From Sphingomonadales bacterium (GTDB lineage: Bacteria; Bacteroidota; Bacteroidia; UBA7662), in assembly GCA_016872215.1 (NCBI GenBank), contig VHAX01000001.1, positions 54,004 to 118,003 on the forward strand: a stretch of 64,000 nt of DNA, in the 5' to 3' direction. Below the pieces are notes generated by a model. It had not been told where the DNA came from. It did no database searches and saw only the letters and a list, made by a program, of their open reading frames with translations. Shown in pieces: positions 1 through 64,000 of this stretch. Numbering within the stretch: position 1 is the stretch's first letter; the number at the start of each line of letters is the position of its first letter. The position numbers and the translations under genes were made by a program.

Positions 1-591
1 AAACAATACATACGAACGACCCACAAACATTTCAGATACTTCGTGCAAATATTCAGGTCGCGCCCCCTTGGCCTCCTCCTCGATGTGCTTGACATTTCGG
101 CGGATGGTTTCGGTCTTACGGGCAGGGTCGAGGTCGTCGCTCAGACCGGCAAGCACTTTTTCGGAAACATCCTCAAAATCGATGGTGATGCGCACGGTTA
201 ACCCCTTCGCCGGTATCTCATCTCCTCGTGTACGGGCCAGGAATCCATCTGTGATGTAATCCTTGCCAACACTACTCGCGGCGGCCACCGCCCCGAAGGC
301 ACAGTGGTGATTGGTGATGATGAGTCCCTCCGCTGAAACAAAAGAGCCGGTGCAGCCTCCAACCCTGACCAGGGCCTGCACCAGGCTCACATCACCCGTG
401 GAAAAGATCTGCTCGTCGCTCAACTGCAGTCCCAGCGACTGCAGCTGCCTCTTTTTGAGTTGATTCAGCGGCAGCATGCCCTCATCGGGCGGGGTATGTA
501 GATGGCTATTTAACGATCCGTGAGGTACTGCGGCAGTTAAAACGTATAGGTTACCAACCCAAATAATCAAAAAATAGAGCAGAGTTTTCAT
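1..591 (-). CDS. S46-family dipeptidyl-peptidase (DPP7/DPP11-like), N-terminal part only; the gene continues beyond the left edge of the window
   Basis: The reverse-strand translation from the ATG at 591 reads MKTLLYFLIIWVGNLYVLTAAVPHG...DEGMLPLNQL...GGCTGSFVSAEGLIITNHHCAFGAV. A signal peptide, a DEGMW-like motif and the GGC(S/T)xSFVSxxGLxxTNHHC block are typical of S46 peptidases. The frame is open to position 1. Confidence 0.65.
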   Translation of the reverse strand, partial: MKTLLYFLIIWVGNLYVLTAAVPHGSLNSHLHTPPDEGMLPLNQLKKRQLQSLGLQLSDEQIFSTGDVSLVQALVRVGGCTGSFVSAEGLIITNHHCAFGAVAAASSVGKDYITDGFLARTRGDEIPAKGLTVRITIDFEDVSEKVLAGLSDDLDPARKTETIRRNVKHIEEEAKGARPEYLHEVSEMFVGRSYVLF

Positions 592-686
592 CAGTCCAAA
601 AATATGAGTTTCCTTTGTGTCAATTTTCTTTCTTTTAACGGAACTTTTCTTCTTATTGTAATTGTTTTAACTCACTTACGATCATT

Positions 687-1093
687 AGGGGCTGACTGGA
701 ATCGACAGCTTGCCATGATGACACTGTAAGCATGCCGAGCCTTGGGTAGGATCTCGTTAATCAGAATGCCCACGCCTTAATCGGCAACACTTCTTACGCA
801 CTTGCTGCCTAACCCTTGTGGTTAGGTAACAAAGGCACAGTTTGCCCCCAGGGGGTATCTCTGTGACGCTTCTTCCTCCGGGTGTTTACTGGCGGTGGTT
901 TTTTGAAGCGTGCCAAACACCAGTAAAATAGCAGCGGGCTTTCAGCAATCCCAAAGCGAAAATCAAACGCTGATAAGGGTAGTTCCGGCACGTCACCGGC
1001 CTCGGCTGCCCCGACAACCAACGGTCGACTAAGCATGTAGAAAGCTGTGGATCAGCTTGTCTGGACCAGGGTTCGACTCCCTGCAGCTCCACC
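687..1093 (+). ncRNA. ssrA: tmRNA (transfer-messenger RNA, SsrA)
   Basis: The 5' end GGGGCTGACTGGAATCGACAG...GCATGCCGAG matches the conserved tmRNA 5' region. The tag ORF GGC AAC ACT TCT TAC GCA CTT GCT GCC TAA encodes GNTSYALAA*. The GACTAAGCATGTAG box is present, as is a 3' tRNA-like end GGTTCGACTCCCTGCAGCTCCACC whose CAGCTCC pairs with the 5' GGGGCTG. Confidence 0.85.
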
Positions 1094-1096
1094 CCT

Positions 1097-1133
1097 TCCG
1101 ACCCCGATGGCAAGTCCAGACGGGGTCGTTTTT
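1097..1133 (+). terminator. Rho-independent terminator downstream of ssrA
   Basis: GACCCCG-(loop)-CGGGGTC stem followed by GTTTTTATT. Confidence 0.6.
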
Positions 1134-1275
1134 ATTAAGCGTCCCTGTAAATGATAAAGACCTGATCCATTTTATACGCCATAGTGTATCCTCATTGCAT
1201 CAAAATGAATGATTGCTACATGGAAATTCTGCCACCCAATCCAAAAATGCATTGTACATCAGCTGAAAAACAGGT

Positions 1276-1314
1276 CAAAAAAATCCCCGTTTGCCCAAAT
1301 CGACAAGCGGGGAT
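1276..1314 (-). terminator. Rho-independent terminator for the minus-strand DUF4397 gene
   Basis: On the minus strand, ATCCCCG...CGGGGAT stem followed by TTTTTTTGAC, immediately 3' of the stop at 1335. Confidence 0.5.
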
Positions 1315-1334
1315 TGACAATAGATTTGAGATTT

Positions 1335-2351
1335 TTAACGAACCACAAGCCGACGATTGATTATGCTCCAAGAAGAAACATCCATTAGCGAAACCTGGTA
1401 AACGCCCGGCTGCCATCCAGATACATTTAATTGTGACTGAGTGGTTTCGGCATTCAGATCGTCGGAATAGATAATTCGACCCAGTGCATCCCTCACTTGA
1501 AGGCTCCCTCGGTCAAAGTCTTCGGGGTATGTGATTGACACCAAATCGGAGGCAGGATTCGGGTAAAAATTGACCAGGGAAGGATCAATGTTTTTGATTG
1601 AATTGGGCACAGAAGGCAGGGGAATGAGGCTTCCTCCGCCCGGAGCCGCCACCCACAAGCCAAATAATGCACCGTTGCTGTTCGCTGCCGGATTCAGGAA
1701 GCCAGAAGCCACCACTGTCAGGGCGGCACCCCTGAGATTTAAGGTTTGCAAAGGTGCCTGGAACCATGCTATGTTGGCTCCACCTGAAGGTGCCAAGGCC
1801 ACAGTATAGTTGGCTGGATTCAACGGTAGATAACCTACAAAATTCCCGAACGACAGATTGGTAATAAGCCCCGCTACCGGCACACTCACTTCATTGACAT
1901 CTATCGCCGGGGCATCGGTACTGCCGTGGAATACCAGTAAATCAGTTTTAGTGGTATCCGACGCGGCTTGGCGAGCCTGGCCACGAACAATCAGATCAAA
2001 TGGAATTCGAGGTGTGTATCCGGTTTGGGAAACGATACCGGAGGCAATCACCGTGTATTTCTCGTTAACCGTCAGTGTAAGGCGCTTCACAAACACCGCG
2101 CTGCTGGTGTCGGCAGCTGCATTGGGGGTAATGTGAATGCTGAGCGGTATGCCAGCGGGTAAAGCTGTAAAAGGAGTGGCCGTGCGGAATCTAAAATTGG
2201 GCAGCGCCCGGATTCCATTAACCCACACATCAACAGTGTCGGCGGCAGCATCGGCGCAATTGTGTATTACCTGTACCAAGGCTGTCTGCTGTGCAGAGGC
2301 TAAAGAAGCATAAAAAAAGGTGATCAGGACAAGTGTAAATGATTTCTTCAT
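1335..2351 (-). CDS. DUF4397-like secreted protein with a T9SS C-terminal sorting domain
   Basis: Start re-placed at the internal ATG (MKKSFTLVLITFFYASLASAQQ, a signal peptide). Two repeats of the VIH..AD.A.VDV.VNG... type resemble DUF4397. The C-terminus FYPNPASDLVSITYPE...GVYQVSLMDVSSWSIINRRLVVR is a T9SS type-A CTD. Confidence 0.6.
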   Translation of the reverse strand: MKKSFTLVLITFFYASLASAQQTALVQVIHNCADAAADTVDVWVNGIRALPNFRFRTATPFTALPAGIPLSIHITPNAAADTSSAVFVKRLTLTVNEKYTVIASGIVSQTGYTPRIPFDLIVRGQARQAASDTTKTDLLVFHGSTDAPAIDVNEVSVPVAGLITNLSFGNFVGYLPLNPANYTVALAPSGGANIAWFQAPLQTLNLRGAALTVVASGFLNPAANSNGALFGLWVAAPGGGSLIPLPSVPNSIKNIDPSLVNFYPNPASDLVSITYPEDFDRGSLQVRDALGRIIYSDDLNAETTQSQLNVSGWQPGVYQVSLMDVSSWSIINRRLVVR

Positions 2352-2460
2352 AATTGATGAGTTGGTTTTCAGAAAATAAAACAAGATTGGTTTGATAAAG
2401 TTTGGTTCGTTGTATGAAATTGCAGCAATTTTCGTTTTGCACCCATTAATTCGCACCTTT

Positions 2461-4098
2461 ATGAAAAAGTCAATCAATCGAAACGATCATATCGCCTCTT
2501 ATCAATTCATACTTTCGCTCATGCTGCTGTTTGTGTCGGCCTTCGCCACAGCTAACCCGTCCGAGCATCGCATCGCGTCCAAAGTAACCGTCGTTCAGGT
2601 GAGTCTCGACGGTGCCCTGATCACCCAAACCGCAACCCTCAACCTTAAAGCAGGCAATAGCCGGGTTACGGTAGATGGACTGGCAGCAGATGCCGATTTG
2701 TCGAGCCTTCGCCTCGCGTTCACCCAAAAAGGGATGCGTATTTCCGGCTATCAGCTTATGCCCCGCTTTCCGCGCCAGGTCGACAAAACACCACTCATGC
2801 GCACATTGGGCGACAGTATTGAGCAAATCAGAAGGCGCTCCGAAGAGGAGCAAATCGAAAGTGGTGTGCTGAAACATGAGCGGGAAATGATATTGGCCAA
2901 TAAAAGCCTCGGGGGGAATGGCAGTTTCAGCGTGATCGAACTGGAGAAGCTGGCTGAACTGTACCGCACCCGGCTCGCCATGATCGACAACAAACTGTTG
3001 CAGTTATCACGCCGCCTCAATAAATCGGACGAAAGGATGCAGAATCTGCAACAGCAGCTCGATAGCCTTGCATTGGAACTGCCCGAACAGGTACAGCAAC
3101 TCATTTTAGAGATCCAGGCAGCAGAGACCGGATCCGTTGGACTAAAAATCACTTACCTGAGTCGGTCGGCCCACTGGCAACCCGAATATGAACTGATCAG
3201 CATGGGTGTGGGTTCGCCGGTTCAATTAAAAGTACGGGCACGGGTTATTCAACAAACAGGAATCGACTGGAATGATGTGAACTGGACCCTTTCCACGGCG
3301 CGTGCCCACGGACGAAACAAAAAACCTGTGGCTGTACCCTGGATTCTGAAGTTTTTGCAGCCTGTAGCCCGAAAAATGCAGATGTATGCCGCTCCTTCCT
3401 CACGAAGCGAACAACCCTCCATGACGGGTGAGGCACTATCGGTCGATGGCTACTACGAAACGCAGGTGTCGGCAGTTCGGGAGGAGCAAACACTGAATGT
3501 GCTTTTTCAGGGCAAGGAGCTGCTTCGAATGCCGAGCGGGGCTGAGCGATTGCTCGATTTAGAGCAACGGGAACTGACGGCCCAGTACCGCCACGCTCTG
3601 GTGCCGCGACAGGATCCCCAGGCCTACCTGATGGTACGGGTGGTGGGACTCACCGCCCTGAGCTATCTGCCTGGTCACACTTTATTGTATCTGGAGCAAG
3701 ACCTCGTGGGCGAATCCACCCTCTACTTCCAACAAAACAACAGCGATACCCTAGATGTGTCCCTGGGTGTTGACCCGAGGGTGACCGTACAATTCACTGC
3801 CGAGGCCCCAAAAATTTCAGAAAACGGTCTAACCAACCGCATGGAGCGAGCATACCGTTATAAATTATCTGTCCAAAACCGTCACACACGCCCCATACAG
3901 GTACTGGTGGAGGAGGCGATTCCATTTTCCACCCATGAAGACATAAAAGTGGTGGATGTGAAATTGGATGGCGCTAACTATGAAGGTGAACAGGGGCTGG
4001 TGCGTTGGGCGTTTGATCTAGGAAGCGGTGCGGAAAAAACCGTCAGTTATTCATACACCTTGCATTATCCACGCAACAAACCCGTTGGCCCATTGTAG
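2461..4098 (+). CDS. DUF4139/DUF4140-family protein (mucoidy inhibitor MuiA-like)
   Basis: The ORF track starts at TTG 2392. The first ATG at 2461 gives MKKSINRNDH. Features: N-terminal hydrophobic segment, a central coiled-coil (LQLSRRLNKSDERMQNLQQQLDSLALE) and size and architecture typical of DUF4139 proteins. Confidence 0.5.
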   Translation: MKKSINRNDHIASYQFILSLMLLFVSAFATANPSEHRIASKVTVVQVSLDGALITQTATLNLKAGNSRVTVDGLAADADLSSLRLAFTQKGMRISGYQLMPRFPRQVDKTPLMRTLGDSIEQIRRRSEEEQIESGVLKHEREMILANKSLGGNGSFSVIELEKLAELYRTRLAMIDNKLLQLSRRLNKSDERMQNLQQQLDSLALELPEQVQQLILEIQAAETGSVGLKITYLSRSAHWQPEYELISMGVGSPVQLKVRARVIQQTGIDWNDVNWTLSTARAHGRNKKPVAVPWILKFLQPVARKMQMYAAPSSRSEQPSMTGEALSVDGYYETQVSAVREEQTLNVLFQGKELLRMPSGAERLLDLEQRELTAQYRHALVPRQDPQAYLMVRVVGLTALSYLPGHTLLYLEQDLVGESTLYFQQNNSDTLDVSLGVDPRVTVQFTAEAPKISENGLTNRMERAYRYKLSVQNRHTRPIQVLVEEAIPFSTHEDIKVVDVKLDGANYEGEQGLVRWAFDLGSGAEKTVSYSYTLHYPRNKPVGPL

Positions 4099-4152
4099 GG
4101 CGAAGCCCGATCGGGAACAATCGTTTCATTCGGGGTTTGAAATTGGGCGAAA

Positions 4153-5409
4153 ATGGCTTTGTTTTGCGCCGTGAAATCTACATCCGCTCCAATTATCGGC
4201 CTACTGCGTGAAGGCAAAACCCCTCCCGACAAACGCGCACCCCTTTCCCCTTCGGCTTGTGCACAACTGATGCAGCTATGGCCGGACACACGCATCATCG
4301 TGCAGCCCTCGACGATCCGGTGTTTCCCGGAATCGGCCTATGCAGAAGCGGGGTGTGACATCAACGAAGACCTCAGCCTCTGTAATTTATTGATGGGCGT
4401 GAAGGAAGTGCGCGTTGAGGATCTGATTCCCGCCAAATTCTATATCATTTTTAGTCACGTCACCAAACGACAACCCTACAATCGGGGATTGTTACAGGCA
4501 GTACTTCACAGGGGCATCACTTTAATGGATTATGAGTTGTTGACCGACCAGGACGGGATGCGCACCGTAGCCTTCGGGCGCTTTGCGGGGATAGTAGGGG
4601 CGCACCATGGACTCGCGGCATTTGGCAAAAGAAGTGGTCTTTTTGATCTGCCAGGAGCCTGGCAGGTATCGTGTTTGTCTGATTTACTCCAATTATATGC
4701 ACAAATAGAATGGCCTGCTATGCGGATTGCGGTGACGGGCGACGGGCGTGTAGGCAAAGGGGTTGTTGAGTTGCTTCGTGCGGCCGGCATCCCGGAAATC
4801 TCTGCGCAGGATTTTCTGCACAGCCATTCTGATGAGGAGGGTGCTGTTTTCTGTGTACTCAAATCGCGGGATGTTTTTCGACGGGCAAATGCGGACCATG
4901 GTGTTGAGTGGAACCGCAACCATTTCCACACAAATCCTAATGCGTATGTGAGCCAGCTCGCCCCTTACCTGCGCATGGCGGATGTGCTGGTCAACACTTT
5001 ATTCTGGTCGGCAGGAGGCCCCCGGCTATTCGAACGTTCAGACATGCGGTCGGGGGAATTTCGTGTGCGCACCATTGCTGATATCAGTTGCGACGTCAAT
5101 GGGGGGATTCCGGCAACTTTGCGGTTCAGCAACATCGACAATCCTGTTTATGGTTATGACCCTTTGAATGAAGTCGAAATGCAGCCTTATTCAACGGATT
5201 CCATTGATATCATGGCGGTGGAAAATCTACCCTGCGAGCTTCCGGTGGATGCATCCGAATTATTTGGCATGCAGCTGCTGGAGTCGTTTTTCCCTTTCTG
5301 GATGTCGGATGGGAGGGAATCGGAAGTTGTTCGATGCGCCACCATCGCACGGGATGGAAATTTAACCCCGGGCTTTGTAAACCTGGGGCCGGGATATGCG
5401 TGGGACTGA
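4153..5409 (+). CDS. Alanine dehydrogenase/PNT-domain oxidoreductase, saccharopine dehydrogenase / lysine-ketoglutarate-reductase-like
   Basis: The N-terminus IIGLLREGKTPPDKRAPLSPSACAQL resembles the LKR/AlaDH N-terminal domain (IG.RRE.K..E.R.PL.P). A Rossmann-like segment RIAVTGDGRVGKGVVELL follows. 418 aa. Confidence 0.5.
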   Translation: MALFCAVKSTSAPIIGLLREGKTPPDKRAPLSPSACAQLMQLWPDTRIIVQPSTIRCFPESAYAEAGCDINEDLSLCNLLMGVKEVRVEDLIPAKFYIIFSHVTKRQPYNRGLLQAVLHRGITLMDYELLTDQDGMRTVAFGRFAGIVGAHHGLAAFGKRSGLFDLPGAWQVSCLSDLLQLYAQIEWPAMRIAVTGDGRVGKGVVELLRAAGIPEISAQDFLHSHSDEEGAVFCVLKSRDVFRRANADHGVEWNRNHFHTNPNAYVSQLAPYLRMADVLVNTLFWSAGGPRLFERSDMRSGEFRVRTIADISCDVNGGIPATLRFSNIDNPVYGYDPLNEVEMQPYSTDSIDIMAVENLPCELPVDASELFGMQLLESFFPFWMSDGRESEVVRCATIARDGNLTPGFVNLGPGYAWD

Positions 5410-5486
5410 ACTTACAAAGTTCAAACGGCAGAAGTAAATTTTGTTACGTAACACAGAAGCGAACATCGCATTTTCGCCTGTTTTTT

Positions 5487-5536
5487 TAGATTTGGGAGTC
5501 GAAGTTTATCCATAAAAATTTGATTTTTTAGATTTG
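5487..5536 (+). promoter_or_regulatory. Candidate Bacteroidota sigma-A promoter region with two TAGATTTG (-7-like TAnnTTTG) elements upstream of the 5604 gene
   Basis: TAGATTTG occurs at 5487-5494 and 5529-5536 in the AT-rich spacer 68-117 nt upstream of the ATG at 5604. Confidence 0.3.
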
Positions 5537-5603
5537 TAATCCTTTTTCTGCTGACGGCCGCAGCGGGAGAGTTCAGCCTTCTTCTCACCCAAAACCCCAT
5601 TTT

Positions 5604-8600
5604 ATGGACTACATCCGTATTTCCCGCTATTCTCTGATTTTTTTCCTGTGTTTTAGTTTGTTCGGACTGGCATCGGGCAACTTTAAAGTATATGCACAGG
5701 GACCTCCCCTGCCGCCATCGACCCACATTCCCCGACTGCAACTGCACACAGTTGACACTGGCTGGGGGCTTCTCACCTATGGCGAACCTGTGACGCGCCT
5801 GCTCGGCTTTGAGGTGAGCGGGCAAGATCTTTCGGATACGGTGCACTTATGGGCTCCCGAGTTTTTTGAGATTCGGCTCGACAGCCTGGCAGGACCCTTC
5901 AGGAACCGAATCAGCCTGCCCGCCTCAGGTCAACTTTCTCCAACCCGGATTTTCGTCCGACTCAAGGACAGCTTGCCAGTAGGAACCTACAACGGCGAGT
6001 TGCTGGCTCTGAGTAGTGGGCAATTGGGTATAGCGTTGGGCATCGAACCCGCGGTGGTATCTACCCGTAACCTACAGGTTTTGGGTCTTCAAGCCCAAAA
6101 CAAGGATTATGACGGAAACTTACAGGCTTCGGTTGTCGGCCAAGCTGTGTTTTTCGGCCTGGCTTTCGGGCAGCAGTTTACCCCCGACCTCAGTGGAATA
6201 AGCTGGGCATTTGCTTCAATCAACGCTGACTCGGGTATTGCCGTTGCACCTGTCGGATCCATCCCCCCACCCAGTTTAAACTACACAGTTACACCGCCCG
6301 GCCTTCAGGCATCCATTCTACCCAAGCGCTTGTCGGTGGGTGGTCTCACCGCACAGAACAAAAACTATGACAGGGGATTGTTGGCGAACGTAACCGGAAA
6401 CGCTGTATTCGTAGGTCTGGTGGCCGGAGAGGTGTTTAGTCAACCCGCCCCGAGGACCTGGCAATTCGAAAACAAAATGGCCGGGATGCAGAAATCGGTT
6501 CGTCCGAACACTCCATTTACTCCGCCATCCAACAATTATACAATCGACTCCACTATACTGAGGGCCGACATTGTACCGGCTCTTACTACGGTACAATCGG
6601 CCGTGGTGCACAACAAAATATACGACCGAACGGCATTGGCAAGTGTTGATTCTGTGCGTCTGAACGGAATTTTGCCGGGCGACAGCGTTCAGGTATTGGC
6701 GAACGGCACCTTCCACCAATTTCGGGCTGGCAACCAGATTCCGGTATCGTTGAACATACAGCTTTCCGGGCCCGATGGCGCCAACTACACGGCAGCAGCA
6801 CCCACGGGTTTATCCGCGAACATAACACCACGGCCCGTGCAGATTACCGGAATTTCCGTGGCAGAAAAGGAATATGACGGTACCCGATCTGCAACGCTAT
6901 TGGGTATTCCACAGCTACAGGGCATCCTTTCGGGCGACGAAACCGATGCAGTTCTTGGTGGACAACCCTTAGCTTTGTTTGCCACACCCGATACAGGCCG
7001 CAACATTCCGGTGACGGTGAGCGGTTTTCAGCTGAACGGGTCAGCCGCCGGAAGTTATCATTTGAGTCAACCCACCGGCCTTCAGGGTGATATTGTATTA
7101 TCGGTTTTGGCAGCCTGGAATTTTCAGCCAAATCATGGCACGCTGCAACATCCCGAGGCCAATGTGGGGCAAGGCTCTCTCTCTCTAATTGGCTCGATGA
7201 GCACTCTGTCGTGGTCGGGTGGGATGAGTACCCAGAATGGCTGCGGAAACGCTGGCACAATGAGCGCAGGCGATACAGCCTGGTCAATTGGTATCACCAA
7301 TCCGGGCAACATAAACGAGTCAGGCGGAATACAGTTGATGTTGGGCAGCGCCTTGTACAGAAACATTAAAATTGTATGGGATCAACGCTGGTCGGGTTCA
7401 TCGCCCAATACCGTACGATTGCAGTACAGTACAGACGGTATCCAATGGGTGAATGTACAGCTCACCGATAGCAACACCAGCTATTGTTTAGGCCGTCTCG
7501 ACAACGGCCGTTTCGAAACCGATTCCACGGGCGATAAATTCCGACGCATCCGGGTTGATTTATCCCAAATCACCCAGATCAACGAACAGACTGTTTTGGG
7601 CTTCCGGATCGTTGCTTCCCATTTCCGAAATACAGGCGCCTTTCGTCAGGTCATCAACCCATCAACAACCGCAACTTCAGGTGCCTGGCGATTCGACAAC
7701 ATCCGGATTACGGGAAAACGGGCAACACCCACGGTTTGGAACGGGGTGAATTGGAGCCAGGGCTCACCCGACACCGGAATCCACGCTATCGTATCGGCCC
7801 CGCTTCGCATCACCCAAAATTTAAACACCAACCGACTGGAACTGGACAGCGGTGCCGTATTGAACGTGGATTCGGGTGCCATACTGAACATAAGAGGCAC
7901 ATTTACCAATCGGGGCATCCTGCAACTAACAGATGGTAAGGCCATCCTCAGGGAAAACTATATCGGTTCCGGTCTCATCCGCGGCAGTCAACGGTCGACC
8001 CTGGAATTACAGCGACAAAACGACGCGGGAACGGTCCTCATGGATAGTCTTTCCGGTAGAAATGCACACACAATTGAAACCCTCATCATGAACATGGGTC
8101 CCCAAGGCCGTCTGCGTCTGGGAAACAAGATGATCATCCATCGGGTCGTAGACCTGAGAGGTGGTGTGCTTCAGACACAGGATAACCTATGCCTTTCGTC
8201 CACTTCCGACACCCTAACTGCTCAAATCAGGGGTGGAACCAATACCTCCATTCAGGGGAAGGTGGATGTGGAACGACACCTTGGGTGGGCAGGCGCCGGC
8301 CACAGCGGATATCGATTTGTGGGGAGTCCGCTCCGCTCCTCGCTACCATTCGCTCTGGTTGGTGGCCTTCCTTTCACACCAAATAGCGTGATTCGCTTCA
8401 GTGAACCACTGAACGCTTATCTATCCGTCCCCATCACCGGTAATCAGTGGAATCCCGCCCAGGCCTACGGTATTTGGACCGATAGCATTCGCACCATTCG
8501 CTTGAGTGGAGAGCCCCAGCTGAACCAATCGGGGCCCTATTTCCTCCAGAATCAATCGGCCCGCTGGAATTTAATGGGCAACCCGTTCCCAAGCGCTATG

Positions 8601-9521
8601 GCATGGGACTCAGTACAGAAAACCAATACCGAAAATGCGGTCTGGGTCTGGAGGAAAGATAGTTTGATTCCGGTTGCTGGGATCTGGGCTGCATACATCA
8701 ACGGGGTGGGAATAAATGGCGCAAATGGGATCCTGGCGCCACTACAAGGTTTCATGGTACGTGCGGGCACCAACGGCTTATCTTCCGTTTTCTTTCCGTC
8801 CACTGCCCGGCAACCCGATATGACTGCTGGTTTTCTGCGACAAAATCAATTTCATCCCCAGATCAGCATTACTTTGGAACAAGCTACACCCAACTTTCGG
8901 GAAGAAGCCATGATTCAATTGAATCCGGATGCAACGTCTGGGTTTGATATCCAACATGATGCGGGATACCTTGGAGATGAATCGAGTGTTTCCCCCTCAC
9001 TCGGCAGCCTCGACTACAATGGTTACGCCTACAGCATCCAATCCGTTCCCGATCCTACCGGTTTGGCCAGGGTCATACCTCTTCGAACTGATTTAGGTCA
9101 GATCGGGGCCTGCCAACTCAATATTCAGCTAAGTCAATGGCCATCGTCAACCCCCATCTTTTTGGAAGACCGCTTGCTTCAGTATATAGAAACCATTGTT
9201 ACTGGTATGGTATACAGCTTTCAGTCAACCGGCCCGGCCGACTCCCTGCGCTTCCGCATACACCTGAATTCAGTTAGTAGCGACATACAAGAAGATGATC
9301 TTTCGAAAATCCAGGTCTTCTTTCACGACGGAAAACTGCACATTCGGCAGGCGGGATCATTAAAACGAATCGAACTCCGGGATCTCAACGGAAGATTGAT
9401 CCAGAGCATCTTTCCCGAGGGATCCAACGAACTCCAATTACCGTTGCCTATCGCCCAGGGCCTCTATTGTCTAACACTTCATGGTAATCGAAGCTTATCC
9501 ACCCGAAAACTAGTGCGATAA
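5604..9521 (+). CDS. Giant T9SS-secreted cell-surface protein (1305 aa) with four MBG (YDG-type) repeats and a C-terminal sorting domain
   Basis: Signal peptide MDYIRISRYSLIFFLCFSLFGLASG. Repeats with QNKDYDGNLQA, QNKNYDRGLLA, HNKIYDRTALA and AEKEYDGTRSA spaced about 85 aa apart (nt ~6080-7080). A beta-helix-like middle region. C-terminal T9SS CTD (...IQVFFHDGKLHIRQ...GLYCLTLHGNRSLSTRKLVR). Confidence 0.7.
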   Translation: MDYIRISRYSLIFFLCFSLFGLASGNFKVYAQGPPLPPSTHIPRLQLHTVDTGWGLLTYGEPVTRLLGFEVSGQDLSDTVHLWAPEFFEIRLDSLAGPFRNRISLPASGQLSPTRIFVRLKDSLPVGTYNGELLALSSGQLGIALGIEPAVVSTRNLQVLGLQAQNKDYDGNLQASVVGQAVFFGLAFGQQFTPDLSGISWAFASINADSGIAVAPVGSIPPPSLNYTVTPPGLQASILPKRLSVGGLTAQNKNYDRGLLANVTGNAVFVGLVAGEVFSQPAPRTWQFENKMAGMQKSVRPNTPFTPPSNNYTIDSTILRADIVPALTTVQSAVVHNKIYDRTALASVDSVRLNGILPGDSVQVLANGTFHQFRAGNQIPVSLNIQLSGPDGANYTAAAPTGLSANITPRPVQITGISVAEKEYDGTRSATLLGIPQLQGILSGDETDAVLGGQPLALFATPDTGRNIPVTVSGFQLNGSAAGSYHLSQPTGLQGDIVLSVLAAWNFQPNHGTLQHPEANVGQGSLSLIGSMSTLSWSGGMSTQNGCGNAGTMSAGDTAWSIGITNPGNINESGGIQLMLGSALYRNIKIVWDQRWSGSSPNTVRLQYSTDGIQWVNVQLTDSNTSYCLGRLDNGRFETDSTGDKFRRIRVDLSQITQINEQTVLGFRIVASHFRNTGAFRQVINPSTTATSGAWRFDNIRITGKRATPTVWNGVNWSQGSPDTGIHAIVSAPLRITQNLNTNRLELDSGAVLNVDSGAILNIRGTFTNRGILQLTDGKAILRENYIGSGLIRGSQRSTLELQRQNDAGTVLMDSLSGRNAHTIETLIMNMGPQGRLRLGNKMIIHRVVDLRGGVLQTQDNLCLSSTSDTLTAQIRGGTNTSIQGKVDVERHLGWAGAGHSGYRFVGSPLRSSLPFALVGGLPFTPNSVIRFSEPLNAYLSVPITGNQWNPAQAYGIWTDSIRTIRLSGEPQLNQSGPYFLQNQSARWNLMGNPFPSAMAWDSVQKTNTENAVWVWRKDSLIPVAGIWAAYINGVGINGANGILAPLQGFMVRAGTNGLSSVFFPSTARQPDMTAGFLRQNQFHPQISITLEQATPNFREEAMIQLNPDATSGFDIQHDAGYLGDESSVSPSLGSLDYNGYAYSIQSVPDPTGLARVIPLRTDLGQIGACQLNIQLSQWPSSTPIFLEDRLLQYIETIVTGMVYSFQSTGPADSLRFRIHLNSVSSDIQEDDLSKIQVFFHDGKLHIRQAGSLKRIELRDLNGRLIQSIFPEGSNELQLPLPIAQGLYCLTLHGNRSLSTRKLVR

Positions 9522-9603
9522 GCAATAATTTCTTGAAATGTTAGACTTTTCAGTTTAGGTAGAGTAGTTGGCTTTAGGTATATTCGCAAATTAAACATTA
9601 CCC

Positions 9604-12600
9604 ATGAAAACCAATATACTTTTCTTATCTAATTCGGTACGAGGTCAATATCAAAAATCGGTTGTTCGTCCACTCTTCAGTTCATTCATTGCTCTTACCC
9701 TGATTGCTTTTGGCATCTCCAGCTCAGCTCAGGCCCAGACCGACACCCTCGCAACCTGGGAGTTGACGGGGATCAACACCACAATCCCTCCTTGGGGCCT
9801 TTCTCCGCTTCCCGCGCAGATTGTTTCCCCCGCTGTAACCACGGATGGTTGGACGCGAGGTGCGGGAGTTTTGTTCACCGCTGCCGGACTTTCAACAACG
9901 GGCAGCCCGGCTGGTAATGCATGGGGTGGTAACGGATGGGATGCTTACACCACTGCAGGAGCAAATAACATTGATTCTGCATTGTTCAGGGGCGATTTTG
10001 TGAGCATATCCTTCAATGTTGTTGCCGGTCAAACAGTTAGCTTCTCGAGCATTCCTGCCTACAACATACGCCGCTCAAGTTCTGGCCCGAATACGGGTCA
10101 GTGGCAATTCAGCGTCAATCCGAATGGCACTTTTGTGAATATCGGCAACCCAATTACCTGGGGCACAGTAACTACTGGTACAGGAAACCCTCAAATAGCT
10201 CTTGATCTTTCAACCATTGCAGATCTGCAAAATTTGAGTGGTGGAACTTCAGTCACATTTCGAATTGTTAATACGGGAGCTACTGGCTCTGGAGGCACAT
10301 GGTACCTAAACCAATTGACTGCCGCGGGCAGAGACTTCAGTTTCATGGGCAGTGTTGGTGGTGGCGGAAATCCGACTGTGACCCTGACATTGGGCGCTGT
10401 TACACCAGGTCTCTTCTGCACTATGGCGAGTGGACAGTCGACCGTGTTTGCCAATTATTCCTCCACTGGTACGCTGACCGGACCTGTTGAATTACAATTG
10501 TCGAATGCCCAAGGTTCATTTACAAGCCCTACTGTATTGGGCAATTCACCGGCATCTTTTGGAACGATCACAGCCACCCTACCCTCGGGATTGCCCAACG
10601 GAACAGGCTACATGTTTCGCCTCGTTTCAGGAAGCACTGTAAGTTCACCCTCTTCTTCTGTGCGCATCTACAGCACGCCGCTCGAGGCAACTGCCTTCAC
10701 TGCAACCCCAGGTAACGGAACGGTTACACTCACATGGACCAACCCATCGGATTGCTTCGACCAAGCGCTTGTGGCGGCCGATGCAAACGCCATCAACGGA
10801 GTGCCGTCGGGTAACATTTTCTTATCCAACCCAATATTTGGATCGGGTGCTAACCTGAACAATGGATATGTGGTATTTGCCGCTACGGGCAACAGTATAA
10901 CGGTAACGGGTCTCACGAATGGCACCACTTACCATTTTAAGGTATTCACACAAGGCGGAAACACGTGGAGTTCAGGAATAAGTGTACAGGCCACTCCATT
11001 TACAACAGGCGTACTGCCCATAGTGAACATTTCATCCTTTGTGGGTACGGATTCACTCGGAGCGCTCACGAATTTGGGCAGCCGCTACCGAATCTCTGGT
11101 GTGGTGCATGGCATTAACCAATACAGAAGCACAAGTACCCCACTTGGTGTGCAGTATATAGTTTTAGATCAGAGTGGTGGCATTACAGTTCGTCGCGCCG
11201 GAACTGGTTTCGGCATAAGCGGTCTCGCCCAGGGGGATTCCGTTGTAGCAGAGGGAATTTTGGAGCAGTACAATGGTCTGGCCCAATTGAACATCGATAC
11301 AATGATTCAAATCTCTACCGGAAACGTCCTTCATCCGGCCCAAGTGGTGAACACTGTATCGGAATTAACCGAAAACAAGCGAATCCGCATCAATAATTTG
11401 TATATTCTCTCCGGCAGCTGGCCAGCGACAGGTTCGCCTAATAGCAATCTAATCGTTACTAATGGTACGGATACTATGCAGTTGTTTATTTTGAACCTGA
11501 CCAATATTCCGGGTACCACCCCACCAGCTGGTCTGTTCGATGTAATTGGTTATGGCGGGCAGTATGACGTGAGTAGTCCGTTGACCTCCGGCTATCAGTT
11601 GCAGCCCCATTTTTCTTACGACATCATGCCGGTAACGGTGGCCACCCCCACCCTCAACTTCACCCGGGTCGACACCTTCATTCAAAATGCCTCTACGAGT
11701 CTGCTGATGACCCTAGCCGTACAAAATCCGAGAACAACAGCGCAAAGCGTGAGTTTCACCGTCAACGCCAGTTCGGGTGCTGCCTATGGCACAAACTGGG
11801 AGACCTACCCACCCGTTGTGGGCAACGCCCTTACACTCCCGATTCCTGCCAATGCCACCACTGCCAGTTTCAGCCTGATCCTGTACGGAAACATTCCCGT
11901 GGGTCGCACCGACACGATGCGGTTTACCATCTCCTCGGCAACGGGTGGTTATGTGGCTGGTCCCCTTTCCAGCGCCGCTGTTCGTGTGGGCAATCTGGTT
12001 GCACCAGTATTACCTGAATATTCCATCGGCATCATCCGCGGCAACAATAATGGTGGTGTGGCCGATTCAATCAATGTAAACCTACGCACGAGAGGTATTG
12101 TGTTGGGCCTCAACAAGCGTCCGGCGGGTCTGGAATTCCATATTTTCGACAAGAACAGCAACACGGGCATTGGCGTTTTCCGGAATACGGGCAACCTTGG
12201 TTATACTGTGCGGGAAGGCGACTCAATATTGGTGCAAGGAATTGTGTCCCAATTTAATGGCCTATCGCAGATTACTGTGGATCAGTTGACACTACTCGAC
12301 TCGAACCGTACTCTACCCACTCCTCAGCTGGTGACCGCAATGGGTGAACAAACGGAATCGCGACTGATTCAAATGAACAACCTCACTATGGTTACGCCTT
12401 CCCAATGGCCGACACCAGGTACCACGGGCTCTGGACGTACGGTGCGGGTGACCAATGGTGTCGATTCATTCGATGTCCGAATTGACAATGATGTTAATTT
12501 ATTTGGCACACCTGCACCCACAGGTCCATTCAACATGGTTGGTATTGGCGGACAGTTCAGCACGGTCACACCACGCGTAGGTGGCTTTCAGTTGATGCCC

Positions 12601-13770
12601 CGATACATCGCGGATTTGTTGCCTGCAGTCGTATTCAATACCATTGGTGGCTCTTTGCGCTACGACAACACTGCTCAATCGCCTATAACCAATTCGACTG
12701 TACAGTTGCTATCGGGCACCACCATCATACAGTCGGCTACAACCACGTCGACTGGCTCATTCAATTTTGGAAACTTACCCGACGGCGCCTATAGTATGGT
12801 GGCATCTACAACTAAGCCATGGGGAGGTGTAAATGCCACTGACGCTCTCAATGTGGCCAGACATTTTTCCAACACTCAGTTGCTTTCTGGCCTTCGCCTC
12901 ACCGCAGCTGATGTTAATGGTTCGTCCTCCATCAACTCCACAGATGCTCTGAACATATCAAGGCGCACTGCTGCAGTGATTACCACATTCTCTGTAGGCA
13001 ACTGGTATTTTGAGTCGCCCCAACTGACTGTGAGTGGTGGAACAACTACCACTCAAAACATCAAAGGCATTTGCTTTGGGGATGTCAATGGCAGCTACAA
13101 CCCTGCACTGAGAACACTACCCACGGTTTCACTCATTAATGGCGCCACGACAACCGGTTTGTACACCTCAATCCCGGTAACGGCAGCAGAAGACATAAAA
13201 CTAGGTGCTGTCACCCTAATTATGGACATTCCACAAGGCGTTGAAGTTACTGAAATCGTTCCGGCTGCGCTCATAAGTGGCTCATTTGTGTCTACCATAG
13301 TTAACGGGCAGGTAAGAATTAGTTGGTATTCACTCGATGAAGTGCAGTCATCTGCAGGCGAAGAATTGTTTAGCCTGCGCACCCGTTACAATGGTCAACG
13401 CTCAATCGCTGCATCGGAATGGACAATCGATGCGATTAGTGAACTGGCAGACGGATGGGCCAATCCATATACACGTTCCGTATTGAAAATTGGCGTATTG
13501 GCTGGAGTCGAATCAAACAGTGTTTTATATCCAAATCCCTCGAATGGGGTTGCCAACCTACGTTTTGAATTAACCCAAACAGCGCAAGTTCACATCCGAA
13601 TCATGGACATGTCCGGACGCCAAATCCACAGCATAAACCTAAATCAGTCGACCGGTATCCATTTAGTTGAGATGCCATATCTCGCTACTGGTCAGTATCT
13701 GGTACGCCTAAACATTGAATCGGACAACACATCCAGCAGCGAAGTACACCGTTGGGTTGTGAAGCACTAA
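9604..13770 (+). CDS. Giant T9SS-secreted surface protein (1388 aa) with an FN3-like domain, a dockerin-like Ca-binding module, a cohesin-like module and a C-terminal sorting domain
   Basis: Signal peptide (...IALTLIAFGISSSAQA). FN3-like TATPGNGTVTLTWTNPSD. Dockerin-like GGVNATDALNVARHF...ADVNGSSSINSTDALNISRR (nt ~12820-12965). Cohesin-like LGAVTLIMDIPQGVEVTEIVPA...VNGQVRISWYSLD (nt ~13150-13400). T9SS CTD VLYPNPSNGVANLRFELTQTAQVHIRIMDMSGRQIHS.... Confidence 0.7.
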   Translation: MKTNILFLSNSVRGQYQKSVVRPLFSSFIALTLIAFGISSSAQAQTDTLATWELTGINTTIPPWGLSPLPAQIVSPAVTTDGWTRGAGVLFTAAGLSTTGSPAGNAWGGNGWDAYTTAGANNIDSALFRGDFVSISFNVVAGQTVSFSSIPAYNIRRSSSGPNTGQWQFSVNPNGTFVNIGNPITWGTVTTGTGNPQIALDLSTIADLQNLSGGTSVTFRIVNTGATGSGGTWYLNQLTAAGRDFSFMGSVGGGGNPTVTLTLGAVTPGLFCTMASGQSTVFANYSSTGTLTGPVELQLSNAQGSFTSPTVLGNSPASFGTITATLPSGLPNGTGYMFRLVSGSTVSSPSSSVRIYSTPLEATAFTATPGNGTVTLTWTNPSDCFDQALVAADANAINGVPSGNIFLSNPIFGSGANLNNGYVVFAATGNSITVTGLTNGTTYHFKVFTQGGNTWSSGISVQATPFTTGVLPIVNISSFVGTDSLGALTNLGSRYRISGVVHGINQYRSTSTPLGVQYIVLDQSGGITVRRAGTGFGISGLAQGDSVVAEGILEQYNGLAQLNIDTMIQISTGNVLHPAQVVNTVSELTENKRIRINNLYILSGSWPATGSPNSNLIVTNGTDTMQLFILNLTNIPGTTPPAGLFDVIGYGGQYDVSSPLTSGYQLQPHFSYDIMPVTVATPTLNFTRVDTFIQNASTSLLMTLAVQNPRTTAQSVSFTVNASSGAAYGTNWETYPPVVGNALTLPIPANATTASFSLILYGNIPVGRTDTMRFTISSATGGYVAGPLSSAAVRVGNLVAPVLPEYSIGIIRGNNNGGVADSINVNLRTRGIVLGLNKRPAGLEFHIFDKNSNTGIGVFRNTGNLGYTVREGDSILVQGIVSQFNGLSQITVDQLTLLDSNRTLPTPQLVTAMGEQTESRLIQMNNLTMVTPSQWPTPGTTGSGRTVRVTNGVDSFDVRIDNDVNLFGTPAPTGPFNMVGIGGQFSTVTPRVGGFQLMPRYIADLLPAVVFNTIGGSLRYDNTAQSPITNSTVQLLSGTTIIQSATTTSTGSFNFGNLPDGAYSMVASTTKPWGGVNATDALNVARHFSNTQLLSGLRLTAADVNGSSSINSTDALNISRRTAAVITTFSVGNWYFESPQLTVSGGTTTTQNIKGICFGDVNGSYNPALRTLPTVSLINGATTTGLYTSIPVTAAEDIKLGAVTLIMDIPQGVEVTEIVPAALISGSFVSTIVNGQVRISWYSLDEVQSSAGEELFSLRTRYNGQRSIAASEWTIDAISELADGWANPYTRSVLKIGVLAGVESNSVLYPNPSNGVANLRFELTQTAQVHIRIMDMSGRQIHSINLNQSTGIHLVEMPYLATGQYLVRLNIESDNTSSSEVHRWVVKH

Positions 13771-13874
13771 TCGCACATTCACTGACCCGGTAGAGATACA
13801 TTTGTTTGCGTCTCTACCGATAGGGTTCTTGCCTGCGCATTCATGCAGGAAATAGGATCAAAGTATCAACAAAC

Positions 13875-13905
13875 AAAACCCGCCTTGCGGCGGGTTTTGT
13901 TTTTA
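13875..13905. terminator. Bidirectional rho-independent terminator between the giant gene and tRNA-Leu
   Basis: AACCCGCC-TTGC-GGCGGGTT hairpin with an A-run on the 5' side and a T-run on the 3' side. It is 3' of both the 13770 stop and the tRNA 3' end. Confidence 0.55.
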
Positions 13906-13908
13906 AAC

Positions 13909-13995
13909 TGGTGCCCAGGACTGGACTCGAACCAGCACAGGATAACTCCCACTACCCCCTCAAAGTAGCGTGTCTACCAATTTCACCACCTGGGC
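13909..13995 (-). tRNA. tRNA-Leu (anticodon GAG), class II with a long variable arm
   Basis: The reverse complement GCCCAGGTGGTGAAATTGGTAGACACGCTACTTTGAGGGGGTAGTGGGAGTTATCCTGTGCTGGTTCGAGTCCAGTCCTGGGCACCA has a 7-bp acceptor stem, a D-loop, the anticodon arm CTACT-TTGAGGG-GGTAG (GAG at positions 34-36), a long variable arm, the T-arm GGTTCGAGTCC and an encoded CCA. Confidence 0.8.
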
Positions 13996-14084
13996 TGAGG
14001 CGGGTGCGAAGATACGGAGATTTCAGCACACCTACTTGAATGTAAAACAGAAAGGGGAAAATGCCCAATAAGGATCCTCTTCAA

Positions 14085-15026
14085 TCAGCCAATTTCCTTT
14101 TCTGAAACTGAAGCATCGGAGGTTTCCCCCAAACTGCGTCGGACATAGAGGGCAGAATTCATTTCAAAGCCAATCAGTATTACCCAGGCATTGACGTAGA
14201 TCCACAGCATCAGAACGATCAGGGTAGCCAGTGAACCATACAAATGGTTGTAGTTGCCGAAATGCTGAACGTAATACGAAAAACCTAGAGAGCTGCCAAT
14301 GAACAGCAAGGTGGCCAGAGCTGAACCCATGGCAAAAAAACCATGTCGTTTGGGCGCATTCGGCGCAAAATAATAAAGCAAGCCTATTCCCATATAAACA
14401 AGTAGCACAATCATCATCCAAAGCAGAACATTGAGCAGAAAAGGCAAAAGTCCATGCGGCATCCAACCCAGGCGATTCATCTCTCCAAGCAAAAAATCTC
14501 CCAACAAAATCAATAGTAGCGACGAGAGCATACAAAGGGTAAGTAAAATCGTTAGTCCCAACGTTGTGAGTTGCTGCCGGATGAATCCACGGCTTTCGCG
14601 CACTTCGAGCGAAATATTAAATGACTGACTGAGGGTGGTGAGTCCGGTCGTGGCAAAGTAAAATGCGAGCAGAAAACCAAATGACAAAAGGCCCCCTTGT
14701 TGTCGCCCCACAATATCCTCTATGGTGCTGTACAATAAATCAAAGGCTGGGGGCGGCAGTAGTTCCTGTGAGGTCCGCCGGATTGCCAGATCCAGTCCGG
14801 GTACCGGAATATAGGCGATCAGCGTGAATAAGAAGAGCAGACCAGGGAACAAGGCCAGAAAGAAACTAAATCCAATGGCTGAGGCCCGTAAATTCAAATC
14901 CGACTGTCGCAGTTGTTTCACGAGATATTCCATCAAATCGTATAGGGGAACCGACGGACGATGGCCCACTCGCAAGCGATTAAGTTGCGGCTTCAGGGCA
15001 CCGATTAAACGGTCGGCAACTCGCAT
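14085..15026 (-). CDS. YihY/BrkB-family inner-membrane protein
   Basis: Multi-pass membrane protein with ASAIGFSFFLALFPGLLFLF and LSFGFLLAFYFATTGLTTLSQSFN blocks typical of YihY. Start re-placed at ATG 15026 (MRVADRL) to avoid overlap with the upstream thioesterase gene. Confidence 0.6.
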   Translation of the reverse strand: MRVADRLIGALKPQLNRLRVGHRPSVPLYDLMEYLVKQLRQSDLNLRASAIGFSFFLALFPGLLFLFTLIAYIPVPGLDLAIRRTSQELLPPPAFDLLYSTIEDIVGRQQGGLLSFGFLLAFYFATTGLTTLSQSFNISLEVRESRGFIRQQLTTLGLTILLTLCMLSSLLLILLGDFLLGEMNRLGWMPHGLLPFLLNVLLWMMIVLLVYMGIGLLYYFAPNAPKRHGFFAMGSALATLLFIGSSLGFSYYVQHFGNYNHLYGSLATLIVLMLWIYVNAWVILIGFEMNSALYVRRSLGETSDASVSEKEIG

Positions 15027-15037
15027 AGAGATTTTTT

Positions 15038-15451
15038 TCAATGGGCCGGGAAAAAGGGAGACAATGCCGAAATGAGACGGTCTGGGGCGCGACAAGGTTT
15101 TCCGGATTCTGCTAAAAGGAAAACGAGTACGGTTTGGGCCTCGTGAATGATAGCGCCGCCGGATCTACTAATGGAGTATTCGAAATGAATCCGTGCGCCG
15201 GGAAGCATCGGAATTCGGGTTTCGATGTTTAATTCATCGTCATAAAAAGCCGGTTTCAGATACCGGGCATGAAGATCCAACACAGGCATCCAAATACCCG
15301 AATCTTCAAATTCTGAATAGTGGCAACCCAAAGTCCGAAGCGACTCAACTCGTCCAATTTCATACAATCGTGCATAATTTCCATAGTACATGAACCGCAT
15401 CTGATCTGTATCTGCATAGCACACTCTGTATGAAGTATTGTATTGAAACAT
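15038..15451 (-). CDS. Acyl-CoA thioesterase, YbgC/4HBT hotdog-fold family
   Basis: 137 aa. YRVCYADTDQMRFMYYGNYARLYEIGRVESLR matches the Y.V.Y.DTD..G.V.H..Y..Y.E.AR pattern of YbgC-type thioesterases. Confidence 0.65.
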   Translation of the reverse strand: MFQYNTSYRVCYADTDQMRFMYYGNYARLYEIGRVESLRTLGCHYSEFEDSGIWMPVLDLHARYLKPAFYDDELNIETRIPMLPGARIHFEYSISRSGGAIIHEAQTVLVFLLAESGKPCRAPDRLISALSPFFPAH

Positions 15452-15473
15452 ATTTTCGAATCATTTCATTTTA

Positions 15474-16604
15474 CTATCGATTCATTGCATTAAGTGCCCG
15501 TTGATATGCCCTCGCATTCCTTTGATGCGCCGAAAAATCGGAAGCAAAACTGTGATAGCCCGAGAAATCGGACCGTGCACAAAAATACAGGAAGTTGTGG
15601 CGTTCGGCGCTCAGTGTAGAATCGATGGCCTCAATGGAAGGAGTACAGACTGGTCCGGGTGGCAGACCCGTATATAAATATGTATTGTAGGGCGATTCAA
15701 TGCGCAGAACAGCGCCCTCGATTCGCCGAAGATCATCGTTACCCGAAGCAAAACGCAGGGTCGGGTCGGCCTGTAGGGGCATTCCCATGCGCATGCGGTT
15801 AATGTAGACCCCTGCAATGCGACGAAACTCGGATGGACGGTCACTCTCCTCATCAACGATCGAGGCGAGCGTCATTACTTCCGAAGACGAAAATCCCATT
15901 TTTATTGCCGCTTCTTTTCGGTTCTGACTCCAAAAATCAAGATATCTCTTGTGCATCTGATCCAAGAGTTCATATGCGGAGGTATTCCACAAAAATTCAT
16001 ACTCGCCCGGAATAAAAAGTGTGATCGCCGTTTCCGGCCTGAGGCCCATTTCCGATAAAGTGAGGGTATCCAAAAACAACTGATGAAAATCGGCTGAATC
16101 GGGCTCCAGTTTACTTCCCAAAGCAGCGGCCAAAGAAGCTGCCCGACGGAACTTGCGAATTGTGATTCCAACCGGTGCCTGACGACCCGACTTCAGCAGT
16201 TCCACCAATTCACGATTGCTACGGAGACCACTAAGATCGTATCGACCCGGACGAATCGATTGGCTATAATTCAGCTCCTGAGCAGCCCATTGAAACGCTG
16301 CCAGGTCACGAACAATTCGATTCCGCTCGATCAGATCCAGAAGTTCAATCCACGTACATCCTGTAGGAATTTCCAGAAATACAGGCTTCGACTTGTAGGA
16401 TAGAAAAACATTCACACCATTCAATCGCTTGTATTGGGTTATCCCCTCATACAAACCCCAGGCCAGTAAAAGAAAGAGGAGTATTCCTGCCACCCTAATC
16501 CAGATTCGTTTGAATCCCGCAGAATCTGTTCCTGAACGGTTCGCTTTTTTTCGCGAGGGAGCCTTGGGTCGGCTTAATGTTCTGGACTTAAGTTTCAAGG
16601 ACAT
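15474..16604 (-). CDS. mltG: Endolytic murein transglycosylase MltG (YceG family)
   Basis: N-terminal TM (IWIRVAGILLFLLLAWGL) and the YceG core GVYINRMRMGMPLQADPTLRFA...IESPYNTYLYTGLPPGPVCTPS...YFCARSDFSGYHSFASDFSAHQRN. Start placed at the internal ATG at 16604. Confidence 0.8.
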   Translation of the reverse strand: MSLKLKSRTLSRPKAPSRKKANRSGTDSAGFKRIWIRVAGILLFLLLAWGLYEGITQYKRLNGVNVFLSYKSKPVFLEIPTGCTWIELLDLIERNRIVRDLAAFQWAAQELNYSQSIRPGRYDLSGLRSNRELVELLKSGRQAPVGITIRKFRRAASLAAALGSKLEPDSADFHQLFLDTLTLSEMGLRPETAITLFIPGEYEFLWNTSAYELLDQMHKRYLDFWSQNRKEAAIKMGFSSSEVMTLASIVDEESDRPSEFRRIAGVYINRMRMGMPLQADPTLRFASGNDDLRRIEGAVLRIESPYNTYLYTGLPPGPVCTPSIEAIDSTLSAERHNFLYFCARSDFSGYHSFASDFSAHQRNARAYQRALNAMNR

Positions 16605-16608
16605 TCGA

Positions 16609-18591
16609 TTAGCCTTTAATTTGTAGAGATCTATAGAGCTCTGTAGCCTGGGGGTGACCAGGAAACCTAGCCAGTAAACTCTTGAGCGCGGCAATTGCCT
16701 CAGGTTTTTGTTTTCGGAAGAGCAGCAGGCCAATGAAATTCATGCGTGCGGATAGGTTATCGGGTTCCAGTGAGAGAGCCTTGCGGTACCAGTGCTCCGC
16801 CTTACGATCATCCCCTGCCCTCAAACTTAGGTATCCCAGGTTGGTCATTGCGGGAACGTACGACGGCTGCTCGCGCAATAACTCCTGAAGGTGATCCGTA
16901 CACTTTTGTACCTCTCCCCCATTCAATTCGGCCAGAGCAAATTTCAATCGAAAGTCGAGCTGATAAGGCATAAGCATAACAGCAACAGATAAATATGATT
17001 GTGACAATTCAAGATTCCCATTCTCCAGCAGTAGCTCCCCAAGGCGGTAAGCGCTCCAGGCGTCGAGGCGACCCAGCCAATTTCCGTGACGCGCAGCCAG
17101 CCGAACCGCACCGGGTATATCATGGCGCAGAAAAGTCAAATGGATCGAAGTTATGAGCCACAACAAGCTATCACTGCCAACTTCCATTTGTTTCAACCAA
17201 AATCCCGCTGAATCGAGAAATTCAGGTTGTGGGTCAAAACGTTCAAATTGCTGCAACAAAGCTCTTGCACGGGTGAGCGCATCCGGGTTGGGTTCATTGA
17301 TGCTGGCTAGACCCACAAATCGTCCCCTTGCCACCATAATCGAACGTCCATTTCTAGGATAGACCCTGATTTTATGATCTGTAATGCTAACATGAGGAAT
17401 GTCGCTCGTGCCCGTTTTTTGCATGTGACAAGAAACACAATCGTTATTCCGAACCTTACGCTCTGTCATGGGGGCGCCGCAGTCATCCTGACTGCTGTGA
17501 CAGGATCGACAGGCTGCGCGATAATGGCTGGTCGGCGTCGACTCCACGCTCTTATGAGGATTGTGGCAGCTGATACAACTTAGGATACCCGATGACCGCT
17601 TGTAACATTCCGACTGCATAAGGCGATCGGGGTGCGAAGCCATAGTGAAATGTTCCTCCTCACCTTCATAACGCGGCAGAAAGACACTCAAGACCTCATC
17701 GAGGTGCATTCCGGGCCGAAACGAAGTAAAATCCTTGCCTGGTTTGAGCACTGCGTTGCCCTGCAGATGGCAGCGTTGACAAATACTCATCTGAAGTGAA
17801 ACCGGTATGCGTCGTGGATTCACGATTCGATAATCCGGACTCACCGAGGTATCCACCAAGGTTCCGCTACGAATCCCCTCCACATGAAGGCGACCCGGAC
17901 CATGGCAGCGCTCACAATCGATCCCCGAAGGCACTCGCGCATACTTATGCTCAGAACCAGGCACCTGATCGGGATAGGCATTGTGGCAACTGATGCACTC
18001 CGACAATATAGCGCGACCGAATCGGGCATTGTTGCCGCGCTCAAAGCCGGGCGGCAAATCCCAATAACCCTTTTGCGTGTAGTAGGTCGCCGGCATCTGA
18101 TAGAGGTATCCGCCAATGCTGATCAAATGGCTGTTGGTGTGCTGCCCCGAGCCCACTACATAGCTGATTTGCTCGACACGATTGTGTACTGTATCCCCGC
18201 CCTGCAATCTGAATTCCCGCAAAAAGAGCGATGAATCGATCCGGAATGGGAGGTAGTGAAGATCATTCAGAGAATCGTACACCACATGTTGACCATCCCA
18301 GTCGGCCCGAGAGTGAATAATGTTGGCCGGTCCGAACGAACGACCCATTCCGGTTTGCATAAAACTGGAATAGATGCCGGCATGACAGCTACCGCATACT
18401 TCCTTTCCCACATAACCGGCACTGTCATAAAGATTTAAATAACGTTCGCCTACCTGCCTATCCGCCATCTTTTGGTCGGAAGAAGACACCGGTCCACACC
18501 GCTGCAATACCAACCAGGAAACCGCTAACAAAACCAAGATCTGAATTCGATGGGAACGCACAGCCTTCAGGCAAAACCGAGTCATGGGCAT
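16609..18591 (-). CDS. Secreted multihaem c-type cytochrome (7 CXXCH) fused to a C-terminal TPR domain
   Basis: Signal peptide MPMTRFCLKAVRSHRIQILVLLAVSWLVLQRC. Seven CXXCH motifs (CGSCH, CISCH, CERCH, CQRCH, CISCH, CRSCH, CVSCH) in the first ~420 aa. TPR-like repeats in the last ~230 aa (...AEHWYRKALSLEPDNLSARMNFIGLLLF...). The stop is 5 nt from the mltG start. Confidence 0.75.
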   Translation of the reverse strand: MPMTRFCLKAVRSHRIQILVLLAVSWLVLQRCGPVSSSDQKMADRQVGERYLNLYDSAGYVGKEVCGSCHAGIYSSFMQTGMGRSFGPANIIHSRADWDGQHVVYDSLNDLHYLPFRIDSSLFLREFRLQGGDTVHNRVEQISYVVGSGQHTNSHLISIGGYLYQMPATYYTQKGYWDLPPGFERGNNARFGRAILSECISCHNAYPDQVPGSEHKYARVPSGIDCERCHGPGRLHVEGIRSGTLVDTSVSPDYRIVNPRRIPVSLQMSICQRCHLQGNAVLKPGKDFTSFRPGMHLDEVLSVFLPRYEGEEEHFTMASHPDRLMQSECYKRSSGILSCISCHNPHKSVESTPTSHYRAACRSCHSSQDDCGAPMTERKVRNNDCVSCHMQKTGTSDIPHVSITDHKIRVYPRNGRSIMVARGRFVGLASINEPNPDALTRARALLQQFERFDPQPEFLDSAGFWLKQMEVGSDSLLWLITSIHLTFLRHDIPGAVRLAARHGNWLGRLDAWSAYRLGELLLENGNLELSQSYLSVAVMLMPYQLDFRLKFALAELNGGEVQKCTDHLQELLREQPSYVPAMTNLGYLSLRAGDDRKAEHWYRKALSLEPDNLSARMNFIGLLLFRKQKPEAIAALKSLLARFPGHPQATELYRSLQIKG

Positions 18592-18679
18592 TTTTAGCAA
18601 AACGTCCGAAAAATACACCTTAACGCCCTGAAATTCAAGTTGAGGTTCTATTTTTGCCCCTAAATCGTAACTCACACTT

Positions 18680-21334
18680 ATGGCGTTGTCAACCACCTAC
18701 AATCCGGCCCAGACAGAAGAGAAATGGTATGATCTCTGGCTGCAACACGCCTGTTTCCGTTCACAACCCGATCACAGGCCAGCCTATTCACTGGTCATCC
18801 CCCCACCCAACGTGACCGGGGTGCTGCACCTCGGACATATGCTTAACAACACCATTCAGGATGTTTTGGCACGCAAGGCCAGGCTCGACGGAAAGAATGT
18901 TTGCTGGGTACCCGGCACCGACCATGCATCGATCGCCACGGAAACCAAAGTGGTGAATATGCTGCAGGAACAAGGCATTAAAAAGGATGACATAGGCCGT
19001 GATGAGTTTTTGCGCCACGCCTGGGCATGGAAAGAGAAATATGGTGGCATTATCCTCCACCAACTCAAAAAACTGGGAGCCTCGCTTGACTGGGAACGCG
19101 AAGCGTTTACGATGTCGCCCGAACTCAGCGGATCGGTCACGGATGTATTCATTGACTTATACCACAAAGGCTATGTATACCGCGGTGTACGTATGGTGAA
19201 CTGGGATCCGGCCGGAAAAACAGCAGTGGCCGACGATGAAGTCATCTTCAAAACAGTAGCCTCGCGGATGTGTCACCTTCGTTACCGCTTCGTGGATCGT
19301 CCCGATGAATATCTCGTGGTGGCCACGGTGCGGCCTGAAACCATTATGGCTGACCGCGCAGTGTGTGTACACCCCGATGACCCCCGCTACCAGCACCTGC
19401 ACGGACAAATGCTTCGCATACCGCTCACGGGAAGAGCCATTCCAATCATTGCAGACCCTTTTGTGAGCATAGACTTTGGCACGGGCTGCCTCAAAGTAAC
19501 CCCGGCACATGACCCCAACGACTACGTCCTTGGGCAGAAATTCGGCCTTGAGATTGTAGACATCCTCGACGATACTGGAAAAATAAACGAGAAATCCGAA
19601 ATTTTGGTGGGAGAAGATCGGTTAGTGGCCCGCAAAAAGATTATTAACCTAATCAGCGAAGCCGGCGACCTCGAGAAAATCGAAGACTATCAAAGCAATG
19701 TTGGCCACAGCGAACGCACCAACGCGGTAATCGAGCCCCGCCTAAGCATGCAGTGGTTTGTTCGAATGGACGAGCTCACCCGGCCTGCACTCGAGGACGT
19801 GCTATCAGGGGCTGTACGGTTGCACCCCGACAAATTCATGGGCACCTATAGGCATTGGATGGACAATGTGCGCGACTGGTGCATATCCCGACAATTGTGG
19901 TGGGGACACCGCATTCCGGCCTGGTATGCCCCCGACGGAAGCGTTTGGGTGGAACGAACGGCAGAGGAAGCCGCGGCCCTCAGCGGTGGGCGCTGGAACG
20001 CGGCCGACTTATCGCAGGACGAAGATGTTCTAGATACCTGGTTTTCGAGTTGGCTTTGGCCCCTCACCGTATTCGACCCCGAAATCACCCATAAGACACC
20101 TGCTGAGGCCAACACCGACCTGCGCTACTACTACCCCACCCAGGTGCTGGTGACGGGCCCCGACATCCTTTTCTTTTGGGTGGCCCGCATGATGATGGCC
20201 GGAAGAATATACATGAACCAAATTCCCTTCCACGATGTATATCTGACCGGTATTGTGCGCGACAAACAAGGGAGAAAGATGTCGAAATCGCTGGGGAATA
20301 GTCCCGACCCCCTTGACCTGATCGAGCGCTACGGCGCCGACAGCCTACGCATGGGCCTGCTCCTGAGTTCGCCCGCAGGCAACGACCTGCTGTATGATGA
20401 GGCGCTTGTAGCACAAGGACGGAATTTTGCCAATAAAATCTGGAACGCTTTCCGCCTGATTAAGGGATGGCAACAGGCATTACAAGATGCCAGAAATCCC
20501 TCCGAAACACCCAGCATCCAAGGCGATCTGTCCGATTTGCACCCAGCTGTTGAATGGTTTGGCCACCGCCTGCATCAATTCCGACTACAAATGGAAAGCG
20601 ATTACGCAAAATTTCGTTTGTCGGATGTGGCCCAAGGTCTGTATAAACTCATCTGGGATGATTTCTGCTCGTGGTATCTCGAGATGGTAAAGCCCCCCTA
20701 TGGCAGCACCATCGAAGAAGATGTTCTGACTGCAACACGCCTGTATCTCGATACCTTGTTGCAGTACCTACACCCGGTAATGCCCTTCCTGACCGAAGAA
20801 CTTTGGCATGCACTCGACCCCGACCGTCAGGATTCGGATTTTATAGGACTCACTTCCCTACCCGGACGAGTTGAACCGAATCTGGGCATCCTCCACAACA
20901 CGGGGCAAGTACAAGAGATCATCATCCAATTACGGAATTTCAGAAACGAGCGACAATTGTCGCCCAAACACCCCATATCGCTATGGTTGCCGGGAACTCC
21001 CCACCTGCGCCGCTATTCATCGACTATTGCCCGTATGGCTGGTTGTGGATCAATCAATTGGGGCAAGCCCGAGCAAGAATCGCAGTGTATTCAATTTTTG
21101 GCCTTCACCGATGTTTGCTATGCCGACTTGGGCCTTCCCCAGAATTCACAGGCCAATCGTGAACGGATTCAATCTGAAATCGAATACCTGGAAGGATTTC
21201 TGGTATCGGTCCAAAAAAAGCTGTCGAACGAGCGATTCGTGGCCTCAGCCACGGAAGCTGTTCTGGCTAAAGAAAGGCAGAAAGAGGCCGACGCACGCCT
21301 CAAGCTGGAGAATCTGCGGAAAGCAATTTCCTGA
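18680..21334 (+). CDS. valS: Valine--tRNA ligase
   Basis: 884 aa. HIGH motif PPNVTGVLHLGH, KMSKS motif GRKMSKSLGNSPDP, and N-terminus TTYNPAQTEEKWY typical of ValS. Confidence 0.95.
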   Translation: MALSTTYNPAQTEEKWYDLWLQHACFRSQPDHRPAYSLVIPPPNVTGVLHLGHMLNNTIQDVLARKARLDGKNVCWVPGTDHASIATETKVVNMLQEQGIKKDDIGRDEFLRHAWAWKEKYGGIILHQLKKLGASLDWEREAFTMSPELSGSVTDVFIDLYHKGYVYRGVRMVNWDPAGKTAVADDEVIFKTVASRMCHLRYRFVDRPDEYLVVATVRPETIMADRAVCVHPDDPRYQHLHGQMLRIPLTGRAIPIIADPFVSIDFGTGCLKVTPAHDPNDYVLGQKFGLEIVDILDDTGKINEKSEILVGEDRLVARKKIINLISEAGDLEKIEDYQSNVGHSERTNAVIEPRLSMQWFVRMDELTRPALEDVLSGAVRLHPDKFMGTYRHWMDNVRDWCISRQLWWGHRIPAWYAPDGSVWVERTAEEAAALSGGRWNAADLSQDEDVLDTWFSSWLWPLTVFDPEITHKTPAEANTDLRYYYPTQVLVTGPDILFFWVARMMMAGRIYMNQIPFHDVYLTGIVRDKQGRKMSKSLGNSPDPLDLIERYGADSLRMGLLLSSPAGNDLLYDEALVAQGRNFANKIWNAFRLIKGWQQALQDARNPSETPSIQGDLSDLHPAVEWFGHRLHQFRLQMESDYAKFRLSDVAQGLYKLIWDDFCSWYLEMVKPPYGSTIEEDVLTATRLYLDTLLQYLHPVMPFLTEELWHALDPDRQDSDFIGLTSLPGRVEPNLGILHNTGQVQEIIIQLRNFRNERQLSPKHPISLWLPGTPHLRRYSSTIARMAGCGSINWGKPEQESQCIQFLAFTDVCYADLGLPQNSQANRERIQSEIEYLEGFLVSVQKKLSNERFVASATEAVLAKERQKEADARLKLENLRKAIS

Positions 21335-22439
21335 CAAATTCCTCCCAGCTGAATTCCTGTTTTTTAACAGCCACGCGAGCCGACATCTCAGTGTGTCGAT
21401 TTCTCAACAAAAAATCAAGCATACAATCCGCGATTTTTTCCGGATTCGGTGGGCAGACATAACCAGACTGATTTGCATCAACCAACTCGGCCAGACCACC
21501 CACATCCGTCACTAACATCGGGGTATTGTAATGAAATCCAATCTGGGTTACCCCACTCTGTGTGGCGTGGTGATAGGTTTGGGTAACCAAATCCGCGGCA
21601 GAAAACAACAACCGCACTTCATCATTCTTGATGAAGCGGGTCATCAAAACCAGATGGGGAGCCAGATTGCGCTCCTGAATAATGCGGTTGTAGCGGTCGG
21701 GTGACTCATAAAACTCGCCCGCAACCACCAATCTGACCCGGTGCGACCTCAATCGCTCATCCGCAAACGCCTCCAACAACAAGTCGAGGCCTTTATAGGC
21801 CCGGATAAAACCAAAATACAGGAAACAGGTGAACTCAGGATCTAAACCCAGCGCTTCACAGGCCAACCGACGATCAACCGGTTCGCCAAAATTATCGTAG
21901 AGGGGATGCTTGAGTCGAACCGAAGGCCGCCGATAACCCAACGCCAGTAAATCGGCCCGAACGGAGACACTAAGGGTTGCCGCCGCATCCGTCTGGGCTA
22001 AAAAAAAGCGAGTCAGCCATTCCGAAAAGGGAAAGGATTCATGCGGGATAATGTTGTCGACCAGCGCAATGCGCTTCGCCCTAGAACCCAATAAGTGTGA
22101 CCAAAACGAGAGCATTCCCAGACAAGGCGCCATAAAAGGCATCCAATACCGAAGAATTAAATAATCGGCGCGAAAACGGCACACATAGCGCGCCGTAAAA
22201 AACCAATTGATCGGATTCAGCGCATGCAGCAACACGCGGATCACCAATCCTTCCGGGGCAGGCTCCTCGCTCATCTGGGTTTTGCCTGGAAATAGCCAAC
22301 CAGGGTATTGCATCGTGAAGGTGATGATCTCCACCTCATGACCCTGAACCTGAAGGCTATAAGCCAGACGTTCATTGAACGTGGCCATTCCTCCTGCCCG
22401 CAGTGGCCACGCAGGGCCCACAATGAGCACCTTACTCAA
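21300..22439 (-). CDS. Glycosyltransferase family 4 (GT-B, GT4/GT1-like)
   Basis: N-terminus (TTG start) SKVLIVGPAWPLRAGGMATFNERLAYSLQVQGHEVEIIT and a C-terminal E...E-type sugar-donor domain. Overlaps the 3' end of valS convergently and overlaps the upstream GT2 stop by 8 nt. Confidence 0.7.
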   Translation of the reverse strand: MSKVLIVGPAWPLRAGGMATFNERLAYSLQVQGHEVEIITFTMQYPGWLFPGKTQMSEEPAPEGLVIRVLLHALNPINWFFTARYVCRFRADYLILRYWMPFMAPCLGMLSFWSHLLGSRAKRIALVDNIIPHESFPFSEWLTRFFLAQTDAAATLSVSVRADLLALGYRRPSVRLKHPLYDNFGEPVDRRLACEALGLDPEFTCFLYFGFIRAYKGLDLLLEAFADERLRSHRVRLVVAGEFYESPDRYNRIIQERNLAPHLVLMTRFIKNDEVRLLFSAADLVTQTYHHATQSGVTQIGFHYNTPMLVTDVGGLAELVDANQSGYVCPPNPEKIADCMLDFLLRNRHTEMSARVAVKKQEFSWEEFVRKLLSADSPA

Positions 22440-23406
22440 ATCCGGTTCTTTGACTGATTAAATACCGATTGCGGTCGGCCGAATTTCGGGTAACGAGCTC
22501 CGCCAAAAATCCGGTCAAAAAAAGCTGCGCCCCAACCACGATCAGCACCAGCGACAAAAAGAACAAAGGCTGTTGGGTAACCGACCGATAAGGCAATGAA
22601 AAGGCTATGTTATACAATTTCAGACCGATTAGAAAAAAGGTGATAACACCCCCTGTAACAAAACAAAGGGTGCCGTATAGTCCAAAAAAATGCATCGGAC
22701 GCCTGTCGAATTTGGACATGAAGTAGATCGACATCAAATCCAAAAATCCGTTTATAAAACGATCCATGCCAAACTTGGTGTGCCCGTATTTGCGTGCTTT
22801 ATGCTGAACCACCTGTTCCTCTATTTTTCGGAAACCGGCCCAACGGGCAATCACCGGAATGTAGCGATGCATCTCACCATAAACCTCAATACTCTTAACA
22901 ACCCTCGAATGATATGCTTTTAGTCCACAGTTAAAATCATGCAGATTGCGAACGCCAGATACCTTACGGGTGGCCCAGTTGAACAAGTGCGTCGGGATGG
23001 TCTTACTTAACGGATCGTATCGCTTCTTCTTCCAACCACTCAAAATATCCAACTGTTCTTGCTGCATCCGCTTGTACATATCCGGCAACTCATCTGGGGA
23101 GTCTTGGAGGTCGGCATCCATCGTGAATACAATCTCTCCACGAGCTGCCTCAAAACCCACATTCAGTGCAGGGGATTTACCATAATTCCGCTGGAATCGA
23201 ATTCCGCGCACCTGGCCCGGGTACTGCTCAGATTGGCGCGCGATCACAGACCATGAATCGTCGGTGCTACCGTCGTCGATGTAAATGATTTCAAATGACA
23301 AATTACTCCGCATCAGAACCTCCACGATCCAACGGGTGAGTTCGGGAAGCGATTCCTCTTCATTCAACTGAGGAATCACGACTGAAATATTCAACGGATT
23401 ATTCAT
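22432..23406 (-). CDS. Glycosyltransferase family 2, polyprenyl-phosphate sugar synthase type (DPM1/GtrB-like) with C-terminal TM helices
   Basis: MNNPLNISVVIPQLNEEESL...IIYIDDGSTDDS...FTMDADLQDSP (DXD). Two C-terminal hydrophobic helices. The start ATG at 23406 overlaps the stop of the upstream DUF4199 gene (ATGAATAA). Confidence 0.75.
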   Translation of the reverse strand: MNNPLNISVVIPQLNEEESLPELTRWIVEVLMRSNLSFEIIYIDDGSTDDSWSVIARQSEQYPGQVRGIRFQRNYGKSPALNVGFEAARGEIVFTMDADLQDSPDELPDMYKRMQQEQLDILSGWKKKRYDPLSKTIPTHLFNWATRKVSGVRNLHDFNCGLKAYHSRVVKSIEVYGEMHRYIPVIARWAGFRKIEEQVVQHKARKYGHTKFGMDRFINGFLDLMSIYFMSKFDRRPMHFFGLYGTLCFVTGGVITFFLIGLKLYNIAFSLPYRSVTQQPLFFLSLVLIVVGAQLFLTGFLAELVTRNSADRNRYLISQRTGFE

Positions 23407-23998
23407 GGTCCTGCGCTGAATCATCCATGAATAAGGGCTCATTCTTCCTTGTGAAGGCTGAAGCAATCAACGCCAAAAACAAGCCAACTATAACCAAAAT
23501 CATCCAGGATGTGGCCAGCGCCCGTGGGGTCTGGCTAAAATCACGTTCCTCAATAGCCTCCAGCTGCTCCTCTATTTGTTCACTCGGCACATCAAACTTC
23601 TCCAGCATTTGTTCCACTTGTTCAAGCGTGATCTCCTTCATATGTTCGTCCAATCCCTTGTCAATAACATTGTAAAGAACCCACATGAAGGCTACGTTGA
23701 GCAAAGTACCCAGCATACATACGCGCAACATCACCCACACACTCGTTCCATAATTCATCCAACCCCCCCCCTCTTCACGGCGATGCTCTAAGGCTGCCCC
23801 TACCATGAGGGCCACCAGCAACCCAATCGACAACAGAGAATTCCACCAGGCAATCATCAAAGCCGGATCAATTATGTATTGCACCGCAATAAAAGCAATC
23901 TGCAACACGCCTGTAATCAAACCCCATTTCAGCCAAACAGGCCATCCGCCCCTCTCTTCTTCGAGCGGATCCTTATAGAAATTGTGATCCCGATTCAT
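23399..23998 (-). CDS. DUF4199-like small membrane protein
   Basis: 199 aa with four predicted TM segments and an acidic coiled-coil insert (EHMKEITLEQVEQMLEKFDVPSEQIEEQLEAIEE). The family assignment is tentative. Confidence 0.45.
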   Translation of the reverse strand: MNRDHNFYKDPLEEERGGWPVWLKWGLITGVLQIAFIAVQYIIDPALMIAWWNSLLSIGLLVALMVGAALEHRREEGGGWMNYGTSVWVMLRVCMLGTLLNVAFMWVLYNVIDKGLDEHMKEITLEQVEQMLEKFDVPSEQIEEQLEAIEERDFSQTPRALATSWMILVIVGLFLALIASAFTRKNEPLFMDDSAQDHE

Positions 23999-24046
23999 TT
24001 TGATTGGCTTTATGGGTACAAAGTAAAGAAAAAGGAATGAAACCTC

Positions 24047-24565
24047 TTAGGAGGTTCGGTAATACAAGGAAACTAAAAAGGCAGTGAATACCGACCAAAA
24101 AAAGCGCGTGACCCAGAGGAAGGATGCCAGGAACGATGGGGTGGTTTCAAAAATACCATTTCGAAGCAACTCGGGCTGTTGTTCGTCGTAGTACTTAACG
24201 ATCGTGGCCCTGCCCTGATCGAGTTCCTCCAACAATCCCTGCACATATAGCTGCCATACCGCATCGTTCATGGTCCACATCCAAACCACCACAGAATAAG
24301 CAGTAGCGTTCAGCATACCGATTCCTACACCAGCCACCAAGCCATCCGTTACATTAAGCTGACCATTATTGTGGTCACGCCGAAACTTCCTGAGAGCCCA
24401 CACCATACCCGCAACGGTCGTTACAGACAGCAGCAAACGAAATTGCCCGAACGGATTGTAGCTAAATTGGATCAGCAGCCAAGCCAGAATCCAGGTCGCC
24501 CCTGCGGTGGCCAGACCCGCCCTGAACCCAACCGTTTGCATCATATAGCGAAAACGCTCGCGCAT
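24047..24565 (-). CDS. DUF4199-like small membrane protein (paralogue of the 23399-23998 gene)
   Basis: 172 aa, with the same 4-TM topology and similar W-rich helices (VVVWMWTMNDAVWQLYVQGLLEE). Confidence 0.4.
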   Translation of the reverse strand: MRERFRYMMQTVGFRAGLATAGATWILAWLLIQFSYNPFGQFRLLLSVTTVAGMVWALRKFRRDHNNGQLNVTDGLVAGVGIGMLNATAYSVVVWMWTMNDAVWQLYVQGLLEELDQGRATIVKYYDEQQPELLRNGIFETTPSFLASFLWVTRFFWSVFTAFLVSLYYRTS

Positions 24566-24569
24566 GGAA

Positions 24570-25436
24570 TCAGCTGTGTTGGATCAAGCCAAAAAATAAA
24601 CTCTGCACCGAATTGGGACGTAAATGTTGGGGAAAACACCATTCGGATTTGAGCGCTGCCATCAGGCACATGTAAACTGGAAGTATGTGCTTGTCGACCA
24701 ACCGGGCTGAAAATACATAGCCCATCCCGTGCATCGGGTCTGCAGGATCCTTGAAAAAGCACATCAAACCGGGCAGGAGTCCATCCAAAGGGGTGCCTAC
24801 CGACACGTTCAGGCTCTCACGGATGAGTCGGGGGTAGGGAAATGCCATACTGCTTGATTGTTGAATCAATACTTCAAATACGGCCAGGTCGTCCTGCAGG
24901 TCAAAATCTTCATCGGTCAGAAAGGCATCTACAAAATCATTCAGATCCGCTTCTAGTCCCGACGCATTCACCTCCTGCAAATACATCAATACAGTCAGCA
25001 ATTCACTACCCCTATCCACTAACATCTCCTCATCGGCCAGCCAGACCTCATTCAAATCGCCCTTGGCGCATTCCTCACTCAGCCAGTAGGTATAGCTTAC
25101 ATCAAACAGAAAATGCGCCGATTCCTCGTCAATCAGATAGCGATCCACAAAGCCGTCAAGCTGTGCTACTCGTGCCCGCAGTTGGCCCGGACAATTCCAA
25201 ACCTGATCCAGGAACTCGTCCCATATCGATAAAGACGCACCCTCTTTCTTTCCGGCCGCGTCGATGGCCACGGCAATGGCGGAATTACTTATGATGCCGG
25301 GGCGGACGGAGGAATCCGCCGCTGAATCGGGTAGACAACCGGTTCTGATCCAATTCGACTCATTGGCGAAGATTGGGGTGTTGCTCAACAGGAATCCGGA
25401 GAACAGCGCCTCGGCCGCCAGCTTCCAGGTTTGCAT
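24570..25436 (-). CDS. Hypothetical acidic protein (288 aa), translationally coupled to the dihydroorotase-like gene
   Basis: Open frame with strongly acidic Asp/Glu-rich composition. Its start overlaps the upstream stop by 1 nt (TAATG). No recognisable family. Confidence 0.4.
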   Translation of the reverse strand: MQTWKLAAEALFSGFLLSNTPIFANESNWIRTGCLPDSAADSSVRPGIISNSAIAVAIDAAGKKEGASLSIWDEFLDQVWNCPGQLRARVAQLDGFVDRYLIDEESAHFLFDVSYTYWLSEECAKGDLNEVWLADEEMLVDRGSELLTVLMYLQEVNASGLEADLNDFVDAFLTDEDFDLQDDLAVFEVLIQQSSSMAFPYPRLIRESLNVSVGTPLDGLLPGLMCFFKDPADPMHGMGYVFSARLVDKHILPVYMCLMAALKSEWCFPQHLRPNSVQSLFFGLIQHS

Positions 25437-26701
25437 TATGGTAAATAGGTTTGTTTTTTATGAAGAACGGCACGGATGCGCCCTGCAAATGATTGTCCAT
25501 GGTAGGGAATGTTAACTCCCCGGGTGGCGCACAGATCCTTGTCGAACCGGGTGTAATCCCCCCTGTCAAATACCATAAACTCTGCTTCCTGACCCCGCTC
25601 GATCCGGGCTTGCTCCACTCCCAATCGCCGTGCGGGTCGGGAAGTGATGGCGTCTATCGCTTTTTCCAATTCCTTTTCCTGCTGAAATACGGAATGCACC
25701 AGTAAAAAAACCACTTCCAAAGAAGCTATTCCATATTCTGCCCGTGCAAATTCTACATCCTTTCCCTGCTCATCCTCGGGCATATGATCCGAACAAATCA
25801 CATCTATACTGCCATCGAGAACACCCATACGCAATTGCTCCCGATCACCCAAAGCCCTTAACGGCGGCCAAAGCTTATAGTCTGTCTCAAAACGCTCCAG
25901 GTCCTCATCACAATGGTACAAATGAGCCGCTGTCACCCCACAGGTCACATCCAGACCCGCCTCCCTGGCCTGGCGAATAAACTTAAGACTACCTGCACTG
26001 CTGATCTTAGTGAAATGCAGTTGACCCCCGAAATAGGTCAGCACCGCCAAATCGCGCATCACCTGTATGTGCTCTGCCAAATCCGGAATGCCCTTAAGGC
26101 CCAATCGCAGGCTCACCTGGCCCTCATGCATGAGTCCACCCCGTGACAAATCCTGATCCGCTGGAACAATCTGAACGGGACAACCCACCTGCCGGGCATA
26201 CTGAAGCGCCAGCCCCAGGGTACGAGCAGATTCCATAGGGGCATCAGCCTGGGAAAACATCCGTACCCCCGCCCTATGCAAGTCGAACATCTCAGTGATT
26301 TCCTGCCCCTTTAAATCGCGCGTCAGCGCACCGGCAACATACAGTTCGACCGGTAAGCCCTGAGCCAATTTGTGTATGGCCTCAACTTCCCCTCTGCTCT
26401 GCAGCACAGGATGGGTGTCGGGCTGGAGAAGGACACGCGTAAATCCACCGCGAAAGGCCGCCTCAGAACCGCTTCGGAGTGACTCCTTGAACTCGTGCCC
26501 GGGTTCCCTGAATCGGGCACAAGTATCGACCCAGCCCGGACACATCCAAAGATCATGGCCCACGATTTCCTGTGCCTCACCCAACTCCAAATGCTCATCC
26601 AGTTCCTCCAATCGCCCATTTCGAACCCGTACATCCATACGCTTACCATGATGAGAGGAGCCCCTCTGGGTAATTCGCACTGATCTGAACAATAGATGCA
26701 T
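25436..26701 (-). CDS. Dihydroorotase-like amidohydrolase with a degenerate first metal-binding motif (possible PyrC-prime pseudoenzyme)
   Basis: 421 aa. DVRVRNGRLEEL...HDLWMCPGWVDTCARFREPGHEFKESLRSGSEAAFRGGFTRVL aligns to the DHOase PG.ID.HVHLREPG...KE...G..AA..GGFT block, but with D-T-C-A-R in place of D-x-H-x-H. A later block, VICSDHMPEDE, stands where DHOases have DHAPH. Confidence 0.6.
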   Translation of the reverse strand: MHLLFRSVRITQRGSSHHGKRMDVRVRNGRLEELDEHLELGEAQEIVGHDLWMCPGWVDTCARFREPGHEFKESLRSGSEAAFRGGFTRVLLQPDTHPVLQSRGEVEAIHKLAQGLPVELYVAGALTRDLKGQEITEMFDLHRAGVRMFSQADAPMESARTLGLALQYARQVGCPVQIVPADQDLSRGGLMHEGQVSLRLGLKGIPDLAEHIQVMRDLAVLTYFGGQLHFTKISSAGSLKFIRQAREAGLDVTCGVTAAHLYHCDEDLERFETDYKLWPPLRALGDREQLRMGVLDGSIDVICSDHMPEDEQGKDVEFARAEYGIASLEVVFLLVHSVFQQEKELEKAIDAITSRPARRLGVEQARIERGQEAEFMVFDRGDYTRFDKDLCATRGVNIPYHGQSFAGRIRAVLHKKQTYLP

Positions 26702-26719
26702 AAAAAGTAATGAGTAGAA

Positions 26720-28753
26720 TTATGTGATATTTCGCGCTAAAATCATCTCCAACAGCAAACATAGCAAAACACCGGCAAGCAGCCATCGCCAGAGACCAGA
26801 ACTGCCCGCTTCGGCTACCAATCCACCGGCCACCGAAGAATCGCGAAGGGAATAGCTGTTCCATCCTCGTTCCCCGGCCAAAGCCGACAGAGATTCGGCC
26901 GACCAATACTGGAGCTCTGACTCATCCGATGAGGCGTTTAGGGCCACAATCTCTCCGGCCAGGGGTTGGCCGTCGAGCATGACGGAATAGTGACCAGGGG
27001 TCATGATACCGTCCATGATTCCCAGGCCCAGGCGGTCGCCCTGACGGCTTACCTGCGGAACCATGCGCTGTGGACCATTAACGAGTGATATGAGTCCATC
27101 CGGCCGAACTCCCGGAATGCTGAGCTCGATTCTTGGGGTAGAGCCCAATCGCCAGGAAGAAGGCATATTTCCACCCGCCATCAACATAGCACGGTAGAGT
27201 GTGGGCACCCACAAAGCCTGTTCCGGGAAATCAGACCATTCCTTTTCCGGCGCACTCAACAACAGAAGCATTTGGCCAGCCCCAACCTTGCGACGCACGA
27301 GCCATGGCGATCGGTCAGCCAATTGCATGATGGTGTAATCGTCGGGCAAGAGGTTGGTCGACCAGTATTTTTGAACCGTAGGAAGCGCCAATTGTTCCGG
27401 AATCCGTTCGAAGGTCTCCTGATAGAGAGGATCCTTCACCTCTATCCGGGCAACCTGCTGTCGCTGTGCCACCACATTCAGACATTTTCCTCCTCCGGTG
27501 GCCGCGAGCAAGGAATTGACCACTATGGGATCCGAAAGACCGGAGGGGAGCACTACTACGGATCCTCCCTGCTGCATTTTATCATGTAGTGCGGTCAACA
27601 ACCCGCTGCTGACCTGCGATAGCCGGTCCAGAATCACCCCCTTGGCCGAAGAAAGCGCGTTGTAGTCGATGTTCAATCGCGAGGTCACGCTGCAATTCAT
27701 AAACTCATCTCCTGAGAACAAGCCACTTACATAGGGACTAGCTTCCGCTTCGGTGATGTGAAGCAGCGGGAAACGATCGGCCACCTCCATACGCATATAC
27801 CAATGCCGGTCGTAGTCGAGTCCCGACTCCTCCACCGACAAACGTGCGGTGAGGATGCCAGCCTGAGCAGGTGTGAATCCGAGAGTATCCGATGCAGTTC
27901 CAAACGCGGGAACGTCCAGGGTCGAAAGGCCCTTTTGAGCACCCTCCATCTCCAGAAGGATGCGCACACCTTCTGCATCGCGACTACCCCCATTTCGAAC
28001 TGCCAAAATGAGTCGCGCAGGCTGACTGGTTTGCAACAAGGGCTGCTCCACATATGCTGTGTCGATGTAGACATGCGCGAACGGGGCGGGACTAAACTGA
28101 AGCAGGTGCACCACAGCGGATGTATCGATGGAAATGTCGGCCAGAGGGTAAGCCGAATTCTGGAAATCGCCCAACCAATAAAGGCGTGCCTTATGGGTTA
28201 CCCCGGTATAGCGTATCAGCTCCAACTGCCGTTCCTTGATTTGATTGAGCGGGCGCACAGCCGCGGTGACCGTAATCTGAGCCAGGGCCTGAATAAACTC
28301 ATCGCGCCCCAACCAGCGTTGACTTCCGGGAGCGAGCTCATGTGAAATCAATTGAAACTGATCGGTAGCGGGTAATTGCTGGGCCAGCGACCGGGCCGCC
28401 TCACGCGCTTGCTCCAACAAAATTCCACCTTCGCCTGCCAGCGACATACTGGGTGAATTGTCGACGAACACCGAATGGTAGCCCTGGCGAAGTGCGGAAT
28501 TATTTTTCCCATCGCCACCCCACTCCGGACGGGCAAAAGACAGCACCAATAGAACCACCGCCAAAGTACGGCTTGCCAGAACCAGAAGATGTTTGAGGTG
28601 ACTACGCTTGCGGTTTTGTTCTCGGATCTCCTTGAGCAAGCTGACGTTGCTAAACAAAATGCGCCGTGGAGCTCTGAAACTAAACAAATGAACAACCAGA
28701 GGGACGAGGGCCAAAAAAAGACCCCAAAGGGCCGCCGGTTGGGCAAATTGCAT
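26720..28753 (-). CDS. BatA-domain (N-terminal double-TM) von Willebrand factor A protein with a C-terminal TM anchor
   Basis: N-terminus QPAALWGLFLALVPLVVHLFSFRAP (TIGR02226-like). vWA MIDAS motif VFVDNSPSMS (DxSxS). C-terminal TM LWRWLLAGVLLCLLLEMIL. 677 aa. Confidence 0.55.
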   Translation of the reverse strand: MQFAQPAALWGLFLALVPLVVHLFSFRAPRRILFSNVSLLKEIREQNRKRSHLKHLLVLASRTLAVVLLVLSFARPEWGGDGKNNSALRQGYHSVFVDNSPSMSLAGEGGILLEQAREAARSLAQQLPATDQFQLISHELAPGSQRWLGRDEFIQALAQITVTAAVRPLNQIKERQLELIRYTGVTHKARLYWLGDFQNSAYPLADISIDTSAVVHLLQFSPAPFAHVYIDTAYVEQPLLQTSQPARLILAVRNGGSRDAEGVRILLEMEGAQKGLSTLDVPAFGTASDTLGFTPAQAGILTARLSVEESGLDYDRHWYMRMEVADRFPLLHITEAEASPYVSGLFSGDEFMNCSVTSRLNIDYNALSSAKGVILDRLSQVSSGLLTALHDKMQQGGSVVVLPSGLSDPIVVNSLLAATGGGKCLNVVAQRQQVARIEVKDPLYQETFERIPEQLALPTVQKYWSTNLLPDDYTIMQLADRSPWLVRRKVGAGQMLLLLSAPEKEWSDFPEQALWVPTLYRAMLMAGGNMPSSWRLGSTPRIELSIPGVRPDGLISLVNGPQRMVPQVSRQGDRLGLGIMDGIMTPGHYSVMLDGQPLAGEIVALNASSDESELQYWSAESLSALAGERGWNSYSLRDSSVAGGLVAEAGSSGLWRWLLAGVLLCLLLEMILARNIT

Positions 28754-28866
28754 TTTGCAAAAATATTCGTTTTTCCTATTATTGAGGTTGGTTCGATGAA
28801 TTATGAACCTGGAATCGGGTTAAAGCCCTATTTATCTTACATTTTGATGTCGTAACTACAAACACT

Positions 28867-29349
28867 ATGCGAAAAATCGATCAATTATTATCGGTCTACG
28901 GGGAAAGTCACCAAAACGCCATCAACAAGCTCATCCACTGGATTTGCGTACCCGTCATTATGTTCACCATGTTGGGCCTGATCTGGAATATCCCCAGTCA
29001 GGGCCTGAACCTGATCTTTGGCAAAAGCAAGCCCGAATGGTTCAACTGGTCGACCCTCATCCTCATCCCCATTATCCTCTACTATCTGCGCTTGTCATTT
29101 GCATTATTTACTGGCATGTCACTAATTGCCCTCCTGATCACATTAGGGCATTTATACCTCGCCCGTCTGGGGCCATCAGGCCATTTACTGACCTGCACCG
29201 CACTTTTTGTTGCCGCCTGGATTGGCCAATTCTACGGCCACATGGTGGAAGGCAAAAAACCCTCATTTCTGCAGGACGCCCAATTTCTGCTGATTGGTCC
29301 CGCCTGGCTTTTGCATTTTATTTACCGCCGTTTGGGCATACCCTATTAA
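28867..29349 (+). CDS. DUF962 (Mpo1-like) membrane protein
   Basis: 160 aa. YGESHQNAINKLIHWICVPVIMF matches the Y..H.N..N...H...VP N-terminal signature of DUF962. Three or four TM helices. Confidence 0.55.
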   Translation: MRKIDQLLSVYGESHQNAINKLIHWICVPVIMFTMLGLIWNIPSQGLNLIFGKSKPEWFNWSTLILIPIILYYLRLSFALFTGMSLIALLITLGHLYLARLGPSGHLLTCTALFVAAWIGQFYGHMVEGKKPSFLQDAQFLLIGPAWLLHFIYRRLGIPY

Positions 29350-29532
29350 TTAGCGAGCCCGAATCAACCGGGATTTCCGCACCGATATCGAAATGAGACA
29401 ACAACTCCAACTCGCCGAATCACTGATCAAAATGCGGTATTCAACATTTCAGCTATCGACTGGACCGACAGGGTTTTCCGGGCTACGATCCAAATAAGTC
29501 AAATATCTCTGATCGACCGATTATTTGATACC

Positions 29533-30714
29533 CTAACGGCCAGACGGATATTTCTCGAGTAGCCAGGCATCATGCTGAATCTTCGCACGAATCAAAGTCA
29601 AAAAAGAATCGGCTTCGGCCGCACTTCTGACACTAAATACTGTACCCACGCGTTTGAGTCCACCCGCAGAGGGAGAAATCACTGCCGGCTCAAACCCGGA
29701 CTGTTTCAAAGCCAACTCCTGCCTTTCAGCATTCCTCTTGGAGGAAAAACAACCCACCACCACGACTGCATCAAAAGTCGCCTCCGAAATATGAGATTCC
29801 AATTCCAAGGAGGAATAATTCGGGGCTGCAATTTCCGGCTGGCGTGGTATACGGGCCACAGCTTCCGGCTGGCGTGGTATACGGGTCACAGCTTCCGGCT
29901 GGCGCGGTATACGATAGGTTGAACCTGGATAATCGGGCGAAACTTTACCTTGAACAGGAAGCGCATTGGAATCAATGGTCGGGGCTAAACTCATGGATGG
30001 TAAACTGTCAGTTTCCCGTTGAAAAGTATCTGCCTGAGATATCGTGCCAGCCTCGTATTCCATTATCGTTGAATCCATAGGCGGATAAAGGCGGGGAAAT
30101 TCCGGCAAAAGGGAGGAATCATGTCTTACTCTAACCTCACTCAATCCGGCACGTTGTGTCTCATCAGACAATCCGTATTGTCTAAACAACAGCACTGCGG
30201 GCCCAAGCACCGCAATCCATAGTGCTGCCCACCCAATCATCCCCATCCGCCTTTTCCAAATTCCCTTTCTATTGATCTCATCTGGAACAGAAGGCCCATT
30301 CAATCCATTGGGAAACAACATACGGGTGGGCGGCACAATGGCCGGATACCGATATGATGCCAAAAAATGCACGAGCAGGGGATGCTCGGGCTCCAGTCGT
30401 CCCTCTCCTACACCAGTCGGCACTATCCTTCCCAGACCCAATAAATCAAAAGATTCAGTCCAGTCGGTCGGCACTTCATCGAGCAAAAGGGAGGAAGAAA
30501 ACTCCCATTGTGACACCTGGGTATTGGCAGTTGTGACGGCAGCGCCCCTGTTTAGGTACCAACGAAATTGAGGGGGTTCGAGGCGACGATTAGAAGATGC
30601 ACGTTGAACGGGATCCCGTTTTTTATAGAAAACACCCAACCCCGGAACATGAACGCCCATGTTTGCGGTCAGCAATTGGGTGGCCAGCTCGTTAATAGCG
30701 CAGTCGCGGTTCAT
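29533..30714 (-). CDS. HU-like N-terminal domain / SPOR-domain protein with an internal proline-rich tandem repeat
   Basis: N-terminus MNRDCAINELATQLLTANMGVHVPGLGVFYKK (HU/IHF-like fold motif). One TM (IGWAALWIAVLGPAVLLF). C-terminal SPOR domain FDAVVVVGCFSSKRNAERQELALKQSGFEPAVISPSAGGLKRVGTVFS. Repeat YRIPRQPEAVTRIPRQPEAVARIPRQPEIA. Confidence 0.6.
   Translation of the reverse strand: MNRDCAINELATQLLTANMGVHVPGLGVFYKKRDPVQRASSNRRLEPPQFRWYLNRGAAVTTANTQVSQWEFSSSLLLDEVPTDWTESFDLLGLGRIVPTGVGEGRLEPEHPLLVHFLASYRYPAIVPPTRMLFPNGLNGPSVPDEINRKGIWKRRMGMIGWAALWIAVLGPAVLLFRQYGLSDETQRAGLSEVRVRHDSSLLPEFPRLYPPMDSTIMEYEAGTISQADTFQRETDSLPSMSLAPTIDSNALPVQGKVSPDYPGSTYRIPRQPEAVTRIPRQPEAVARIPRQPEIAAPNYSSLELESHISEATFDAVVVVGCFSSKRNAERQELALKQSGFEPAVISPSAGGLKRVGTVFSVRSAAEADSFLTLIRAKIQHDAWLLEKYPSGR
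29833..29915 (-). repeat. Three tandem copies of a 30-bp coding repeat (TTCCGGCTGGCGTGGTATACGGGCCACAGC) inside the HU-SPOR gene
   Basis: Copy 1 at 29833-29862. Copy 2 at 29863-29892, with one mismatch. Copy 3 at 29893-~29915 is partial and diverged. The repeats are in-frame and encode RIPRQPEAV(T/A). Confidence 0.85.
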
Positions 30715-30716
30715 TC

Positions 30717-32459
30717 CTACAAGGTTCGGCGTATCCCGGCAATCAACTGTGTGCTAAAAGTAGGATATCCGAACCAGCGAAAATAATTAATAGACGCGAG
30801 ATTACCGCCATGCATAAAGAAATCGAAGCCGGGGCGGTGCTGGTAGGTCAGATGAAGATTAACATTGTGCATCTCTGGCAATCGTCGATATGCAAAGCCA
30901 GTGGGGTCCGGATTCGAGGCAACAAAAATTCCATTCAAGTAACTCCATTCGGTACGAATTGTCAGTTTTTCCGTGGGCGACCACTGAAGCGAAGTCAAAC
31001 TCCTTAGTGTGGGGGTCATCCAGAACTGCAGAAGGCTATCGGGCTTGGGGAGAGTGTATTCAATGCTGGAGGAAAATCGCCACGACCTGCCCCATACCTG
31101 TTCCAGCCCACCTGATAGTCCCCACTCCGTTGCGGCATCGTAGACGGGATACATTCTATTGAAGGAATCGACCTGATTCAAAAAAAAGAGCGCGTCGTCG
31201 AGTCTTCGAACAGAAGCCCTGAAACGGTAGTGGAGTCCCGCCCCAAGCTGACCGCGGGCACCGGCAAAGGCCTCAACCCGGTTGATCGTGTTTCTCAATT
31301 GCGGATTGGGTGCAATAAATGGATTTAAGTGGGTCACATCATCGAAGGACACACGTTCCACATCTCCGGTTATCCCCATCAACACTCGGTGTTTGCGGTT
31401 GACCGAAGGCAAGGCCCCCTCTATGTGGGGAAATAGTTCCGGGGTGGAAACCTCATCTGTGCCCTGAACAGCCAGTTGAAAACCTGTGGCCATCTCCCAT
31501 CGTCCCAGCTGAAAACGCATGAGGTCGCGTAACCATACCACGCGACGCAGTTCTCCCACACCTCCGTCGGGCGGTTTGGGGGTTAAATTCTCGAAACGTG
31601 TTGCATCCACCACCAATTCCAATTGGTTGGAACCCATCCCCAATTTACCTTCCAGATCCGCCGAAAACCTTAGGTTACGCTCATTTTGTTTCCGCTGGTC
31701 CGACAATGTATACCCTGAAAACCTTCCACCGACCCACCATGTACCTTTGCGCAAACTGCTACGGAAGCCCGTTTGTGCACCCCATTTCTGAAACAACTGG
31801 TAGTCGACCATTGAGAATAATGGATCTGTCGTATCTCTTCCGAACAAACTTCTGCCTCTCCGTTCGTGAAACACCGCAGCATCGAATTGTGTGGATCGGC
31901 CAATTGTCGTTCGACCATCGAACCGAGCCAGTGCATCCGAACTGCGGACATCCTTCCACTCGCGACCATCGGCGCGGATTGTTCCTCTTGCACCATCCCG
32001 TTCGGCGAACACACCCCACTCGATCTTATTACAGGCGGCCGACCGGTAGTCGACCGCTGCATGGGTACCCCATAAATTACCCACACCAGCTTCCCACCAC
32101 AAACGGTGGGGTGTCGCCGGAGGTGCGGGCGGAAGGGCAGGCAAACTACCGGGCTCGGGTACCCAGAAGGGGGGCGATGACAAGTTGAGGGATTCAAAAC
32201 GAACCGGAACCGAATCTCCGGACATAGTAGGGAGATCAGGAACCATCTGCCATTTGACCGATTCCGCCAGCTTCGGTTTGTAGCGGCGCACAATCACAAT
32301 GGGATCCGTAAACAGTCGACTCCCAACACCCCCTCCTGCCAGTGAGTCAGCGCGGCCTGTGGCGGGGCTGGTTGACTGCGACCAGGAAACGACGGGGGCA
32401 ATCAACAGAAGTACAAAACCAATCCACCTCAATTTCAATAGGATTTTCACCGACATCAT
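30717..32459 (-). CDS. Predicted outer-membrane beta-barrel protein of unknown function (580 aa)
   Basis: Signal peptide MMSVKILLKLRWIGFVLLLIAPVVSWSQS. Alternating amphipathic beta-strand-like segments rich in W/Y/R. No recognised family. Sits between the TPR gene and the HU-SPOR gene with 4-7 nt gaps. Confidence 0.45.
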   Translation of the reverse strand: MMSVKILLKLRWIGFVLLLIAPVVSWSQSTSPATGRADSLAGGGVGSRLFTDPIVIVRRYKPKLAESVKWQMVPDLPTMSGDSVPVRFESLNLSSPPFWVPEPGSLPALPPAPPATPHRLWWEAGVGNLWGTHAAVDYRSAACNKIEWGVFAERDGARGTIRADGREWKDVRSSDALARFDGRTTIGRSTQFDAAVFHERRGRSLFGRDTTDPLFSMVDYQLFQKWGAQTGFRSSLRKGTWWVGGRFSGYTLSDQRKQNERNLRFSADLEGKLGMGSNQLELVVDATRFENLTPKPPDGGVGELRRVVWLRDLMRFQLGRWEMATGFQLAVQGTDEVSTPELFPHIEGALPSVNRKHRVLMGITGDVERVSFDDVTHLNPFIAPNPQLRNTINRVEAFAGARGQLGAGLHYRFRASVRRLDDALFFLNQVDSFNRMYPVYDAATEWGLSGGLEQVWGRSWRFSSSIEYTLPKPDSLLQFWMTPTLRSLTSLQWSPTEKLTIRTEWSYLNGIFVASNPDPTGFAYRRLPEMHNVNLHLTYQHRPGFDFFMHGGNLASINYFRWFGYPTFSTQLIAGIRRTL

Positions 32460-32465
32460 GAAGTT

Positions 32466-35400
32466 TTAGTTAGGGGCGGGCATCTTGATCAAGCGGCTGC
32501 GTGCTTTCGCCCGTATGTAATCGGGGGCGTCGCCTTGAGCAATGCTCTCCAATGTAGCACGAGCCTGAATCGCATTCTTTTGGGCTATGTAGGAATCGGA
32601 GAGCAATAGGAATGCCATCCCCAGCCAATGATCGTAATAGGGAATGCGGTCGGCCATTTCGAAGACCCGAGCCTGGCATTTGGGGTAATCGCCCTTTCGG
32701 AAGGCGATGTCGGCCAGATAGTACAACGCGGTTGCCCCCGGTTCATTCTTGTTGGACGCGTAGACCTTCTCTAATATGGTCTGGGCGTCGGAAAGACGAG
32801 AAGCTTCCATTAAACAAAGTGCACTGGCAATCTGAGCATCCGTGCGCAGAGCTTCTGGAGCCGACTCCATTTCCAAAATACGGTTGGCTATTTTTTCCAG
32901 TTCCGGCCAATTCTCCAGATTTACCCAAGCGGTCATTTGTCCAGCCAACGCTTCCTGCACATCCTGTGGTGCACTCACCCATCCACCCCACTTCTTCCAT
33001 GCCTCCGCAGATTGCTGCCATGACGAATCGGCTGCGCGTTCCTCGGCCAACATGCGTAAGACCGATTCGGTATATGGGTGCAGGGAACGGCCGGCCAAGT
33101 CCTCCAAATCCGCATACATACTATCGCGTTGATTCAGGCTGCGTGCGCATTGGGCACGAATCAGGCGGGCGTATAAATGATAAGAACCATTTGGATATTT
33201 CTTGAGGTACTCATCGACCTCCTTGCGGGCAAGTTGACAATCGCCACGGTTATAGGCCTGCTCGGCCGACTGAAAGCGCAGGGTGTCCATTTCCGAGTCA
33301 GCCGGCGTGCCGAGACCAATATTCTTGCGCATTTCGAGATAGTCGTCGGGACGGTTTTGCTCAGCGTATATGACCCTAAGCGTCGCAAGCGCCTCTGATG
33401 CCTGGGGTGACTGCGGATAAGTGCGCAGCAGGCGTGTGTACTGGTCGATGGCCGGCTGCACCTGATCCTGTTGATAGAGAATGAGTCCCCGTATAAGCCA
33501 TGCGGAAGGCATCAGCGGGCTACCAGGTTTCACCCGTTCCAAAGTATCTGCATACGCCAGACTTTTGAAAGGCAGTCCCTCGTTGTGACCAGCACCCATG
33601 AGTTCGAGCACGGCCGTCTCCCAAAATTCAGACCCCCTGTAACGCGCCAAAAATCGCTCGAGTGACAGGATCTTATCGGCCTGTCGCCCCATCAAACCCT
33701 GCAATATGGCTTGCTGATAAGCAGAATAATCCGGCCGATTCGCACCCGTTTTCTGGCATTCGCCATAAACATCAAATGCCGCTCTGTACTGCTTCAGTGC
33801 GAAAAGCGCATCAGCACGACGCAGACGGGCATCGGCCACCAGAGTATTCCGGCCTTCTTCGCCGGGCGCGTTGCTCCACTCAGAAGCAGGAGCCGAAACA
33901 ACCCTTCGGAAATAATCCTCCGCCAGCCTGAATTCTTCCATCCGAAAATAGGCATACGCCAATCCATAATTCGCCATCGCAGCATTCTCCTGTGATTCGA
34001 CTCCCTCAGGAACTGCCTTCCTCAAATTCAGATAGGCTTTATAGTCATCGGCCGACTGGGCGAATTTCTGCAGACGAAAACGAGTTTCTCCACGCCAGTA
34101 ATGGGCCCTGCGGGTGACATTTACCTCAGAGGCCAATTCCAGCGCCTCGTTGAAATGCTGCTCGGCTGTGGTAAAGTTTCCCTCTTGATAGAGCTGCATG
34201 GCCCGGTATAAAGCTGCCCGCTGCCAAAGGACTCTCTGTACCGCCTCGGTCTGGCGAAGGGAACGGAATACATCCAAAGCCTCACGAAAGTTCTTCCCCA
34301 CCAACAGCTGCCCACTCAACATAGATTTGACCTCTTCTGTGTGGGCAGATTGCGGGTAGTTCTTCAGAAATCCCTTTAACTCCATTAAAGCCTGGTTGTT
34401 CATCTTAAGCTGGCAGCAGAGTTGTGCATATCGAAAAGCTGCTAACTCGTTGATTTCAGGTGTGCCTTTCCGCCGCGACGCAGTGTAGAATGCGGCGAGG
34501 GCCTCATGAGACCTCCCCAATTGCAAACAGGCTTCGCCCAGCAACAAAAACGACCGGTGACTCAGGGTATCATCGAGACTGGTTGTGGCCTCCTGAAAGG
34601 CCGAAGCTGCCTTCTCCGGATCCCCAAGCGTATAGGATGCAAATCCCAACCGAAACTGACCGGCCGGTGATAAACGACCACCAAGCTTCTGATAGCGTTC
34701 AATATAGGTTAGAAAGGAAGCATATTCGCCGGTCGAAAAATAGGCCTGCGCAATGATGTGGTTGAGCTGATCCGCCTGTTCCAAACCCGGACGTGCGCTC
34801 AGCGGAAGTGCATAAGAGAAGAGGTCTTCATAGCGACCCATGCGGTAGTATTGCCGGGCAAGCAAGGGGGGTACGTATAAGCTACAGGATGGATGCTCCC
34901 GAATGGGGTCTAAAAAAGCAAGCGCCTGTTCATGTTGTCCGCTTTCATCGCAAACCTTCCCCATAGCGAGGGAAGCTAAAGGGGCTTCAGGCGACTCGGT
35001 TCTGGTGAGTGGCTCCAGCAAGGTTCGGGCCGTCTGTGCGTCGCCTTTTTTCCACAGAGCATATCCCCTTAAATAATCGCCCTGCTGACGTTCATTCTTA
35101 TGCATACGGGGCCACTGTACCTCCTTCGACAGGGATATGACTTCCGAATATTTTTTGTCGCGGTGCCGGTATTGCATCAACTGAAGCCGCACCCGGTCTG
35201 CTTCAAATGTACCCTGCATTTCATCATACAACTGCTCCATAAGCGCTTGGCTGCCCGGCCAACCCAGCCGGGCACGACTTAACGCATCATACACCCTAGC
35301 CTGAAAGAGCTCAGTGGGAGTCCATCCATCATTTCGGGTGGTGTGCGGCATACGGGTGTATGCCTGATCGAGCAACGAAAGTACCACTCTGTATTGCCCC

Positions 35401-35546
35401 TTATCGTATTGCTGGATAGCCTCTGACAGGCGATCGGAGGGTTGATGCAGGTTCTGTGGCCGCTGAGCGTACACAAATTCTGGCCAGTTGGCCGTCAGTA
35501 AGACAAGTAGTATAAAATAAAAAACTGCGGTGCGTCTTTGCATCAT
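32466..35546 (-). CDS. Secreted tetratricopeptide-repeat protein (1026 aa)
   Basis: Signal peptide MMQRRTAVFYFILLVLLTANWPEFVYAQ, with no lipobox cysteine. TPR-like helical repeats throughout (many W/Y-x-x-A-x-x-Y/F and G-x-Y blocks). Confidence 0.6.
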   Translation of the reverse strand: MMQRRTAVFYFILLVLLTANWPEFVYAQRPQNLHQPSDRLSEAIQQYDKGQYRVVLSLLDQAYTRMPHTTRNDGWTPTELFQARVYDALSRARLGWPGSQALMEQLYDEMQGTFEADRVRLQLMQYRHRDKKYSEVISLSKEVQWPRMHKNERQQGDYLRGYALWKKGDAQTARTLLEPLTRTESPEAPLASLAMGKVCDESGQHEQALAFLDPIREHPSCSLYVPPLLARQYYRMGRYEDLFSYALPLSARPGLEQADQLNHIIAQAYFSTGEYASFLTYIERYQKLGGRLSPAGQFRLGFASYTLGDPEKAASAFQEATTSLDDTLSHRSFLLLGEACLQLGRSHEALAAFYTASRRKGTPEINELAAFRYAQLCCQLKMNNQALMELKGFLKNYPQSAHTEEVKSMLSGQLLVGKNFREALDVFRSLRQTEAVQRVLWQRAALYRAMQLYQEGNFTTAEQHFNEALELASEVNVTRRAHYWRGETRFRLQKFAQSADDYKAYLNLRKAVPEGVESQENAAMANYGLAYAYFRMEEFRLAEDYFRRVVSAPASEWSNAPGEEGRNTLVADARLRRADALFALKQYRAAFDVYGECQKTGANRPDYSAYQQAILQGLMGRQADKILSLERFLARYRGSEFWETAVLELMGAGHNEGLPFKSLAYADTLERVKPGSPLMPSAWLIRGLILYQQDQVQPAIDQYTRLLRTYPQSPQASEALATLRVIYAEQNRPDDYLEMRKNIGLGTPADSEMDTLRFQSAEQAYNRGDCQLARKEVDEYLKKYPNGSYHLYARLIRAQCARSLNQRDSMYADLEDLAGRSLHPYTESVLRMLAEERAADSSWQQSAEAWKKWGGWVSAPQDVQEALAGQMTAWVNLENWPELEKIANRILEMESAPEALRTDAQIASALCLMEASRLSDAQTILEKVYASNKNEPGATALYYLADIAFRKGDYPKCQARVFEMADRIPYYDHWLGMAFLLLSDSYIAQKNAIQARATLESIAQGDAPDYIRAKARSRLIKMPAPN

Positions 35547-35629
35547 AGTTTAAAAAGGCATTAGGATAATGCCATCAGCCCCGTCTAACGGGGTAAATTT
35601 CCAAAAATTATCAAAACAAAAATCTACCG

Positions 35630-37960
35630 CTAAAAGTTCCAGGTTACTCCGAAGCTGGGGAGGATGGGCAGCTGATTCACCCGAGAGAATCGAACCCGAT
35701 CGAAATAGAAGATGTTACGTCGGTCGTACACATTGCTGACGCTGAAATTGAAGTCTATTTCAGAATGGTCACTCACAGCGTAGGTGTATCGAAGCGATGC
35801 ATCCAGGCGGTGATAGGAAGGCAGTCGTGCCTGGTTAAAGCCTGCATATACTACACCGAGTTCTCCATTCTGTGACAAGTAGTCGCTGTTGATTCCCCCA
35901 TTCAAACTGAGGTTAGGGTAAAACCCCTGGGTTTGGGTGAAGGGAAACCCGGACCCGTAATTCCAGCGCGTGCTCAATTCCCAGCTGCGGTCGCTGCCAA
36001 ATTTGTAGATCCCCACCAGGTTGATATTGTGTCGGCGGTCAAAAGATGGAAAATAAGTGCGTTGTCCGTCGAATCGATCCACGTAGGTCCAGGAATATGT
36101 AGCCCATACATAATATTGTCTGCGATCGTATTTAAGCCTGAAATCAAAGCCATAGGCTCGTCCCCGTTCAATAATGAAATCCTTCTTCAAAAAGTCGGGC
36201 TTTTGCTCGAATTCGCTGATGTCCTCGTAGATTTTATCGCGGTTAATGTTGGTAAGTTGATCAAAGTTCTTGATGTAGGATTCTACATTCAATTCTACAT
36301 GCTTACCCAAATCGATTTCGGTACCGACAATCGCGTGGCGGGCCTTTTGAAGCTTCGACTGCACCCGCTCCCCATCGAAAGTTTTGGGTAGATTGTCGGG
36401 CCCTGATAAGAATCCGAAGAACAAATTCACAACATCACGGTCTGAGACGGCGCTGATCAGGTTTTGGCTATACCATCCCCCGGCGAATTTGAGTCGAAGC
36501 GCGGGCGACAAGTTGTATTTGAGGCCCAATCGGGGTTCTACAGAAAACTCGCCGAGCGATGCATAATAATGACCCCGCAGTCCGGGCTCCAACACCAATT
36601 TATCGGTGAGCAGCTTGTATTTGATATAGCCAGCCAATTCAGTTGTATTCTCATTTTGGTTGAGGATGATGCCACTCGGATTGGTGAACTTGAAGCGCGT
36701 GCCAAAACCGACCAAATCGAAACCAAAGTTAAGTTCGTCGCGCTGCAGGTACTGGGCAATATTGACCGTTCCGTTGAACCCGGATATTCCGCTGTTTCTC
36801 GGACCCCTGCCCCGTTCGATTTGAAATGAATTGTAGTCGGACCAAGCGAGTGTACCGCTCACAACGCTATTAGAACCCTCGGGAATCAGCACAAAATTTC
36901 CCCCTAATCCACGTGAATCCCACCCAAAATCCGATACGTTTCGGAAATTGGCTCTGTCACTGAAATTGAACCCAAAAAGGCTAAACTTACTACCATTGGA
37001 GGATCTGAAAGTAGTTTTGGCATATAAATCGGTAAAACTGAAGGGCAAGCCATTGCTGTCGGCATAGGTATAGAGTCTTTTCGAGGATTGATCGAGCCAC
37101 GACGAACGGGCCGACACAACCAGGGTTGGTGCTGGTTTCTCAGGTGTACCGGCCTTGCCCAAAGGGCCTTCCATCAGAACACGGCCAAGGAATGGACTAG
37201 CGCCGACTTTTCCTTTCCATCGTTTTTGGTTGCCATCACGGGTGGTGATATCCATGACTGCAGATATACGTCCGCCGTGGTTGGAGTTATAACCCCCGGT
37301 ATAAACGTCAGCACTTTGAATTATATCGGTCTCAAAAACGGAAAACAGCCCAATCGAGTGGAATGGGTTATATACAATCATCCCATCAAGCATTACCTTA
37401 TTCTGAACCGGTGATCCACCCCGGATGTAGAGCTGTCCACCCTGGTCGCCCGTGAATATCACACCGGGTAGCACTTGAAGGTATTGGGCAATATCAGGCT
37501 CCCCTCCAACGCTCACGATCTGCGTGATCTGCTTGGGGGTCACCGTTTCTACGGATACCTTAACAGTTGTGCGTTGCTCTTCTTTCTCCCCCCTCACTTC
37601 CACCATCTCCAGATTGAGGCTCGATTTGCGCAGAAATAATTTCTCGTTGAGAATATCTCCCCCTTTGATACGGACAACGACACTAACGGTGTCATATCCC
37701 AGATAGGTACTCATCAGTGTATAACTACCGGGCGGAATTCGGGTGATGGTAAAAAAGCCTTTGGTATCTGTACTCGACCCGAGGGTTGTGCCTTTAAGGT
37801 ATACATTGGTAAAGAGAATGGGCTCCCCGCTGCCCTGGTCGTAGATAAACCCCCTGATTACACCGGTAGCGGATTGGGCCTCAATAAATTTTACCGGAAG
37901 AAAAAGTGTACATATCGCCGACAAAACGGCGACAGTGATAAAAGATGAGTGCAGTCGCAT
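35630..37960 (-). CDS. TonB-dependent outer-membrane receptor with an N-terminal carboxypeptidase-regulatory-like domain
   Basis: Signal peptide at the internal ATG (MRLHSSFITVAVLSAICTLFLPVKFIEAQS). CarbopepD-reg-like VIRGFIYDQGSGEPILFTNVYLKG...GYDTVSVVV. A plug region. A beta-barrel with a C-terminal ...PSFGVTWNF. No susD-like partner gene adjacent. Confidence 0.7.
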   Translation of the reverse strand: MRLHSSFITVAVLSAICTLFLPVKFIEAQSATGVIRGFIYDQGSGEPILFTNVYLKGTTLGSSTDTKGFFTITRIPPGSYTLMSTYLGYDTVSVVVRIKGGDILNEKLFLRKSSLNLEMVEVRGEKEEQRTTVKVSVETVTPKQITQIVSVGGEPDIAQYLQVLPGVIFTGDQGGQLYIRGGSPVQNKVMLDGMIVYNPFHSIGLFSVFETDIIQSADVYTGGYNSNHGGRISAVMDITTRDGNQKRWKGKVGASPFLGRVLMEGPLGKAGTPEKPAPTLVVSARSSWLDQSSKRLYTYADSNGLPFSFTDLYAKTTFRSSNGSKFSLFGFNFSDRANFRNVSDFGWDSRGLGGNFVLIPEGSNSVVSGTLAWSDYNSFQIERGRGPRNSGISGFNGTVNIAQYLQRDELNFGFDLVGFGTRFKFTNPSGIILNQNENTTELAGYIKYKLLTDKLVLEPGLRGHYYASLGEFSVEPRLGLKYNLSPALRLKFAGGWYSQNLISAVSDRDVVNLFFGFLSGPDNLPKTFDGERVQSKLQKARHAIVGTEIDLGKHVELNVESYIKNFDQLTNINRDKIYEDISEFEQKPDFLKKDFIIERGRAYGFDFRLKYDRRQYYVWATYSWTYVDRFDGQRTYFPSFDRRHNINLVGIYKFGSDRSWELSTRWNYGSGFPFTQTQGFYPNLSLNGGINSDYLSQNGELGVVYAGFNQARLPSYHRLDASLRYTYAVSDHSEIDFNFSVSNVYDRRNIFYFDRVRFSRVNQLPILPSFGVTWNF

Positions 37961-38080
37961 AAAGTGGCGAATATACGGTTTTTGCTCATCCAAACAGGCT
38001 ATTTTCTGATGAATAACCGCCAACGCTGGATTATGGGAGAGACCTACCAAAATATGTCCCCTTTGCCTGCCCTCAATACT

Positions 38081-38682
38081 TCAGGCTCTTCGCCCGTGAG
38101 GTCTACCTGCGTTGAAGGTTTGTCCCTCCGACCAACCGTGGTCGAGGAACACATCAACATCGTCGAAATACCGGAAAACTATCTCATCCGGATCACGATA
38201 GTGGTATTCGATCCCTTCAATTATATCGGAAAGTGAAGCTGAGACCAGGGGCGAACCCATGACAGCGATGAGCATGCCTGCTACCGGATGATTGGGTATT
38301 CGTAGCCCGATGTTCCTTCGCCGGTTTTGGAGTTGGCGAGGTGCCAGGCCGGATGCAGGAAGTATGAAAGTATATGGACCAGGCAGGGCCTTACGAATCA
38401 ATCGAAAATAGGTGTTTGGAATGGGAAGTGTGTTAGGCGGCGAGGTGACTGAAATCAGCACACACCAGGGAAAGAGTTGAGGCGTCGGGAAGTCCGCGTA
38501 CCTTCAGCAATCGTTCAACCGCCCCTTGCGATCGTATATCAGCGGCCAATCCATAATAAGTATCGGTTGGATAGATGACGATACCACCCGACTGAAGCAC
38601 CTCTGCGGCCCTCAGAATGTTTCTTTTATCGTATCGGGCTCTTCTGTGTAGGTGATTAATTGCTCCAAATTCTACGCATCAT
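38081..38682 (-). pseudogene. tsaC: L-threonylcarbamoyladenylate synthase (TsaC/YrdC) gene disrupted by at least one frameshift
   Basis: One frame (38678-38433) encodes ...YDKRNILRAAEVLQSGGIVIYPTDTYYGLAADIRSQGAVERLLKVRGLPDASTLSLVCADFSHLAA* (YrdC N-terminal half) with no in-frame ATG. The +1 frame (track ORF 38461-38081, GTG start) continues ...NTYFRLIRKALPGPYTFILPAS...PNHPVAGMLIAVMGSPLVSASLSDII...VDVFLDHG (YrdC C-terminal half). An ATGATG at 38682-38677 lies in a third frame. Confidence 0.6.
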
Positions 38683-39869
38683 GCTACACAGGCGCGGACC
38701 TGTTCTGCTGCCTCGTGCAACCCGGTAACCGCCTGAATGGGCAATCCTGAAGCGTCCAGCAAGGCACGGGCTTCGCTGGCATTGGTGCCCTGAAGACGCA
38801 CAATAAGGGGGATGTCCATATTTCCCAACTGCTTACAAACGTCAACGATACCCTGAGCCACACGGTCACACCGCACGATTCCCCCAAAAATATTCACCAA
38901 TATAGCCTTAACATTGGGATCCTTGCGGATGATTCTAAAGGCATTGGCCACCCGTTCGGCGCTGGCTGTGCCCCCTACATCGAGAAAATTGGCAGGCTTT
39001 CCACCCGACAGCTGAATGATATCCATGGTGGCCATAGCCAACCCTGCCCCATTTACCATACACCCTACGTTGCCATCCAGTTTCACATAATTCAGGTTAT
39101 GCTCACCGGCTTCTACTTCCGTTGGATCTTCCTCGCGAATATCGCGCAGGGCTTCCAGATCTAAGTGCCTGTATAGTGCATTTTCATCGATGCTCACCTT
39201 AGCATCAACTGCAATTATCCGGTCGTCGGATGTTTTAAACAGTGGATTAATCTCGAAAAGCGAGGCATCCGATTGTTCATATGCATTCACCAGTGCCGGT
39301 ACAAAACGCGTCATTTCCCGGAAGGCTTGTCCCTGCAAACCCAAGTTTCGTGCAATCTTGCGCGCCTGAAAAGGCATGAGCCCAACAGAAGGGTCTATCA
39401 CCTCCTTGTGGATTTTATCGGGGCGCTCGTCAGCTACCTTTTCAATGTCCATACCCCCCTCCGTTGAATAAACAATTATATTCTTGCCCAGAGAACGATC
39501 CAGCAATACGGACATATAAAACTCCTGAACGGGAGAGGTTCCTCCGTAATACACATCCTGAGCAACCAGGATTTGATAAACTTTTTTACCAAGAGGACCG
39601 GTCTGTGGGGTCACCAGCTGCATGCCCAGGATCTTGCCTGCCTTTTCTCGAACCTCTTCAAGTGACTGTGCAACTTTTACACCACCCCCCTTACCTCGTC
39701 CACCCGCATGAATTTGCGCCTTCAAGACCCAACACTTCGTGCCAGTTGATTCCTGAAGTTGTCGCGCGGCTTGAACCGCGTCATCTGCGGTATGAACGGG
39801 GATTCCCTGTTGTATGGCGACACCAAACTGGCTCAATAAGGCTTTTCCCTGGTACTCGTGAAGGTTCAT
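38679..39869 (-). CDS. sucC: Succinate--CoA ligase (ADP-forming) beta subunit
   Basis: 396 aa. [17 protein letters not shown]...[19 protein letters not shown]...[28 protein letters not shown] matches SucC closely end to end. Confidence 0.95.
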
Positions 39870-39939
39870 TTATATATGGCTATGATGTTAAACTTCGCTT
39901 CAAGACTGAACTAATAGTTATGGTTCGGATTCGTAAGTG

Positions 39940-41259
39940 TTAACCCCCGAAATCATCGAAGCTCACATGCTCCTCCGGGATTCCCCAGTCATCACACATC
40001 GTAATAACAGCTGCATTCATCATAGGCGGGCCACAGAAATAGAATTCAATCTCCTCCGGATCCGGATGCTTGCTGAGGTAATTGTCGATAAAGACCTTGT
40101 GCACAAATCCAATGAATCCATCGCCCTCACGGTCTTCCACATCCTTCGACACTTTCCAGTTGTCCTCGGGAAGCGGTTCCGAGAGAACAATATGAAAACG
40201 GAAATTAGGAAACTCCTTCTCAATGGCCCGGAATTCGTCGATGTAAAACAGCTCACGGCGTGAACGTCCCCCATACCAATAAGATACCTTGCGTCCCGTT
40301 TTCAGGGTATGAAAAAGGTGGAAGATGTGACTTCGAAGCGGGGCCATGCCCGCACCGCCACCGATGTAGACCATCTCCCGCTCTGTGGGTTTGATGAAAA
40401 ACTCACCGTATGGCCCGGATATGGTGACCTTATCGCCCGGCTGACGGCTAAATACGAAGGACGAACAAATACCCGGATTGACCGGCATCCACTTGTTGGC
40501 AACGCGATCCCATGGCGGAGTAGCAATTCGGATGTTGAGCATGATTATATTTCCCTCCGCCGGATGGTTGGCCATGGAATAGGCCCTGAAAATCGGCTCT
40601 GGATTCTTCATATTCAAATCCCAGAGATTAAACTTATCCCAATCTTCCTTGAATTTGTCTTGTCCGGCAGGATCTGAGGGATGTGGGGCAATATCCATTC
40701 CTTTAAAGTCTATATCAACCGCCGGAACGTCTAACTGGATGTAGCCACCCGATTCAAAGTGTAGATGCTCGCCTTCTGGCAGTTTCACCACAAACTCTTT
40801 TATATAGGTGGAAACGTTATAATTCGAAACCACCTCACATTCCCACTTTTTGATTCCAAAGACTTCCTCAGGCACTTGTATCTTCATATCCGACTTCACT
40901 TTCACCTGACAAGCCAAACGCCAGTGCTCAGCCTGTTGCTTACGTGACAGGTGGCCTTTTTCAGTTGGTAGCACATCTCCGCCTCCCTCAAGGATCTGAC
41001 ATTTGCACATGGCGCATGTTCCGCCCCCTCCACAAGCTGAAGGCAGAAACAACTTGCTGTTACTTAATGTACTGAGCAGATTCGATCCCGGACTTGCCAC
41101 GAGCGCATTAGCCTCATCACCATTTACAATGATCCGAACCTCACCCGAAGGAAGAAGCTTCTTTTGAGCAAAAAGCAGGACCACAACGAGCAATAAAATA
41201 ACAAGACTGAACGCCCCAATGCTGAGACCGACAATCGTCATAGTGTTCAGTAAAAACAT
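39940..41259 (-). CDS. nqrF: Na+-translocating NADH:quinone oxidoreductase subunit F
   Basis: N-terminal TM, 2Fe-2S ferredoxin motif [17 protein letters not shown]-binding (RAYSMAN) and NAD-binding (GGGAGMAP) blocks. The start may instead be the ATG at 41241. Confidence 0.9.
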
Positions 41260-41268
41260 ACCCGAATA

Positions 41269-41901
41269 TTATAGTTGAATTCCCAGAAAACTCATAAACG
41301 CGAGACCCATCAAGCCCGTTAAAATAAATGTGATTCCCAAACCTCTTAATGGCTTGGGCACGTCGGAGTACCGAATTTTCATTCTAATCGCTGCCAAAGC
41401 CACAATTGCAATGAGCCATCCAACCCCGCTACCCAAACCAAAAACAGTAGCCTCTGCCAAGGTGTAATCGCGCTCTTGCATGAATAAAGACCCACCAAGG
41501 ATTGAACAATTTACTGCGATAAGGGGCAGAAAGATTCCAAGTGAACTATATAAAGCAGGCGAAAACTTTTCAACCACCATCTCCACCAATTGGGTCATAG
41601 ACGCAATTGTGGCGATAAACATAATGAAGGCCAGAAAAGTAAGGTCAACCTCAGCGAATGATGGCGAAATCCAAGCCAATGCACCTTCTTTAAGCAGACC
41701 ATTGATCAGCAACCAATTGATCGGCACAGTGATTCCCAAAACAAAAATAACCGCGGCGCCCAATCCAATGGCCGTGTTCACATTCTTAGAAACAGCCAAA
41801 AATGAACACATGCCCAGAAAAAAGGCGAAAATCATATTGTCTACGAAAATGGATCGTACAAAAAGGCTGACCAAATCAGCAAAAAGTAGTGTCGTTATCA
41901 T
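41269..41901 (-). CDS. nqrE: Na+-translocating NADH:quinone oxidoreductase subunit E
   Basis: [30 protein letters not shown]...[17 protein letters not shown]...[24 protein letters not shown] matches NqrE. Confidence 0.9.
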
Positions 41902-42572
41902 GCTTCCTCAGTGTATTTGTTAATCGAGCGCTGAACCCAGATGATGGTGGCCACAATAAACAGGGCCCCTGCCGGAATCATCATGAGGCCATTGTTTACA
42001 TACCCGATCTCTGGCGCATAAAGAGCCTCTGGAATTATAGAAAAGCCGAACAACTTACCCGAACCAAACAATTCACGCACAAAAGCTACGGCTAAAATCA
42101 CCCACGCATAACCCGCAGAATTACCCAAACCATCCAATATTGAGGAGCCTGGCTTGTTGCCCATTGCAAAGGCCTCCAAACGACCCATAACGATACAATT
42201 GGTAATAATCAAGCCTACAAATACTGAAAGCTGCTTACTCACATCATAAACAAACGCCTTCAAGATTTCATCGACCAAAATGACCAGTAAGGATACAACA
42301 ACCAGCTGCACAATTATGCGTATGCGGGCAGGAATATAGTTTCGCATCAGGGAAACAATCAAATTCGAAAATACAACAACGGCTGTCACGCTTATGGCCA
42401 TAACCAAGGTTGGCTTCAACTGAGTTGTTACGGCCAGCGCTGAGCAAATACCCAACACCTGGATGGTAATGGGATTGCTATCCGACAAGGGGTCGGTCAC
42501 CAACTTTCTGTCTCTCTTGGATAACAGCGGCTTCGATTCCCTGACCGGCGCCGCAGTAGTGGCGGTTGACAT
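41898..42572 (-). CDS. nqrD: Na+-translocating NADH:quinone oxidoreductase subunit D
   Basis: [31 protein letters not shown]...[26 protein letters not shown] matches NqrD. A 4-nt overlap with nqrE. Confidence 0.9.
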
Positions 42573-42573
42573 A

Positions 42574-43323
42574 TTAAACTTTTTTGGATTTGTTGATGTA
42601 GGTCAAATAAAACTTTATGTCCTCCCTGAGCATATTAGAAACACCCGTTGAGGTAATGGTACCACCCGAAATAGCATCCACCTTGTGTGGATCATCGTCG
42701 GACTTGGCTTCTTTGGTTACCTGCACCGAAACAAATGATCCGGAATCATCAAAAATCTTTCGGTTCCGAAACTGCCCTTCAAAACCATCTGTATTGATCT
42801 CAGCGCCCAATCCAGGTGTTTCACCCTTGTGATCAAACACCGCTTTTTTCACCGTATTGCCATCTTCGTCCAATGCCAGGTAGCCCCATATGGGTCCCCA
42901 TAAGCCCACACCCGCCAACTGCAGAATAAAGGTTTTTTTTCCGCCTTCTTCGAAAATATACAGAGGGTATCTCAAGGTATAAGTTGAGTCTTTTGTGTGC
43001 AACTTCTTATCGTATGCGAGATTGATATCAAAAGCATCTACTCCTGTTAACTCATTACCATGCTCATCAATCACCACCGATTTGATATACGTGTTAAATT
43101 TCTTGTAATCGTCTGTGGCCGTCTTTCCTACCACACTCAGGATATTCTCCTGCTTCTCTTTTAAAAAATTCTGTTCCTGAAAAGGTTTTAGTATGGTGGC
43201 CGCGCCCGACAGCATCAGGGCCACGATAATGGTAACGGCAAACGCAAAGCCGAATACGTATGTATTGGAGTTAAGCACGGGCGAGTCTTTTTTTAATGTT
43301 TGACTGAACGACAAAATGATCAA
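42574..43323 (-). CDS. nqrC: Na+-translocating NADH:quinone oxidoreductase subunit C
   Basis: N-terminal TM, FMN-attachment motif DAISGGTITSTGV, and ...ETPGLGAEI. The track start (43323) is a TTG that overlaps nqrB by 53 nt. A GTG at 43278 (MLNSNTYVFGF, 8-nt overlap) is an alternative start. Confidence 0.85.
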   Translation of the reverse strand: MIILSFSQTLKKDSPVLNSNTYVFGFAFAVTIIVALMLSGAATILKPFQEQNFLKEKQENILSVVGKTATDDYKKFNTYIKSVVIDEHGNELTGVDAFDINLAYDKKLHTKDSTYTLRYPLYIFEEGGKKTFILQLAGVGLWGPIWGYLALDEDGNTVKKAVFDHKGETPGLGAEINTDGFEGQFRNRKIFDDSGSFVSVQVTKEAKSDDDPHKVDAISGGTITSTGVSNMLREDIKFYLTYINKSKKV

Positions 43324-44407
43324 TGAGGGGTGCCATTACATTTCCGAATAAAATGGCAAGCATAATCCCCTCAGGATATGCCGGATTAAATACACGAATC
43401 ATAACAGCCATCATCCCTATCAGGAGACCATAAATCCACTTGCCACGCTCAGTCTGAGCCGCCGTTACCGGATCGGTGGCCATAAAAACAGCACCAAACA
43501 TGAGTCCACCCATCAGATAATGATTCAAAAACGGAAGTCTCATAAAATCATTCAAGGCGATGGCATTAAAAATCAAGCCCATGATGCCTGCGCCGATCAG
43601 GACAGAGATCATGACCGAAGCGCTACCAATTCCTGTAAAAATCAGAAATGCTGCTCCAATGAGGATTGCCAGCTTACTGGTTTCACCAATAGACCCGGGA
43701 ATAAATCCCAGGAACATATCAGTCGTACAAAATCCCGGATTGCCTTTAATGGAATTGGCCAAAGCTGTTGCGCCGCTATAGGTGTCGGGCTTATCTGCGA
43801 TCCAAACCATATCGCCCGACATAAAGGTAGGATATGCGAAAAACAGAAAAACCCGGGCAGTTAATGCCACATTCAGCACATTCATTCCCGTGCCGCCGAA
43901 AACTTCCTTGGCAAATATGACCGCAAAGGCAGATGCAAGTCCCACCATCCAAAGTGGAATGTCGGGTGGCATCACCAAGGGAATTAACAGGCCAGAAACC
44001 AGATATCCTTCATTGATGCTGTGCCCTTTGCGGGAAGCGATAAAAAATTCGATTCCCAGACCTACGCCGTAGGCCACTACAACTATAGGCAATACCTTAA
44101 GGGCACCGAAAAGGAACTTTTCCAGAATTCCTTCCCCAACCGCTGTGAATTCCCCTACAGAGAGGTAATGCTGGTGGCCCACGTTGAACATTCCAAAAAT
44201 GAAAGCCGGCAACATGGCCAAGATCACAAAAAACATAGTTCGCTTCAGATCCATGCCTCCACGAATGTGGGACCCCTGGGTTGTGACTGTATCGGGTGTA
44301 AATAAAAATGTGGAAAACCCATCGAAAACGGTGTGAAAACGTCCGTATTTACCACCCTTTTGAAATTGAGGCCTCCATCCCAAAATACGATCCTTCAAAA
44401 ATTTCAT
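43271..44407 (-). CDS. nqrB: Na+-translocating NADH:quinone oxidoreductase subunit B
   Basis: MKFLKDRILGWRPQFQ...ten TM helices...NVMAPLIDHFVVQSNIKKRLARA C-terminus typical of NqrB. Confidence 0.9.
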   Translation of the reverse strand: MKFLKDRILGWRPQFQKGGKYGRFHTVFDGFSTFLFTPDTVTTQGSHIRGGMDLKRTMFFVILAMLPAFIFGMFNVGHQHYLSVGEFTAVGEGILEKFLFGALKVLPIVVVAYGVGLGIEFFIASRKGHSINEGYLVSGLLIPLVMPPDIPLWMVGLASAFAVIFAKEVFGGTGMNVLNVALTARVFLFFAYPTFMSGDMVWIADKPDTYSGATALANSIKGNPGFCTTDMFLGFIPGSIGETSKLAILIGAAFLIFTGIGSASVMISVLIGAGIMGLIFNAIALNDFMRLPFLNHYLMGGLMFGAVFMATDPVTAAQTERGKWIYGLLIGMMAVMIRVFNPAYPEGIMLAILFGNVMAPLIDHFVVQSNIKKRLARA

Positions 44408-44425
44408 ATGCAGCTTGATATAGGA

Positions 44426-45784
44426 TTATGCCATTGAATCTTCATACATGAGGTCGAGGCCCTCTCTGATAATCTTTTGAACCGGTATTTTAGAAGTACA
44501 AACGAACTCGCAGAGCGCGAAATCTTCCTCTGAAACTTCATAGATACCGAGTTGTTCCATTTCCTCGATGTCCTGATACATAATCGACTTCAGGAGATAT
44601 GTCGGATGGATGTCCATGGGGAGCACCTGCTCGTATTGACCGGTGACCACAAACGCGCGCTCTTCGCCGTGGGTATTGGTGTTTACTTTATAAACCCGGT
44701 TTTTGAGCCAACCCGAGAAAAATGAACGGGAGATGTCGGGGCGTGGATAACTGGGCAGCAACCACCCGAGGAATTCAAGGTCATTTCCCTCCGGGATGAC
44801 CGTAAGTTGATGGTCATAATAGCCAAGGTGACCATCATTATCTACTTTGGAACCAGTCAGCACATTTCCGCTGATGATCCGGATGCCCGATCTGTCTTTG
44901 AATTCCCCGGCAGTAATTGACTGTACAGAGGCACCCGCTACCGCATCCACATAGCGTGGCTCCTTAATTTCAGATCCCGTGAGGGCTATGCGTCTGCGAA
45001 GATCGCAACGACCAGTCAATGCCAATCGACCCAGCACCACCACATCGGCGGGGTGTACATACCACGCAGCCTCCCCTTTGTTGACTGGCCGAATGTGGTG
45101 CATTTGAATACCCACATTGCCGGTGGGGTGGGCCCCTTCGAAGCGATGGACTTGTACGTTTTCAGCCTTAAGCAACGCAATGGAACGGGTTTGGGTGGCA
45201 TGAACGCCTAAATGTACGGGTGCTTGGCTGATGCGCTTGAGCAGATTGAGCCCTGCTTGAAACGCTTGTTCTTGTCCATTAATCAAATAATCGACAGACG
45301 GAGCCAGGGGTGCAGAATCAAATCCTGAAACAAATATTCCCACCGGATTTTCATCAGGTAATGCCACGCAATCGAACGGGCGGCGACGAATGAGAGGCCA
45401 TAAGCCCGCTTGTTGAACAGCAAAGCGGAGCGTCTCGGCATCCATCAAGTCGACCGGCAAACGACCGAAATCCAGGTATTTTTGGTCCTTGTCGGCCAAA
45501 ATCACAATTTCCTGGAGCACCCGGCGATCGCCCCGGTGAACCGCCACCACCTCGCCCGAAACCGGGGAAGCCACAGTGATGGAAGGATATTTTTTGTCGC
45601 ACAACAAGGGTGTGCCCGCCTGAACTTCCGACCCCACTTCCACAAGCAGTTTGAATTTGGAATAGCGGAAAGCGGGTGGATTCACAGCGACCGTCTGCGC
45701 GTGTAATACCGCACAATTCCCCTGCTTGGCCTGACCCTGCAATTTGATGTCAAAGCCCTTGCGTAATTTGATGGTAGATGCCAT
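44426..45784 (-). CDS. nqrA: Na+-translocating NADH:quinone oxidoreductase subunit A
   Basis: Start at the internal ATG 45784 (MASTIKLRKGFDIKLQGQA), matching the NqrA N-terminus M..I.IKKGLD..L.G. 452 aa. Confidence 0.85.
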   Translation of the reverse strand: MASTIKLRKGFDIKLQGQAKQGNCAVLHAQTVAVNPPAFRYSKFKLLVEVGSEVQAGTPLLCDKKYPSITVASPVSGEVVAVHRGDRRVLQEIVILADKDQKYLDFGRLPVDLMDAETLRFAVQQAGLWPLIRRRPFDCVALPDENPVGIFVSGFDSAPLAPSVDYLINGQEQAFQAGLNLLKRISQAPVHLGVHATQTRSIALLKAENVQVHRFEGAHPTGNVGIQMHHIRPVNKGEAAWYVHPADVVVLGRLALTGRCDLRRRIALTGSEIKEPRYVDAVAGASVQSITAGEFKDRSGIRIISGNVLTGSKVDNDGHLGYYDHQLTVIPEGNDLEFLGWLLPSYPRPDISRSFFSGWLKNRVYKVNTNTHGEERAFVVTGQYEQVLPMDIHPTYLLKSIMYQDIEEMEQLGIYEVSEEDFALCEFVCTSKIPVQKIIREGLDLMYEDSMA

Positions 45785-45938
45785 GTTTTCAATTGACAAA
45801 AACGAACGCGCCATCAACCTGTAAGCTTGAGGGCAAACACGGGGTTTGGCGGCGCAAAAGTATAAATAGAAGCGCAAAGCACAACCTTAATTCTAAAAAT
45901 AATGTTTCATTCCGTATCATTGCCGCACGAATTCGATA

Positions 45939-47879
45939 ATGGTAACCGTACAGCAATTGACCCTGTCGGCCGGGGGTGAAGAACTCGTGGAACAAGCCTC
46001 CTTTCAATTAGGCGGACAAGACCGCGCTGCGCTGATTGGTCGAAATGGTTGTGGCAAAAGCACCTTGCTGCGCGCATTGGCTCGCCCCGAAACCGGGGGC
46101 GGCCGGATCAGCGTGCCCAAAAACTTAAAGATTGGTTATTTCCACCAGGATTTGTTATCGTTTTCCACATCAAGTAGCCTGTTGGAGGTCGTGTCTGAAG
46201 CATTCGGTGATCTGATCCGAATGCGGATTCAGTATGAGGGGAGCCTGTTGTCCGATACCTCAACCGCCGATATAGACTACTGGCAACATCAGGCCGACCT
46301 GCTGGATGAACTCACCCGAATGGATGCTTTTCGGATTGAGGCCATGGTTGAAGAAACCCTAATAGGCCTCGGATTTCTGAGCAGCGATATGGAACGACCC
46401 TACAATCAGTTAAGTGGGGGCTGGCGAATGCGGGCGATGCTCGGAAAGGTACTGCTGCAACGGCCCGGACTTCTGTTACTCGACGAGCCGACCAATCACC
46501 TCGACCTGCCCGCCATCAGCTGGCTGGAAGACTTCATCCTTCGATACCCGCATAGCGTGTTGCTTGTGTCGCACGATCGCACATTTCTGAACCGATGCTG
46601 CAACCGCATTTTTGAGATTGATCAAAAAAAACTGTGGGTCTACAAGGGCGATTATGAGTCGTATGAGGAGCAAAAAATGACGCGACTCGAACAGCAACGT
46701 TTAGCATGGAGCAACCAACAGAAAATGTTAGACCATGAAATGCGGTTCATTGAGCGGTTTCGCTACAAGGCCAGCAAGGCCAGAGCCGTTCAAAGTCGAA
46801 TTAAATTGCTTCAAAAGAAAGAGCTGATCGACGAGGTTCAGGAGGCCGGGCGCGCTCCCCGATTTCGATTTGTCCCGAACCGTAAACCGGGCAAAATGCT
46901 CATGGAATTGAGTCAAATCAATAAGTCATTCCCCGGAATCAGGCTGTTGAACGAGGCCTCGGTTGAATGGGAAAGGGGCGACAAAATAGCACTGGTGGGA
47001 CCCAACGGGTCGGGTAAATCAACGCTTCTGCGCATCCTATTAGGGACGGAGTCGTTTGATGGACAACGACAATTGGGATATCAGGTAGAACTGGCCTACT
47101 ACGCCCAGCACCAGACTGAGTCACTGAATCTAAAGAACAGCCTGCTCGACGAGGCCCTCCGTCTGGCGCAACATTGTACCGTACAGGAGGTGAGATCGGC
47201 TCTGGGTGCCTTTTTATTTGATCAGGATGATATGGACAAGCCTGTAGGTATACTCTCGGGTGGAGAAAAGGCCCGTCTCGCTCTGTCCGGGGTGCTTCTG
47301 TCCCACTCCAACACTTTATTGCTCGATGAGCCAGGCAACCACCTTGACATGGAGTCGGTAGAAGCCCTGATCGATGCTCTGCAAGATTTCGAAGGGAGTT
47401 ATGTATTGGTGGCCCACGATCGCTATCTGCTGGAGCAGGTCTGCAACAAAGTCTGGTATGTGACGGATGGCAAAATCCACGTGTACCCTGGGCCTTTTGC
47501 TGAGTTTACAGAGCGATTGGGCGAACCCTGGAAGCAGTCGCCCGCTCGCCCAGCGGAATCGACCCGGCCTAATGCTTCAAAGCCGGATTCAGACCAGGAT
47601 TCGGCCAGTTCCTACGAAGAACAGAAGAAATTCAAAAGAAAATTGGCGAAAGCCGAACGGGAATGCCGCAAAACAGAAGAAGATTTGTCACGCGCCGAAG
47701 CGAAAAAGGCCATACTTCTGCAGAAAATGGCCGATCCAGTGATCGTGCAAAATTTTGAGAATCTTCAGTCGCTTCAAATAGAATTGCGCCAAACGGAACA
47801 GGAAATTTCTGCGTTATTCCCCTTATGGGAATCACAGCTTGAGGAATTGGATCAGCTGACCGAGTGTCAATCGAATTAA
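45939..47879 (+). CDS. ABC-F family ATPase (Uup-like, with a C-terminal coiled-coil extension)
   Basis: Two ABC cassettes with Walker A motifs GRNGCGKST and GPNGSGKST, and signatures LSGGWRMRA and LSGGEKARL. No TM domain. A charged coiled-coil C-terminal tail (EEQKKFKRKLAKAERECRKTEEDLSRAEAKK). Confidence 0.85.
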   Translation: MVTVQQLTLSAGGEELVEQASFQLGGQDRAALIGRNGCGKSTLLRALARPETGGGRISVPKNLKIGYFHQDLLSFSTSSSLLEVVSEAFGDLIRMRIQYEGSLLSDTSTADIDYWQHQADLLDELTRMDAFRIEAMVEETLIGLGFLSSDMERPYNQLSGGWRMRAMLGKVLLQRPGLLLLDEPTNHLDLPAISWLEDFILRYPHSVLLVSHDRTFLNRCCNRIFEIDQKKLWVYKGDYESYEEQKMTRLEQQRLAWSNQQKMLDHEMRFIERFRYKASKARAVQSRIKLLQKKELIDEVQEAGRAPRFRFVPNRKPGKMLMELSQINKSFPGIRLLNEASVEWERGDKIALVGPNGSGKSTLLRILLGTESFDGQRQLGYQVELAYYAQHQTESLNLKNSLLDEALRLAQHCTVQEVRSALGAFLFDQDDMDKPVGILSGGEKARLALSGVLLSHSNTLLLDEPGNHLDMESVEALIDALQDFEGSYVLVAHDRYLLEQVCNKVWYVTDGKIHVYPGPFAEFTERLGEPWKQSPARPAESTRPNASKPDSDQDSASSYEEQKKFKRKLAKAERECRKTEEDLSRAEAKKAILLQKMADPVIVQNFENLQSLQIELRQTEQEISALFPLWESQLEELDQLTECQSN

Positions 47880-47915
47880 ATTTAGTAGACAACGGAAATA
47901 ATAAACAGCCTATAC

Positions 47916-49229
47916 ATGCATTTGAAAGGATTTCGATTTGTAACATTATCTTTTGGACTTTCTATCCAGCTTTTGTGTAGCAGAAACGCCGCTGCTCAGG
48001 AATTTCCAGGTCTCCTCCCTGAAGACCATACCTACCGACCAAACATAAAAACGGTTCGGTTCTTACAGGGTGACAAGCATTTTTCGGTGCCGATGATGCA
48101 ACTTGGCGATCCAAACGGGTCGCTCGTTCTCCACTTTGATGACCTCGACGGGGGCTTTGTGCCCTACTCGTTTACCCTCATCCACTGCACGGCCGATTGG
48201 ACGCCATCAGGTATGCTCAGCACACAATTCATCGATGGGTTTCAAGAGGATCAGGTAGTTGACTACCGGACTTCTTTTAATACGTTGAAGCCATACACCC
48301 ACTACAAAATCGGCATTCCCACCGAAAATATCCGTCCGACCCTCAGCGGCAACTATCTCCTGCTTGTGTACCGCGACGGTGACCGAAGCGCACCCGTTCT
48401 CACCCGCCGATTTTTCGTGCTCCAACCGCTGATGTCGGTAAATCCCATCATCCGCCGGCCGAGTCGTCCCGATGTCATGGCCATTGCGCATGAAATCGAT
48501 TTTGATGTCAACCTGGGAGAACAGCAGGTCTACAATCCATTCGATGAATTGAAGGTTGTGATTCGGCAAAATGGGCGGTGGGACAACCAAGTGGGGGGAT
48601 TGCCACCGCAGTTTATTCGCAACAATACCATCACATACGACCACAACGACCGCAATATTTTCACGGCAGGCAACGAATTCCGCCAGATAGACCTGCGGAA
48701 CATCCGGTTCAGGGGACAGGGCGTTTCAAAAGTGGAGATCGGGCCGGAATCGGTGCAGATGTGGGCCGAGCCCGAGGAAGGGCGGGCGCACCTTCGCTAT
48801 TTTTCGTATCAGGATTTGAACGGTAATTACCTGATTCAGAGCAATGAAGCCCGTAATTCCGACAATGAAGCCGACTACATCGACGTGACCTTCAGCCTGC
48901 TCCAGCCCTCCCCTCTGCGTAATGCCCGTGTGTATCTTTTTGGCCAGCTAACCGACTGGAAACTGGATTCGACGACCGAGTTGACCTACCACTCTGCCCT
49001 TGGGGCCTATCAAATTACGCTATCCCTTAAACAGGGCTACTACGATTATAGCTACGTCTGGGTCGGGAATGGCAGTCCCCTTGCCGATGACACCTGGTTT
49101 GAGGGAAGCCATCAGGAAACGGAATGCGATTATGAAGTGTTCGTGTACCACCAACCCCCGGTGAGCCCGCGCTACGATCGTCTGGTTGCCTACACCCGCT
49201 TCAACTCCATGAACCGAATGGGGCGGTAG
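47916..49229 (+). CDS. Secreted beta-rich protein of unknown function, tentatively DUF5103 / T9SS plug-like
   Basis: Signal peptide MHLKGFRFVTLSFGLSIQLLCSRNAAAQ. 437 aa, aromatic-rich (YDYSYVWVG, YEVFVYHQ). The family call is from memory only and unverified. Confidence 0.3.
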   Translation: MHLKGFRFVTLSFGLSIQLLCSRNAAAQEFPGLLPEDHTYRPNIKTVRFLQGDKHFSVPMMQLGDPNGSLVLHFDDLDGGFVPYSFTLIHCTADWTPSGMLSTQFIDGFQEDQVVDYRTSFNTLKPYTHYKIGIPTENIRPTLSGNYLLLVYRDGDRSAPVLTRRFFVLQPLMSVNPIIRRPSRPDVMAIAHEIDFDVNLGEQQVYNPFDELKVVIRQNGRWDNQVGGLPPQFIRNNTITYDHNDRNIFTAGNEFRQIDLRNIRFRGQGVSKVEIGPESVQMWAEPEEGRAHLRYFSYQDLNGNYLIQSNEARNSDNEADYIDVTFSLLQPSPLRNARVYLFGQLTDWKLDSTTELTYHSALGAYQITLSLKQGYYDYSYVWVGNGSPLADDTWFEGSHQETECDYEVFVYHQPPVSPRYDRLVAYTRFNSMNRMGR

Positions 49230-49352
49230 AAATACATTATGTCCAAAAGACTCCACACACAGAATGGTGGTGTAATCTAAAGTATGACTAGCTTCACAAT
49301 TCGAAATGGCGAAAGGTGGCGCCGAAGTCAATTGTTTGACAAAACAAGTTCT

Positions 49353-50702
49353 TCACAATAGTTCATTGGCCAGATTGGCCAAATCGGAACGCTCACCCTT
49401 CTGGAGCGTGATATGGGCGAACAGTGCCTGGCCCTTGAGCCTGTCTATGAGATACGACAAGCCGTTCGACTCGGTGTCGAGGTATGGTGTATCGATCTGG
49501 TGAATATCGCCCGTAAAGATAATTTTTGTGCCCTCACCGGCACGCGTGATAATCGTTTTGACTTCGTGCGGCGTGAGATTCTGGGCCTCGTCGACTATAA
49601 AACAGACCTGCGAAAAACTCCGTCCGCGGATGTAGGCCAGCGGGGTGATGGCGAGCTTTTCCTGCTGCACCATTTCGTTTATTTTATGGAAATCTCGGTC
49701 GGCCTCCCCAAATTGATTCTGGATAAACCGGAGATTGTCCCACAGTGGCTCCATGTAGGGGTTAAGCTTTGACTTGATATCGCCGGGCAGATACCCGATG
49801 TCTTTGTTGCTAAGCGGCACAATGGGCCGGGCCAGGTACAGCTGCTTAAATTGTCGCCTCTGCTCGAGCGCTCCAGACAAGGCAAGTAGCGTTTTGCCTG
49901 TGCCAGCAATTCCCTGAAGAGTCACCAAACGAATGCGGTCCGACATAACGGCGTGGAGTGCAAAGGTCTGCTCGGCATTTCGGGGTCGGATGCCGTAGGC
50001 GGGACGCTTATCCACCTTCTCCAATTGTCCTTCTTCTGCATGGAAGCAGGCCAATGCCGACTCCTTACCATTTCGTACTATCAGGAATTCGTTGGGGCGC
50101 AGGTCGGGCAGTATGAGCTCTGCCGGATCGCAATAGCCGGTTTGGTAGAGCTGGTCGATGAGTGCCCTGGAGACCCCTTCGATCACCCGAAAACCGGTAT
50201 AGCTATCGCCATGGTCCCTGATCTTTCCGTGACGATAATCCTCTGCTTCCAGTCCAAGCGCCTTCGCCTTCAGTCGCAGGTTCACGTCCTTGGTCACCAG
50301 TATCACTTGTCGACCCGGCTGGGTCTCCACCATGTGCATGGCCGCATTCAATATTCTATGATCGGCTTTCCGTTCCCCAAACACTGTATGGGCATCGACC
50401 CGCGTGCTTTCGTTCATTTCCACTTTCAACAGCGATTCATGTACCGCATTCAGCGGGATCCAGTCTTGCAGGCTGTGCTCGCTTGCCAATTCATCCAGCA
50501 TTCGGATGAAACTGCGGGCCTCATAATGGAGGCTGTCGTTGCCCTTCTTGAACTGATCGAGTTCTTCCAAAACGGTAATGGGCAGCACCACATCGTGTTC
50601 ATCGAAGTTTTGGAGCACGTTGTGGTCGTGAAGGATTACAGAGGTGTCAAGTACAAATATCTTTCTGATTTTGCCGTTGGGCTGCTTCTTTTTGGCGGGC
50701 AT
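49353..50702 (-). CDS. PhoH2-type protein: N-terminal PIN domain fused to a PhoH-like ATPase
   Basis: Start at the internal ATG 50702 (MPAKKKQPNGKIRKIFVLDTSVILHD...), a PIN-type start with acidic residues. PhoH Walker A LQGIAGTGKTLLAL and C-terminal ...TGDIHQIDTPYLD block. Confidence 0.8.
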   Translation of the reverse strand: MPAKKKQPNGKIRKIFVLDTSVILHDHNVLQNFDEHDVVLPITVLEELDQFKKGNDSLHYEARSFIRMLDELASEHSLQDWIPLNAVHESLLKVEMNESTRVDAHTVFGERKADHRILNAAMHMVETQPGRQVILVTKDVNLRLKAKALGLEAEDYRHGKIRDHGDSYTGFRVIEGVSRALIDQLYQTGYCDPAELILPDLRPNEFLIVRNGKESALACFHAEEGQLEKVDKRPAYGIRPRNAEQTFALHAVMSDRIRLVTLQGIAGTGKTLLALSGALEQRRQFKQLYLARPIVPLSNKDIGYLPGDIKSKLNPYMEPLWDNLRFIQNQFGEADRDFHKINEMVQQEKLAITPLAYIRGRSFSQVCFIVDEAQNLTPHEVKTIITRAGEGTKIIFTGDIHQIDTPYLDTESNGLSYLIDRLKGQALFAHITLQKGERSDLANLANELL

Positions 50703-50791
50703 AGGTCGGATGTGTAGGGCGGCCGAAATATGAGAAAAAAACGCTCCCTTTTGGTTTATCTTTGTGCCCGTCCACAAAAATTACTGACAAT

Positions 50792-51973
50792 ATGAACCCA
50801 GAAGTTTGGATTGTTGGTGCCGCGCGCACCCCCATCGGAAGTTTCAACGGGGCGCTTGCCCTTCTTTCGGCGCCAAGACTGGGGGCCGTAGCCATCAAAA
50901 AGGCCTTGAAAATGGCTGGCATTGCCCCTGATCAGATCGATGAGTTGTTCATGGGCAATGTGATCAGCGCCAACATCGGTCAGGCTCCGGCCACACAGGC
51001 TGGTATTTATGCTGGAATAGATCCCCATACTCCGTTCACCACGATCAATAAAGTATGCGCCAGTGGCATGAAGGCCATTATGTTGGGGGCGCAGGCCATA
51101 GAGCTCGGTCAGGCCTCGGTTGTGGTGGCCGGAGGAATGGAGAGTATGAGTCAGATCCCATACTACCTCGATCAGTACCGCAACGGTGGCCGGTTGGGTC
51201 ATGGTCAGGTAGTGGATGGCATTCTTCGGGATGGTTTGACGGATGTGTACCACCAATACCATATGGGCAATGCAGCTGAATTGTGTGCTTCTGAGCACAA
51301 CATCACCCGTGAGGAACAGGACGAATACGCTGTTCAGTCCTACAAACGTTCGGCACAGGCCTGGAGCGCGGGGAAGTTCAAAGCGGAAATTGCACCGGTG
51401 GAGGTTCCGGTTCGGGGTAAGGATCCGTTGGCGGTGGATACCGATGAGGATTATACAAAGGTCAACTTCGATAAAATAGGAAGTCTGAGGCCGGTATTCG
51501 ACAAGAATGGTACGATCACAGCGGCCAATGCTTCGAACCTCAACGATGGCGCTTCAGCGGTTGTTTTGATGAGTCGGGAGCGCGCCGAACAATTGGGCAT
51601 TCGCCCTTTAGCGCGGATTCTGGGATACGCTGATGCCCAACAGGCGCCGGAGTGGTTCACCACGGCCCCGGCCAAGGCGATTCCATTGGCCCTGAATCGG
51701 GCCGGCAAGAAGGCATCCGCTGTCGATTTTTATGAGATCAACGAAGCATTTTCTGTGGTCTGCATCGCTAACAACCGACTATTGTCGCTCGACCCTGCCC
51801 GTGTAAATATTTATGGGGGTGGCGTTTCGTTGGGGCACCCCATTGGAAGCTCGGGTTGTCGAATTGTCGTAACCCTCGCCCACCTACTGCGTCAGGAGGG
51901 CGGCTCCTTAGGAGTAGCCGGGATCTGCAATGGCGGTGGTGGTGCCAGTGCCATGGTGATTGAGCGCATTTAG
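50792..51973 (+). CDS. Acetyl-CoA C-acetyltransferase (thiolase II)
   Basis: Start at the ATG 50792 (MNPEVWIVGAARTPIGSFNG). Active-site Cys block NKVCASGMKAI. C-terminal GICNGGGGASAMVIERI typical of thiolases. Confidence 0.9.
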   Translation: MNPEVWIVGAARTPIGSFNGALALLSAPRLGAVAIKKALKMAGIAPDQIDELFMGNVISANIGQAPATQAGIYAGIDPHTPFTTINKVCASGMKAIMLGAQAIELGQASVVVAGGMESMSQIPYYLDQYRNGGRLGHGQVVDGILRDGLTDVYHQYHMGNAAELCASEHNITREEQDEYAVQSYKRSAQAWSAGKFKAEIAPVEVPVRGKDPLAVDTDEDYTKVNFDKIGSLRPVFDKNGTITAANASNLNDGASAVVLMSRERAEQLGIRPLARILGYADAQQAPEWFTTAPAKAIPLALNRAGKKASAVDFYEINEAFSVVCIANNRLLSLDPARVNIYGGGVSLGHPIGSSGCRIVVTLAHLLRQEGGSLGVAGICNGGGGASAMVIERI

Positions 51974-52070
51974 TTTTTTAGATGCTTACCGCTGCGAATG
52001 CAGTGCGCCTCTGAAAAGTAAATGATCCACTCCTCTTTTAAGTTATCGAGTTTGGAAATAAGAACAGAAA

Positions 52071-52505
52071 ATGAAAAAATATTCGGTTTTCGTCATCCTA
52101 TGCGTATTTTTTTGCATGTCGAATCGGGCTCTGGCCCAACATGCATTGCCCAAGCCGGAAGTTTTTTATGATTCTGTACGCGCTTTGGGATTTCGGAATC
52201 CGACTGTCATTTATCAGCTTGGGATGTGGGAATCTGCCAATCTGCGTTCCCGAATTGCCAAAGAACGGGCGAATTTATTCGGGTTGAGGGCTCGGTCCGG
52301 GTACTTACGGTTCGATTCCTGGATGCATTGCCTGCGATACATGAAAAAATTGGAGGAAAGGAGGTATGCCGCCTATCCCCATAAGAAAAAAGGAGATTAC
52401 TACGATTTCATTGCCTGGTGGGGCTACAACACCGGGCGGTCATATGACCCCCGTGAATTTGGTTTTGTTGAAATCATCAAAAAAGTACCGCCACCAATCT
52501 ATTGA
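52071..52505 (+). CDS. Small secreted glucosaminidase (GH73)-domain-like protein
   Basis: Signal peptide MKKYSVFVILCVFFCMSNRALA. GMWESANLRSRIAKERANLFGLRA resembles the E.GWG.S.L....NNLFGIK glucosaminidase core. Confidence 0.4.
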   Translation: MKKYSVFVILCVFFCMSNRALAQHALPKPEVFYDSVRALGFRNPTVIYQLGMWESANLRSRIAKERANLFGLRARSGYLRFDSWMHCLRYMKKLEERRYAAYPHKKKGDYYDFIAWWGYNTGRSYDPREFGFVEIIKKVPPPIY

Positions 52506-53140
52506 TGCTTTATAGACTTAAACCGGTCGCGTATGGCCTGCTTATGGGCGGTGCGCATCATTGAGAAATCCAATATGTTGAGCTGACCTTTGAAATAGCC
52601 GCTGACTGCCTGGTTTTGGGTCGTTCCATCTCGGTTTGCATTGAAGCCCACGTTAATTTCATAAATTATACCTGATTTTTTCACTACAATCGGGCCCCCA
52701 GGAACATCCGTATTCAGGTAATATTCAATACCATCCTCAGCGGCAAAATCATAGGCGATCAGGGCGAATGCATCAACAAAGGTTCCGGCTGCCCGTTGGT
52801 TTGCGAACATATACGTGCCGGGTGTGAGTTCTGTGTTTCCGGAACTGTTCAGATCCATGTATAATGCCTGTCCGGTACCGCCCACCGAATCCAACGAAAA
52901 ATAGATGCCATCAGAAACCAATAAAACATCCCAATCCACACTCAGGGAATCCGAGTTTAGTCCCCAATACAACAAATATCCTTTCGACAGCGTGTATGAC
53001 TGACCGGCCACAGTAAACTCGTTTTTAGGCTCGGGTTCCGGCTCGTCTTTTTTGCAGGATGTCATGAAAAAGGAACTTATGAATAATACAATTAGGCCAA
53101 TCTGTGCCGTGAATCGCGTAAAAGAAAGAGTCTTCATCAT
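52499..53140 (-). CDS. Lipoprotein of unknown function
   Basis: Starts at the internal ATGs 53140 or 53137 (MMKTLSFTRFTAQIGLIVLFISSFFMTSCKKDEPEPEP), with a lipobox Cys. A 7-nt convergent overlap with the upstream gene. Confidence 0.5.
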   Translation of the reverse strand: MMKTLSFTRFTAQIGLIVLFISSFFMTSCKKDEPEPEPKNEFTVAGQSYTLSKGYLLYWGLNSDSLSVDWDVLLVSDGIYFSLDSVGGTGQALYMDLNSSGNTELTPGTYMFANQRAAGTFVDAFALIAYDFAAEDGIEYYLNTDVPGGPIVVKKSGIIYEINVGFNANRDGTTQNQAVSGYFKGQLNILDFSMMRTAHKQAIRDRFKSIKHQ

Positions 53141-53254
53141 CGGGGGGAATATAGTGAGGTTAACGAAATAAATCGGCAAATTACAAAATTGAAGCTAAAG
53201 TTGGGGACTAAATCCGATTCAAACCCGGATATTTAGCGGAAAATTCATTCGTGC

Positions 53255-54808
53255 ATGATGCATTCTAGGTATTTCCTGCTATTGCTCACGTTTTGGCTGT
53301 TCGGTTGGCATTCATCTGCAGCACAAATCAACCGAAAAACGGATTGGGACGACCTCGATGCCTATCTCCGTCAGACCCGGCAGAATTGGGGCACACCCGG
53401 AATGGTGGTCGGCATTGTGAAGAACGGAAACATGGTTTTTTGTCGCGGCTACGGCGAAAAAACTCTGGGTCAGAACAATCCACCAGACGGCAACACCTTG
53501 TTTGCCATTGCCTCCAATACAAAAGCCTTTACCGCCACAGCCATGGCCATGCTGGTGCAGGAAGGGAAAGTTCGATGGGACGATCCGGTACGGCAATATC
53601 TTCCATATTTCTCCCTCTATGACCCCTGGGTAAGTGAGGCTTTCACCATACGTGACTTGCTATGCCACCGCAGTGGATTGGGAACCTTCAGCGGCGATGT
53701 GCTGTGGTATAGGTCCATCCTTTCCGCGCCCGATTTAATTAAACGCTATCAACCCATTGAACCCGAATTCCCGTTCCGTTCGGGTTATGGCTATTCGAAC
53801 CTGATGTATATAGCAGCCGGTGAGGTCATAGCAATCGCCTCCGGCCAATCCTATATGAAATATGTAGAAGACCGCATCATCAAACGCCTGGGTATGAGCA
53901 GGAGTACGTTCCGACTCTCCCAACTTACCACCTTAGGCAATGTTGCACAACCCCACGCGTACAGGGATAGCCATCACTTCCCCATACCGTGGGTGAACTG
54001 GGAGACTGTGGCGGCTACCGGCGGCCTGCTTTCTTCCGTACAGGATCTGGCACGCTGGGTCGAATGGAACATCGGTCACGGTGTCTGGCAGGGCGACACC
54101 CTCCTGACTACCCGCCTACATAACCAGCTATGGACGCCTCACAACGGCTTTCAGGTCGACCATAGTAAGTCCGACAAAACCAGTAGCTTTAGTACATACG
54201 GACTCGGGTGGCAACTGAGTGACTACAAGGGGCATTTTCGCGTGCACCACACCGGTGGATATGATGGAATGATATCCTCCGTACAAGTATTTCCAGATCT
54301 TGAAATGGGTATTATCGTGCTCACCAACGGCGTTCGCGCTCCCATAACCGCCATTCCCAATTATATAGCGGATAAAATCCTGTTTGGACGGAATGAGCGT
54401 GACTGGTGCGCCGAGCATCTTGTCAAGCAAGAAAAAAGGGAAAACAACGACACCAGAATCGCCACCCGGGTAGCTGCAAGGGTGCTCAATACGCAGCCGG
54501 GACTCACCACCAAGCAGATTATGGGCGTATACCGATGTCCGATGTATGGAGACATCACCCTGAGCACAAAAAATGACACCATACAGATGGAATTTTCCCA
54601 CACCCCATCATTCAACTGTCGGTTAACACACTGGCACTACAATACCTGGAAAATGGAGTGGAACGAGCCCCAGGCCTGGTTCGGACACGCCACTGTTCAG
54701 ATCATAACCGACCCCAACAAAAATCCTGTAGGACTGGAATTTGACGTGCCCAATGATGATATTTTCTTCGAAGAGATCAAAGCGAAGAAAATCGAGAACC
54801 AAATATAA
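53255..54808 (+). CDS. Serine hydrolase of the beta-lactamase/transpeptidase superfamily (class C-like) with a C-terminal lipocalin-like (DUF3471-type) extension
   Basis: Signal peptide. SxxK motif FAIASNTKAFTATAMAML. YxN-like motif YGYSNLMY. About 120 aa extra at the C-terminus. Confidence 0.7.
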   Translation: MMHSRYFLLLLTFWLFGWHSSAAQINRKTDWDDLDAYLRQTRQNWGTPGMVVGIVKNGNMVFCRGYGEKTLGQNNPPDGNTLFAIASNTKAFTATAMAMLVQEGKVRWDDPVRQYLPYFSLYDPWVSEAFTIRDLLCHRSGLGTFSGDVLWYRSILSAPDLIKRYQPIEPEFPFRSGYGYSNLMYIAAGEVIAIASGQSYMKYVEDRIIKRLGMSRSTFRLSQLTTLGNVAQPHAYRDSHHFPIPWVNWETVAATGGLLSSVQDLARWVEWNIGHGVWQGDTLLTTRLHNQLWTPHNGFQVDHSKSDKTSSFSTYGLGWQLSDYKGHFRVHHTGGYDGMISSVQVFPDLEMGIIVLTNGVRAPITAIPNYIADKILFGRNERDWCAEHLVKQEKRENNDTRIATRVAARVLNTQPGLTTKQIMGVYRCPMYGDITLSTKNDTIQMEFSHTPSFNCRLTHWHYNTWKMEWNEPQAWFGHATVQIITDPNKNPVGLEFDVPNDDIFFEEIKAKKIENQI

Positions 54809-54857
54809 ATTATATGTTATATAAAATTTTATGATTAAACTTTAATAGTTAAAAATA

Positions 54858-57575
54858 ATGTCATTGATCAACAGAGCTGTTTTACTACTTGTTTTATTAA
54901 ATTTCTCAACATTCCTGTGTTCAGGTCAGGAAGCGAGAATGGGCGCGTCATTAGCAACCAGATTTATTGAAAACCCAGGGCCAAACACTTGGATGAGGAT
55001 AACCGTATCCTTCAAAGAACAAGCGCCCGTATTAGATTTACTCAGGCGGTATGAACTGGATGGAACTGAGCTAAAAGTACGCGCACAAGAGGTGAACCGC
55101 GTTTGTAGTTTGCTGAGTGATCGGGTGCAGCTTCCCTTTTTGACGGATTTAGAGACAATGGGTTCGCAGGCAAACGATAATCGTCCACGTTTGATTCGCC
55201 GTTTTTGGATCGTTAATATGGTCGAGCTGGAAGTGACTATCAGGCATATAGATCTGCTGCTGCGCCACCCCGCTGTTGAGGAAATAGAACTCAGCAGCGC
55301 GTTTCAGGTCTCGCTGGTAGAACCGGTTTCGGGAAGCGCATCCCCTGAAATGCCCAATGGGAGGGAGGTAGGACTAACCGCAATAGGTGCACCCGCTCTT
55401 TGGCAAATGGGCTACTCGGGCAAAGGACGAAAAGCTATGCTGATGGACACCGGCGTTTGGCCCGATCACCCAGCCTTGAAGGGTAAATTTCTTGGCACCC
55501 GATACCCATTGTCGCACGCCTGGTTGCCCTATGATTTCGCGACACCCCGCGACAAAAACAGCAACCATGGCACACACGTAATCGGCACTGTACTCGGGCT
55601 GGATACGGCAACCCGCGATACGATCGGCGCTGCCTTCGACGCCTATTTTTTAGCGACCGACCCGATTGTGACTAACATCGCATTCGTGCGTGATTGGACC
55701 CAACTTATGGCCGCTTTTGAATGGGCACTCAACCCGGATGGTGACACCAGTACCACCCACGATATTCCGGATGTGATCAACAATTCATGGGGACGAAATA
55801 ACGCAGGATTCGATTCCCTCTGCGGGCATCCCCTGATCACCAGTGCCATGATCGCCATAGAAGCTGCTGGAATCGCCAATGTTTTTTCAACCGGAAATGA
55901 CGGACCAGGACTGGCTACAACGATAGTACCCGCCCAGGTGATCATCGACTCCCTCAATTTATTTGCGGTTGGTGCGGTTCAGGCTGCCGCTCCTGGGTAC
56001 CCTCTGGCCGGGTTTTCCAGCTGGGGGCCCTCGCGCTGCACACAAGACAGTTTTTTGATGATCAAGCCCGAAGTTTCGGCACCCGGGGTTGACGTACGCT
56101 CAGCAGACGGACCCACTGGCTACGGGATTAAATCGGGTACCAGCATGGCTTCGCCGCACGTAAGCGGTGCAGTTCTATTATTGAAAGAAGCCTTTCCCCA
56201 ACTCTCAGGGCGTCAAATTCTGAATGCCCTCTATCAATCAGCCATCGACCTTGGAGTTCCGGGTGAGGACTATCAGTATGGAAGAGGTCTCATCAACGTG
56301 CCGGCAGCCTTCCAGTTCTTGTTGCAATCTAACACTCCTCAACCTCCCGCTCGTGCATACGATTTAGCGATTGCAGGTGTAGACTCGCCCGAAACTGCGT
56401 TTTTTGGCAGTGGAGGTTGCCTGCAAACCGGCCCTATTATGCCTCCCGTGCTCATACTCCGGCAGCGTTGGCGGATCGAGGTCATGAACCGGGGCGATAG
56501 TATTTTACCCGGCTTTCGGCTGTTTATCGATATAAATGGACAAAGCGACACCATCAACCATAATAATTCAGTATTTCCAGGCCAGCGCGTACGGGTCACC
56601 ACACCCTATTTTGTACTTAATCCGCCGGCGCTGCCCACTGGGCCGGCAGGTGTACCCAATCGATTGTTGTTTCGTGCCCAAAACCTCGCAGGGATGATGG
56701 AGCGCGACACCATTAACAACCGTTGGTTTGCCGAATTCCCTACCCGCAACATTGTGGAAACTCGCTTCTATGAAGCCTTCGACAGCCTTCGAACCAACGG
56801 ACTTTATGCACATCGCATCGACGATTGGGTCATCCGGGATTTGGATGCCGACGCGAAGACCTGGCAGATTGTGCCCACAGGAGGGCGCGCAGCTCAATCG
56901 GCGTGCGTAAAGATGAAAGATTATGGTCCAGGCAACGGTCAACTCGATGAGCTGGTTTCGCCCCTGATGTGGTTCAGCCGGCCTGCCTCTGGCGCGAGCG
57001 GCACCGGAGCCTTGTCGTTCGACATAGCCTACAGCAACAGGAGTACAACCTTTAGCGATACTCTGTTTCTGGATTGGTCGACCGACTGTGGCGCAACCTA
57101 TCAACGACTATGGTTGAATGGGGGCGACAGTATGAAAACCTACAACGGACTGGTTCCTTCCGATTCCGCCCACTGGCGTCGCTGGCAGATCCCTTTACCC
57201 GACAGCCTCCTGCAACCATATCCCCTTTCAGCCCGCATTCGTTTCACCACGAAAAACGACTGGGGCGGCAATTTGTATCTGAGTAACATTCAGGTGTATT
57301 ATCAGGTTGCCAGTTTGCAGGAAGAAGATTTGTCGACCTCCCTTAAAATTTATCCAAACCCAGCCTATGCACAACTCAATGTAGTGCTACCGAATGCCCA
57401 ATGCGGGAAGCCTTTACTCTACGATGCGCTGGGAAGAATTCAGGCGGTTGAATGGAACCAAACAGATCCGGACACCTACAGGCTAAATACGCAGGGATTG
57501 CCTGTCGGCATCTATTACATCCGCTCTCATTCTAAACTCAAAACCCTTCAGGGAAAAGTGCTGATTTTCAAATGA
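54858..57575 (+). CDS. S8-family subtilisin-like serine peptidase with a T9SS C-terminal sorting domain (905 aa)
   Basis: Catalytic triad blocks MLMDTGVWPDHPAL (Asp), SNHGTHVIGTV (His) and GTSMASPHVSGAVLLLKEAFP (Ser). C-terminus KIYPNPAYAQLNVVL...GIYYIRSHSKLKTLQGKVLIFK. Confidence 0.85.
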   Translation: MSLINRAVLLLVLLNFSTFLCSGQEARMGASLATRFIENPGPNTWMRITVSFKEQAPVLDLLRRYELDGTELKVRAQEVNRVCSLLSDRVQLPFLTDLETMGSQANDNRPRLIRRFWIVNMVELEVTIRHIDLLLRHPAVEEIELSSAFQVSLVEPVSGSASPEMPNGREVGLTAIGAPALWQMGYSGKGRKAMLMDTGVWPDHPALKGKFLGTRYPLSHAWLPYDFATPRDKNSNHGTHVIGTVLGLDTATRDTIGAAFDAYFLATDPIVTNIAFVRDWTQLMAAFEWALNPDGDTSTTHDIPDVINNSWGRNNAGFDSLCGHPLITSAMIAIEAAGIANVFSTGNDGPGLATTIVPAQVIIDSLNLFAVGAVQAAAPGYPLAGFSSWGPSRCTQDSFLMIKPEVSAPGVDVRSADGPTGYGIKSGTSMASPHVSGAVLLLKEAFPQLSGRQILNALYQSAIDLGVPGEDYQYGRGLINVPAAFQFLLQSNTPQPPARAYDLAIAGVDSPETAFFGSGGCLQTGPIMPPVLILRQRWRIEVMNRGDSILPGFRLFIDINGQSDTINHNNSVFPGQRVRVTTPYFVLNPPALPTGPAGVPNRLLFRAQNLAGMMERDTINNRWFAEFPTRNIVETRFYEAFDSLRTNGLYAHRIDDWVIRDLDADAKTWQIVPTGGRAAQSACVKMKDYGPGNGQLDELVSPLMWFSRPASGASGTGALSFDIAYSNRSTTFSDTLFLDWSTDCGATYQRLWLNGGDSMKTYNGLVPSDSAHWRRWQIPLPDSLLQPYPLSARIRFTTKNDWGGNLYLSNIQVYYQVASLQEEDLSTSLKIYPNPAYAQLNVVLPNAQCGKPLLYDALGRIQAVEWNQTDPDTYRLNTQGLPVGIYYIRSHSKLKTLQGKVLIFK

Positions 57576-57621
57576 GATTAGAAAATTTTTACAAAAATAT
57601 ACTGTATTACCTCACTCTCTC

Positions 57622-60288
57622 ATGAAAAAGGAATTATTTTATTCAGGGTTATGGGTATCTGCATGCCTGCTGATACCCTTGGCTGCCGATGCCGGGCGTC
57701 CCGACCCCCTTTTGGCGCGCAGGATAGCCTCGGGCGGTTATGCAGCCGGTACTATGGTGGAGTGGGGGTTGGTTTTGTCAAGGCAAATCGATACCGACTC
57801 ACTTCGGCGGGAGATGCAGACCAACAACTATACCGCGCAGCAAAGAGCACAACGCGTCATGAGGGATGCACTTTCCCTGCAAGCCTCGACCCAACCACCA
57901 TTAATCGCTCGCTTGTCGGAACAAATCCCTTCGCTTCAAATTTCCCATGCCTTCTGGATCAGCAATATGCTGTTGATCCGGGCCGAAGCCAGTGCACTCA
58001 ATGTGCTCTTGATCGCCCCCGAAATCGATCTGATTTTTGATCCCTCCGATTATCCGACCCGTGCCACCGAGCCTGTAGAGGCCAAGGCGGAATCAGACCG
58101 TGAATCGGGAAACCCGGAGGTGCCAGGCGGGCGTGAGCCGGGACTGGATGTAATTGGTGCCCCGACCCTTTGGGCAATTGGGTACACGGGTAAAGGGAGG
58201 AAAGCGTTTACAGTAGACACGGGTACGTGGACCGAACACCCCGCGCTTGCGCACCGATTTGTAGGGAATTTCCGGCCCATCACTGAAGGCTGGTTCAGCC
58301 AGGAAAGTCGTTACCCTATTGACCGTCCGTCGCACCACGGCACCCATGTGAACGGAACCATTCTGGGTATGGATACCGCCACCCACGACACCTTGGGTGT
58401 CGCCTTCGGGGGTTATTTTATGGTGTCCAACCCGCTTACACACAGCAACCTCACACCCCTCCACATCAACTTACTCAGCTTTCAGTGGGCCATGAATCCG
58501 GATGGCGACACCAGCACATTCGATGATCTACCGGATGTGATCAACAATTCATGGGGACAGGCCGGCGCGGCCGACACTTCGTTTTGCCAGAACTGGAGCA
58601 CCCAGATTTTCAATATGGTTGAAGCGGCTGGCATAGCCATCACATTTTCAGCCGGAAACGACGGTCCGGGCGCTGCTACGCTAAAACATCCCCAATTTGT
58701 GAACACCAATCCGGTCAACATTTTCTCCATTGGAGCCGTCAATGGTAACATCGGCGGCTATCCGATTGCCGATTTTTCGAGCCGCGGCGTGAGTTTATGT
58801 GGTGGAAGCGGTTCCCTCCTGATCAAACCCGAGGTGGTGGCTCCGGGCGTGAATGTGCGTTCGGCCTACGGGAAAACGGGCTACGGCCTACTCTCTGGTA
58901 CCTCCATGAGTTGCCCCCATGTATCGGGGGCGGTCCTATTGCTCAAGGAAGCCTTTCCCCAGCTTGGGGGCGACAGCATCTTGTGGGCGCTTTATCAATC
59001 GGCAACCGATATGGGCTTAGCAGGCGAAGACAATACCTTTGGAAACGGACTCATTTCGCTGCCTGCCGCCTTTTCATATTTGGCGACACACCACACCCCA
59101 GCGCAACCAGGCGGTGGCCCCTACGACCTGGCACTGGCTCCGCTAATATTACCCACCGCAAATGGAAATATGTATTGCGCAGAGCAATTTTCAGCTGGAA
59201 TGGACGTAGGGGTGACCCTTCGCAACCAGGGTGATAGCATACTCACAAACCTGAATCTGACAGCACGCAGCGGCAGATTTCCCACGCGAAGCATTCCCGT
59301 TAACATTCAGCTTGCATATAGTCAAAACCATAGCCTGACTGTGAGTCAAATACGGATTTGGGAAGGCTGGAATGAACTATGGTTTACGGGAGAGGCCACC
59401 ACCGCACCATCCGATGCGGATCCGGTCGATAACCACCGGAGTGTCCGTTTTCTCGTTCAGGGACTCGACACACTTAACCCATTTGCCCCCAGCAATGAGG
59501 CGCACGTGGCGGCAGATGATTTGGTAGCCGACAGCCTGGTATATATTCAGAATCTCACCGACGACGATTACACCTGGGATACCGCCGCAGTCGGAGGGTT
59601 GTCGCGCGACTCATACGCCTTTCGCCTGAGGCATTTGCAATATGGAGGCCGCAACCAGCAACGCGACCGTCTCATTACCCGCAGTTATTTTACTGGTAGC
59701 GGTTCCCTCAGTAGCCTGTCGTTTAGGCGTGCCTATCTCAACCGCAACTCCGCGTTTCGCGACAGTTTGCGGGTAACTCTGGTATGTGACTGCGGGGCGG
59801 TGGAACGTACCCTATACTACAGCGGGGGTGACAGCATGCGCAGCGGCATGAATACGATGGTGCCCGACGACTCGTTGGATTGGAAACAACATTCATATGA
59901 TTTACCCGAATTGCGTTTATACCCCTGCCACATCCGGATGGAAACCATCAACGATTTTGGCGGGAATTTGTATATCGGAGATATGGGCATACAATCTCGT
60001 TTGGCGGTAAGCTGTGAAGAACAACCAGAAGCAGTTCGCCACCGACTATATCCCAACCCCTGTGGCGATGGAATTTATTTGGAGGGTCAGGATCTGCTTT
60101 CAGACCTGAGCCAAATTCGTTTGCGCGATGCTGTGGGCCGCCGACTTCCCCTTCCCTTTGCCCGGGAAGAGTCGGCCTCCTCCATAAATTTTGATACCCG
60201 GTCGTTGCCAGCAGGTCTCTATTATCTCGAAATTGACAGCCCGATGCGAGCAACCGAAGTGATACGTTTCATTCGCCTAAAACCCTAA
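57622..60288 (+). CDS. S8-family serine peptidase paralogue with a T9SS C-terminal sorting domain (888 aa)
   Basis: FTVDTGTWTEHPAL, SHHGTHVNGTI and GTSMSCPHVSGAVLLLKEAFP blocks. C-terminus RLYPNPCGDGIYLEG...GLYYLEIDSPMRATEVIRFIRLKP. Confidence 0.85.
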   Translation: MKKELFYSGLWVSACLLIPLAADAGRPDPLLARRIASGGYAAGTMVEWGLVLSRQIDTDSLRREMQTNNYTAQQRAQRVMRDALSLQASTQPPLIARLSEQIPSLQISHAFWISNMLLIRAEASALNVLLIAPEIDLIFDPSDYPTRATEPVEAKAESDRESGNPEVPGGREPGLDVIGAPTLWAIGYTGKGRKAFTVDTGTWTEHPALAHRFVGNFRPITEGWFSQESRYPIDRPSHHGTHVNGTILGMDTATHDTLGVAFGGYFMVSNPLTHSNLTPLHINLLSFQWAMNPDGDTSTFDDLPDVINNSWGQAGAADTSFCQNWSTQIFNMVEAAGIAITFSAGNDGPGAATLKHPQFVNTNPVNIFSIGAVNGNIGGYPIADFSSRGVSLCGGSGSLLIKPEVVAPGVNVRSAYGKTGYGLLSGTSMSCPHVSGAVLLLKEAFPQLGGDSILWALYQSATDMGLAGEDNTFGNGLISLPAAFSYLATHHTPAQPGGGPYDLALAPLILPTANGNMYCAEQFSAGMDVGVTLRNQGDSILTNLNLTARSGRFPTRSIPVNIQLAYSQNHSLTVSQIRIWEGWNELWFTGEATTAPSDADPVDNHRSVRFLVQGLDTLNPFAPSNEAHVAADDLVADSLVYIQNLTDDDYTWDTAAVGGLSRDSYAFRLRHLQYGGRNQQRDRLITRSYFTGSGSLSSLSFRRAYLNRNSAFRDSLRVTLVCDCGAVERTLYYSGGDSMRSGMNTMVPDDSLDWKQHSYDLPELRLYPCHIRMETINDFGGNLYIGDMGIQSRLAVSCEEQPEAVRHRLYPNPCGDGIYLEGQDLLSDLSQIRLRDAVGRRLPLPFAREESASSINFDTRSLPAGLYYLEIDSPMRATEVIRFIRLKP

Positions 60289-60296
60289 TATCCGAA

Positions 60297-61196
60297 ATGA
60301 ATTTTAATAGAATATCCGGCATCATCCTGATTTATTTGTCACTCACCAAGGGATCAGGTGCGCAATCAACGGTATATTCCCCTATGTTCCAGGAAGACGA
60401 TAAACCTCGATCGACTCCTGAGCTAATGGCGCAATTAGATAGCCTTATAAGTTTCGCAGTTGGCACCGACAATCTCCCAATTCGTAATCAGGCCAACTAC
60501 ATGGCCATCCGAACCTTGATTCAGATCTTAACGCTGCCCTCCAACTACTCACTTTCGTTCGACTCCATCCAATCCCTATCCGTATTGGACGCACCCGATC
60601 AAACTTTTCGTTTGTTTACCTGGGTGGTGCCCCAGGAACCCGGTAGTTGGCGGCATTTCGGTTGTGTGCTCACCCACGAAAAAAAGCCGAGAGTCATTGG
60701 GTTGATCGACCAAAGCGACAAATACCTCGACCGCAACGACACTTCTTTCGGTTCAGTGGCCTGGTATGGTCAAATTTACTATGCGATTGTACCCAAAACC
60801 CAAAAATATTCGGGACAAACATGCTACACCCTATTGGGTTTTGATCATCACGAGCCGTTTTCACGCCGCAAAATGATTGACTTTCTTTGGTTTGATGATG
60901 CGGGAGATGTGCATTTTGGTGCCCCTTTACTAGAAACAGAGGAAAAAGACTATTACCGTTACTGGATTGAATATTCATCGGAAGCATCCGCTTCCCTTCG
61001 TTATGATGAAGTATTACAGGCCATTGTTTTTGATTATCTGGCACCACGAAATCCCCGTAACAGAGGATTGTATTTTGATTATGTACCGGATGGAACCTTC
61101 GATGCATTCCTGTTCAGAAAAAAAGCCTGGGAATTCAGGGCAGATGTGGATGCCCGGTTGAAAAGTGTTAAAGGCGAAGCCCGTAGGAAACCTTAA
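60297..61196 (+). CDS. Secreted protein of unknown function (299 aa), 8 nt downstream of the second S8 protease
   Basis: Signal peptide MNFNRISGIILIYLSLTKGSGAQS. No recognisable family. Confidence 0.45.
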   Translation: MNFNRISGIILIYLSLTKGSGAQSTVYSPMFQEDDKPRSTPELMAQLDSLISFAVGTDNLPIRNQANYMAIRTLIQILTLPSNYSLSFDSIQSLSVLDAPDQTFRLFTWVVPQEPGSWRHFGCVLTHEKKPRVIGLIDQSDKYLDRNDTSFGSVAWYGQIYYAIVPKTQKYSGQTCYTLLGFDHHEPFSRRKMIDFLWFDDAGDVHFGAPLLETEEKDYYRYWIEYSSEASASLRYDEVLQAIVFDYLAPRNPRNRGLYFDYVPDGTFDAFLFRKKAWEFRADVDARLKSVKGEARRKP

Positions 61197-61199
61197 TGT

Positions 61200-61345
61200 G
61201 CACACAAATTCCCTATCGCTCCCCTTCGCTCATTATTATACTTTGTTAGTATATTGTTTCCCACTACATTATTGTACCCCATTACCTAATTATACTCCAT
61301 TATACCCACTTGTTTGTAGCCACGGAATTAACGGCATGGCATCAC
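61200..61345. repeat. Low-complexity CATTAT/TACC-rich convergent intergenic tract
   Basis: cattattatactttgttagtatattgtttcccactacattattgtaccccattacctaattatactccattataccc: degenerate direct repeats of (C)CATTAT(T/A)...TACC units between the 61196 stop and the 61363 stop. Confidence 0.4.
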
Positions 61346-61362
61346 AGGCCAAACCATTACCT

Positions 61363-62115
61363 TTATTTACGCATCCATGATAAAATTATACCCCCGGCGA
61401 CAGCAGCATTCAGCGACTCGGCCTTGCCATATCCAGGGATGCTGATTCTGGAGGTGCAATGGGCCATCCATTCATGATTCAATCCCTCCGACTCATTGCC
61501 CAGCAGGAGTAGTCCACCCCCTTCGAAATTAATTGCCGGAAGATTTGTTCCCTTCAAGGTAGTGGCATACACGGGGATGCCCGACAAGTATTTCAGACAG
61601 TCGGCGGGGTCACTTTCCGCCACAGGAACGCGAAAAACCGAACCCATAGAGGCCTGAATACACTTGGCATTCCACGGGTCGGCCGTCCCTGGCGCGCACC
61701 AAACGCCCTCTACGCCAAACCAATCGGCAATCCGCAGGAGAGTCCCGAGGTTACCGGCATCACGGATTCTGTCGAGGTACAACCAAATGCTCCCCGAATC
61801 TGGTTTATAGGCCGGCAAAGAGATCTGCCTGATGTCAAAAACACCAACGACAGGGGGGGGTGAACTCAGCTGACTGATCCGATCCATATCCGAATCACCC
61901 AGCCATATACACTCTGAGCCCGTAAATCCTTCCGGTATGGGGATCAAAGGATGTCGATCATACCAGCTGCGGCGAACAAATAAAAAATGGCATTTTAGTC
62001 CCGCTCCTATGGCCTCGGCAACCACCTTCTCCCCTTCTGCCAGAAAAAGACCGTTCCCGAGTCGGTTTTTTCTATGGTGCAATGAAGCCGCTATCTTTAA
62101 GGCCGACTTAGACAT
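61363..62115 (-). CDS. TrmH/SpoU-family RNA 2'-O-methyltransferase
   Basis: Start at the ATG 62115 (MSKSALKIAASLHHRKNRLGNGLFLAEGEKVV). C-terminal SpoU block LLLLGNESEGLNHEWMAHCTSRISIPGYGKAESLNAAVAGGIIL. Confidence 0.75.
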   Translation of the reverse strand: MSKSALKIAASLHHRKNRLGNGLFLAEGEKVVAEAIGAGLKCHFLFVRRSWYDRHPLIPIPEGFTGSECIWLGDSDMDRISQLSSPPPVVGVFDIRQISLPAYKPDSGSIWLYLDRIRDAGNLGTLLRIADWFGVEGVWCAPGTADPWNAKCIQASMGSVFRVPVAESDPADCLKYLSGIPVYATTLKGTNLPAINFEGGGLLLLGNESEGLNHEWMAHCTSRISIPGYGKAESLNAAVAGGIILSWMRK

Positions 62116-64000
62116 GTGCGAATTGTTCAAAAAAGCTTGGTGGGCCGTCCTTATGACAGGGATGCTGGCAGGCACAAGCGGGTGTAAAGTAACGAACTAT
62201 CTGGAACCCGACGAAGAGTGGGTCACGAGAAATCGGGTGACTGGTCTCTCTCCTGCTCAGCGGGAAGACGTGGCCCCACTCCTGCGCCACAAGCCCAACC
62301 GCCGATTTCTGGGTGTGGCTGCCGCCAGGGCCTGGTGGGATGTGCGTGCGCGCACACCAGGCCGCAGTAAGTTGTCGCAATTCCTCGCCCGTCGCCTGGG
62401 CGAGTCACCCAACGTTTTTCAGCAAGGTTACCTCGATGAAAGTCTGGTAAACCTCCGGTATTACTTAGCCGACAAAGGCTATTTCCGCTCGAAACTAGAG
62501 GTTACCAAAAAGCCTACGGGCAAGCAGAAAATAGAAATTCAATACCATATTGAACTGGGTGATAGATCTGTTTTTGGTGATTTTGCGGTTGCCTATGCGG
62601 GTGATAGCATCGACCCGTATCTGCGCTTTGCAATGTCGCGTCCTGAACATTTCAGGCTCAAAAAGGGCGATCCCTACGACGTGGATTTATTGGATGAACA
62701 ACGAACACACATCACTTCCTTTTTGCGCAATTCCGGATTCTATTACCTAAACAAGGATATGCTTTTTTATCGGGCAGATACTCTTAATTCCCAAAATATT
62801 TCCGACTCATCGGTCAAAATCACAGCTCCGGTAGTGAACATTACCCTGAAGATCAGAATGCCCCCCAATCCTCAGCTTTTGCAACCCTACACAGTCGAAC
62901 AATTGAATATCAAAGTCAATCCGCCGGTTGGCTCAGAAGTCAAACAAGTGGAATGCGATAGCCTGAAAATTGATAGTGCAGTCCGGGTGGTGGATTGCAA
63001 TGGTCAAAGCCTGAAACCCGATGAATGGAAGCGATACCTGAGCCTTCGTCCACCCACCCGATTTTCAGAGCAGGACATTCGTGGAGTGCAGCAACGTCTC
63101 TCAGATCTTCGAATTTTTTCGTACACCAATCTGCGGGTAGAGGCAACCGACAGCCTTCGTCTCGTTCGACTTTTTTGGGAAGGCAACCTCGCTACCCGAA
63201 GGCAGTTGCGACAGGAAACAGAAGTTACGAGTAGCAGCGTTTCGCTTCTGGGTCTTGCATTCAGTTTGAGTCAGACACGACGAAATCTATGGCGATCGGC
63301 TGGCATGCTGGAAATCAAGGGGAATGTGGGCGCTGAATCGCAGCAGTTTGCGGGAAATACTCCCGCTACTTCAACGGGAATCGTTTTCAATACGCTCGAA
63401 CTGGGAATGGGATTGGCACTTAGCCTGCCCCGGCTCAGTATGCCTCTTCGGTCGCTGTCCATCGTGAATTTACACGACCCCCGAAGCCGATTGCAATTGC
63501 AATATTCCCGTCAGGTCCGCCCTGATTTTTCACGCGAGGTACTTCGTTCATCCGCTGCCTGGCTGTGGACAAACCATGTGCGTGAGCGCTATGAGCTGGT
63601 TCCTGTTGAGATCTCCCTGGCCAGAACTTCCGGCAAAAGCACTTATCTCGATTCACTGTTGCAGACACTCAACGACCCCTTTTTACGCTTCAGTTTCACA
63701 AACTACATCAATCTGGCAAGTCATTTCTCCTACACCAGCGATCATTTGTCGAAACACGGAAAACTCACCCGTGCGAACATCGAGTTTTCCGGGAATCTGT
63801 TGAGCCAGGTTCTTCGCGTTTTTCCGGCACTCACCACTCAGGAGAATGGTATTTTTGGGAATACGCCCTACTTTCGCTACATTCGAGGCGATCTGGAATA
63901 CCGCCGCTATTTCAGGCAAAACGAAGAAAACCTGCTCGCAACACGGATTTTCGTAGGCTTGGGCCTTCCGTTGGGCATTTCAAACATCCTGCCACTGGAA
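62114..64000 (+). CDS. Omp85 (BamA/TamA)-family outer-membrane protein with a lipoprotein-type signal; partial, running off the right edge
   Basis: Not in the ORF track because there is no stop in the window. I checked the frame codon by codon from ATG 62114 (MCELFKKAWWAVLMTGMLAGTSGC...) up to about 62580 and found no stop. The remaining ~1.4 kb to position 64000 was only skimmed for stop codons. POTRA-like blocks: LVNLRYYLADKGYFRSKLEV, KIEIQYHIELGDRSVFGDFAV. Confidence 0.45.
   Translation, partial: MCELFKKAWWAVLMTGMLAGTSGCKVTNYLEPDEEWVTRNRVTGLSPAQREDVAPLLRHKPNRRFLGVAAARAWWDVRARTPGRSKLSQFLARRLGESPNVFQQGYLDESLVNLRYYLADKGYFRSKLEVTKKPTGKQKIEIQYHIELGDRSVFGDFAVAYAGDSIDPYLRFAMSRPEHFRLKKGDPYDVDLLDEQRTHITSFLRNSGFYYLNKDMLFYRADTLNSQNISDSSVKITAPVVNITLKIRMPPNPQLLQPYTVEQLNIKVNPPVGSEVKQVECDSLKIDSAVRVVDCNGQSLKPDEWKRYLSLRPPTRFSEQDIRGVQQRLSDLRIFSYTNLRVEATDSLRLVRLFWEGNLATRRQLRQETEVTSSSVSLLGLAFSLSQTRRNLWRSAGMLEIKGNVGAESQQFAGNTPATSTGIVFNTLELGMGLALSLPRLSMPLRSLSIVNLHDPRSRLQLQYSRQVRPDFSREVLRSSAAWLWTNHVRERYELVPVEISLARTSGKSTYLDSLLQTLNDPFLRFSFTNYINLASHFSYTSDHLSKHGKLTRANIEFSGNLLSQVLRVFPALTTQENGIFGNTPYFRYIRGDLEYRRYFRQNEENLLATRIFVGLGLPLGISNILPLE

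Follow-up and report, generated by a model that had tools for sequence, protein, structure and literature searches.

A dockerin–cohesin cassette directly upstream of a type IX sorting domain in a secreted Bacteroidota protein

The gene described here lies at 9604..13770 of the 64-kb window, by which we mean the whole 64,000-nucleotide stretch of DNA analyzed, and is encoded on the + strand, as are all of the features of the gene located below. It is one open reading frame for a 1388-aa secreted protein, as the first-pass annotation of this DNA had reported. From N- to C-terminus the protein consists of a signal-like segment, ~960 aa of all-beta cargo, a C-terminal cassette and a type IX secretion system (T9SS) tail. 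Residues 1–45 (9604..9738) form a probable Sec signal peptide, read from the translation as the hydrophobic stretch LFSSFIALTLIAFGISSSAQA followed by Q. Full-length orthologs (n = 43) share 44–79% identity; Dockerin_1 is found in all 43 of them and Por_Secre_tail in 42.

Annotation of the cargo is limited to a fibronectin type III domain and a weak OB-fold/DUF5689 similarity. Pfam fn3 (cut-off 25) matches the former (aa 373–460, 10720..10983), scoring 28.7 bits when given the sub-segment and 21.6 bits with the full-length sequence. The latter belongs to aa 847–1004 (12142..12615), the second of two repeated modules, the first copy of which lies at ~aa 480–680; the repeat was seen by eye in the translation. 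Every profile match of the second copy is below cut-off: DUF5689 (E = 0.0015–0.005), the tRNA_anti-codon OB fold (E = 0.04) and the N-terminal part of ExeM/NucH (ExeM_NucH profile positions 27–101). An AlphaFold model of the cargo (aa 40–1010, 21 orthologs) is of low confidence, with a pLDDT of 53.7 and a pTM of 0.28. Profile searches of the whole protein and of its segments found no nuclease domain, and no catalytic domain was recognized in the 1388-aa protein by profile searches. Orthologs at JGI bear the name 'DNA/RNA endonuclease YhcR with UshA esterase domain', which no nuclease domain backs.

At its other end the protein carries a type A T9SS C-terminal sorting domain at aa 1308–1377 (13525..13734; the protein ends at aa 1388), matched by Por_Secre_tail (PF18962) with 42.8 bits against a cut-off of 27 and by TIGR04183 with 40.2 bits against a cut-off of 23. 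Sorting domains of this type are cleaved on export and the cargo is then attached to the cell surface; a beta-sandwich or Ig-like domain commonly precedes the tail in T9SS cargo. Within the window there is a second tail-bearing protein at 54858–57575 and a TPR protein that is weakly PorW/SprE-like (42 bits against a cut-off of 250); no core T9SS genes were seen within the 64 kb. The nearest relatives of the cassette protein come from Bacteroidota MAGs.

The last 380 residues comprise four parts: a beta-sandwich split by a dockerin (aa 1010–1167), a linker, a cohesin (aa 1175–1300) and the sorting domain. We use the term cassette for the unit of ~290 aa to which the tail is added; both of its binding modules lie directly upstream of the sorting domain, as the first-pass annotation had stated. 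The first five strands of a transthyretin-like (CarboxypepD_reg/SdrD-B-like) sandwich (aa 1010–1071, 12631..12816) are followed by a dockerin of three helices (aa 1072–1125, 12817..12978), which is identified by Pfam Dockerin_1, profile matches to PDB entries, the AlphaFold2 (AF2) model and conservation. Dockerin_1 (PF00404) scores 30.2 bits on the whole protein (E = 5e-7) and 34.2 bits on the segment (E = 3e-8), above its gathering cut-off of 22.9 bits, and matches 30 of 30 relatives. The family profile in turn matches the PDB dockerins 8x3a (E = 4.9e-11), 4uyq and 1ohz. The AF2 model of the cassette (296 residues, pLDDT 94.9, pTM 0.90) has the three helices of the fold at cassette residues 69–79, 87–93 and 103–113, with pLDDT values of 93–98. 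These results bear out a dockerin-like module that had been proposed from the peptides GGVNATDALNVARHF (aa 1074–1088, nt 12823–12867) and ADVNGSSSINSTDALNISRR (aa 1102–1121, nt 12907–12966), both of which are found where they had been placed.

The two peptides had also been read as a duplicated calcium-binding loop, which is correct for the second segment but only partly so for the first. Loop 2 is complete with 12 residues (D1103-V-N-G-S-S-S-I-N-S-T-D1114), having S rather than G at position 6. Loop 1 is represented locally by positions 6–12 only (GGVNATD), with T1069, K1071 and W1073, which are conserved as such, standing at positions 1, 3 and 5; the alignment to Dockerin_1 starts from profile position 8. 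In PF00404 a full 12-residue loop and a helix make up each of the two tandem repeats, whereas repeat 1 is incomplete here. A GDVNGSYNP motif at aa 1159–1167 (13078..13104), which stands out by its conservation, its couplings and the C-terminal ends of relatives, lies 85 residues downstream of repeat 1. Of 203 sequences, 198 keep the D of its GDVNGS portion, 198 have the N/D and 189 the S. In a mean-field direct-coupling analysis of 260 non-redundant cassettes (effective number 240), the motif and the dockerin segments are coupled through the pairs N1105–N1162, I1118–G1159, V1084–V1161 and G1074–Y1165. Judging from these sequence patterns, the downstream motif may supply positions 1–5 of loop 1 and complete a putative Ca2+ site 1; such a split loop, if real, would be an uncommon construction for an EF-hand-type site. 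The motif marks the end of the sandwich–dockerin unit (aa 1010–1167).

Between the dockerin and this motif, the return strands of the sandwich occupy aa 1126–1158 (12979..13077) and are identified by the AF2 model, direct couplings and invariant columns. They fall at cassette residues 125–148 in the model, account for 15 pairs with the first five strands among the top 150 direct couplings and include the invariant residues F1129, G1132 and W1134. The dockerin is thus inserted between strands 5 and 6 of the transthyretin-like sandwich, an arrangement that is a new finding.

The cohesin, a nine-strand beta jelly roll, spans aa 1175–1300 (13126..13503), and its identity is drawn from the family profile and the structure model. 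A profile of 30 cassettes matches the cohesin 2xdh_A with E = 3.9e-7 (profile positions 175–264 to chain residues 10–99), the model has the nine-strand jelly roll of a cohesin, and the top fold matches include the cellulosome cohesins 4uyp, 3kcp and 1ohz. Pfam Cohesin (PF00963), tested on aa 1125–1305, gives no match in the protein even at E ≤ 10, nor does any Pfam family match the isolated aa 1125–1305 at E ≤ 10. PF00963 is matched by only 2 of 30 relatives (best 8.2e-7) and is a precomputed assignment on a few relatives. A word-indexed homolog search with the cohesin-like segment alone found no match, and the relatives were obtained by exhaustive phmmer. The cohesin-like segment suggested earlier from LGAVTLIMDIPQGVEVTEIVPA (aa 1200–1221, nt 13201–13266) and VNGQVRISWYSLD (aa 1233–1245, nt 13300–13338), peptides that again lie where placed, is thus upheld by profile and fold, but not by Pfam. 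The outcome that would have spoken against both modules, namely other folds being assigned to them and neither a dockerin nor a cohesin match, was looked for and not found; the dockerin and cohesin identities are both real.

The beta jelly roll is a fold common to cohesins and several carbohydrate-binding modules, and starch-binding modules are cargo of some cassette proteins. The jelly roll could then itself be a carbohydrate-binding module for a surface polysaccharide or a substrate, with the dockerin serving merely as a Ca2+-stabilized fold. We regard this as highly improbable, because the best structural and profile matches are cohesins rather than carbohydrate-binding modules and because the conserved, co-evolving face of the jelly roll points to the dockerin.

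The cassette is a widespread unit and not a peculiarity of the 1388-aa protein. At least 1000 protein clusters contain it, with widely differing cargo (starch-binding, CUB, PKD, copper-binding and others), and a single Bacteroidota genome can hold up to 14 or more copies; no second copy was found within the 64-kb window. Among the proteins fetched, at least 219 have one dockerin followed by one cohesin in a fixed order, the linker between them is 12–14 residues long in 308 of 324 cassettes (pLDDT ~87 in the AF2 model), and a median of 91 residues separates the end of the cassette from the C-terminus. The literature searched yielded no description of a dockerin–cohesin–T9SS cassette.

Cassette proteins are currently annotated as 'dockerin type I domain-containing' or 'T9SS type A sorting domain-containing', and the cohesin is mostly missed. 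The first-pass annotation had passed over the sandwich insertion of the dockerin, the incomplete loop 1 and the wide occurrence of the cassette.

The direct-coupling analysis bears on whether the two modules recognize one another. Its top 20 couplings contain seven dockerin–cohesin pairs (T1122–T1204, T1122–I1206, A1078–S1240, T1079–A1282, T1079–A1202, S1119–S1240 and N1111–A1202) and no sandwich–cohesin pair. When the cohesin blocks were shuffled among sequences as a control, the maximum score fell between 0.81 and 1.22, compared with 2.96 for the real alignment, and no dockerin–cohesin pair scored above 1.3, compared with seven. On the dockerin side the coupled residues lie in repeat 1, at loop positions 9–11, and where helix 3 ends. 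On the cohesin side they are A1202, T1204 and I1206, which alternate along strand 3, S1240 in strand 6 and A1282 in strand 8, positions that appear to fit the classical dockerin-binding sheet 8-3-6-5. The substitutions show a size-like compensation, with F/Y accompanying S in 199 versus 4 sequences and T/V/A/I/S accompanying T in 39 versus 11. The interface pairs are matched within each polypeptide, even among paralogs of one genome. Together, these patterns indicate coevolution at the classical interface, through which the two modules of a given polypeptide have become matched to one another. Because the couplings fall at classical recognition positions, the two modules most likely bind each other, presumably in a Ca2+-dependent manner.

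The opposite view would be that the modules bind nothing and merely fill the space between the cargo and the sorting domain, much as Ig-like domains do in front of many T9SS tails. Such a passive spacer would be in keeping with the local degeneracy of Ca2+ loop 1 (T-x-K-x-W at positions 1, 3 and 5), with the failure of Pfam Cohesin to detect the protein and 28 of 30 relatives, and with the frequency of beta-sandwiches before the tail in T9SS cargo. It is nevertheless improbable in light of the strong inter-module coupling, which is specific to the classical interface and lacking between sandwich and cohesin, and of D1080, D1114, R1121, D1160 and W1241, which are invariant or nearly so over at least 190 sequences.

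The coevolution signal is alike for docking within a chain and for docking between copies of the same protein. We favor docking within the chain, to which we give about an even chance, because the monomer model is confident and rigid (pTM 0.90), the linker measures just 12–14 residues and the 1:1 order is fixed. AlphaFold, when run on a monomer, nevertheless tends to model a swapped interface as if it lay within a single chain. In the mechanism that we favor, Sec and, in a second step, the T9SS would export the protein, after which, by analogy with other type A cargo, the sorting domain would be removed and the new C-terminus, just past the cohesin, fixed at the cell surface. The dockerin would fold around Ca2+ and dock on strands 8-3-6 of the cohesin in its own chain. 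Sandwich, dockerin and cohesin would then be locked together as a rigid pedestal that holds the variable cargo off the outer membrane.

A tentative alternative is that the dockerin of one molecule docks on the cohesin of another copy, of a paralog or of a cohesin-only partner. The products would be dimers, chains running head to tail or, on the outer membrane, a protein network like that of the cellulosome, which could also recruit proteins that have only the sandwich–dockerin unit. The coevolution signal suits homotypic docking of this kind, and potential partners exist among the relatives. One to six additional cohesins lie upstream of the cassette in 34 of 195 relatives; cassette genes in four MAGs have as neighbors secreted two-cohesin proteins (Pfam 55–63 bits) that lack a dockerin; and at least 21 complete relatives, GH18 chitinases among them, end 0–5 residues past GDVNGSYNP with the sandwich–dockerin unit at their terminus and no cohesin of their own. 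A precedent is Amy4 of Ruminococcus bromii, which resembles the cassette in that a mutually recognizing cohesin and dockerin reside in one polypeptide, the dockerin binding the enzyme's own cohesin and the enzyme autoaggregating (PMC4611034). Arguing in the other direction, the monomer is modeled confidently as a single rigid body, and the linker is short and length-constrained, unlike the linkers of scaffoldins. The proteins with the sandwich–dockerin unit alone have no T9SS tail, which places their route to the surface in doubt. Even where one genome holds up to 14 or more paralogs, moreover, each polypeptide has its own matched interface, which argues against a shared promiscuous pool. Given the relatives that have extra cohesins, cohesins only or the sandwich–dockerin unit only, docking between chains probably also occurs in the organisms where cohesin-only or dockerin-unit-only relatives are found. 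The self-association or scaffold formation put forward by the first-pass annotation finds partial support in the coevolved pair at the classical interface, but the model, the linker and the 1:1 order favor docking within the chain.

Cohesin–dockerin pairing is best known as the protein glue that holds Gram-positive cellulosomes together, and we know of no clear account of its role outside them since non-cellulosomal modules were catalogued. Here, one sharply bounded cassette couples this glue to the type IX secretion tail of Bacteroidota. If the pair locks within one chain, the cassette would represent a new kind of rigid surface-display pedestal; if it links chains, a new outer-membrane assembly system. 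A more speculative and rather unlikely extension would make the cassette a connector that is self-complementary, switched by Ca2+ and equipped with a split EF-hand loop. Neighbor-to-neighbor docking after T9SS export, together with cohesin-only proteins and sandwich–dockerin enzymes, would then give uncultured freshwater Bacteroidota a cellulosome- or S-layer-like protein coat on their outer membrane. Were this coat-building connector real, Gram-negative bacteria would have an equivalent of the cellulosome, anchored through the T9SS and with arbitrary cargo. The co-evolving pairs offer concrete mutations, and the fixed cassette boundaries offer ready constructs.

The cassette resembles several known systems in part. 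The non-cellulosomal cohesin of Archaeoglobus fulgidus (PDB 2xdh), whose parent protein presumably also carries a dockerin, is archaeal, has no T9SS context and is only 17–18% identical. Amy4 differs in its Gram-positive Firmicute host, in modules that do not sit side by side as a fixed cassette and in autoaggregation between molecules, and it has neither the sandwich insertion nor the T9SS tail that the cassette combines. Adaptor scaffoldins such as Acetivibrio cellulolyticus ScaB and Clostridium thermocellum CipA likewise join one or more cohesins and a dockerin in one secreted protein. Their own dockerin, however, is specific for a second type of cohesin that resides on a separate protein, they contain multiple cohesins and long flexible linkers, and they are anchored by SLH or sortase, whereas the cassette has a 1:1 co-evolved pair, a short fixed linker, a dockerin within a sandwich and T9SS anchoring. 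With one cohesin and one dockerin, the 1388-aa protein does not constitute a scaffoldin/enzyme system; multi-cohesin and dockerin-only relatives are known elsewhere but are absent from the 64-kb window. The type II/III dockerins of scaffoldins are braced by an adjacent beta-sandwich X-module, and the sandwich–dockerin unit resembles this X-module–dockerin dyad, except that the dockerin is inserted in the sandwich instead of following it. Finally, the gingipains of Porphyromonas gingivalis, with their Ig-like and C-terminal domains, share with the cassette protein a beta-sandwich directly before a type A sorting domain, but the cassette places there a three-module unit of ~290 residues with a dockerin–cohesin pair rather than a single Ig-like domain.

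The cassette gene is a plus-strand ORF of 1388 codons (9604–13770), and all four peptides quoted in the first-pass annotation lie in its translation where they had been placed: aa 1074–1088 (nt 12823–12867), aa 1102–1121 (nt 12907–12966), aa 1200–1221 (nt 13201–13266) and aa 1233–1245 (nt 13300–13338). The dockerin assigned there is borne out by Pfam Dockerin_1, which matches aa 1074–1120 with 30.2 bits in the whole protein and 34.2 bits in the segment (cut-off 22.9). The duplication claimed for its Ca-binding loop holds for repeat 2, where the full 12-residue loop is present (D1103...D1114), but repeat 1 has loop positions 6–12 only (G-G-V-N-A-T-D); at positions 1, 3 and 5 this first loop locally has the non-acidic residues T, K and W, which are kept in relatives. 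The proposed location upstream of a T9SS sorting domain is correct, as aa 1308–1377 form a type A domain scoring above both curated cut-offs (PF18962, 42.8 versus 27; TIGR04183, 40.2 versus 23). The best solved relative of the dockerin is PDB 8x39/8x3a, a fragment of an uncharacterised 'serine protease' with two tandem dockerins, to which the match runs into a post-helix-3 'F-x-x-G-x-W'-like segment (ITHLPVGN); a literature search on these entries found no paper.

The beta-rich segment downstream had been called cohesin-like, an assignment that is upheld by a family profile and an AlphaFold2 model but not by Pfam Cohesin, which finds nothing on this protein, even in the isolated segment at E≤10. 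A word-indexed homologue search with the segment alone gave no matches, and exhaustive phmmer over 1.84 billion cluster representatives gave at least 1000 proteins at E≤1e-3, of which 339 reach E≤1e-10. In alignment A1, which holds 30 diverse relatives of aa 1010–1305, Dockerin_1 matches all 30 members and Pfam Cohesin matches two directly (best 8.2e-7). Over positions 175–264 the A1 profile matches 2xdh, a solved non-cellulosomal cohesin from Archaeoglobus fulgidus (E=3.9e-7), and it also matches many solved dockerins and SdrD-B/NOMO-type sandwiches. AlphaFold2 run from A1 (mean pLDDT 94.9, pTM 0.90) predicts five strands, three helices, four short strands, a short linker and nine strands, in that order. 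Judged from profile and predicted fold, the segment is a cohesin for which the Pfam model is too narrow, and both module assignments are right.

Our main finding is that these modules form a widespread, co-evolving dockerin–cohesin cassette in T9SS cargo. The 290-residue unit, a transthyretin-like beta-sandwich with the dockerin inserted (aa 1010–1167), a linker and the cohesin (aa 1175–1300), is conserved as a single block; 219 of 352 retrieved proteins have the order sandwich–dockerin–sandwich–cohesin followed by a tail of 70–120 residues. The median distance from the cassette end to the C-terminus is 91 residues (5–95% range 85–100), host proteins run from about 150 to 5489 residues, and the cargo includes CBM48/CBM20 starch-binding modules, CUB, PKD, plastocyanin-like, FGE-sulfatase, GEVED and fn3 domains. 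When one genome of each species was scanned, 543 cassette stretches were confirmed. The best 80 of these come nearly all from Bacteroidota MAGs, many from lakes, with one Melioribacteraceae MAG; within these 80, one MAG has at least 14 loci, another at least 8 and two others at least 6. The window has a single cassette, and among the matches listed the closest relatives of its protein are in the Bacteroidota MAGs VGGT01 (74%) and SYHW01 (73%), each with one additional paralogue at 43–44%. Relatives are publicly named 'dockerin type I domain-containing protein' or 'T9SS type A sorting domain-containing protein'.

Co-evolution was measured by mean-field direct-coupling analysis of 260 non-redundant full cassettes (effective number 240; sequence separation ≥6). 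Seven of the top 20 couplings are dockerin–cohesin pairs (T1122–T1204, T1122–I1206, A1078–S1240, T1079–A1282, T1079–A1202, S1119–S1240 and N1111–A1202) and none joins the sandwich to the cohesin. The best dockerin–cohesin score is 2.96, compared with 0.81–1.22 in eight trials in which cohesin blocks were shuffled among sequences, and seven real pairs versus no shuffled ones exceed 1.3; real sandwich–cohesin scores are at most 1.05, the level of shuffle noise, and shared phylogeny is therefore controlled for. On the dockerin side the coupled residues are loop positions 9–11 in repeat 1 and those at which helix 3 ends, the classical recognition positions in established cellulosome structures. 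Those on the cohesin side alternate along strand 3 (1202, 1204 and 1206) or fall on strands 6 and 8; strands 3, 6 and 8 belong to the sheet by which cohesins classically bind dockerins. The cohesin strand neighbours 3–8, 3–6, 2–7 and 4–7 also emerge from this analysis, which gives independent support to the fold as well as the method. The strongest pair appears from residue counts to be a size compensation, with helix-3 F/Y accompanying strand-3 S in 199 sequences versus 4 and helix-3 T/V/A/I/S accompanying strand-3 T in 39 versus 11; the window protein is of the T–T type. Paralogues within one genome show this matching in each polypeptide, which argues that each dockerin is tuned to its own cohesin and not to a common pool.

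The coevolution signal is the same for docking within a chain and between chains. We favour within-chain docking because the AlphaFold2 monomer is one confident rigid body (pTM 0.90, linker pLDDT about 87), because the linker measures 12–14 residues in 308 of 324 cassettes (95%), with a cohesin surface loop varying from 17 to 29, and because the modules occur strictly 1:1 in a fixed order. The main rival, which we rate as less likely, is docking between chains, whether homotypic or networked. Such docking somewhere in the system is favoured by three results: 34 of 195 relatives have 1–6 extra cohesins upstream of the cassette, proteins with the sandwich–dockerin unit alone occur, and in four MAGs a small cassette gene adjoins a gene for a two-cohesin protein without a dockerin. 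A precedent is R. bromii Amy4, in which the dockerin recognises the cohesin of the same type of polypeptide and aggregation results (PMC4611034). The surface self-association first proposed is plausible but is not the reading we favour. Our best reading, to which we give about an even chance, is that the dockerin docks on the cohesin of its own chain; this would lock the cassette as a rigid, Ca-stabilised pedestal beneath the cargo that it carries.

A conserved gene pair is found in Bacteroidota MAGs at locus L076 (5776–7161 and 7180–9297) and at L072, L049 and L031. The first gene encodes a 'minimal' cassette protein (about 460 aa) and the second a protein of about 700 aa that has a signal peptide and two bona fide Pfam cohesins (55–63 bits) and in which neither a dockerin nor a recognised T9SS tail was detected; this second protein is a candidate for binding the cassette dockerin between chains. 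Complete secreted proteins, some of them GH18 chitinases, stop at the sandwich–dockerin unit, immediately past GDVNGSYxP, with no cohesin and no T9SS tail (P0346, at L080 1167–2735, and P0344, P0345, P0351, P0323, P0330 and P0347). The giant relatives P0108, P0103, P0177, P0095 and P0140 (2000–5400 aa), with 4–6 extra cohesin-like modules before the cassette, are scaffoldin-like; P0140 has an additional, N-terminal sandwich–dockerin unit.

Directly after the last sandwich strand stands the motif G-D-V-N-G-S-Y-x-P (aa 1159–1167), whose D (198/203 sequences), N/D (198/203) and S (189/203) are the residue preferences of loop 2 positions 1, 3 and 5. At least 21 complete relatives, GH18 chitinases among them, terminate 0–5 residues past it, one being a verified complete gene with the next gene 12 bp downstream, and direct couplings join motif and dockerin (V1084–V1161, I1118–G1159, N1105–N1162 and G1074–Y1165). 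Since relatives end there, the couplings exist and the local loop 1 is non-acidic, the motif probably belongs to the dockerin unit. Joined to G1074-G-V-N-A-T-D1080 it would read DVNGS/GGVNATD, a canonical loop, and we hypothesise that it may complete Ca loop 1 as a split Ca site.

Adaptor scaffoldins, Amy4 and archaeal proteins are known to combine a cohesin and a dockerin in one polypeptide. Unlike in these proteins, the dockerin here is inserted in a transthyretin-like sandwich, its first Ca loop may be split, the co-evolved cohesin is fixed directly downstream, and the unit, a mobile cassette found on many kinds of cargo, is joined straight to a T9SS type A sorting domain. Non-cellulosomal cohesin and dockerin modules are known to be widespread (cited in PMC9012536, PMC8542988). 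No description of the cassette was found in the literature searched; reviews of non-cellulosomal modules may contain an earlier mention.

The cargo (aa 46–1009) is all-beta, with a single fn3 domain and two modules that are internal repeats (aa ~480–680 and ~810–1010; 11011–12633, plus strand; e.g. GDSVVAEGILEQYNGLAQLN / GDSILVQGIVSQFNGLSQIT) and have weak OB-fold/DUF5689/ExeM-N-terminal similarity; its AlphaFold2 model is too poor for use (pLDDT 53.7). No catalytic domain was found in the cargo, and the nuclease and esterase domains implied by the JGI orthologue name, 'DNA/RNA endonuclease YhcR with UshA esterase domain', are not detectable. The window is ordinary Bacteroidota chromosome, also encoding ValS and an ABC-F ATPase. 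Directly upstream of the cassette gene lies 5604–9521 (plus strand), whose 1305-aa product has three YDG domains (128 bits); the C-terminal ~70 residues of this protein look T9SS tail-like by eye, with no tail model match at E≤0.01. At 32466–35546 (minus strand) lies the gene for a 1026-aa TPR protein whose repeats are YbgF-like and BamD-like; this protein is weakly similar to the T9SS lipoprotein PorW/SprE (42 bits versus a cut-off of 250). Tandem plus-strand genes encode S8/subtilisin-like peptidases (54858–57575 and 57622–60288), and the first matches Por_Secre_tail (26.1 bits; cut-off 23); the window thus encodes further T9SS cargo.

Follow-up and report, generated by a model that had tools for sequence, protein, structure and literature searches.

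The locus studied here raises the question of what kind of protein carries seven CXXCH motifs ahead of a tetratricopeptide repeat (TPR) tail, and what it may do beside a gene for a peptidoglycan transglycosylase. The window, by which we mean the whole stretch of 64,000 nucleotides that was analyzed, encodes on its reverse strand a protein of 660 amino acids plus stop, with the ATG at 18591 and the stop codon at 16611-16609 according to the open reading frame (ORF) list and its translation. The database protein P0001 is 100% identical but was called with a longer N-terminus (688 amino acids). The longer GTG start at 18696 was rejected, since it overlaps the start of valS and the aligned homologues begin near the Met1 used here. 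The initial annotation described the product as a secreted hepta-haem cytochrome c carrying a fused TPR domain, in a context with Nqr and SucC. According to our analysis this description holds, given the seven CXXCH motifs, the N-terminal hydrophobic segment and the Pfam TPR matches, and NqrA-F and SucC are both present. The motifs it listed (CGSCH, CISCH, CERCH, CQRCH, CISCH, CRSCH, and CVSCH) all occur exactly as stated.

Table 1. Features of the cytochrome-TPR gene and its surroundings, in positions of the window
Feature	Position	Strand	Basis or remark
BrkB/YihY-family membrane protein	14085-15095	-	Pfam
Downstream same-strand block	14085..15451	-	same order after mltG in loci L001, L083-L085
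4HBT thioesterase	15038-15451	-	Pfam
mltG, YceG family endolytic transglycosylase, 376 aa	15474..16604	-	Pfam YceG, TIGR00247
Spacer from cytochrome stop to mltG start (ATG 16604), 4 nt	16605..16608	-	sequence
Heptahaem cytochrome c-TPR CDS	16609..18591	-	ORF list, translation
TPR domain, aa 438-660	16612..17280	-	13 helices; four canonical repeats starting at 511, 545, 579, 613
Haem domain, aa 33-437, seven CXXCH	17281..18495	-	profile and weak Pfam matches
CXXCH 7, CVSCH (aa 385-389) in CVSCH-M, aa 385-390	17425..17439	-	sequence, alignment
Cys371, in loop between haems 6 and 7	codon 17479-17481	-	alignment
CXXCH 6, CRSCH, aa 361-365, followed by the Cys371-bearing loop	17497..17511	-	alignment
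CXXCH 5, CISCH (aa 339-343) in CISCH-NP-His346, aa 339-346	17563..17577	-	alignment
Invariant Cys329, ahead of CXXCH 5	codon 17605-17607	-	alignment
CXXCH 4, CQRCH, aa 271-275	17767..17781	-	sequence, alignment
CXXCH 3, CERCH (aa 226-230) in CERCH-GPG-xx-His236, aa 226-236	17902..17916	-	shared signature
CXXCH 2, CISCH, aa 199-203	17983..17997	-	sequence, alignment
Beta-sheet insert, aa 104-178, between haems 1 and 2	18058..18282	-	AlphaFold strands
Met82, within TGMG motif	codon 18346-18348	-	alignment
CXXCH 1, CGSCH, aa 66-70, followed by invariant TGMG motif	18382..18396	-	sequence, alignment
Export signal and predicted membrane tether, aa 1-32	18496..18591	-	basic n-region, hydrophobic helix, conserved Cys32
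Divergent intergenic region between cytochrome gene and valS, 88 nt	18592..18679	.	sequence

The seven motifs span residues 66-389, and a chance origin is ruled out by 20,000 residue shuffles, which gave a mean of 0.02 CXXCH and a maximum of 2, against the seven observed; no CXXCH was found in the other ORFs of at least 100 amino acids in the window. In an alignment of 33 homologues none of the seven varies, and in one of 279 they are essentially invariant; among 278 full-length relatives, 271 carry exactly seven. From these motifs, we infer a c-type multihaem cytochrome with covalently attached haem. The cytochrome c maturation genes that such a protein needs (ccsA/ccsB, ccm) were not detected within the 64-kb window, which weighs somewhat against this reading.

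The profile of the haem domain was compared with solved multihaem cytochromes, and it matched OcwA (E 3.5e-12), MtrA (2.6e-10), and OmhA (5.4e-8), with marginal matches to NrfA (2e-3), c554 (0.06), and MccA (0.085). The motifs, whose failure to align with any multihaem fold had been named as a reason to abandon the initial reading, do align to the haem sites of these proteins, best to those of OcwA. Haems 1-4 align to the c554-like module of OcwA, and the CxxCHGPGxxH signature of CXXCH 3 is common to OcwA, OmhA, and the c554 family. CXXCH 2 falls on haem 2 of OcwA, a haem whose distal site is open (PMC6703420), and such an open-site haem 2 is shared by OcwA, c554, and MccA (PMC6703420, PMC9250108). 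The profile of the C-terminal three-haem module matched MtrA (2.9e-12), NrfB (6e-4), and MccA (1.4e-3). Similarity to the NrfA/HAO/c554/MccA/OcwA superfamily, with the motifs in order, was found, the matches to OcwA and OmhA being significant, while the C-terminal three-helix oligomerisation bundle of the superfamily, which is lacking in c554 and OTR as well, is absent and a TPR solenoid follows the haem domain instead.

Curated family models give no closer assignment. No NCBIfam cytochrome model scored above its cut-off, and the Pfam haem families gave only borderline generic matches: Cytochrome_C7, Paired_CXXCH_1, and Cytochrome_C554 are weak matches of the haem domain, and PF13435, the Pfam model tested for the c554 type, reaches 21.1 against a cut-off of 20.8, over 36 residues. 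The families suggested at the outset (c554, NrfB, and decahaem types) do not include the protein, their models scoring far below the cut-offs: 13.8 bits against 400 for NF043010 (Nitrosomonas-type c554, four haems), 16.0 against 166.6 and 16.1 against 134.2 for TIGR03146 and TIGR03153 (NrfB/NrfH), 42.5 against 192 for TIGR03508 (decahaem DmsE/MtrA), 17.1 against 209 for TIGR03507 (decahaem OmcA/MtrC), and 52.3 against 325 for NF041028 (decahaem GSU2203).

The beta-sheet insert beside haem 2 is among the most conserved and polar-rich parts of the protein in the alignment and the AlphaFold model. It carries a GSGQHTNSH motif at residues 147-155; G147 and P167 are invariant in 279/279 members, and Y113, Y171, and D178 are conserved in more than 93%. 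Arg273, in CXXCH 4, covaries with residues 153 and 155. His151 and His155 were rejected as obligatory haem ligands, since about one-quarter of the members have Gln/Ala and Tyr/Phe at these positions instead.

Five universal candidate axial or distal ligands were identified, namely, Met82, His236, His346, His400, and His406, the last two lying in the DIPHVSITDH stretch after CXXCH 7. Position 82, which aligns to His in OcwA and c554, is Met in 267 members and Lys in 12. His236, His346, and Cys329 are each invariant in 279/279. The haem 6-7 loop carries Cys in 255 members and only His in the other 24, so that none has neither. The candidate sixth ligands would then sum to seven: Met82, His236, Cys329, His346, Cys371 (or His), His400, and His406. 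These conserved residues could supply each of the seven haems with a sixth ligand, so that an open catalytic haem is no more than a candidate feature.

As for the C-terminal part, TPR_2, TPR_19, TPR_14, and TPR_8 score above the Pfam cut-off at residues 550-654, and the AlphaFold model (pLDDT 84) shows 13 helices from residue 438 to 658, so that both the Pfam gathering scores and the helical-repeat fold place it among TPR domains. Fold searches with the haem-free AlphaFold model returned matches to TPR only. Four consecutive repeats carry at their position 6 a ladder of R516, K550, N584, and N618, spaced by 34 residues and kept in 202 to 236 of the 279 members, which suggests a peptide-binding groove.

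At the N-terminus, a hydrophobic helix (residues 16-30) follows basic residues and precedes Cys32, which the alignment shows to be kept in 247 of 279 family members. A canonical lipobox, with which the signal peptide ends and which reads [LVI][ASTVI][GAS]C, is present in only 42 of 240 members; acidobacterial members have canonical ones, and the window protein, which reads L-Q-R-C with Arg at -1, does not conform to the pattern of bacterial lipoproteins. About 65% of the members have at least one acidic residue within five positions after the N-terminal Cys, and the window protein has none within six positions after Cys32. The signal peptide of the initial annotation is retained as an export signal, one that is more likely to be a membrane tether than to be cleaved for secretion.

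The fusion had been considered unusual and out of place in an aerobic genome. Neither view is supported, since more than 5,500 homologues with the seven-haem and TPR architecture are present in protein databases and the gene occurs in at least 564 species genomes, mostly of aerobic Bacteroidota lineages. The family ranges over Bacteroidota, Rhodothermales, and Acidobacteriota, and the haem domain alone forms 1,553 clusters at 50% identity (E<1e-30). One outcome foreseen as fatal to the initial reading was that the homologues might be a widespread, routinely annotated cytochrome family with the same TPR tail; widespread and routinely annotated with this tail they are, but as TPR proteins and not as cytochromes, the database names being "tetratricopeptide repeat protein," TadD, or PilF. 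Our literature search, which covered few subscription journals, returned no paper on the family, and one candidate preprint was set aside because it deals with another subject, an NrfG-like maturation protein. The seven-haem and TPR family is very large and conserved and, as far as this search reaches, has never been characterized.

The gene downstream is mltG, as confirmed by Pfam YceG (E 4e-68) and TIGR00247 (155.6 bits against a cut-off of 103.4). The distance of 5 nt given previously is the offset from the last base of the stop codon to the ATG, the true gap being 4 nt. Co-transcription with mltG, proposed earlier, is plausible because of this short gap and because mltG follows the cytochrome gene directly and in the same orientation in 34 of the 74 Bacteroidota loci, where the gap has a median of 8 nt. 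The pairing spans cytochromes as little as 37% identical and persists while the upstream neighbors vary (valS, GNAT plus dapF, rhodanese, tyrS); other neighbors in relatives are the cell wall genes dapF and ddl and a gene for a PASTA-domain protein. The pair is broken in the inspected Saprospiraceae/Lewinellaceae locus and in a group of loci including Flavipsychrobacter metagenome-assembled genomes (MAGs), and it is missing from all four Acidobacteriota-type loci inspected, where the protein architecture is unchanged. Very probably, the cytochrome gene is co-transcribed with mltG within a housekeeping envelope gene block. On the other side, valS is divergent as described, the roughly 90 nt in between being 88 nt from start to start (valS start at 18680). 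Upstream of valS, TATTTTTG at 18649-18656 (+) fits TAnnTTTG, which we take to be the Bacteroidota -7 promoter consensus, while a scan for sigma-70 promoters and terminators, of a kind unsuited to Bacteroidota, gave results at or below shuffle expectation. Across 90 loci, the gene has no conserved neighbor that could be a redox partner (quinol dehydrogenase, porin, or reductase); NapC/NirT-type genes were found only in two acidobacterial loci, syntenic with each other, at a distance of 2.5 to 6 kb.

Most likely, the protein is tethered to a membrane in the periplasm, where it serves in electron transfer or as an oxidoreductase and docks to a partner via the TPR groove. The tether would be either Cys32 carrying a lipid or the hydrophobic helix left uncleaved, and the haem domain would be a member of the NrfA/HAO/c554/MccA/OcwA superfamily of multihaem cytochromes. 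In this domain a c554-like four-haem module bearing the beta-sheet insert comes first, and three more haems come next in an arrangement that recalls the paired CXXCH units found in MtrA, NrfB, and MccA; where NrfA-type enzymes have their C-terminal helical bundle, the TPR solenoid follows. Electrons would come from the respiratory chain and pass along closely packed haems to an end point that may be either the protein's own ligand-accessible haem or a partner protein, the partner supposedly docking as an extended peptide in the groove lined by Arg/Lys/Asn/Asn at position 6. By analogy with OcwA, c554, and MccA, we lean slightly toward the protein's own accessible haem, in which case it may be an oxidoreductase whose substrate is a small compound of nitrogen or sulfur. 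We infer the direction of electron flow, the catalysis, and the TPR ligand. The explanation as a whole, that is, a tethered heptahaem cytochrome of the superfamily, docking through its TPR domain and co-transcribed with mltG, we consider, with guarded confidence, to be probably correct.

It is also possible, though we deem it clearly less probable, that the protein is a pure electron relay that lacks its own catalytic site and works as MtrA or NrfB do, as a wire tethered in the periplasm, in which seven six-coordinate haems carry electrons between the respiratory chain of the inner membrane and an enzyme that the TPR domain recruits as its partner. The presence of seven conserved candidate distal ligands for seven haems is consistent with such a wire, as is the fact that, among PDB entries, the last three haems match MtrA, a wire protein, best and NrfB next, and the conserved TPR groove implies a protein partner. 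However, the nearest full-domain relatives OcwA, OmhA, c554, and MccA all retain an open-site haem 2, the strong conservation of the polar insert lies beside that haem, and no partner gene is conserved nearby.

The steady company of mltG despite changing upstream neighbors, together with the further cell wall neighbors and with a Cys329 and Cys371 loop that could make a redox switch, would fit a redox-responsive adaptor of cell wall remodeling, whose TPR domain binds a peptidoglycan enzyme, most obviously MltG, and whose haem domain reports the periplasmic redox or oxygen state to the bound enzyme. NlpI, LpoA, and CpoB of Proteobacteria are TPR lipoproteins that bind peptidoglycan enzymes. We nevertheless consider this adaptor unlikely, since housekeeping gene order can persist without interaction, the pair is broken or missing in the lineages mentioned above, and seven haems are too many for a sensor. 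Its more specific form, in which one or two haems are capped by Cys329/Cys371 and change ligation with the periplasmic redox state while the TPR groove holds MltG or another peptidoglycan enzyme, is somewhat more doubtful still.

Even less probable, in our view, is a surface-exposed lipoprotein cytochrome reducing extracellular iron, humics, or flavins, as a Bacteroidota counterpart of OcwA/OmcA. The N-terminal Cys is conserved, and acidic residues after a lipoprotein Cys, such as those seen in most members, loosely resemble the Bacteroidota surface lipoprotein export signal; moreover, the closest solved relative, OcwA, is a cell surface terminal reductase (PMC6703420). However, the window protein itself lacks these acidic residues and has a noncanonical lipobox, no porin or export partner is encoded nearby, the hosts are mostly aerobic heterotrophs, and the gene sits among housekeeping envelope genes. 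Finally, a helper role in the maturation of cytochrome c, as played by NrfG or CcmI, or CXXCH motifs that bind a metal instead of haem, is scarcely credible, since the match to PF23914 (TPR_CcmH_CycH; 23.8 bits) and the name "CcmH/NrfG" given by JGI to two relatives are outweighed by a cut-off of 42 bits, by the haem domain, which the window protein has and NrfG and CcmI do not, and by the alignment of the motifs, including CxxCHGPGxxH, to genuine haem sites of solved cytochromes.

Work on multihaem cytochromes has mostly dealt with the anaerobic respiration of metals, nitrogen, and sulfur, whereas this seven-haem family with its fixed TPR domain is encoded within blocks of housekeeping envelope genes in hundreds of Bacteroidota species, most of them aerobic, and occurs in Acidobacteriota too. 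Annotation pipelines detect the TPR tail only, and genome surveys of redox metabolism therefore overlook the family; a dedicated family model would fix thousands of "tetratricopeptide repeat protein" annotations. Its substrate or partner, once found, would fill a gap in the map of periplasmic electron transfer in two phyla that abound in soil and water. If the link to mltG were functional, respiration would be tied to cell wall remodeling, and with a redox switch, respiration or oxygen would tune glycan strand termination in Bacteroidota, a control for which we know of no described precedent.

Among known systems, the TPR domain of OGT (PDB 1W3B) has a comparable ladder in its concave groove, and bacterial TPR lipoproteins are represented by NlpI, LpoA, CpoB, and PilF/PilW; unlike the window protein, neither OGT nor any of these has a haem domain. 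The repeated CxxCHnPH...CxxCH units of MtrA/DmsE and NrfB match the last three haems, but the N-terminal module differs from that of MtrA/DmsE, and no MtrB-type porin gene is found nearby. NrfA, the pentahaem nitrite reductase, gives a weak match (E 2e-3) across the haem 4-6 region and shares with OcwA and the window protein, by eye in the alignments, a CHMPK...TDHKI-like stretch after a late haem, whereas the CXXCK catalytic haem, the helical dimerisation bundle, and a nearby nrfH or nrfBCD are missing here.

The octahaem sulfite reductase MccA/SirA and c554 share a branch of the superfamily in a published phylogeny (PMC9250108). With MccA (PDB 4RKM) and c554 (1FT5), the E-values are only 1.4e-3 to 0.085. 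The c554 protein has four haems and lacks the C-terminal module of the window protein. In MccA, CATCHDPH, CTDCH, and SCASCHMP align to haems 5-7, the His in the loop before the last motif matches the His-type members of our family, and a beta-sheet domain is present, as in the model of the window protein. However, the eight haems of MccA/SirA, one of them at a CX15CH or CX17CH site, contrast with seven canonical motifs only; Cys371, 13 residues before CVSCH, forms no CX15CH-type site by itself, and a copper site in this family, which conserves Cys329 and Cys371, would be putative.

The best profile matches of the haem domain remain OcwA (PDB 6I5B), a nonahaem protein of Thermincola potens, and OmhA (6QVM). 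They have nine and eleven haems, respectively, including an NrfA-like module of five, and not the seven of our family; the residue distal to haem 1 is Met (or Lys) here and His in OcwA, the TPR domain replaces the C-terminal three-helix bundle, and the window protein has an N-terminal membrane tether and a Gram-negative host. What they have in common is the order of haems 1 to 4, including the helix that follows haem 1 and the CxxCHGPGxxH signature at haem 3, together with a beta-sheet region inside the haem domain, which is a feature of both OcwA and MccA (PMC6703420).

The 660-residue translation of the cytochrome-TPR gene contains exactly the seven CXXCH motifs listed in the initial annotation, starting at residues 66, 199, 226, 271, 339, 361, and 385 and numbered here haems 1 to 7. 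Chance motifs are effectively excluded, since 20,000 shuffles of the protein's own residues gave a mean of 0.02 CXXCH and a maximum of two, and no CXXCH occurs in any of the window's other ORFs of 100 aa or more. The annotation's further observations, namely an mltG gene directly downstream, a nearby valS, and the presence of Nqr and SucC, were likewise upheld as a whole, with 4 nt separating the cytochrome stop codon from mltG and 88 nt between the starts of the cytochrome gene and valS. The database protein P0001, 100% identical to the window protein, is called 28 residues longer (688 aa), from a start inside the valS promoter region and five bases off the valS ATG; this is probably a start-codon miscall, and homologues start near Met1. 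On the opposite (+) strand of the cytochrome gene, long antisense ORFs cluster together and occur at the same place in 24 loci; they most likely arise as a side effect of sense-strand conservation and do not represent a gene.

The claim that the fusion is unusual is refuted by its distribution. Among 5.8 billion proteins searched, more than 5,500 matched; the best 120 are full-length (607 to 697 aa, 42 to 100% identity) and carry, where named at all, the names "tetratricopeptide repeat protein," TadD, PilF, or "hypothetical." With only the haem domain as query, an exhaustive search of representatives clustered at 50% identity yielded 1,553 clusters with E < 1e-30 and 3,351 with E < 1e-10; almost all have lengths of 560 to 750 aa. 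Exactly seven CXXCH motifs occur in 271 of the 278 full-length relatives collected, and the TPR tail is present in all 10 of the most distant relatives checked (35 to 40% identity). Scanning one genome per species located the gene in at least 564 species; the best 80 are metagenome-assembled genomes (MAGs) of Bacteroidota (Chitinophagales, Saprospiraceae, Sphingobacteriaceae, Flavobacteriales, Flavipsychrobacter, Aureispira, and Owenweeksia), with one Rhodothermales among them, and a second search with a distant member as the query revealed a large Acidobacteriota branch. On these counts, the haem-TPR fusion is old, fixed, and widespread, and it is typical of aerobic heterotroph lineages; the supposition that it is unusual in an aerobic-looking context is not supported.

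The N terminus consists of a basic stretch followed by a hydrophobic helix ending at Cys32, which is retained in 247 of 279 members. The lipobox is canonical in acidobacterial members but in only 42 of 240 members overall, and residue -1 in the window protein is Arg. The protein is exported and tethered, the candidate tethers being a lipid anchor or a helix that stays uncleaved; "secreted" is too strong a term.

In a single-protein sequence search, the sole solved structure matched was OcwA of Thermincola (6I5B; E = 3e-6). A 12-sequence profile matched OcwA (3.5e-12), MtrA (chain 6r2q_A; 2.6e-10), and OmhA (5.4e-8), followed by NrfA (2e-3), c554 (0.06), and MccA (0.085). The alignment to OcwA haems 1 to 4 comprises haem 1 and its following helix, haem 2, a CxxCHGPGxxH haem 3, and haem 4. 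OcwA haems 1 to 4 superpose on cytochrome c554, OcwA haem 2 has an open site, and OcwA shares with MccA a beta-sheet domain missing in other NrfA-type proteins (PMC6703420); in a published phylogeny (PMC9250108), OcwA, OmhA, MccA, and c554 form a single clade. For haems 5 to 7 taken by themselves, the top profile match was to the repeated paired motifs of MtrA (2.9e-12), followed by NrfB and MccA. HMMER places haems 5 to 7 on OcwA haems 5 to 7; alternatively, the CHNPH and CHMPK signatures suggest OcwA positions 6 to 8, in which case the NrfA-type catalytic haem would be missing, as it is in MccA. Curated models for c554, NrfB, NrfH, DmsE, OmcA/MtrC, and GSU2203 all scored far under their cut-offs for the window protein, which is related to these families yet belongs to none of them, the c554, NrfB, and decahaem types initially put forward included.

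Conservation was scored in a 279-sequence alignment, in which Met82, His236, His346, His400, and His406 are five universal candidate distal ligands. In the loop between haems 6 and 7, 255 members have a Cys, usually 14 residues ahead of haem 7, all 24 others have a His, and none has neither. In eight members Cys329 is the sole extra cysteine, so its role goes beyond that of a disulfide partner; the candidate readings are a disulfide between Cys329 and Cys371, one or two haems with His/Cys ligation, and an MccA-like metal site. Within the GSGQHTNSH motif, neither His151 nor His155 is universal. Two covarying site types, N153/H155/R273 and R153/Y155/Q273, place this loop beside the haem-4 motif.

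An AlphaFold2 model built on 33 homologues (mean pLDDT 84, pTM 0.82) predicts a beta-sheet block at residues 104 to 178, mixed structure to about 430, and thirteen helices at 438 to 658; TPR models exceed Pfam cut-offs at 550 to 654. R516, K550, N584, and N618, kept in 202 to 236 of 279 members, are spaced exactly 34 residues apart and represent the sixth residue of helix A in four consecutive repeats, which is no structural TPR position. The asparagine ladder with which OGT binds extended peptides is built from this position. From this conserved, non-structural ladder we infer that the concave groove holds a conserved peptide ligand.

ORFs were clustered over 83 loci. Among the 74 with enough sequence, 34 have mltG as the immediately following same-strand gene (median gap, 8 nt), and the linked cytochromes cover the sample's full divergence range, down to 37% identity. 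The proposed co-transcription is likely, and the two genes may also be functionally linked. A Lewinellaceae locus and a group of loci including Flavipsychrobacter MAGs have the pair broken up, and it is absent from four Acidobacteriota-type loci. In the window and several relatives, mltG is followed by a 4HBT thioesterase gene and a BrkB/YihY gene. The genes upstream of the cytochrome gene vary: divergent valS (the window and L001), GNAT (21 loci; 24 in any position), dapF (15; 16), tyrS (11), or a small rhodanese, ddl, and a PASTA-domain gene (L083 to L086). In L001, DUF4199 and two glycosyltransferases adjoining valS are also syntenic with the window. In the loci compared, the conserved neighbours include no quinol dehydrogenase, no porin, and no terminal reductase.

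In L083 to L086, from two lineages, the rhodanese gene (99 to 100 aa) shares the cytochrome gene's strand and lies 23 to 75 nt upstream of it, after a T9SS cargo gene, the PASTA-domain gene, and ddl; the pairing of a rhodanese with an MccA-related cytochrome whose cysteine is invariant may be a lead to sulfur chemistry. Unrelated genes separate the cytochrome from the NapC/NirT-type gene of the syntenic acidobacterial loci L089 and L090, and the L088 surroundings may exemplify a TPR-rich neighbourhood that recurs in the lineage of L088. Elsewhere in the window, the two adjoining giant proteins are probably large T9SS cargo or adhesins.

Features of the window, homologous loci, and conserved residues (counts from 279 sequences)
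Feature	Position	Strand	Observation
Cytochrome-TPR ORF	ATG 18591 to stop 16611-16609	-	660 residues
mltG homologue (YceG/MltG)	starts 16604	-	Pfam E 4e-68; TIGR00247 above cut-off
valS	begins 18680
P0001 longer N terminus	18592-18696		start ~18675
1,305-aa protein	5604-9521	+	YDG domains
1,388-aa protein	9604-13770	+	dockerin-like repeat; type IX secretion C-terminal sorting domain
Two adjoining DUF4199 proteins	23399-24565	-	
BatA-N-domain membrane protein	26720-28753	-	aerotolerance operon type
Same-strand block	29533-38050	-	580- and 393-aa ORFs after all-TPR protein: no Pfam or NCBIfam match
All-TPR protein	32466-35546	-	1,026 aa
TonB-dependent-receptor-like protein	35630-38050	-	CarboxypepD_reg and Plug domains
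sucC	38679-39869		just downstream of nqrA-F
nqrA-F	39940-45877	-	complete Na+-translocating NADH:quinone reductase operon; six subunits above NCBIfam equivalog cut-offs
S8 subtilase, first of tandem	54858-57575	+	~900 aa; T9SS sorting domain detectable in this copy only
S8 subtilase, second	57622-60288	+	~900 aa
L088	8540-12748		two more TPR proteins and FG-GAP/UnbV_ASPIC protein adjoin distant family member
L089	1163-4513		NapC/NirT-type tetrahaem gene 2.5-6 kb upstream, other strand; multihaem-cytochrome b fusion gene in same stretch
L090	1-770		NapC/NirT-type tetrahaem gene 2.5-6 kb upstream, other strand
Met82			Met in 267, Lys in 12; aligns to His of OcwA and c554
His236, His346, His406			279/279
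His400			278/279
Cys329			279/279
Gly147, Pro167			279/279
Arg193			278/279

The best-supported reading is that the protein would be a membrane-tethered periplasmic seven-haem electron-transfer or oxidoreductase module of the c554/MccA/OcwA branch, whose TPR groove may dock a partner peptide. We lean slightly toward an enzyme with its own ligand-accessible haem, because such a haem is present in all of the nearest relatives and because invariant polar residues abound in the beta-sheet insert beside haem 2; a pure electron relay is nearly as likely. A cell-wall adaptor and a surface-exposed reductase are minor rivals, and a maturation chaperone is effectively excluded. We found no curated model covering the family and no paper on it, in a literature search whose coverage largely left out subscription journals. 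The window gene is an ordinary member of this uncharacterised, large redox protein family, hidden by annotation behind its TPR tail, and the family's remaining points of note are the conserved cysteine pattern and the persistent mltG linkage. It belongs to a known superfamily of multihaem cytochromes c, within which it differs in haem count, anchor, and C-terminal domain.

Follow-up and report, generated by a model that had tools for sequence, protein, structure and literature searches.

Polyprenyl-phosphate glycosyltransferases of family GT2 are known from several systems, among them ArnC of the Arn system, GtrB of the Gtr serotype-conversion module, GacI of Streptococcus, DPM1 of eukaryotes and AglJ of Haloferax. 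ArnC, an undecaprenyl-phosphate 4-deoxy-4-formamido-L-arabinose transferase, is accompanied by the ArnE/F flippase and the GT-C enzyme ArnT, and GtrB by the flippase GtrA and the GT-C enzyme GtrC. The recognised users of polyprenyl-phosphate sugars are GT-C enzymes. In Haloferax, soluble glycosyltransferases extend dolichol-phosphate glucose before it is flipped, and a deacylase step belongs to lipid A pathways such as those of ArnC, LgmA and FlmF2. GT4 enzymes have the GT-B fold, are cytoplasmic and use nucleotide-sugar donors.

A GT2 of this kind is encoded in an array of seven genes, G1-G7, on the minus strand at positions 21300-28753 of the window, the whole stretch of 64,000 nucleotides analysed here. 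On balance, the array is probably an anciently conserved Bacteroidota arrangement of two modules, A (G1-G3) and B (G4-G7), although our confidence in this reading only slightly exceeds our doubt. The earlier note did not recognise the combination as a named system, and indeed no named system or functional paper was found in the literature. For the accessions PF12890, PF13858 and TIGR02226 no papers came up, and the sole mention of DUF4199 found was in one expression table, with no functional study. Nor was a functional paper found for PG0311, the GT2 orthologue of P. gingivalis, and combining Bacteroidota with GtrB, ArnC or polyprenyl-phosphate led to nothing of use.

Organisation of the gene array

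All seven co-oriented open reading frames described in the earlier note are present, with the junctions it gave. The BatA, DUF4199, GT2 and GT4 families named for them are borne out by the Pfam and NCBIfam profile searches used for family assignment, as is the DHOase-like character of G2, though not its amidohydrolase label. G1 and G2 are separated by 18 nt, G2 and G3 overlap by 1 nt (TAATG), and 4 nt lie between G3 and G4. The only sizeable intergenic gap, 48 nt, is found between G4 and G5. The stop codon of G5 overlaps the start of the GT2 gene G6 by 8 nt (ATGAATAA), and an overlap of 8 nt also joins G6 and G7 (TTGAGTAA). G7 and the convergent gene valS share 35 nt at their 3' ends. An alternative G7 start, the in-frame GTG at 22430 that is called in a close MAG (L003), would leave a 1-nt gap after G6. 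Since the minus strand carries most open reading frames of at least 150 aa in the region from 21 to 46 kb, the co-orientation of the array is unremarkable by itself; the array stands above chance because it is conserved in other genomes.

In a pattern search, the sequence TATTTTTG (28758-28765, minus strand), located 4 nt ahead of the start codon of G1, fitted the -7 promoter box of Bacteroidota (TAnnTTTG). Because the motif occurs 33 times in the window against 33.8 expected by chance, this candidate promoter is suggestive by its position alone. The motif is also present ahead of valS (18649-18656). The 48-nt gap carries a 7-bp hairpin over the G4 stop codon (24040-24057, minus strand) with a T-rich stretch behind it, which may weakly terminate or attenuate transcription between G1-G4 and the genes G5-G7. 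It is weak evidence, because the scan yielded 7 terminator-like sites compared with 10.2 in shuffled sequence. As the counts from the sigma-70 promoter, TAnnTTTG and terminator scans are all at or below chance, no inference on transcription units was drawn from them.

Proteins encoded by the two modules

G6 (22432-23406, 324 aa) matches Pfam Glycos_transf_2 (E 5e-30). Its residues 6-319 align with residues 9-312 of ArnC (9bhc; E 5e-38) and with residues 23-328 of GtrB sll0501 (5ekp; E 1e-22), and its hydrophobic segments 246-264 and 275-305 are aligned with the C-terminal membrane helices of these solved members. This end-to-end alignment agrees with the DPM1/GtrB architecture originally attributed to the protein. 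The DXD motif lies in a DADLQ context, 'MDADLQDSPDE' of G6 aligning with 'LDADLQNPPEE' of ArnC, and residues D97, D99 and Q101 are invariant in 10 orthologues. The NCBIfam ArnC equivalog model NF007986 gives E 1.6e-47, and the score of 162 bits is below the cut-off of 529. As judged from the sequence, assignment of G6 as an ArnC/GtrB/DPM1-type polyprenyl-phosphate glycosyltransferase is sound. Two candidates from the literature were set aside: FpgA of F. psychrophilum, a 319-aa GT2 with pleiotropic mutants that was considered as a putative orthologue, has upstream a gene described as WbhW-like rather than DUF4199 and WcaA-like named relatives, and pep25/lbp26 of F. collinsii are different genes from those of the array.

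The two genes preceding G6 encode DUF4199 (PF13858) membrane proteins. G5 (23399-23998, 199 aa) matches the family with E 8e-23 and 82.1 bits, and its divergent paralogue G4 (24047-24565, 172 aa) with E 4e-9 and 37.5 bits, against a gathering cut-off of 32.3; the two share 22% identity (E 1e-4). A low-confidence model of G5 comprises about four membrane helices (21-43, 49-75, 83-134 and 154-185) and an acidic helical insert. This AF2 model, based on a 40-sequence alignment, had a pLDDT of 54.6 and was too poor for a fold search, and a larger alignment was dominated by one clade. Comparison of 30 DUF4199 proteins with Pfam at E up to 1 gave only noise and no other family, including GtrA (PF04138) and SMR-type ArnE/F, and DUF4199 had no matches among PDB sequences. 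Thus, the GT2 is flanked not by a known flippase family, as in a Gtr- or Arn-type module, but by DUF4199. An apparent UbiA-DUF4199 fusion (P0157) was discarded; it occupies a lone 1.7-kb contig and looks chimeric.

The last gene of the array, G7 (21300-22439, 376-379 aa), encodes a GT4 glycosyltransferase with the GT-B domains Glycos_transf_1 (E 3e-16) and Glyco_trans_4_4 (E 4e-8). Its 54 orthologues, with 39-62% identity, form a distinct Bacteroidota subfamily. The canonical EX7E motif is absent; its expected region, placed by eye, reads 'ATQSGVTQIGF', of which 'ATQSGV' is conserved in the 54 orthologues.

Module A begins with G1 (26720-28753, 677 aa), a BatA-like inner-membrane protein (PF07584, E 7e-19; two_anch TIGR02226, E 1e-16). 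Its hydrophobic segments 3-21, 56-74 and 658-676 correspond to the N-terminal double-transmembrane unit and a C-terminal anchor, with a large middle domain between them. This middle domain contains a conserved DxSxS (MIDAS-like) motif, and across 21 orthologues 'DnS.SM' and 'DFQ' reach a conservation of at least 90%; searches for a Pfam VWA domain and for PDB relatives of G1 gave no match. The second gene, G2 (25436-26701, 421 aa), encodes a soluble type-I dihydroorotase (DHOase)-like protein, which aligns with the DHOases of B. anthracis and Aquifex (E ~1e-55 to 1e-59) and, partially, with the Bacteroidota-type enzyme 2GWN of P. gingivalis (E 1e-15). It matches many NCBIfam dihydroorotase models, every one under the curated cut-off. 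Most metal ligands of a catalytic dihydroorotase are missing: C61/R63 stand in place of HxH, Gln in place of the bridging Asp151, Pro (P180) in place of His178 and Lys (K232) in place of His231, while D305 is kept. Most ligand positions are likewise lost in sets of 34 and 81 family members; in the latter they are occupied by F, N/H, P (70/81), G (54/81) and H/D, and the bridging Asp is kept in 79/81. Since the family lacks most of the metal ligands, G2 is unlikely to be a working amidohydrolase, and its earlier description as DHOase-like amidohydrolase overstates what is a family-wide pseudoenzyme. The third gene, G3 (24570-25436, 288 aa), codes for an acidic protein (42 D+E against 17 K+R) with no Pfam or NCBIfam family match. 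Its predicted all-alpha fold resembles that of ADP-ribosylglycohydrolases (ARH), and no Pfam family (including ADP_ribosyl_GH) or PDB sequence was matched by the 51 members of its family.

Gene order across Bacteroidota

Gene order, the check put forward in the earlier note, was compared in 80 Bacteroidota genomes and was found to be conserved. A DUF4199 gene is located directly upstream of the GT2 gene in 58 of 77 loci, on the same strand and in every major order, and GT2 orthologues are 56-73% identical in Sphingobacteriales, Cytophagales, Chitinophagales, Saprospirales, Flavobacteriales and Bacteroidales. The distance between the two genes, measured from open reading frames, is 0 nt or less in 19/58 and at most 30 nt in 36/58. 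All 30 syntenic upstream partners sampled match DUF4199 in Pfam, and in P. gingivalis W83 the pair is listed as PG0311/PG0312, PG0311 being the GT2. DUF4199 is the nearest and most constant partner of the GT2. The coupling is not obligatory in gene order, because the two are not adjacent in 19/77 loci and are separated in Mucilaginibacter, where an inversion splits the GT2 from BatA-DHO-G3-DUF4199. There DUF4199 remains with module A, and it is therefore tied to both modules. A second DUF4199 copy is also found in Cytophagales and Hymenobacter.

Module B thus comprises one or two DUF4199 genes and an ArnC/GtrB-type GT2, followed by the distinctive GT4 or, in other lineages, a soluble GT2. An orthologue of the GT4 gene is directly downstream of the GT2 in 23/73 loci; Sphingobacteriaceae and some Cytophagales have a soluble GT2 in its place, and most Bacteroidales loci lack the GT4. 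In about 11 loci the GT4 orthologue is followed by HddA-GmhA-HddC-GmhB, the GDP-D-glycero-alpha-D-manno-heptose pathway, and in one by a Wzx-type flippase; no GDP-heptose genes were found in the window. No GT-C transferase is encoded in the window neighbourhood or as a conserved neighbour of the GT2 in the 80 genome loci, which hold a single PMT_2 gene, on the opposite strand. The downstream half of the pathway is therefore missing from the array.

Of the genes of module A, a DHOase-like gene is upstream of the GT2 in 25/66 loci and a BatA-like gene in 13/53, and the complete order BatA-DHO-G3-DUF4199-DUF4199-GT2-GT4 recurs in a Sphingobacteriaceae MAG (L005). In the reciprocal test seeded with the DHOase-like gene, DUF4199 was next to it in 50/67 loci and BatA in 20/50, and wherever both flanks were available at least one of them adjoined it (44/44). 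BatA and the pseudo-DHOase occur as a stand-alone pair in 16-18 loci, with no recurrent neighbour besides BatA-like or DUF4199 genes. Neither was found within 10 kb of the GT2 in Bacteroidales loci or in Flavobacteriales loci with an upstream flank. Modules A and B may therefore be functionally independent and share an ancestral operon. Given its constant position beside BatA or DUF4199, the pseudo-DHOase is most likely a non-catalytic scaffold or ligand-sensing subunit that works with these membrane proteins, and not an enzyme of pyrimidine synthesis; no association with pyrB/ATCase is seen at the level of gene order.

Possible function and comparison with known systems

What follows on the GT2 reaction, on DUF4199, on the fate of the product in the periplasm and on module A is inferred. 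By homology, G6 would act at the cytoplasmic face of the inner membrane, where it would load undecaprenyl phosphate with a single sugar taken from a nucleotide sugar. The DUF4199 protein or proteins encoded upstream, often with overlapping stop and start codons, would be its dedicated membrane partner, either an activating or stabilising subunit, like GacJ for GacI or DPM2/3 for DPM1, or a carrier of the lipid-linked sugar across the membrane, like GtrA or ArnE/F. In the periplasm, a GT-C transferase whose gene lies elsewhere would then take the sugar to decorate an envelope glycoconjugate common to the phylum. G7 would be a cytoplasmic, nucleotide-sugar-dependent and lineage-variable add-on, not a consumer of the lipid-linked sugar; it may add to the undecaprenyl-phosphate sugar while this still faces the cytoplasm, much as the soluble Haloferax enzymes do with dolichol-phosphate glucose, or act on another lipid-linked glycan. 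Module A would combine a BatA-like protein carrying a MIDAS-like motif with a dead DHOase-like protein and, in this lineage, an acidic protein of predicted ARH fold.

Another explanation, along the lines of the earlier note, is a single seven-gene pathway, in which a polyprenyl-phosphate sugar made by the GT2 would be flipped by DUF4199 and passed by the GT4 to the final acceptor, with the BatA, DHOase and acidic proteins as accessories, for example in sugar editing by the amidohydrolase. The tight junctions, the recurrence of the full order in MAG L005 and the deacylase step of the related lipid A pathways are consistent with this, but it is too simple and very improbable: the GT4 class takes its sugars from nucleotide donors, most lineages either lack this GT4 in the array or have another GT2 instead, the DHOase-like family has mostly lost its metal ligands, and BatA and the pseudo-DHOase also form a pair of their own. 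The separate occurrence of the two modules in many lineages agrees with a conserved operon of functionally unrelated housekeeping genes, where only DUF4199-GT2(-GT4) would serve glycosylation, BatA would be a separate envelope protein and the pseudo-DHOase a structural partner of ATCase like PyrC'. Among NCBIfam models G2 matches PRK07627 best, which we take to be of the PyrC' type, and G2 is not a DHOase of the Bacteroidota type. Nevertheless, we regard this explanation as somewhat unlikely. The stand-alone BatA-DHO loci share no other recurrent neighbour, and a functional tie of the pseudo-DHOase is favoured because its constancy beside BatA or DUF4199 is hard to explain otherwise.

The remaining explanations concern the destination of the sugar. 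Periplasmic modification of lipid A, of the LPS core or of O-antigen, as by ArnC/ArnT, Francisella FlmF/FlmK, Bordetella LgmA/LgmB or phage Gtr, is suggested by ArnC and GtrB being the closest characterised relatives of G6, and by the GT4 adjoining GDP-heptose genes and once a Wzx flippase, as in typical LPS/O-antigen loci. This is unlikely, since ArnT, GtrC or another GT-C, ArnA/B/D and GtrA are encoded neither in the window nor as conserved neighbours, and the ArnC equivalog score is low; moreover, the lipid A of Bacteroidota is not known to bear a sugar modification throughout the phylum. A doubtful further candidate is the protein O-glycan found throughout Bacteroidota, for which DUF4199 and the GT2 would supply the conserved inner sugar as undecaprenyl-phosphate hexose, with a PMT-like GT-C enzyme transferring it to Ser/Thr in D(S/T)(A/I/L/V/M/T). 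The GT2-DUF4199 pair is phylum-wide and unusually conserved, reviews place the core O-glycan machinery outside the LFG locus, with its flippase, OTase and core glycosyltransferases not yet identified (PMC12871550; PMC8729774), and P. gingivalis has single-hexose and hexose-plus-deoxyhexose glycopeptides (PMC8729774). However, the argument is one of matching distributions solely, no GT-C gene is linked, and current models have the glycan assembled on undecaprenyl carriers and then transferred en bloc (PMC12871550).

The GT2 of the array ranks among the most conserved glycosyltransferases of Bacteroidota, and it is coupled to DUF4199 and often to a family-wide dead enzyme and a BatA-like protein. 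Bacteroidota are dominant in the human gut and in many soils and waters, where colonisation and immunity are influenced by the glycans of their envelope; the target of the lipid-linked sugar, once identified, would close a gap in envelope biology. In a bolder and quite improbable version, DUF4199 would be a new kind of partner, flippase or activator, of a phylum-wide undecaprenyl-phosphate hexose synthase, the pair providing the O-glycan core sugar, and the BatA-like protein and pseudo-DHOase would belong to the same membrane complex as regulators or scaffolds.

Each module has counterparts among known systems. G1 shares the BatA N-terminal domain and the DxSxS motif with the Bat operon (MoxR-DUF58-BatA-BatB-BatC-BatD), but the MoxR, DUF58 and BatB-D neighbours are absent here, and the 677-aa protein has a C-terminal anchor and no Pfam VWA match. 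G2 resembles PyrC', the non-catalytic subunit of Pseudomonas class A ATCase, as a type-I DHOase homologue that has lost zinc ligands, whereas the genes constantly found beside it encode BatA-like and DUF4199 proteins and not enzymes of the pyrimidine pathway. In Haloferax, AglJ, AglG, AglI and AglE likewise combine a polyprenyl-phosphate GT2 with subsequent soluble glycosyltransferases. G6 matches AglJ weakly (E 7e-16), and the Pedobacter soluble GT2 that replaces the GT4 matches AglG weakly (E 8e-10), both far under cut-off; an AglB-type transferase, however, is not linked to the DUF4199-GT2 array.

The pairing of a GT2 synthase with a small membrane partner recalls, by analogy only, GacI/GacJ and DPM1/DPM2/DPM3, whose small subunits activate or anchor the synthase. 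DUF4199 showed no sequence relation to any other Pfam family, and G6 carries its own membrane helices. G6 is like ArnC over its full length, in the DADLQ motif and in the C-terminal helices, and both GT2 genes are near genes for small membrane proteins, but the ArnA, B, D, T, E and F genes are absent around G6, which scores far under the ArnC equivalog cut-off. With the Gtr module and Synechocystis GtrB sll0501 the array shares the GT2 architecture and a small four-helix membrane protein directly beside the GT2. It differs from the Gtr module (GtrA, GtrB, GtrC) in that no GT-C is adjacent and the partner, DUF4199, is unlike GtrA. Furthermore, Gtr modules are phage-borne, whereas the DUF4199-GT2 module is chromosomal, phylum-wide and vertically conserved.

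Organisation of the seven-gene array

The region 21300-28753 comprises seven minus-strand genes, G1 to G7 in order of transcription, which an earlier note had taken for an operon forming a lipid-linked glycosylation module. Its coordinates and gene order agree with the sequence and ORF calls, its family assignments for G1-G7 with Pfam and NCBIfam searches, and its tight or overlapping junctions with direct reading of the sequence. G1 (26720-28753, 677 aa) encodes a BatA N-terminal domain (TIGR02226) and is separated by 18 nt from G2 (25436-26701, 421 aa), which codes for a DHOase-like protein scoring under every curated dihydroorotase cut-off. G3 (24570-25436, 288 aa) overlaps G2 by 1 nt (TAATG) and encodes an acidic protein (42 D+E versus 17 K+R) with no family match, whose conserved acidic residues, candidates for a di-metal site like that of ARH3, are D112, those of DRGTE 141-145, D167 and E188. 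G3 is followed after 4 nt by G4 (24047-24565, 172 aa) and, after a further gap of 48 nt, by G5 (23399-23998, 199 aa), which encode distant DUF4199 paralogues with 22% identity. The GT2 gene G6 (22432-23406, 324 aa), whose start codon is the ATG in ATGAATAA, overlaps G5 by 8 nt, and the GT4 gene G7 (21300-22439, 379 aa) overlaps G6 by 8 nt; if G7 starts at the in-frame GTG at 22430, as called in the near-identical locus of a MAG (L003), the product has 376 aa and the overlap becomes a gap of 1 nt.

The G1 protein contains hydrophobic segments at residues 3-21, 56-74 and 658-676. No vWA domain was detected in it by Pfam search, and no relatives were found in the PDB. Conservation among 21 orthologues is 90% or more for a DxSxS motif ('DnS.SM') and for 'DFQ', and the DxSxS pattern would be compatible with a MIDAS-type vWA domain.

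The valS gene (18680-21334, plus strand) converges with G7, and the 3' ends overlap by 35 nt (21300-21334), which leaves no space for a terminator between them. Since most ORFs of at least 150 aa at 21-46 kb of the window lie on the minus strand, the shared orientation of the array is not special, and its weight rests on conservation in other genomes. Divergently from G1, a gene at 28867-29349 (plus strand) encodes an Mpo1-like protein of the 2-hydroxy-palmitic acid dioxygenase family; the shared intergenic region of 113 nt contains a candidate promoter box. Just beyond valS, the minus-strand gene 16609-18696, whose position is kept in L003, codes for a 695-aa protein with weak multi-haem cytochrome c signatures (Cytochrome_C7, paired CXXCH) and C-terminal TPR repeats. 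The minus-strand genes at 39940-45877 form an Nqr/Rnf-type run (NQR2_RnfD_RnfE, FMN_bind, two Rnf-Nqr subunits and a Fer2/FAD/NAD-binding NqrF-like protein), which looks like a Na+-translocating NADH:quinone oxidoreductase operon.

The GT2 gene and its neighbours in other genomes

G6 can be aligned from residue 6 to residue 319 both with ArnC enzymes of known structure (9bhc, E 5e-38) and with GtrB of Synechocystis (5ekp, E 1e-22). Both the DADLQ motif and the C-terminal membrane helices are covered (G6 has hydrophobic segments within residues 246-305), and this end-to-end match thus supports the polyprenyl-phosphate-type architecture proposed previously. The score of G6 against the NCBIfam ArnC equivalog model, 162 bits against a cut-off of 529 bits, indicates a polyprenyl-phosphate glycosyltransferase that is not an ArnC orthologue. 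Judged by protein sequence, G6 is unusually conserved. Its best matches among 5.8 billion proteins, from Pedobacter, Sphingobacteriaceae and unclassified Bacteroidota, are 65-73% identical, and a scan of one genome per species gave more than 600 matches. The best 80 of these (56-73% identity), which were used for neighbourhood analysis, span Sphingobacteriales, Cytophagales, Chitinophagales, Saprospirales, Flavobacteriales and Bacteroidales, the last including Bacteroides, Prevotella and Alistipes.

HMMs of the window proteins, built in successive rounds, were run against the ORFs called in these 80 loci. Immediately upstream of GT2, 58 of the 77 loci with enough flank have a DUF4199 gene in the same orientation, and every order sampled is represented among them, so that the conservation of gene order across Bacteroidota, which the earlier note had named as its check, was found by the GT2-seeded search. 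The gap, estimated from ORFs, is at most 30 nt in 36 of these 58 loci and at most 0 nt in 19. All 30 upstream partners sampled are DUF4199 by Pfam, and an expression table of P. gingivalis W83 has the same adjacency (PG0311, GT2; PG0312, DUF4199; PMC10434189). A DUF4199 protein is predicted to span the membrane about four times and to bear an acidic insert of helical structure; for this family, as for the GT2 orthologue group and the BatA-DHO pair, our literature search yielded no functional study. In one database protein, P0157 (ENA contig, 1758 nt), a UbiA-type prenyltransferase segment at the N terminus is fused to the last two thirds of a DUF4199 protein, which are 75% identical to G5. The fusion probably reflects a chimeric assembly or a gene-calling artefact; it is worth noting since polyprenyl phosphates are substrates of UbiA enzymes, too.

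Ahead of DUF4199, a DHOase-like gene is present in 25 of 66 GT2 loci (Sphingobacteriales, Cytophagales, Chitinophagales and Saprospirales), itself preceded by a BatA-like gene in 13 of 53; among GT2 loci, G3-like genes occur only in Sphingobacteriaceae and the window's own clade. A GT4 orthologue follows GT2 in 23 of 73 loci, its place being taken in Sphingobacteriaceae and some Cytophagales by a soluble EpsD/AglG-like GT2 and a 262-aa protein, while most Bacteroidales have DUF6452/DUF6048 genes downstream of GT2. This Bacteroidales set, conserved and distinct from that of the window, is seen in Bacteroides, Prevotella and Muribaculaceae (e.g. L037:10957-13799), often followed by MntP and ApbE. 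The order is BatA-DUF4199-DUF4199-GT2-GT4, without the DHOase-like gene, in Hymenobacter, and DHO-DUF4199-GT2-GT4, without BatA, in Chitinophagaceae. In one Chitinophagaceae MAG (L066, 3693-12072) the whole DHO-DUF4199-GT2-GT4 set is present twice, in divergent orientation, with heptose genes after each copy; a PMT_2 (GT-C) gene lies about 4 kb away on the opposite strand.

The DHOase-like protein and a two-module reading

G2 aligns with the B. anthracis DHOase (3mpg, E 3e-59), but its HxH motif reads C-A-R, and His178 and His231 are replaced by Pro and Lys. In a survey of 34 genome-derived and 81 metagenome-derived family members, HxH has mostly Phe in place of its first His and Asn or His for its second, the His178 position is Pro in 70 of 81, the His231 position is Gly in 54 of 81, and the Asp304 position is His or Asp. 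The designation of G2 as a DHOase-like amidohydrolase thus holds for homology but probably not for catalysis, most ligand positions being replaced across the family, and the protein is a predicted pseudoenzyme. The match to the P. gingivalis DHOase (2gwn) is only partial (E 1e-15), so G2 is not the housekeeping-type DHOase of Bacteroidota.

In a reciprocal test, metagenome contigs scanned with an alignment of 12 DHOase-like proteins yielded 80 loci. The gene immediately downstream is DUF4199 in 50 of 67, and the one immediately upstream is BatA-like in 20 of 50; all 44 loci with both flanks have at least one of these neighbours and four have both, and BatA-DHO forms a stand-alone pair with variable neighbours in 16-18 loci. 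Given these counts, the array is best read as two modules, namely, module A, comprising the BatA-like and DHOase-like genes with G3 added in some lineages, and module B, comprising one or two DUF4199 genes and GT2 with a variable second glycosyltransferase. The modules are often joined, with DUF4199 and the DHOase-like gene as the joint. In Mucilaginibacter (L011, L018 and L030) an inversion has left BatA-DHO-G3-DUF4199 about 6 kb from GT2 on the opposite strand, DUF4199 remaining with module A and not with GT2.

The GT4 enzyme and a possible pathway

The GT4 subfamily of G7 is well defined (54 orthologues, 39-62% identity), has a conserved 'ATQSGV' at the expected EX7E site, and its PDB relatives are generic GT-B only. 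In about 11 loci (among them L039:6290-12135, L023, L033, L036, L056, L059, L060, L066, L068 and L079) HddA, GmhA, HddC and GmhB of the GDP-D-glycero-alpha-D-manno-heptose pathway come after the GT4 orthologue, and an uncharacterised protein of about 330 aa closes the cluster. These clusters occur in Chitinophagales, Saprospiraceae, a Flavobacteriales genome and some Bacteroidales MAGs, with Segetibacter, Flavihumibacter, Ferruginibacter and Vicingus among the genera; in Flavihumibacter a Wzx-type flippase also follows, and in L074 GmhA and GmhB stand directly after GT2. We know of no heptose-containing glycan tied to this cluster, and no heptose genes were found in the 64-kb window. The window ORF 60297-61196 (plus strand, 299 aa, no Pfam match) is 29% identical to the closing protein of about 330 aa (tblastn E 3e-29).

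The heptose and Wzx neighbours place GT4 with cytoplasmic, nucleotide-sugar-dependent assembly steps. GT-B enzymes such as GT4 use nucleotide sugars, while polyprenyl-phosphate sugars are used by GT-C enzymes, which makes it unlikely that GT4 transfers the lipid-linked sugar, as the earlier note had supposed; the observation in that note was confirmed, and its interpretation is supported in part, for GT2 and gene order. No GT-C gene was a conserved neighbour of the array in the neighbourhoods examined. By homology, G6 would make an undecaprenyl-phosphate monosaccharide at the cytoplasmic face, to be used in the periplasm by a putative unlinked GT-C enzyme, and gene order suggests that DUF4199 may serve G6 as a dedicated partner in the membrane, whether as a subunit that activates or stabilises it or as a flippase. 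GT4 would be a lineage-variable cytoplasmic enzyme, whose substrate may be the lipid-linked sugar, which it would extend, or a different glycan. Given the genomic constancy of module A, the pseudo-DHOase probably works without catalysis alongside the BatA-like protein and/or DUF4199-GT2. On balance, we lean slightly towards this picture as a whole, from the G6 synthase and its DUF4199 partner to the unlinked GT-C, the add-on GT4 and the non-catalytic pseudo-DHOase.

According to reviews (PMC12871550; PMC8729774), the Bacteroidota O-glycan has a conserved core of a hexose with a deoxyhexose, the machinery for which is encoded outside the LFG locus, and its core glycosyltransferases, core flippase and transferase are described there as unidentified. 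GT2 with DUF4199 is a reasonable candidate for this core, the one point in its favour being the matching distribution of a phylum-wide GT2 with a membrane partner; however, the reducing sugar varies by species (Gal versus Man; PMC8729774), which argues against one conserved synthase. Alternatively, the GT2 module may equally well decorate LPS or lipid A.

The array, which is clearly conserved, is a variant of the GtrB/ArnC-type module in which the partner family is new and the companions are unexplained; a new mechanism is not demonstrated by the present data. The best NCBIfam match of G2 is PRK07627, which we take to be the model for the Pseudomonas-type non-catalytic PyrC'; unlike PyrC', the G2 family has membrane-protein genes, not pyrimidine genes, as constant neighbours. 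The possible extension of the lipid-linked sugar by GT4 would resemble the Agl system of Haloferax.
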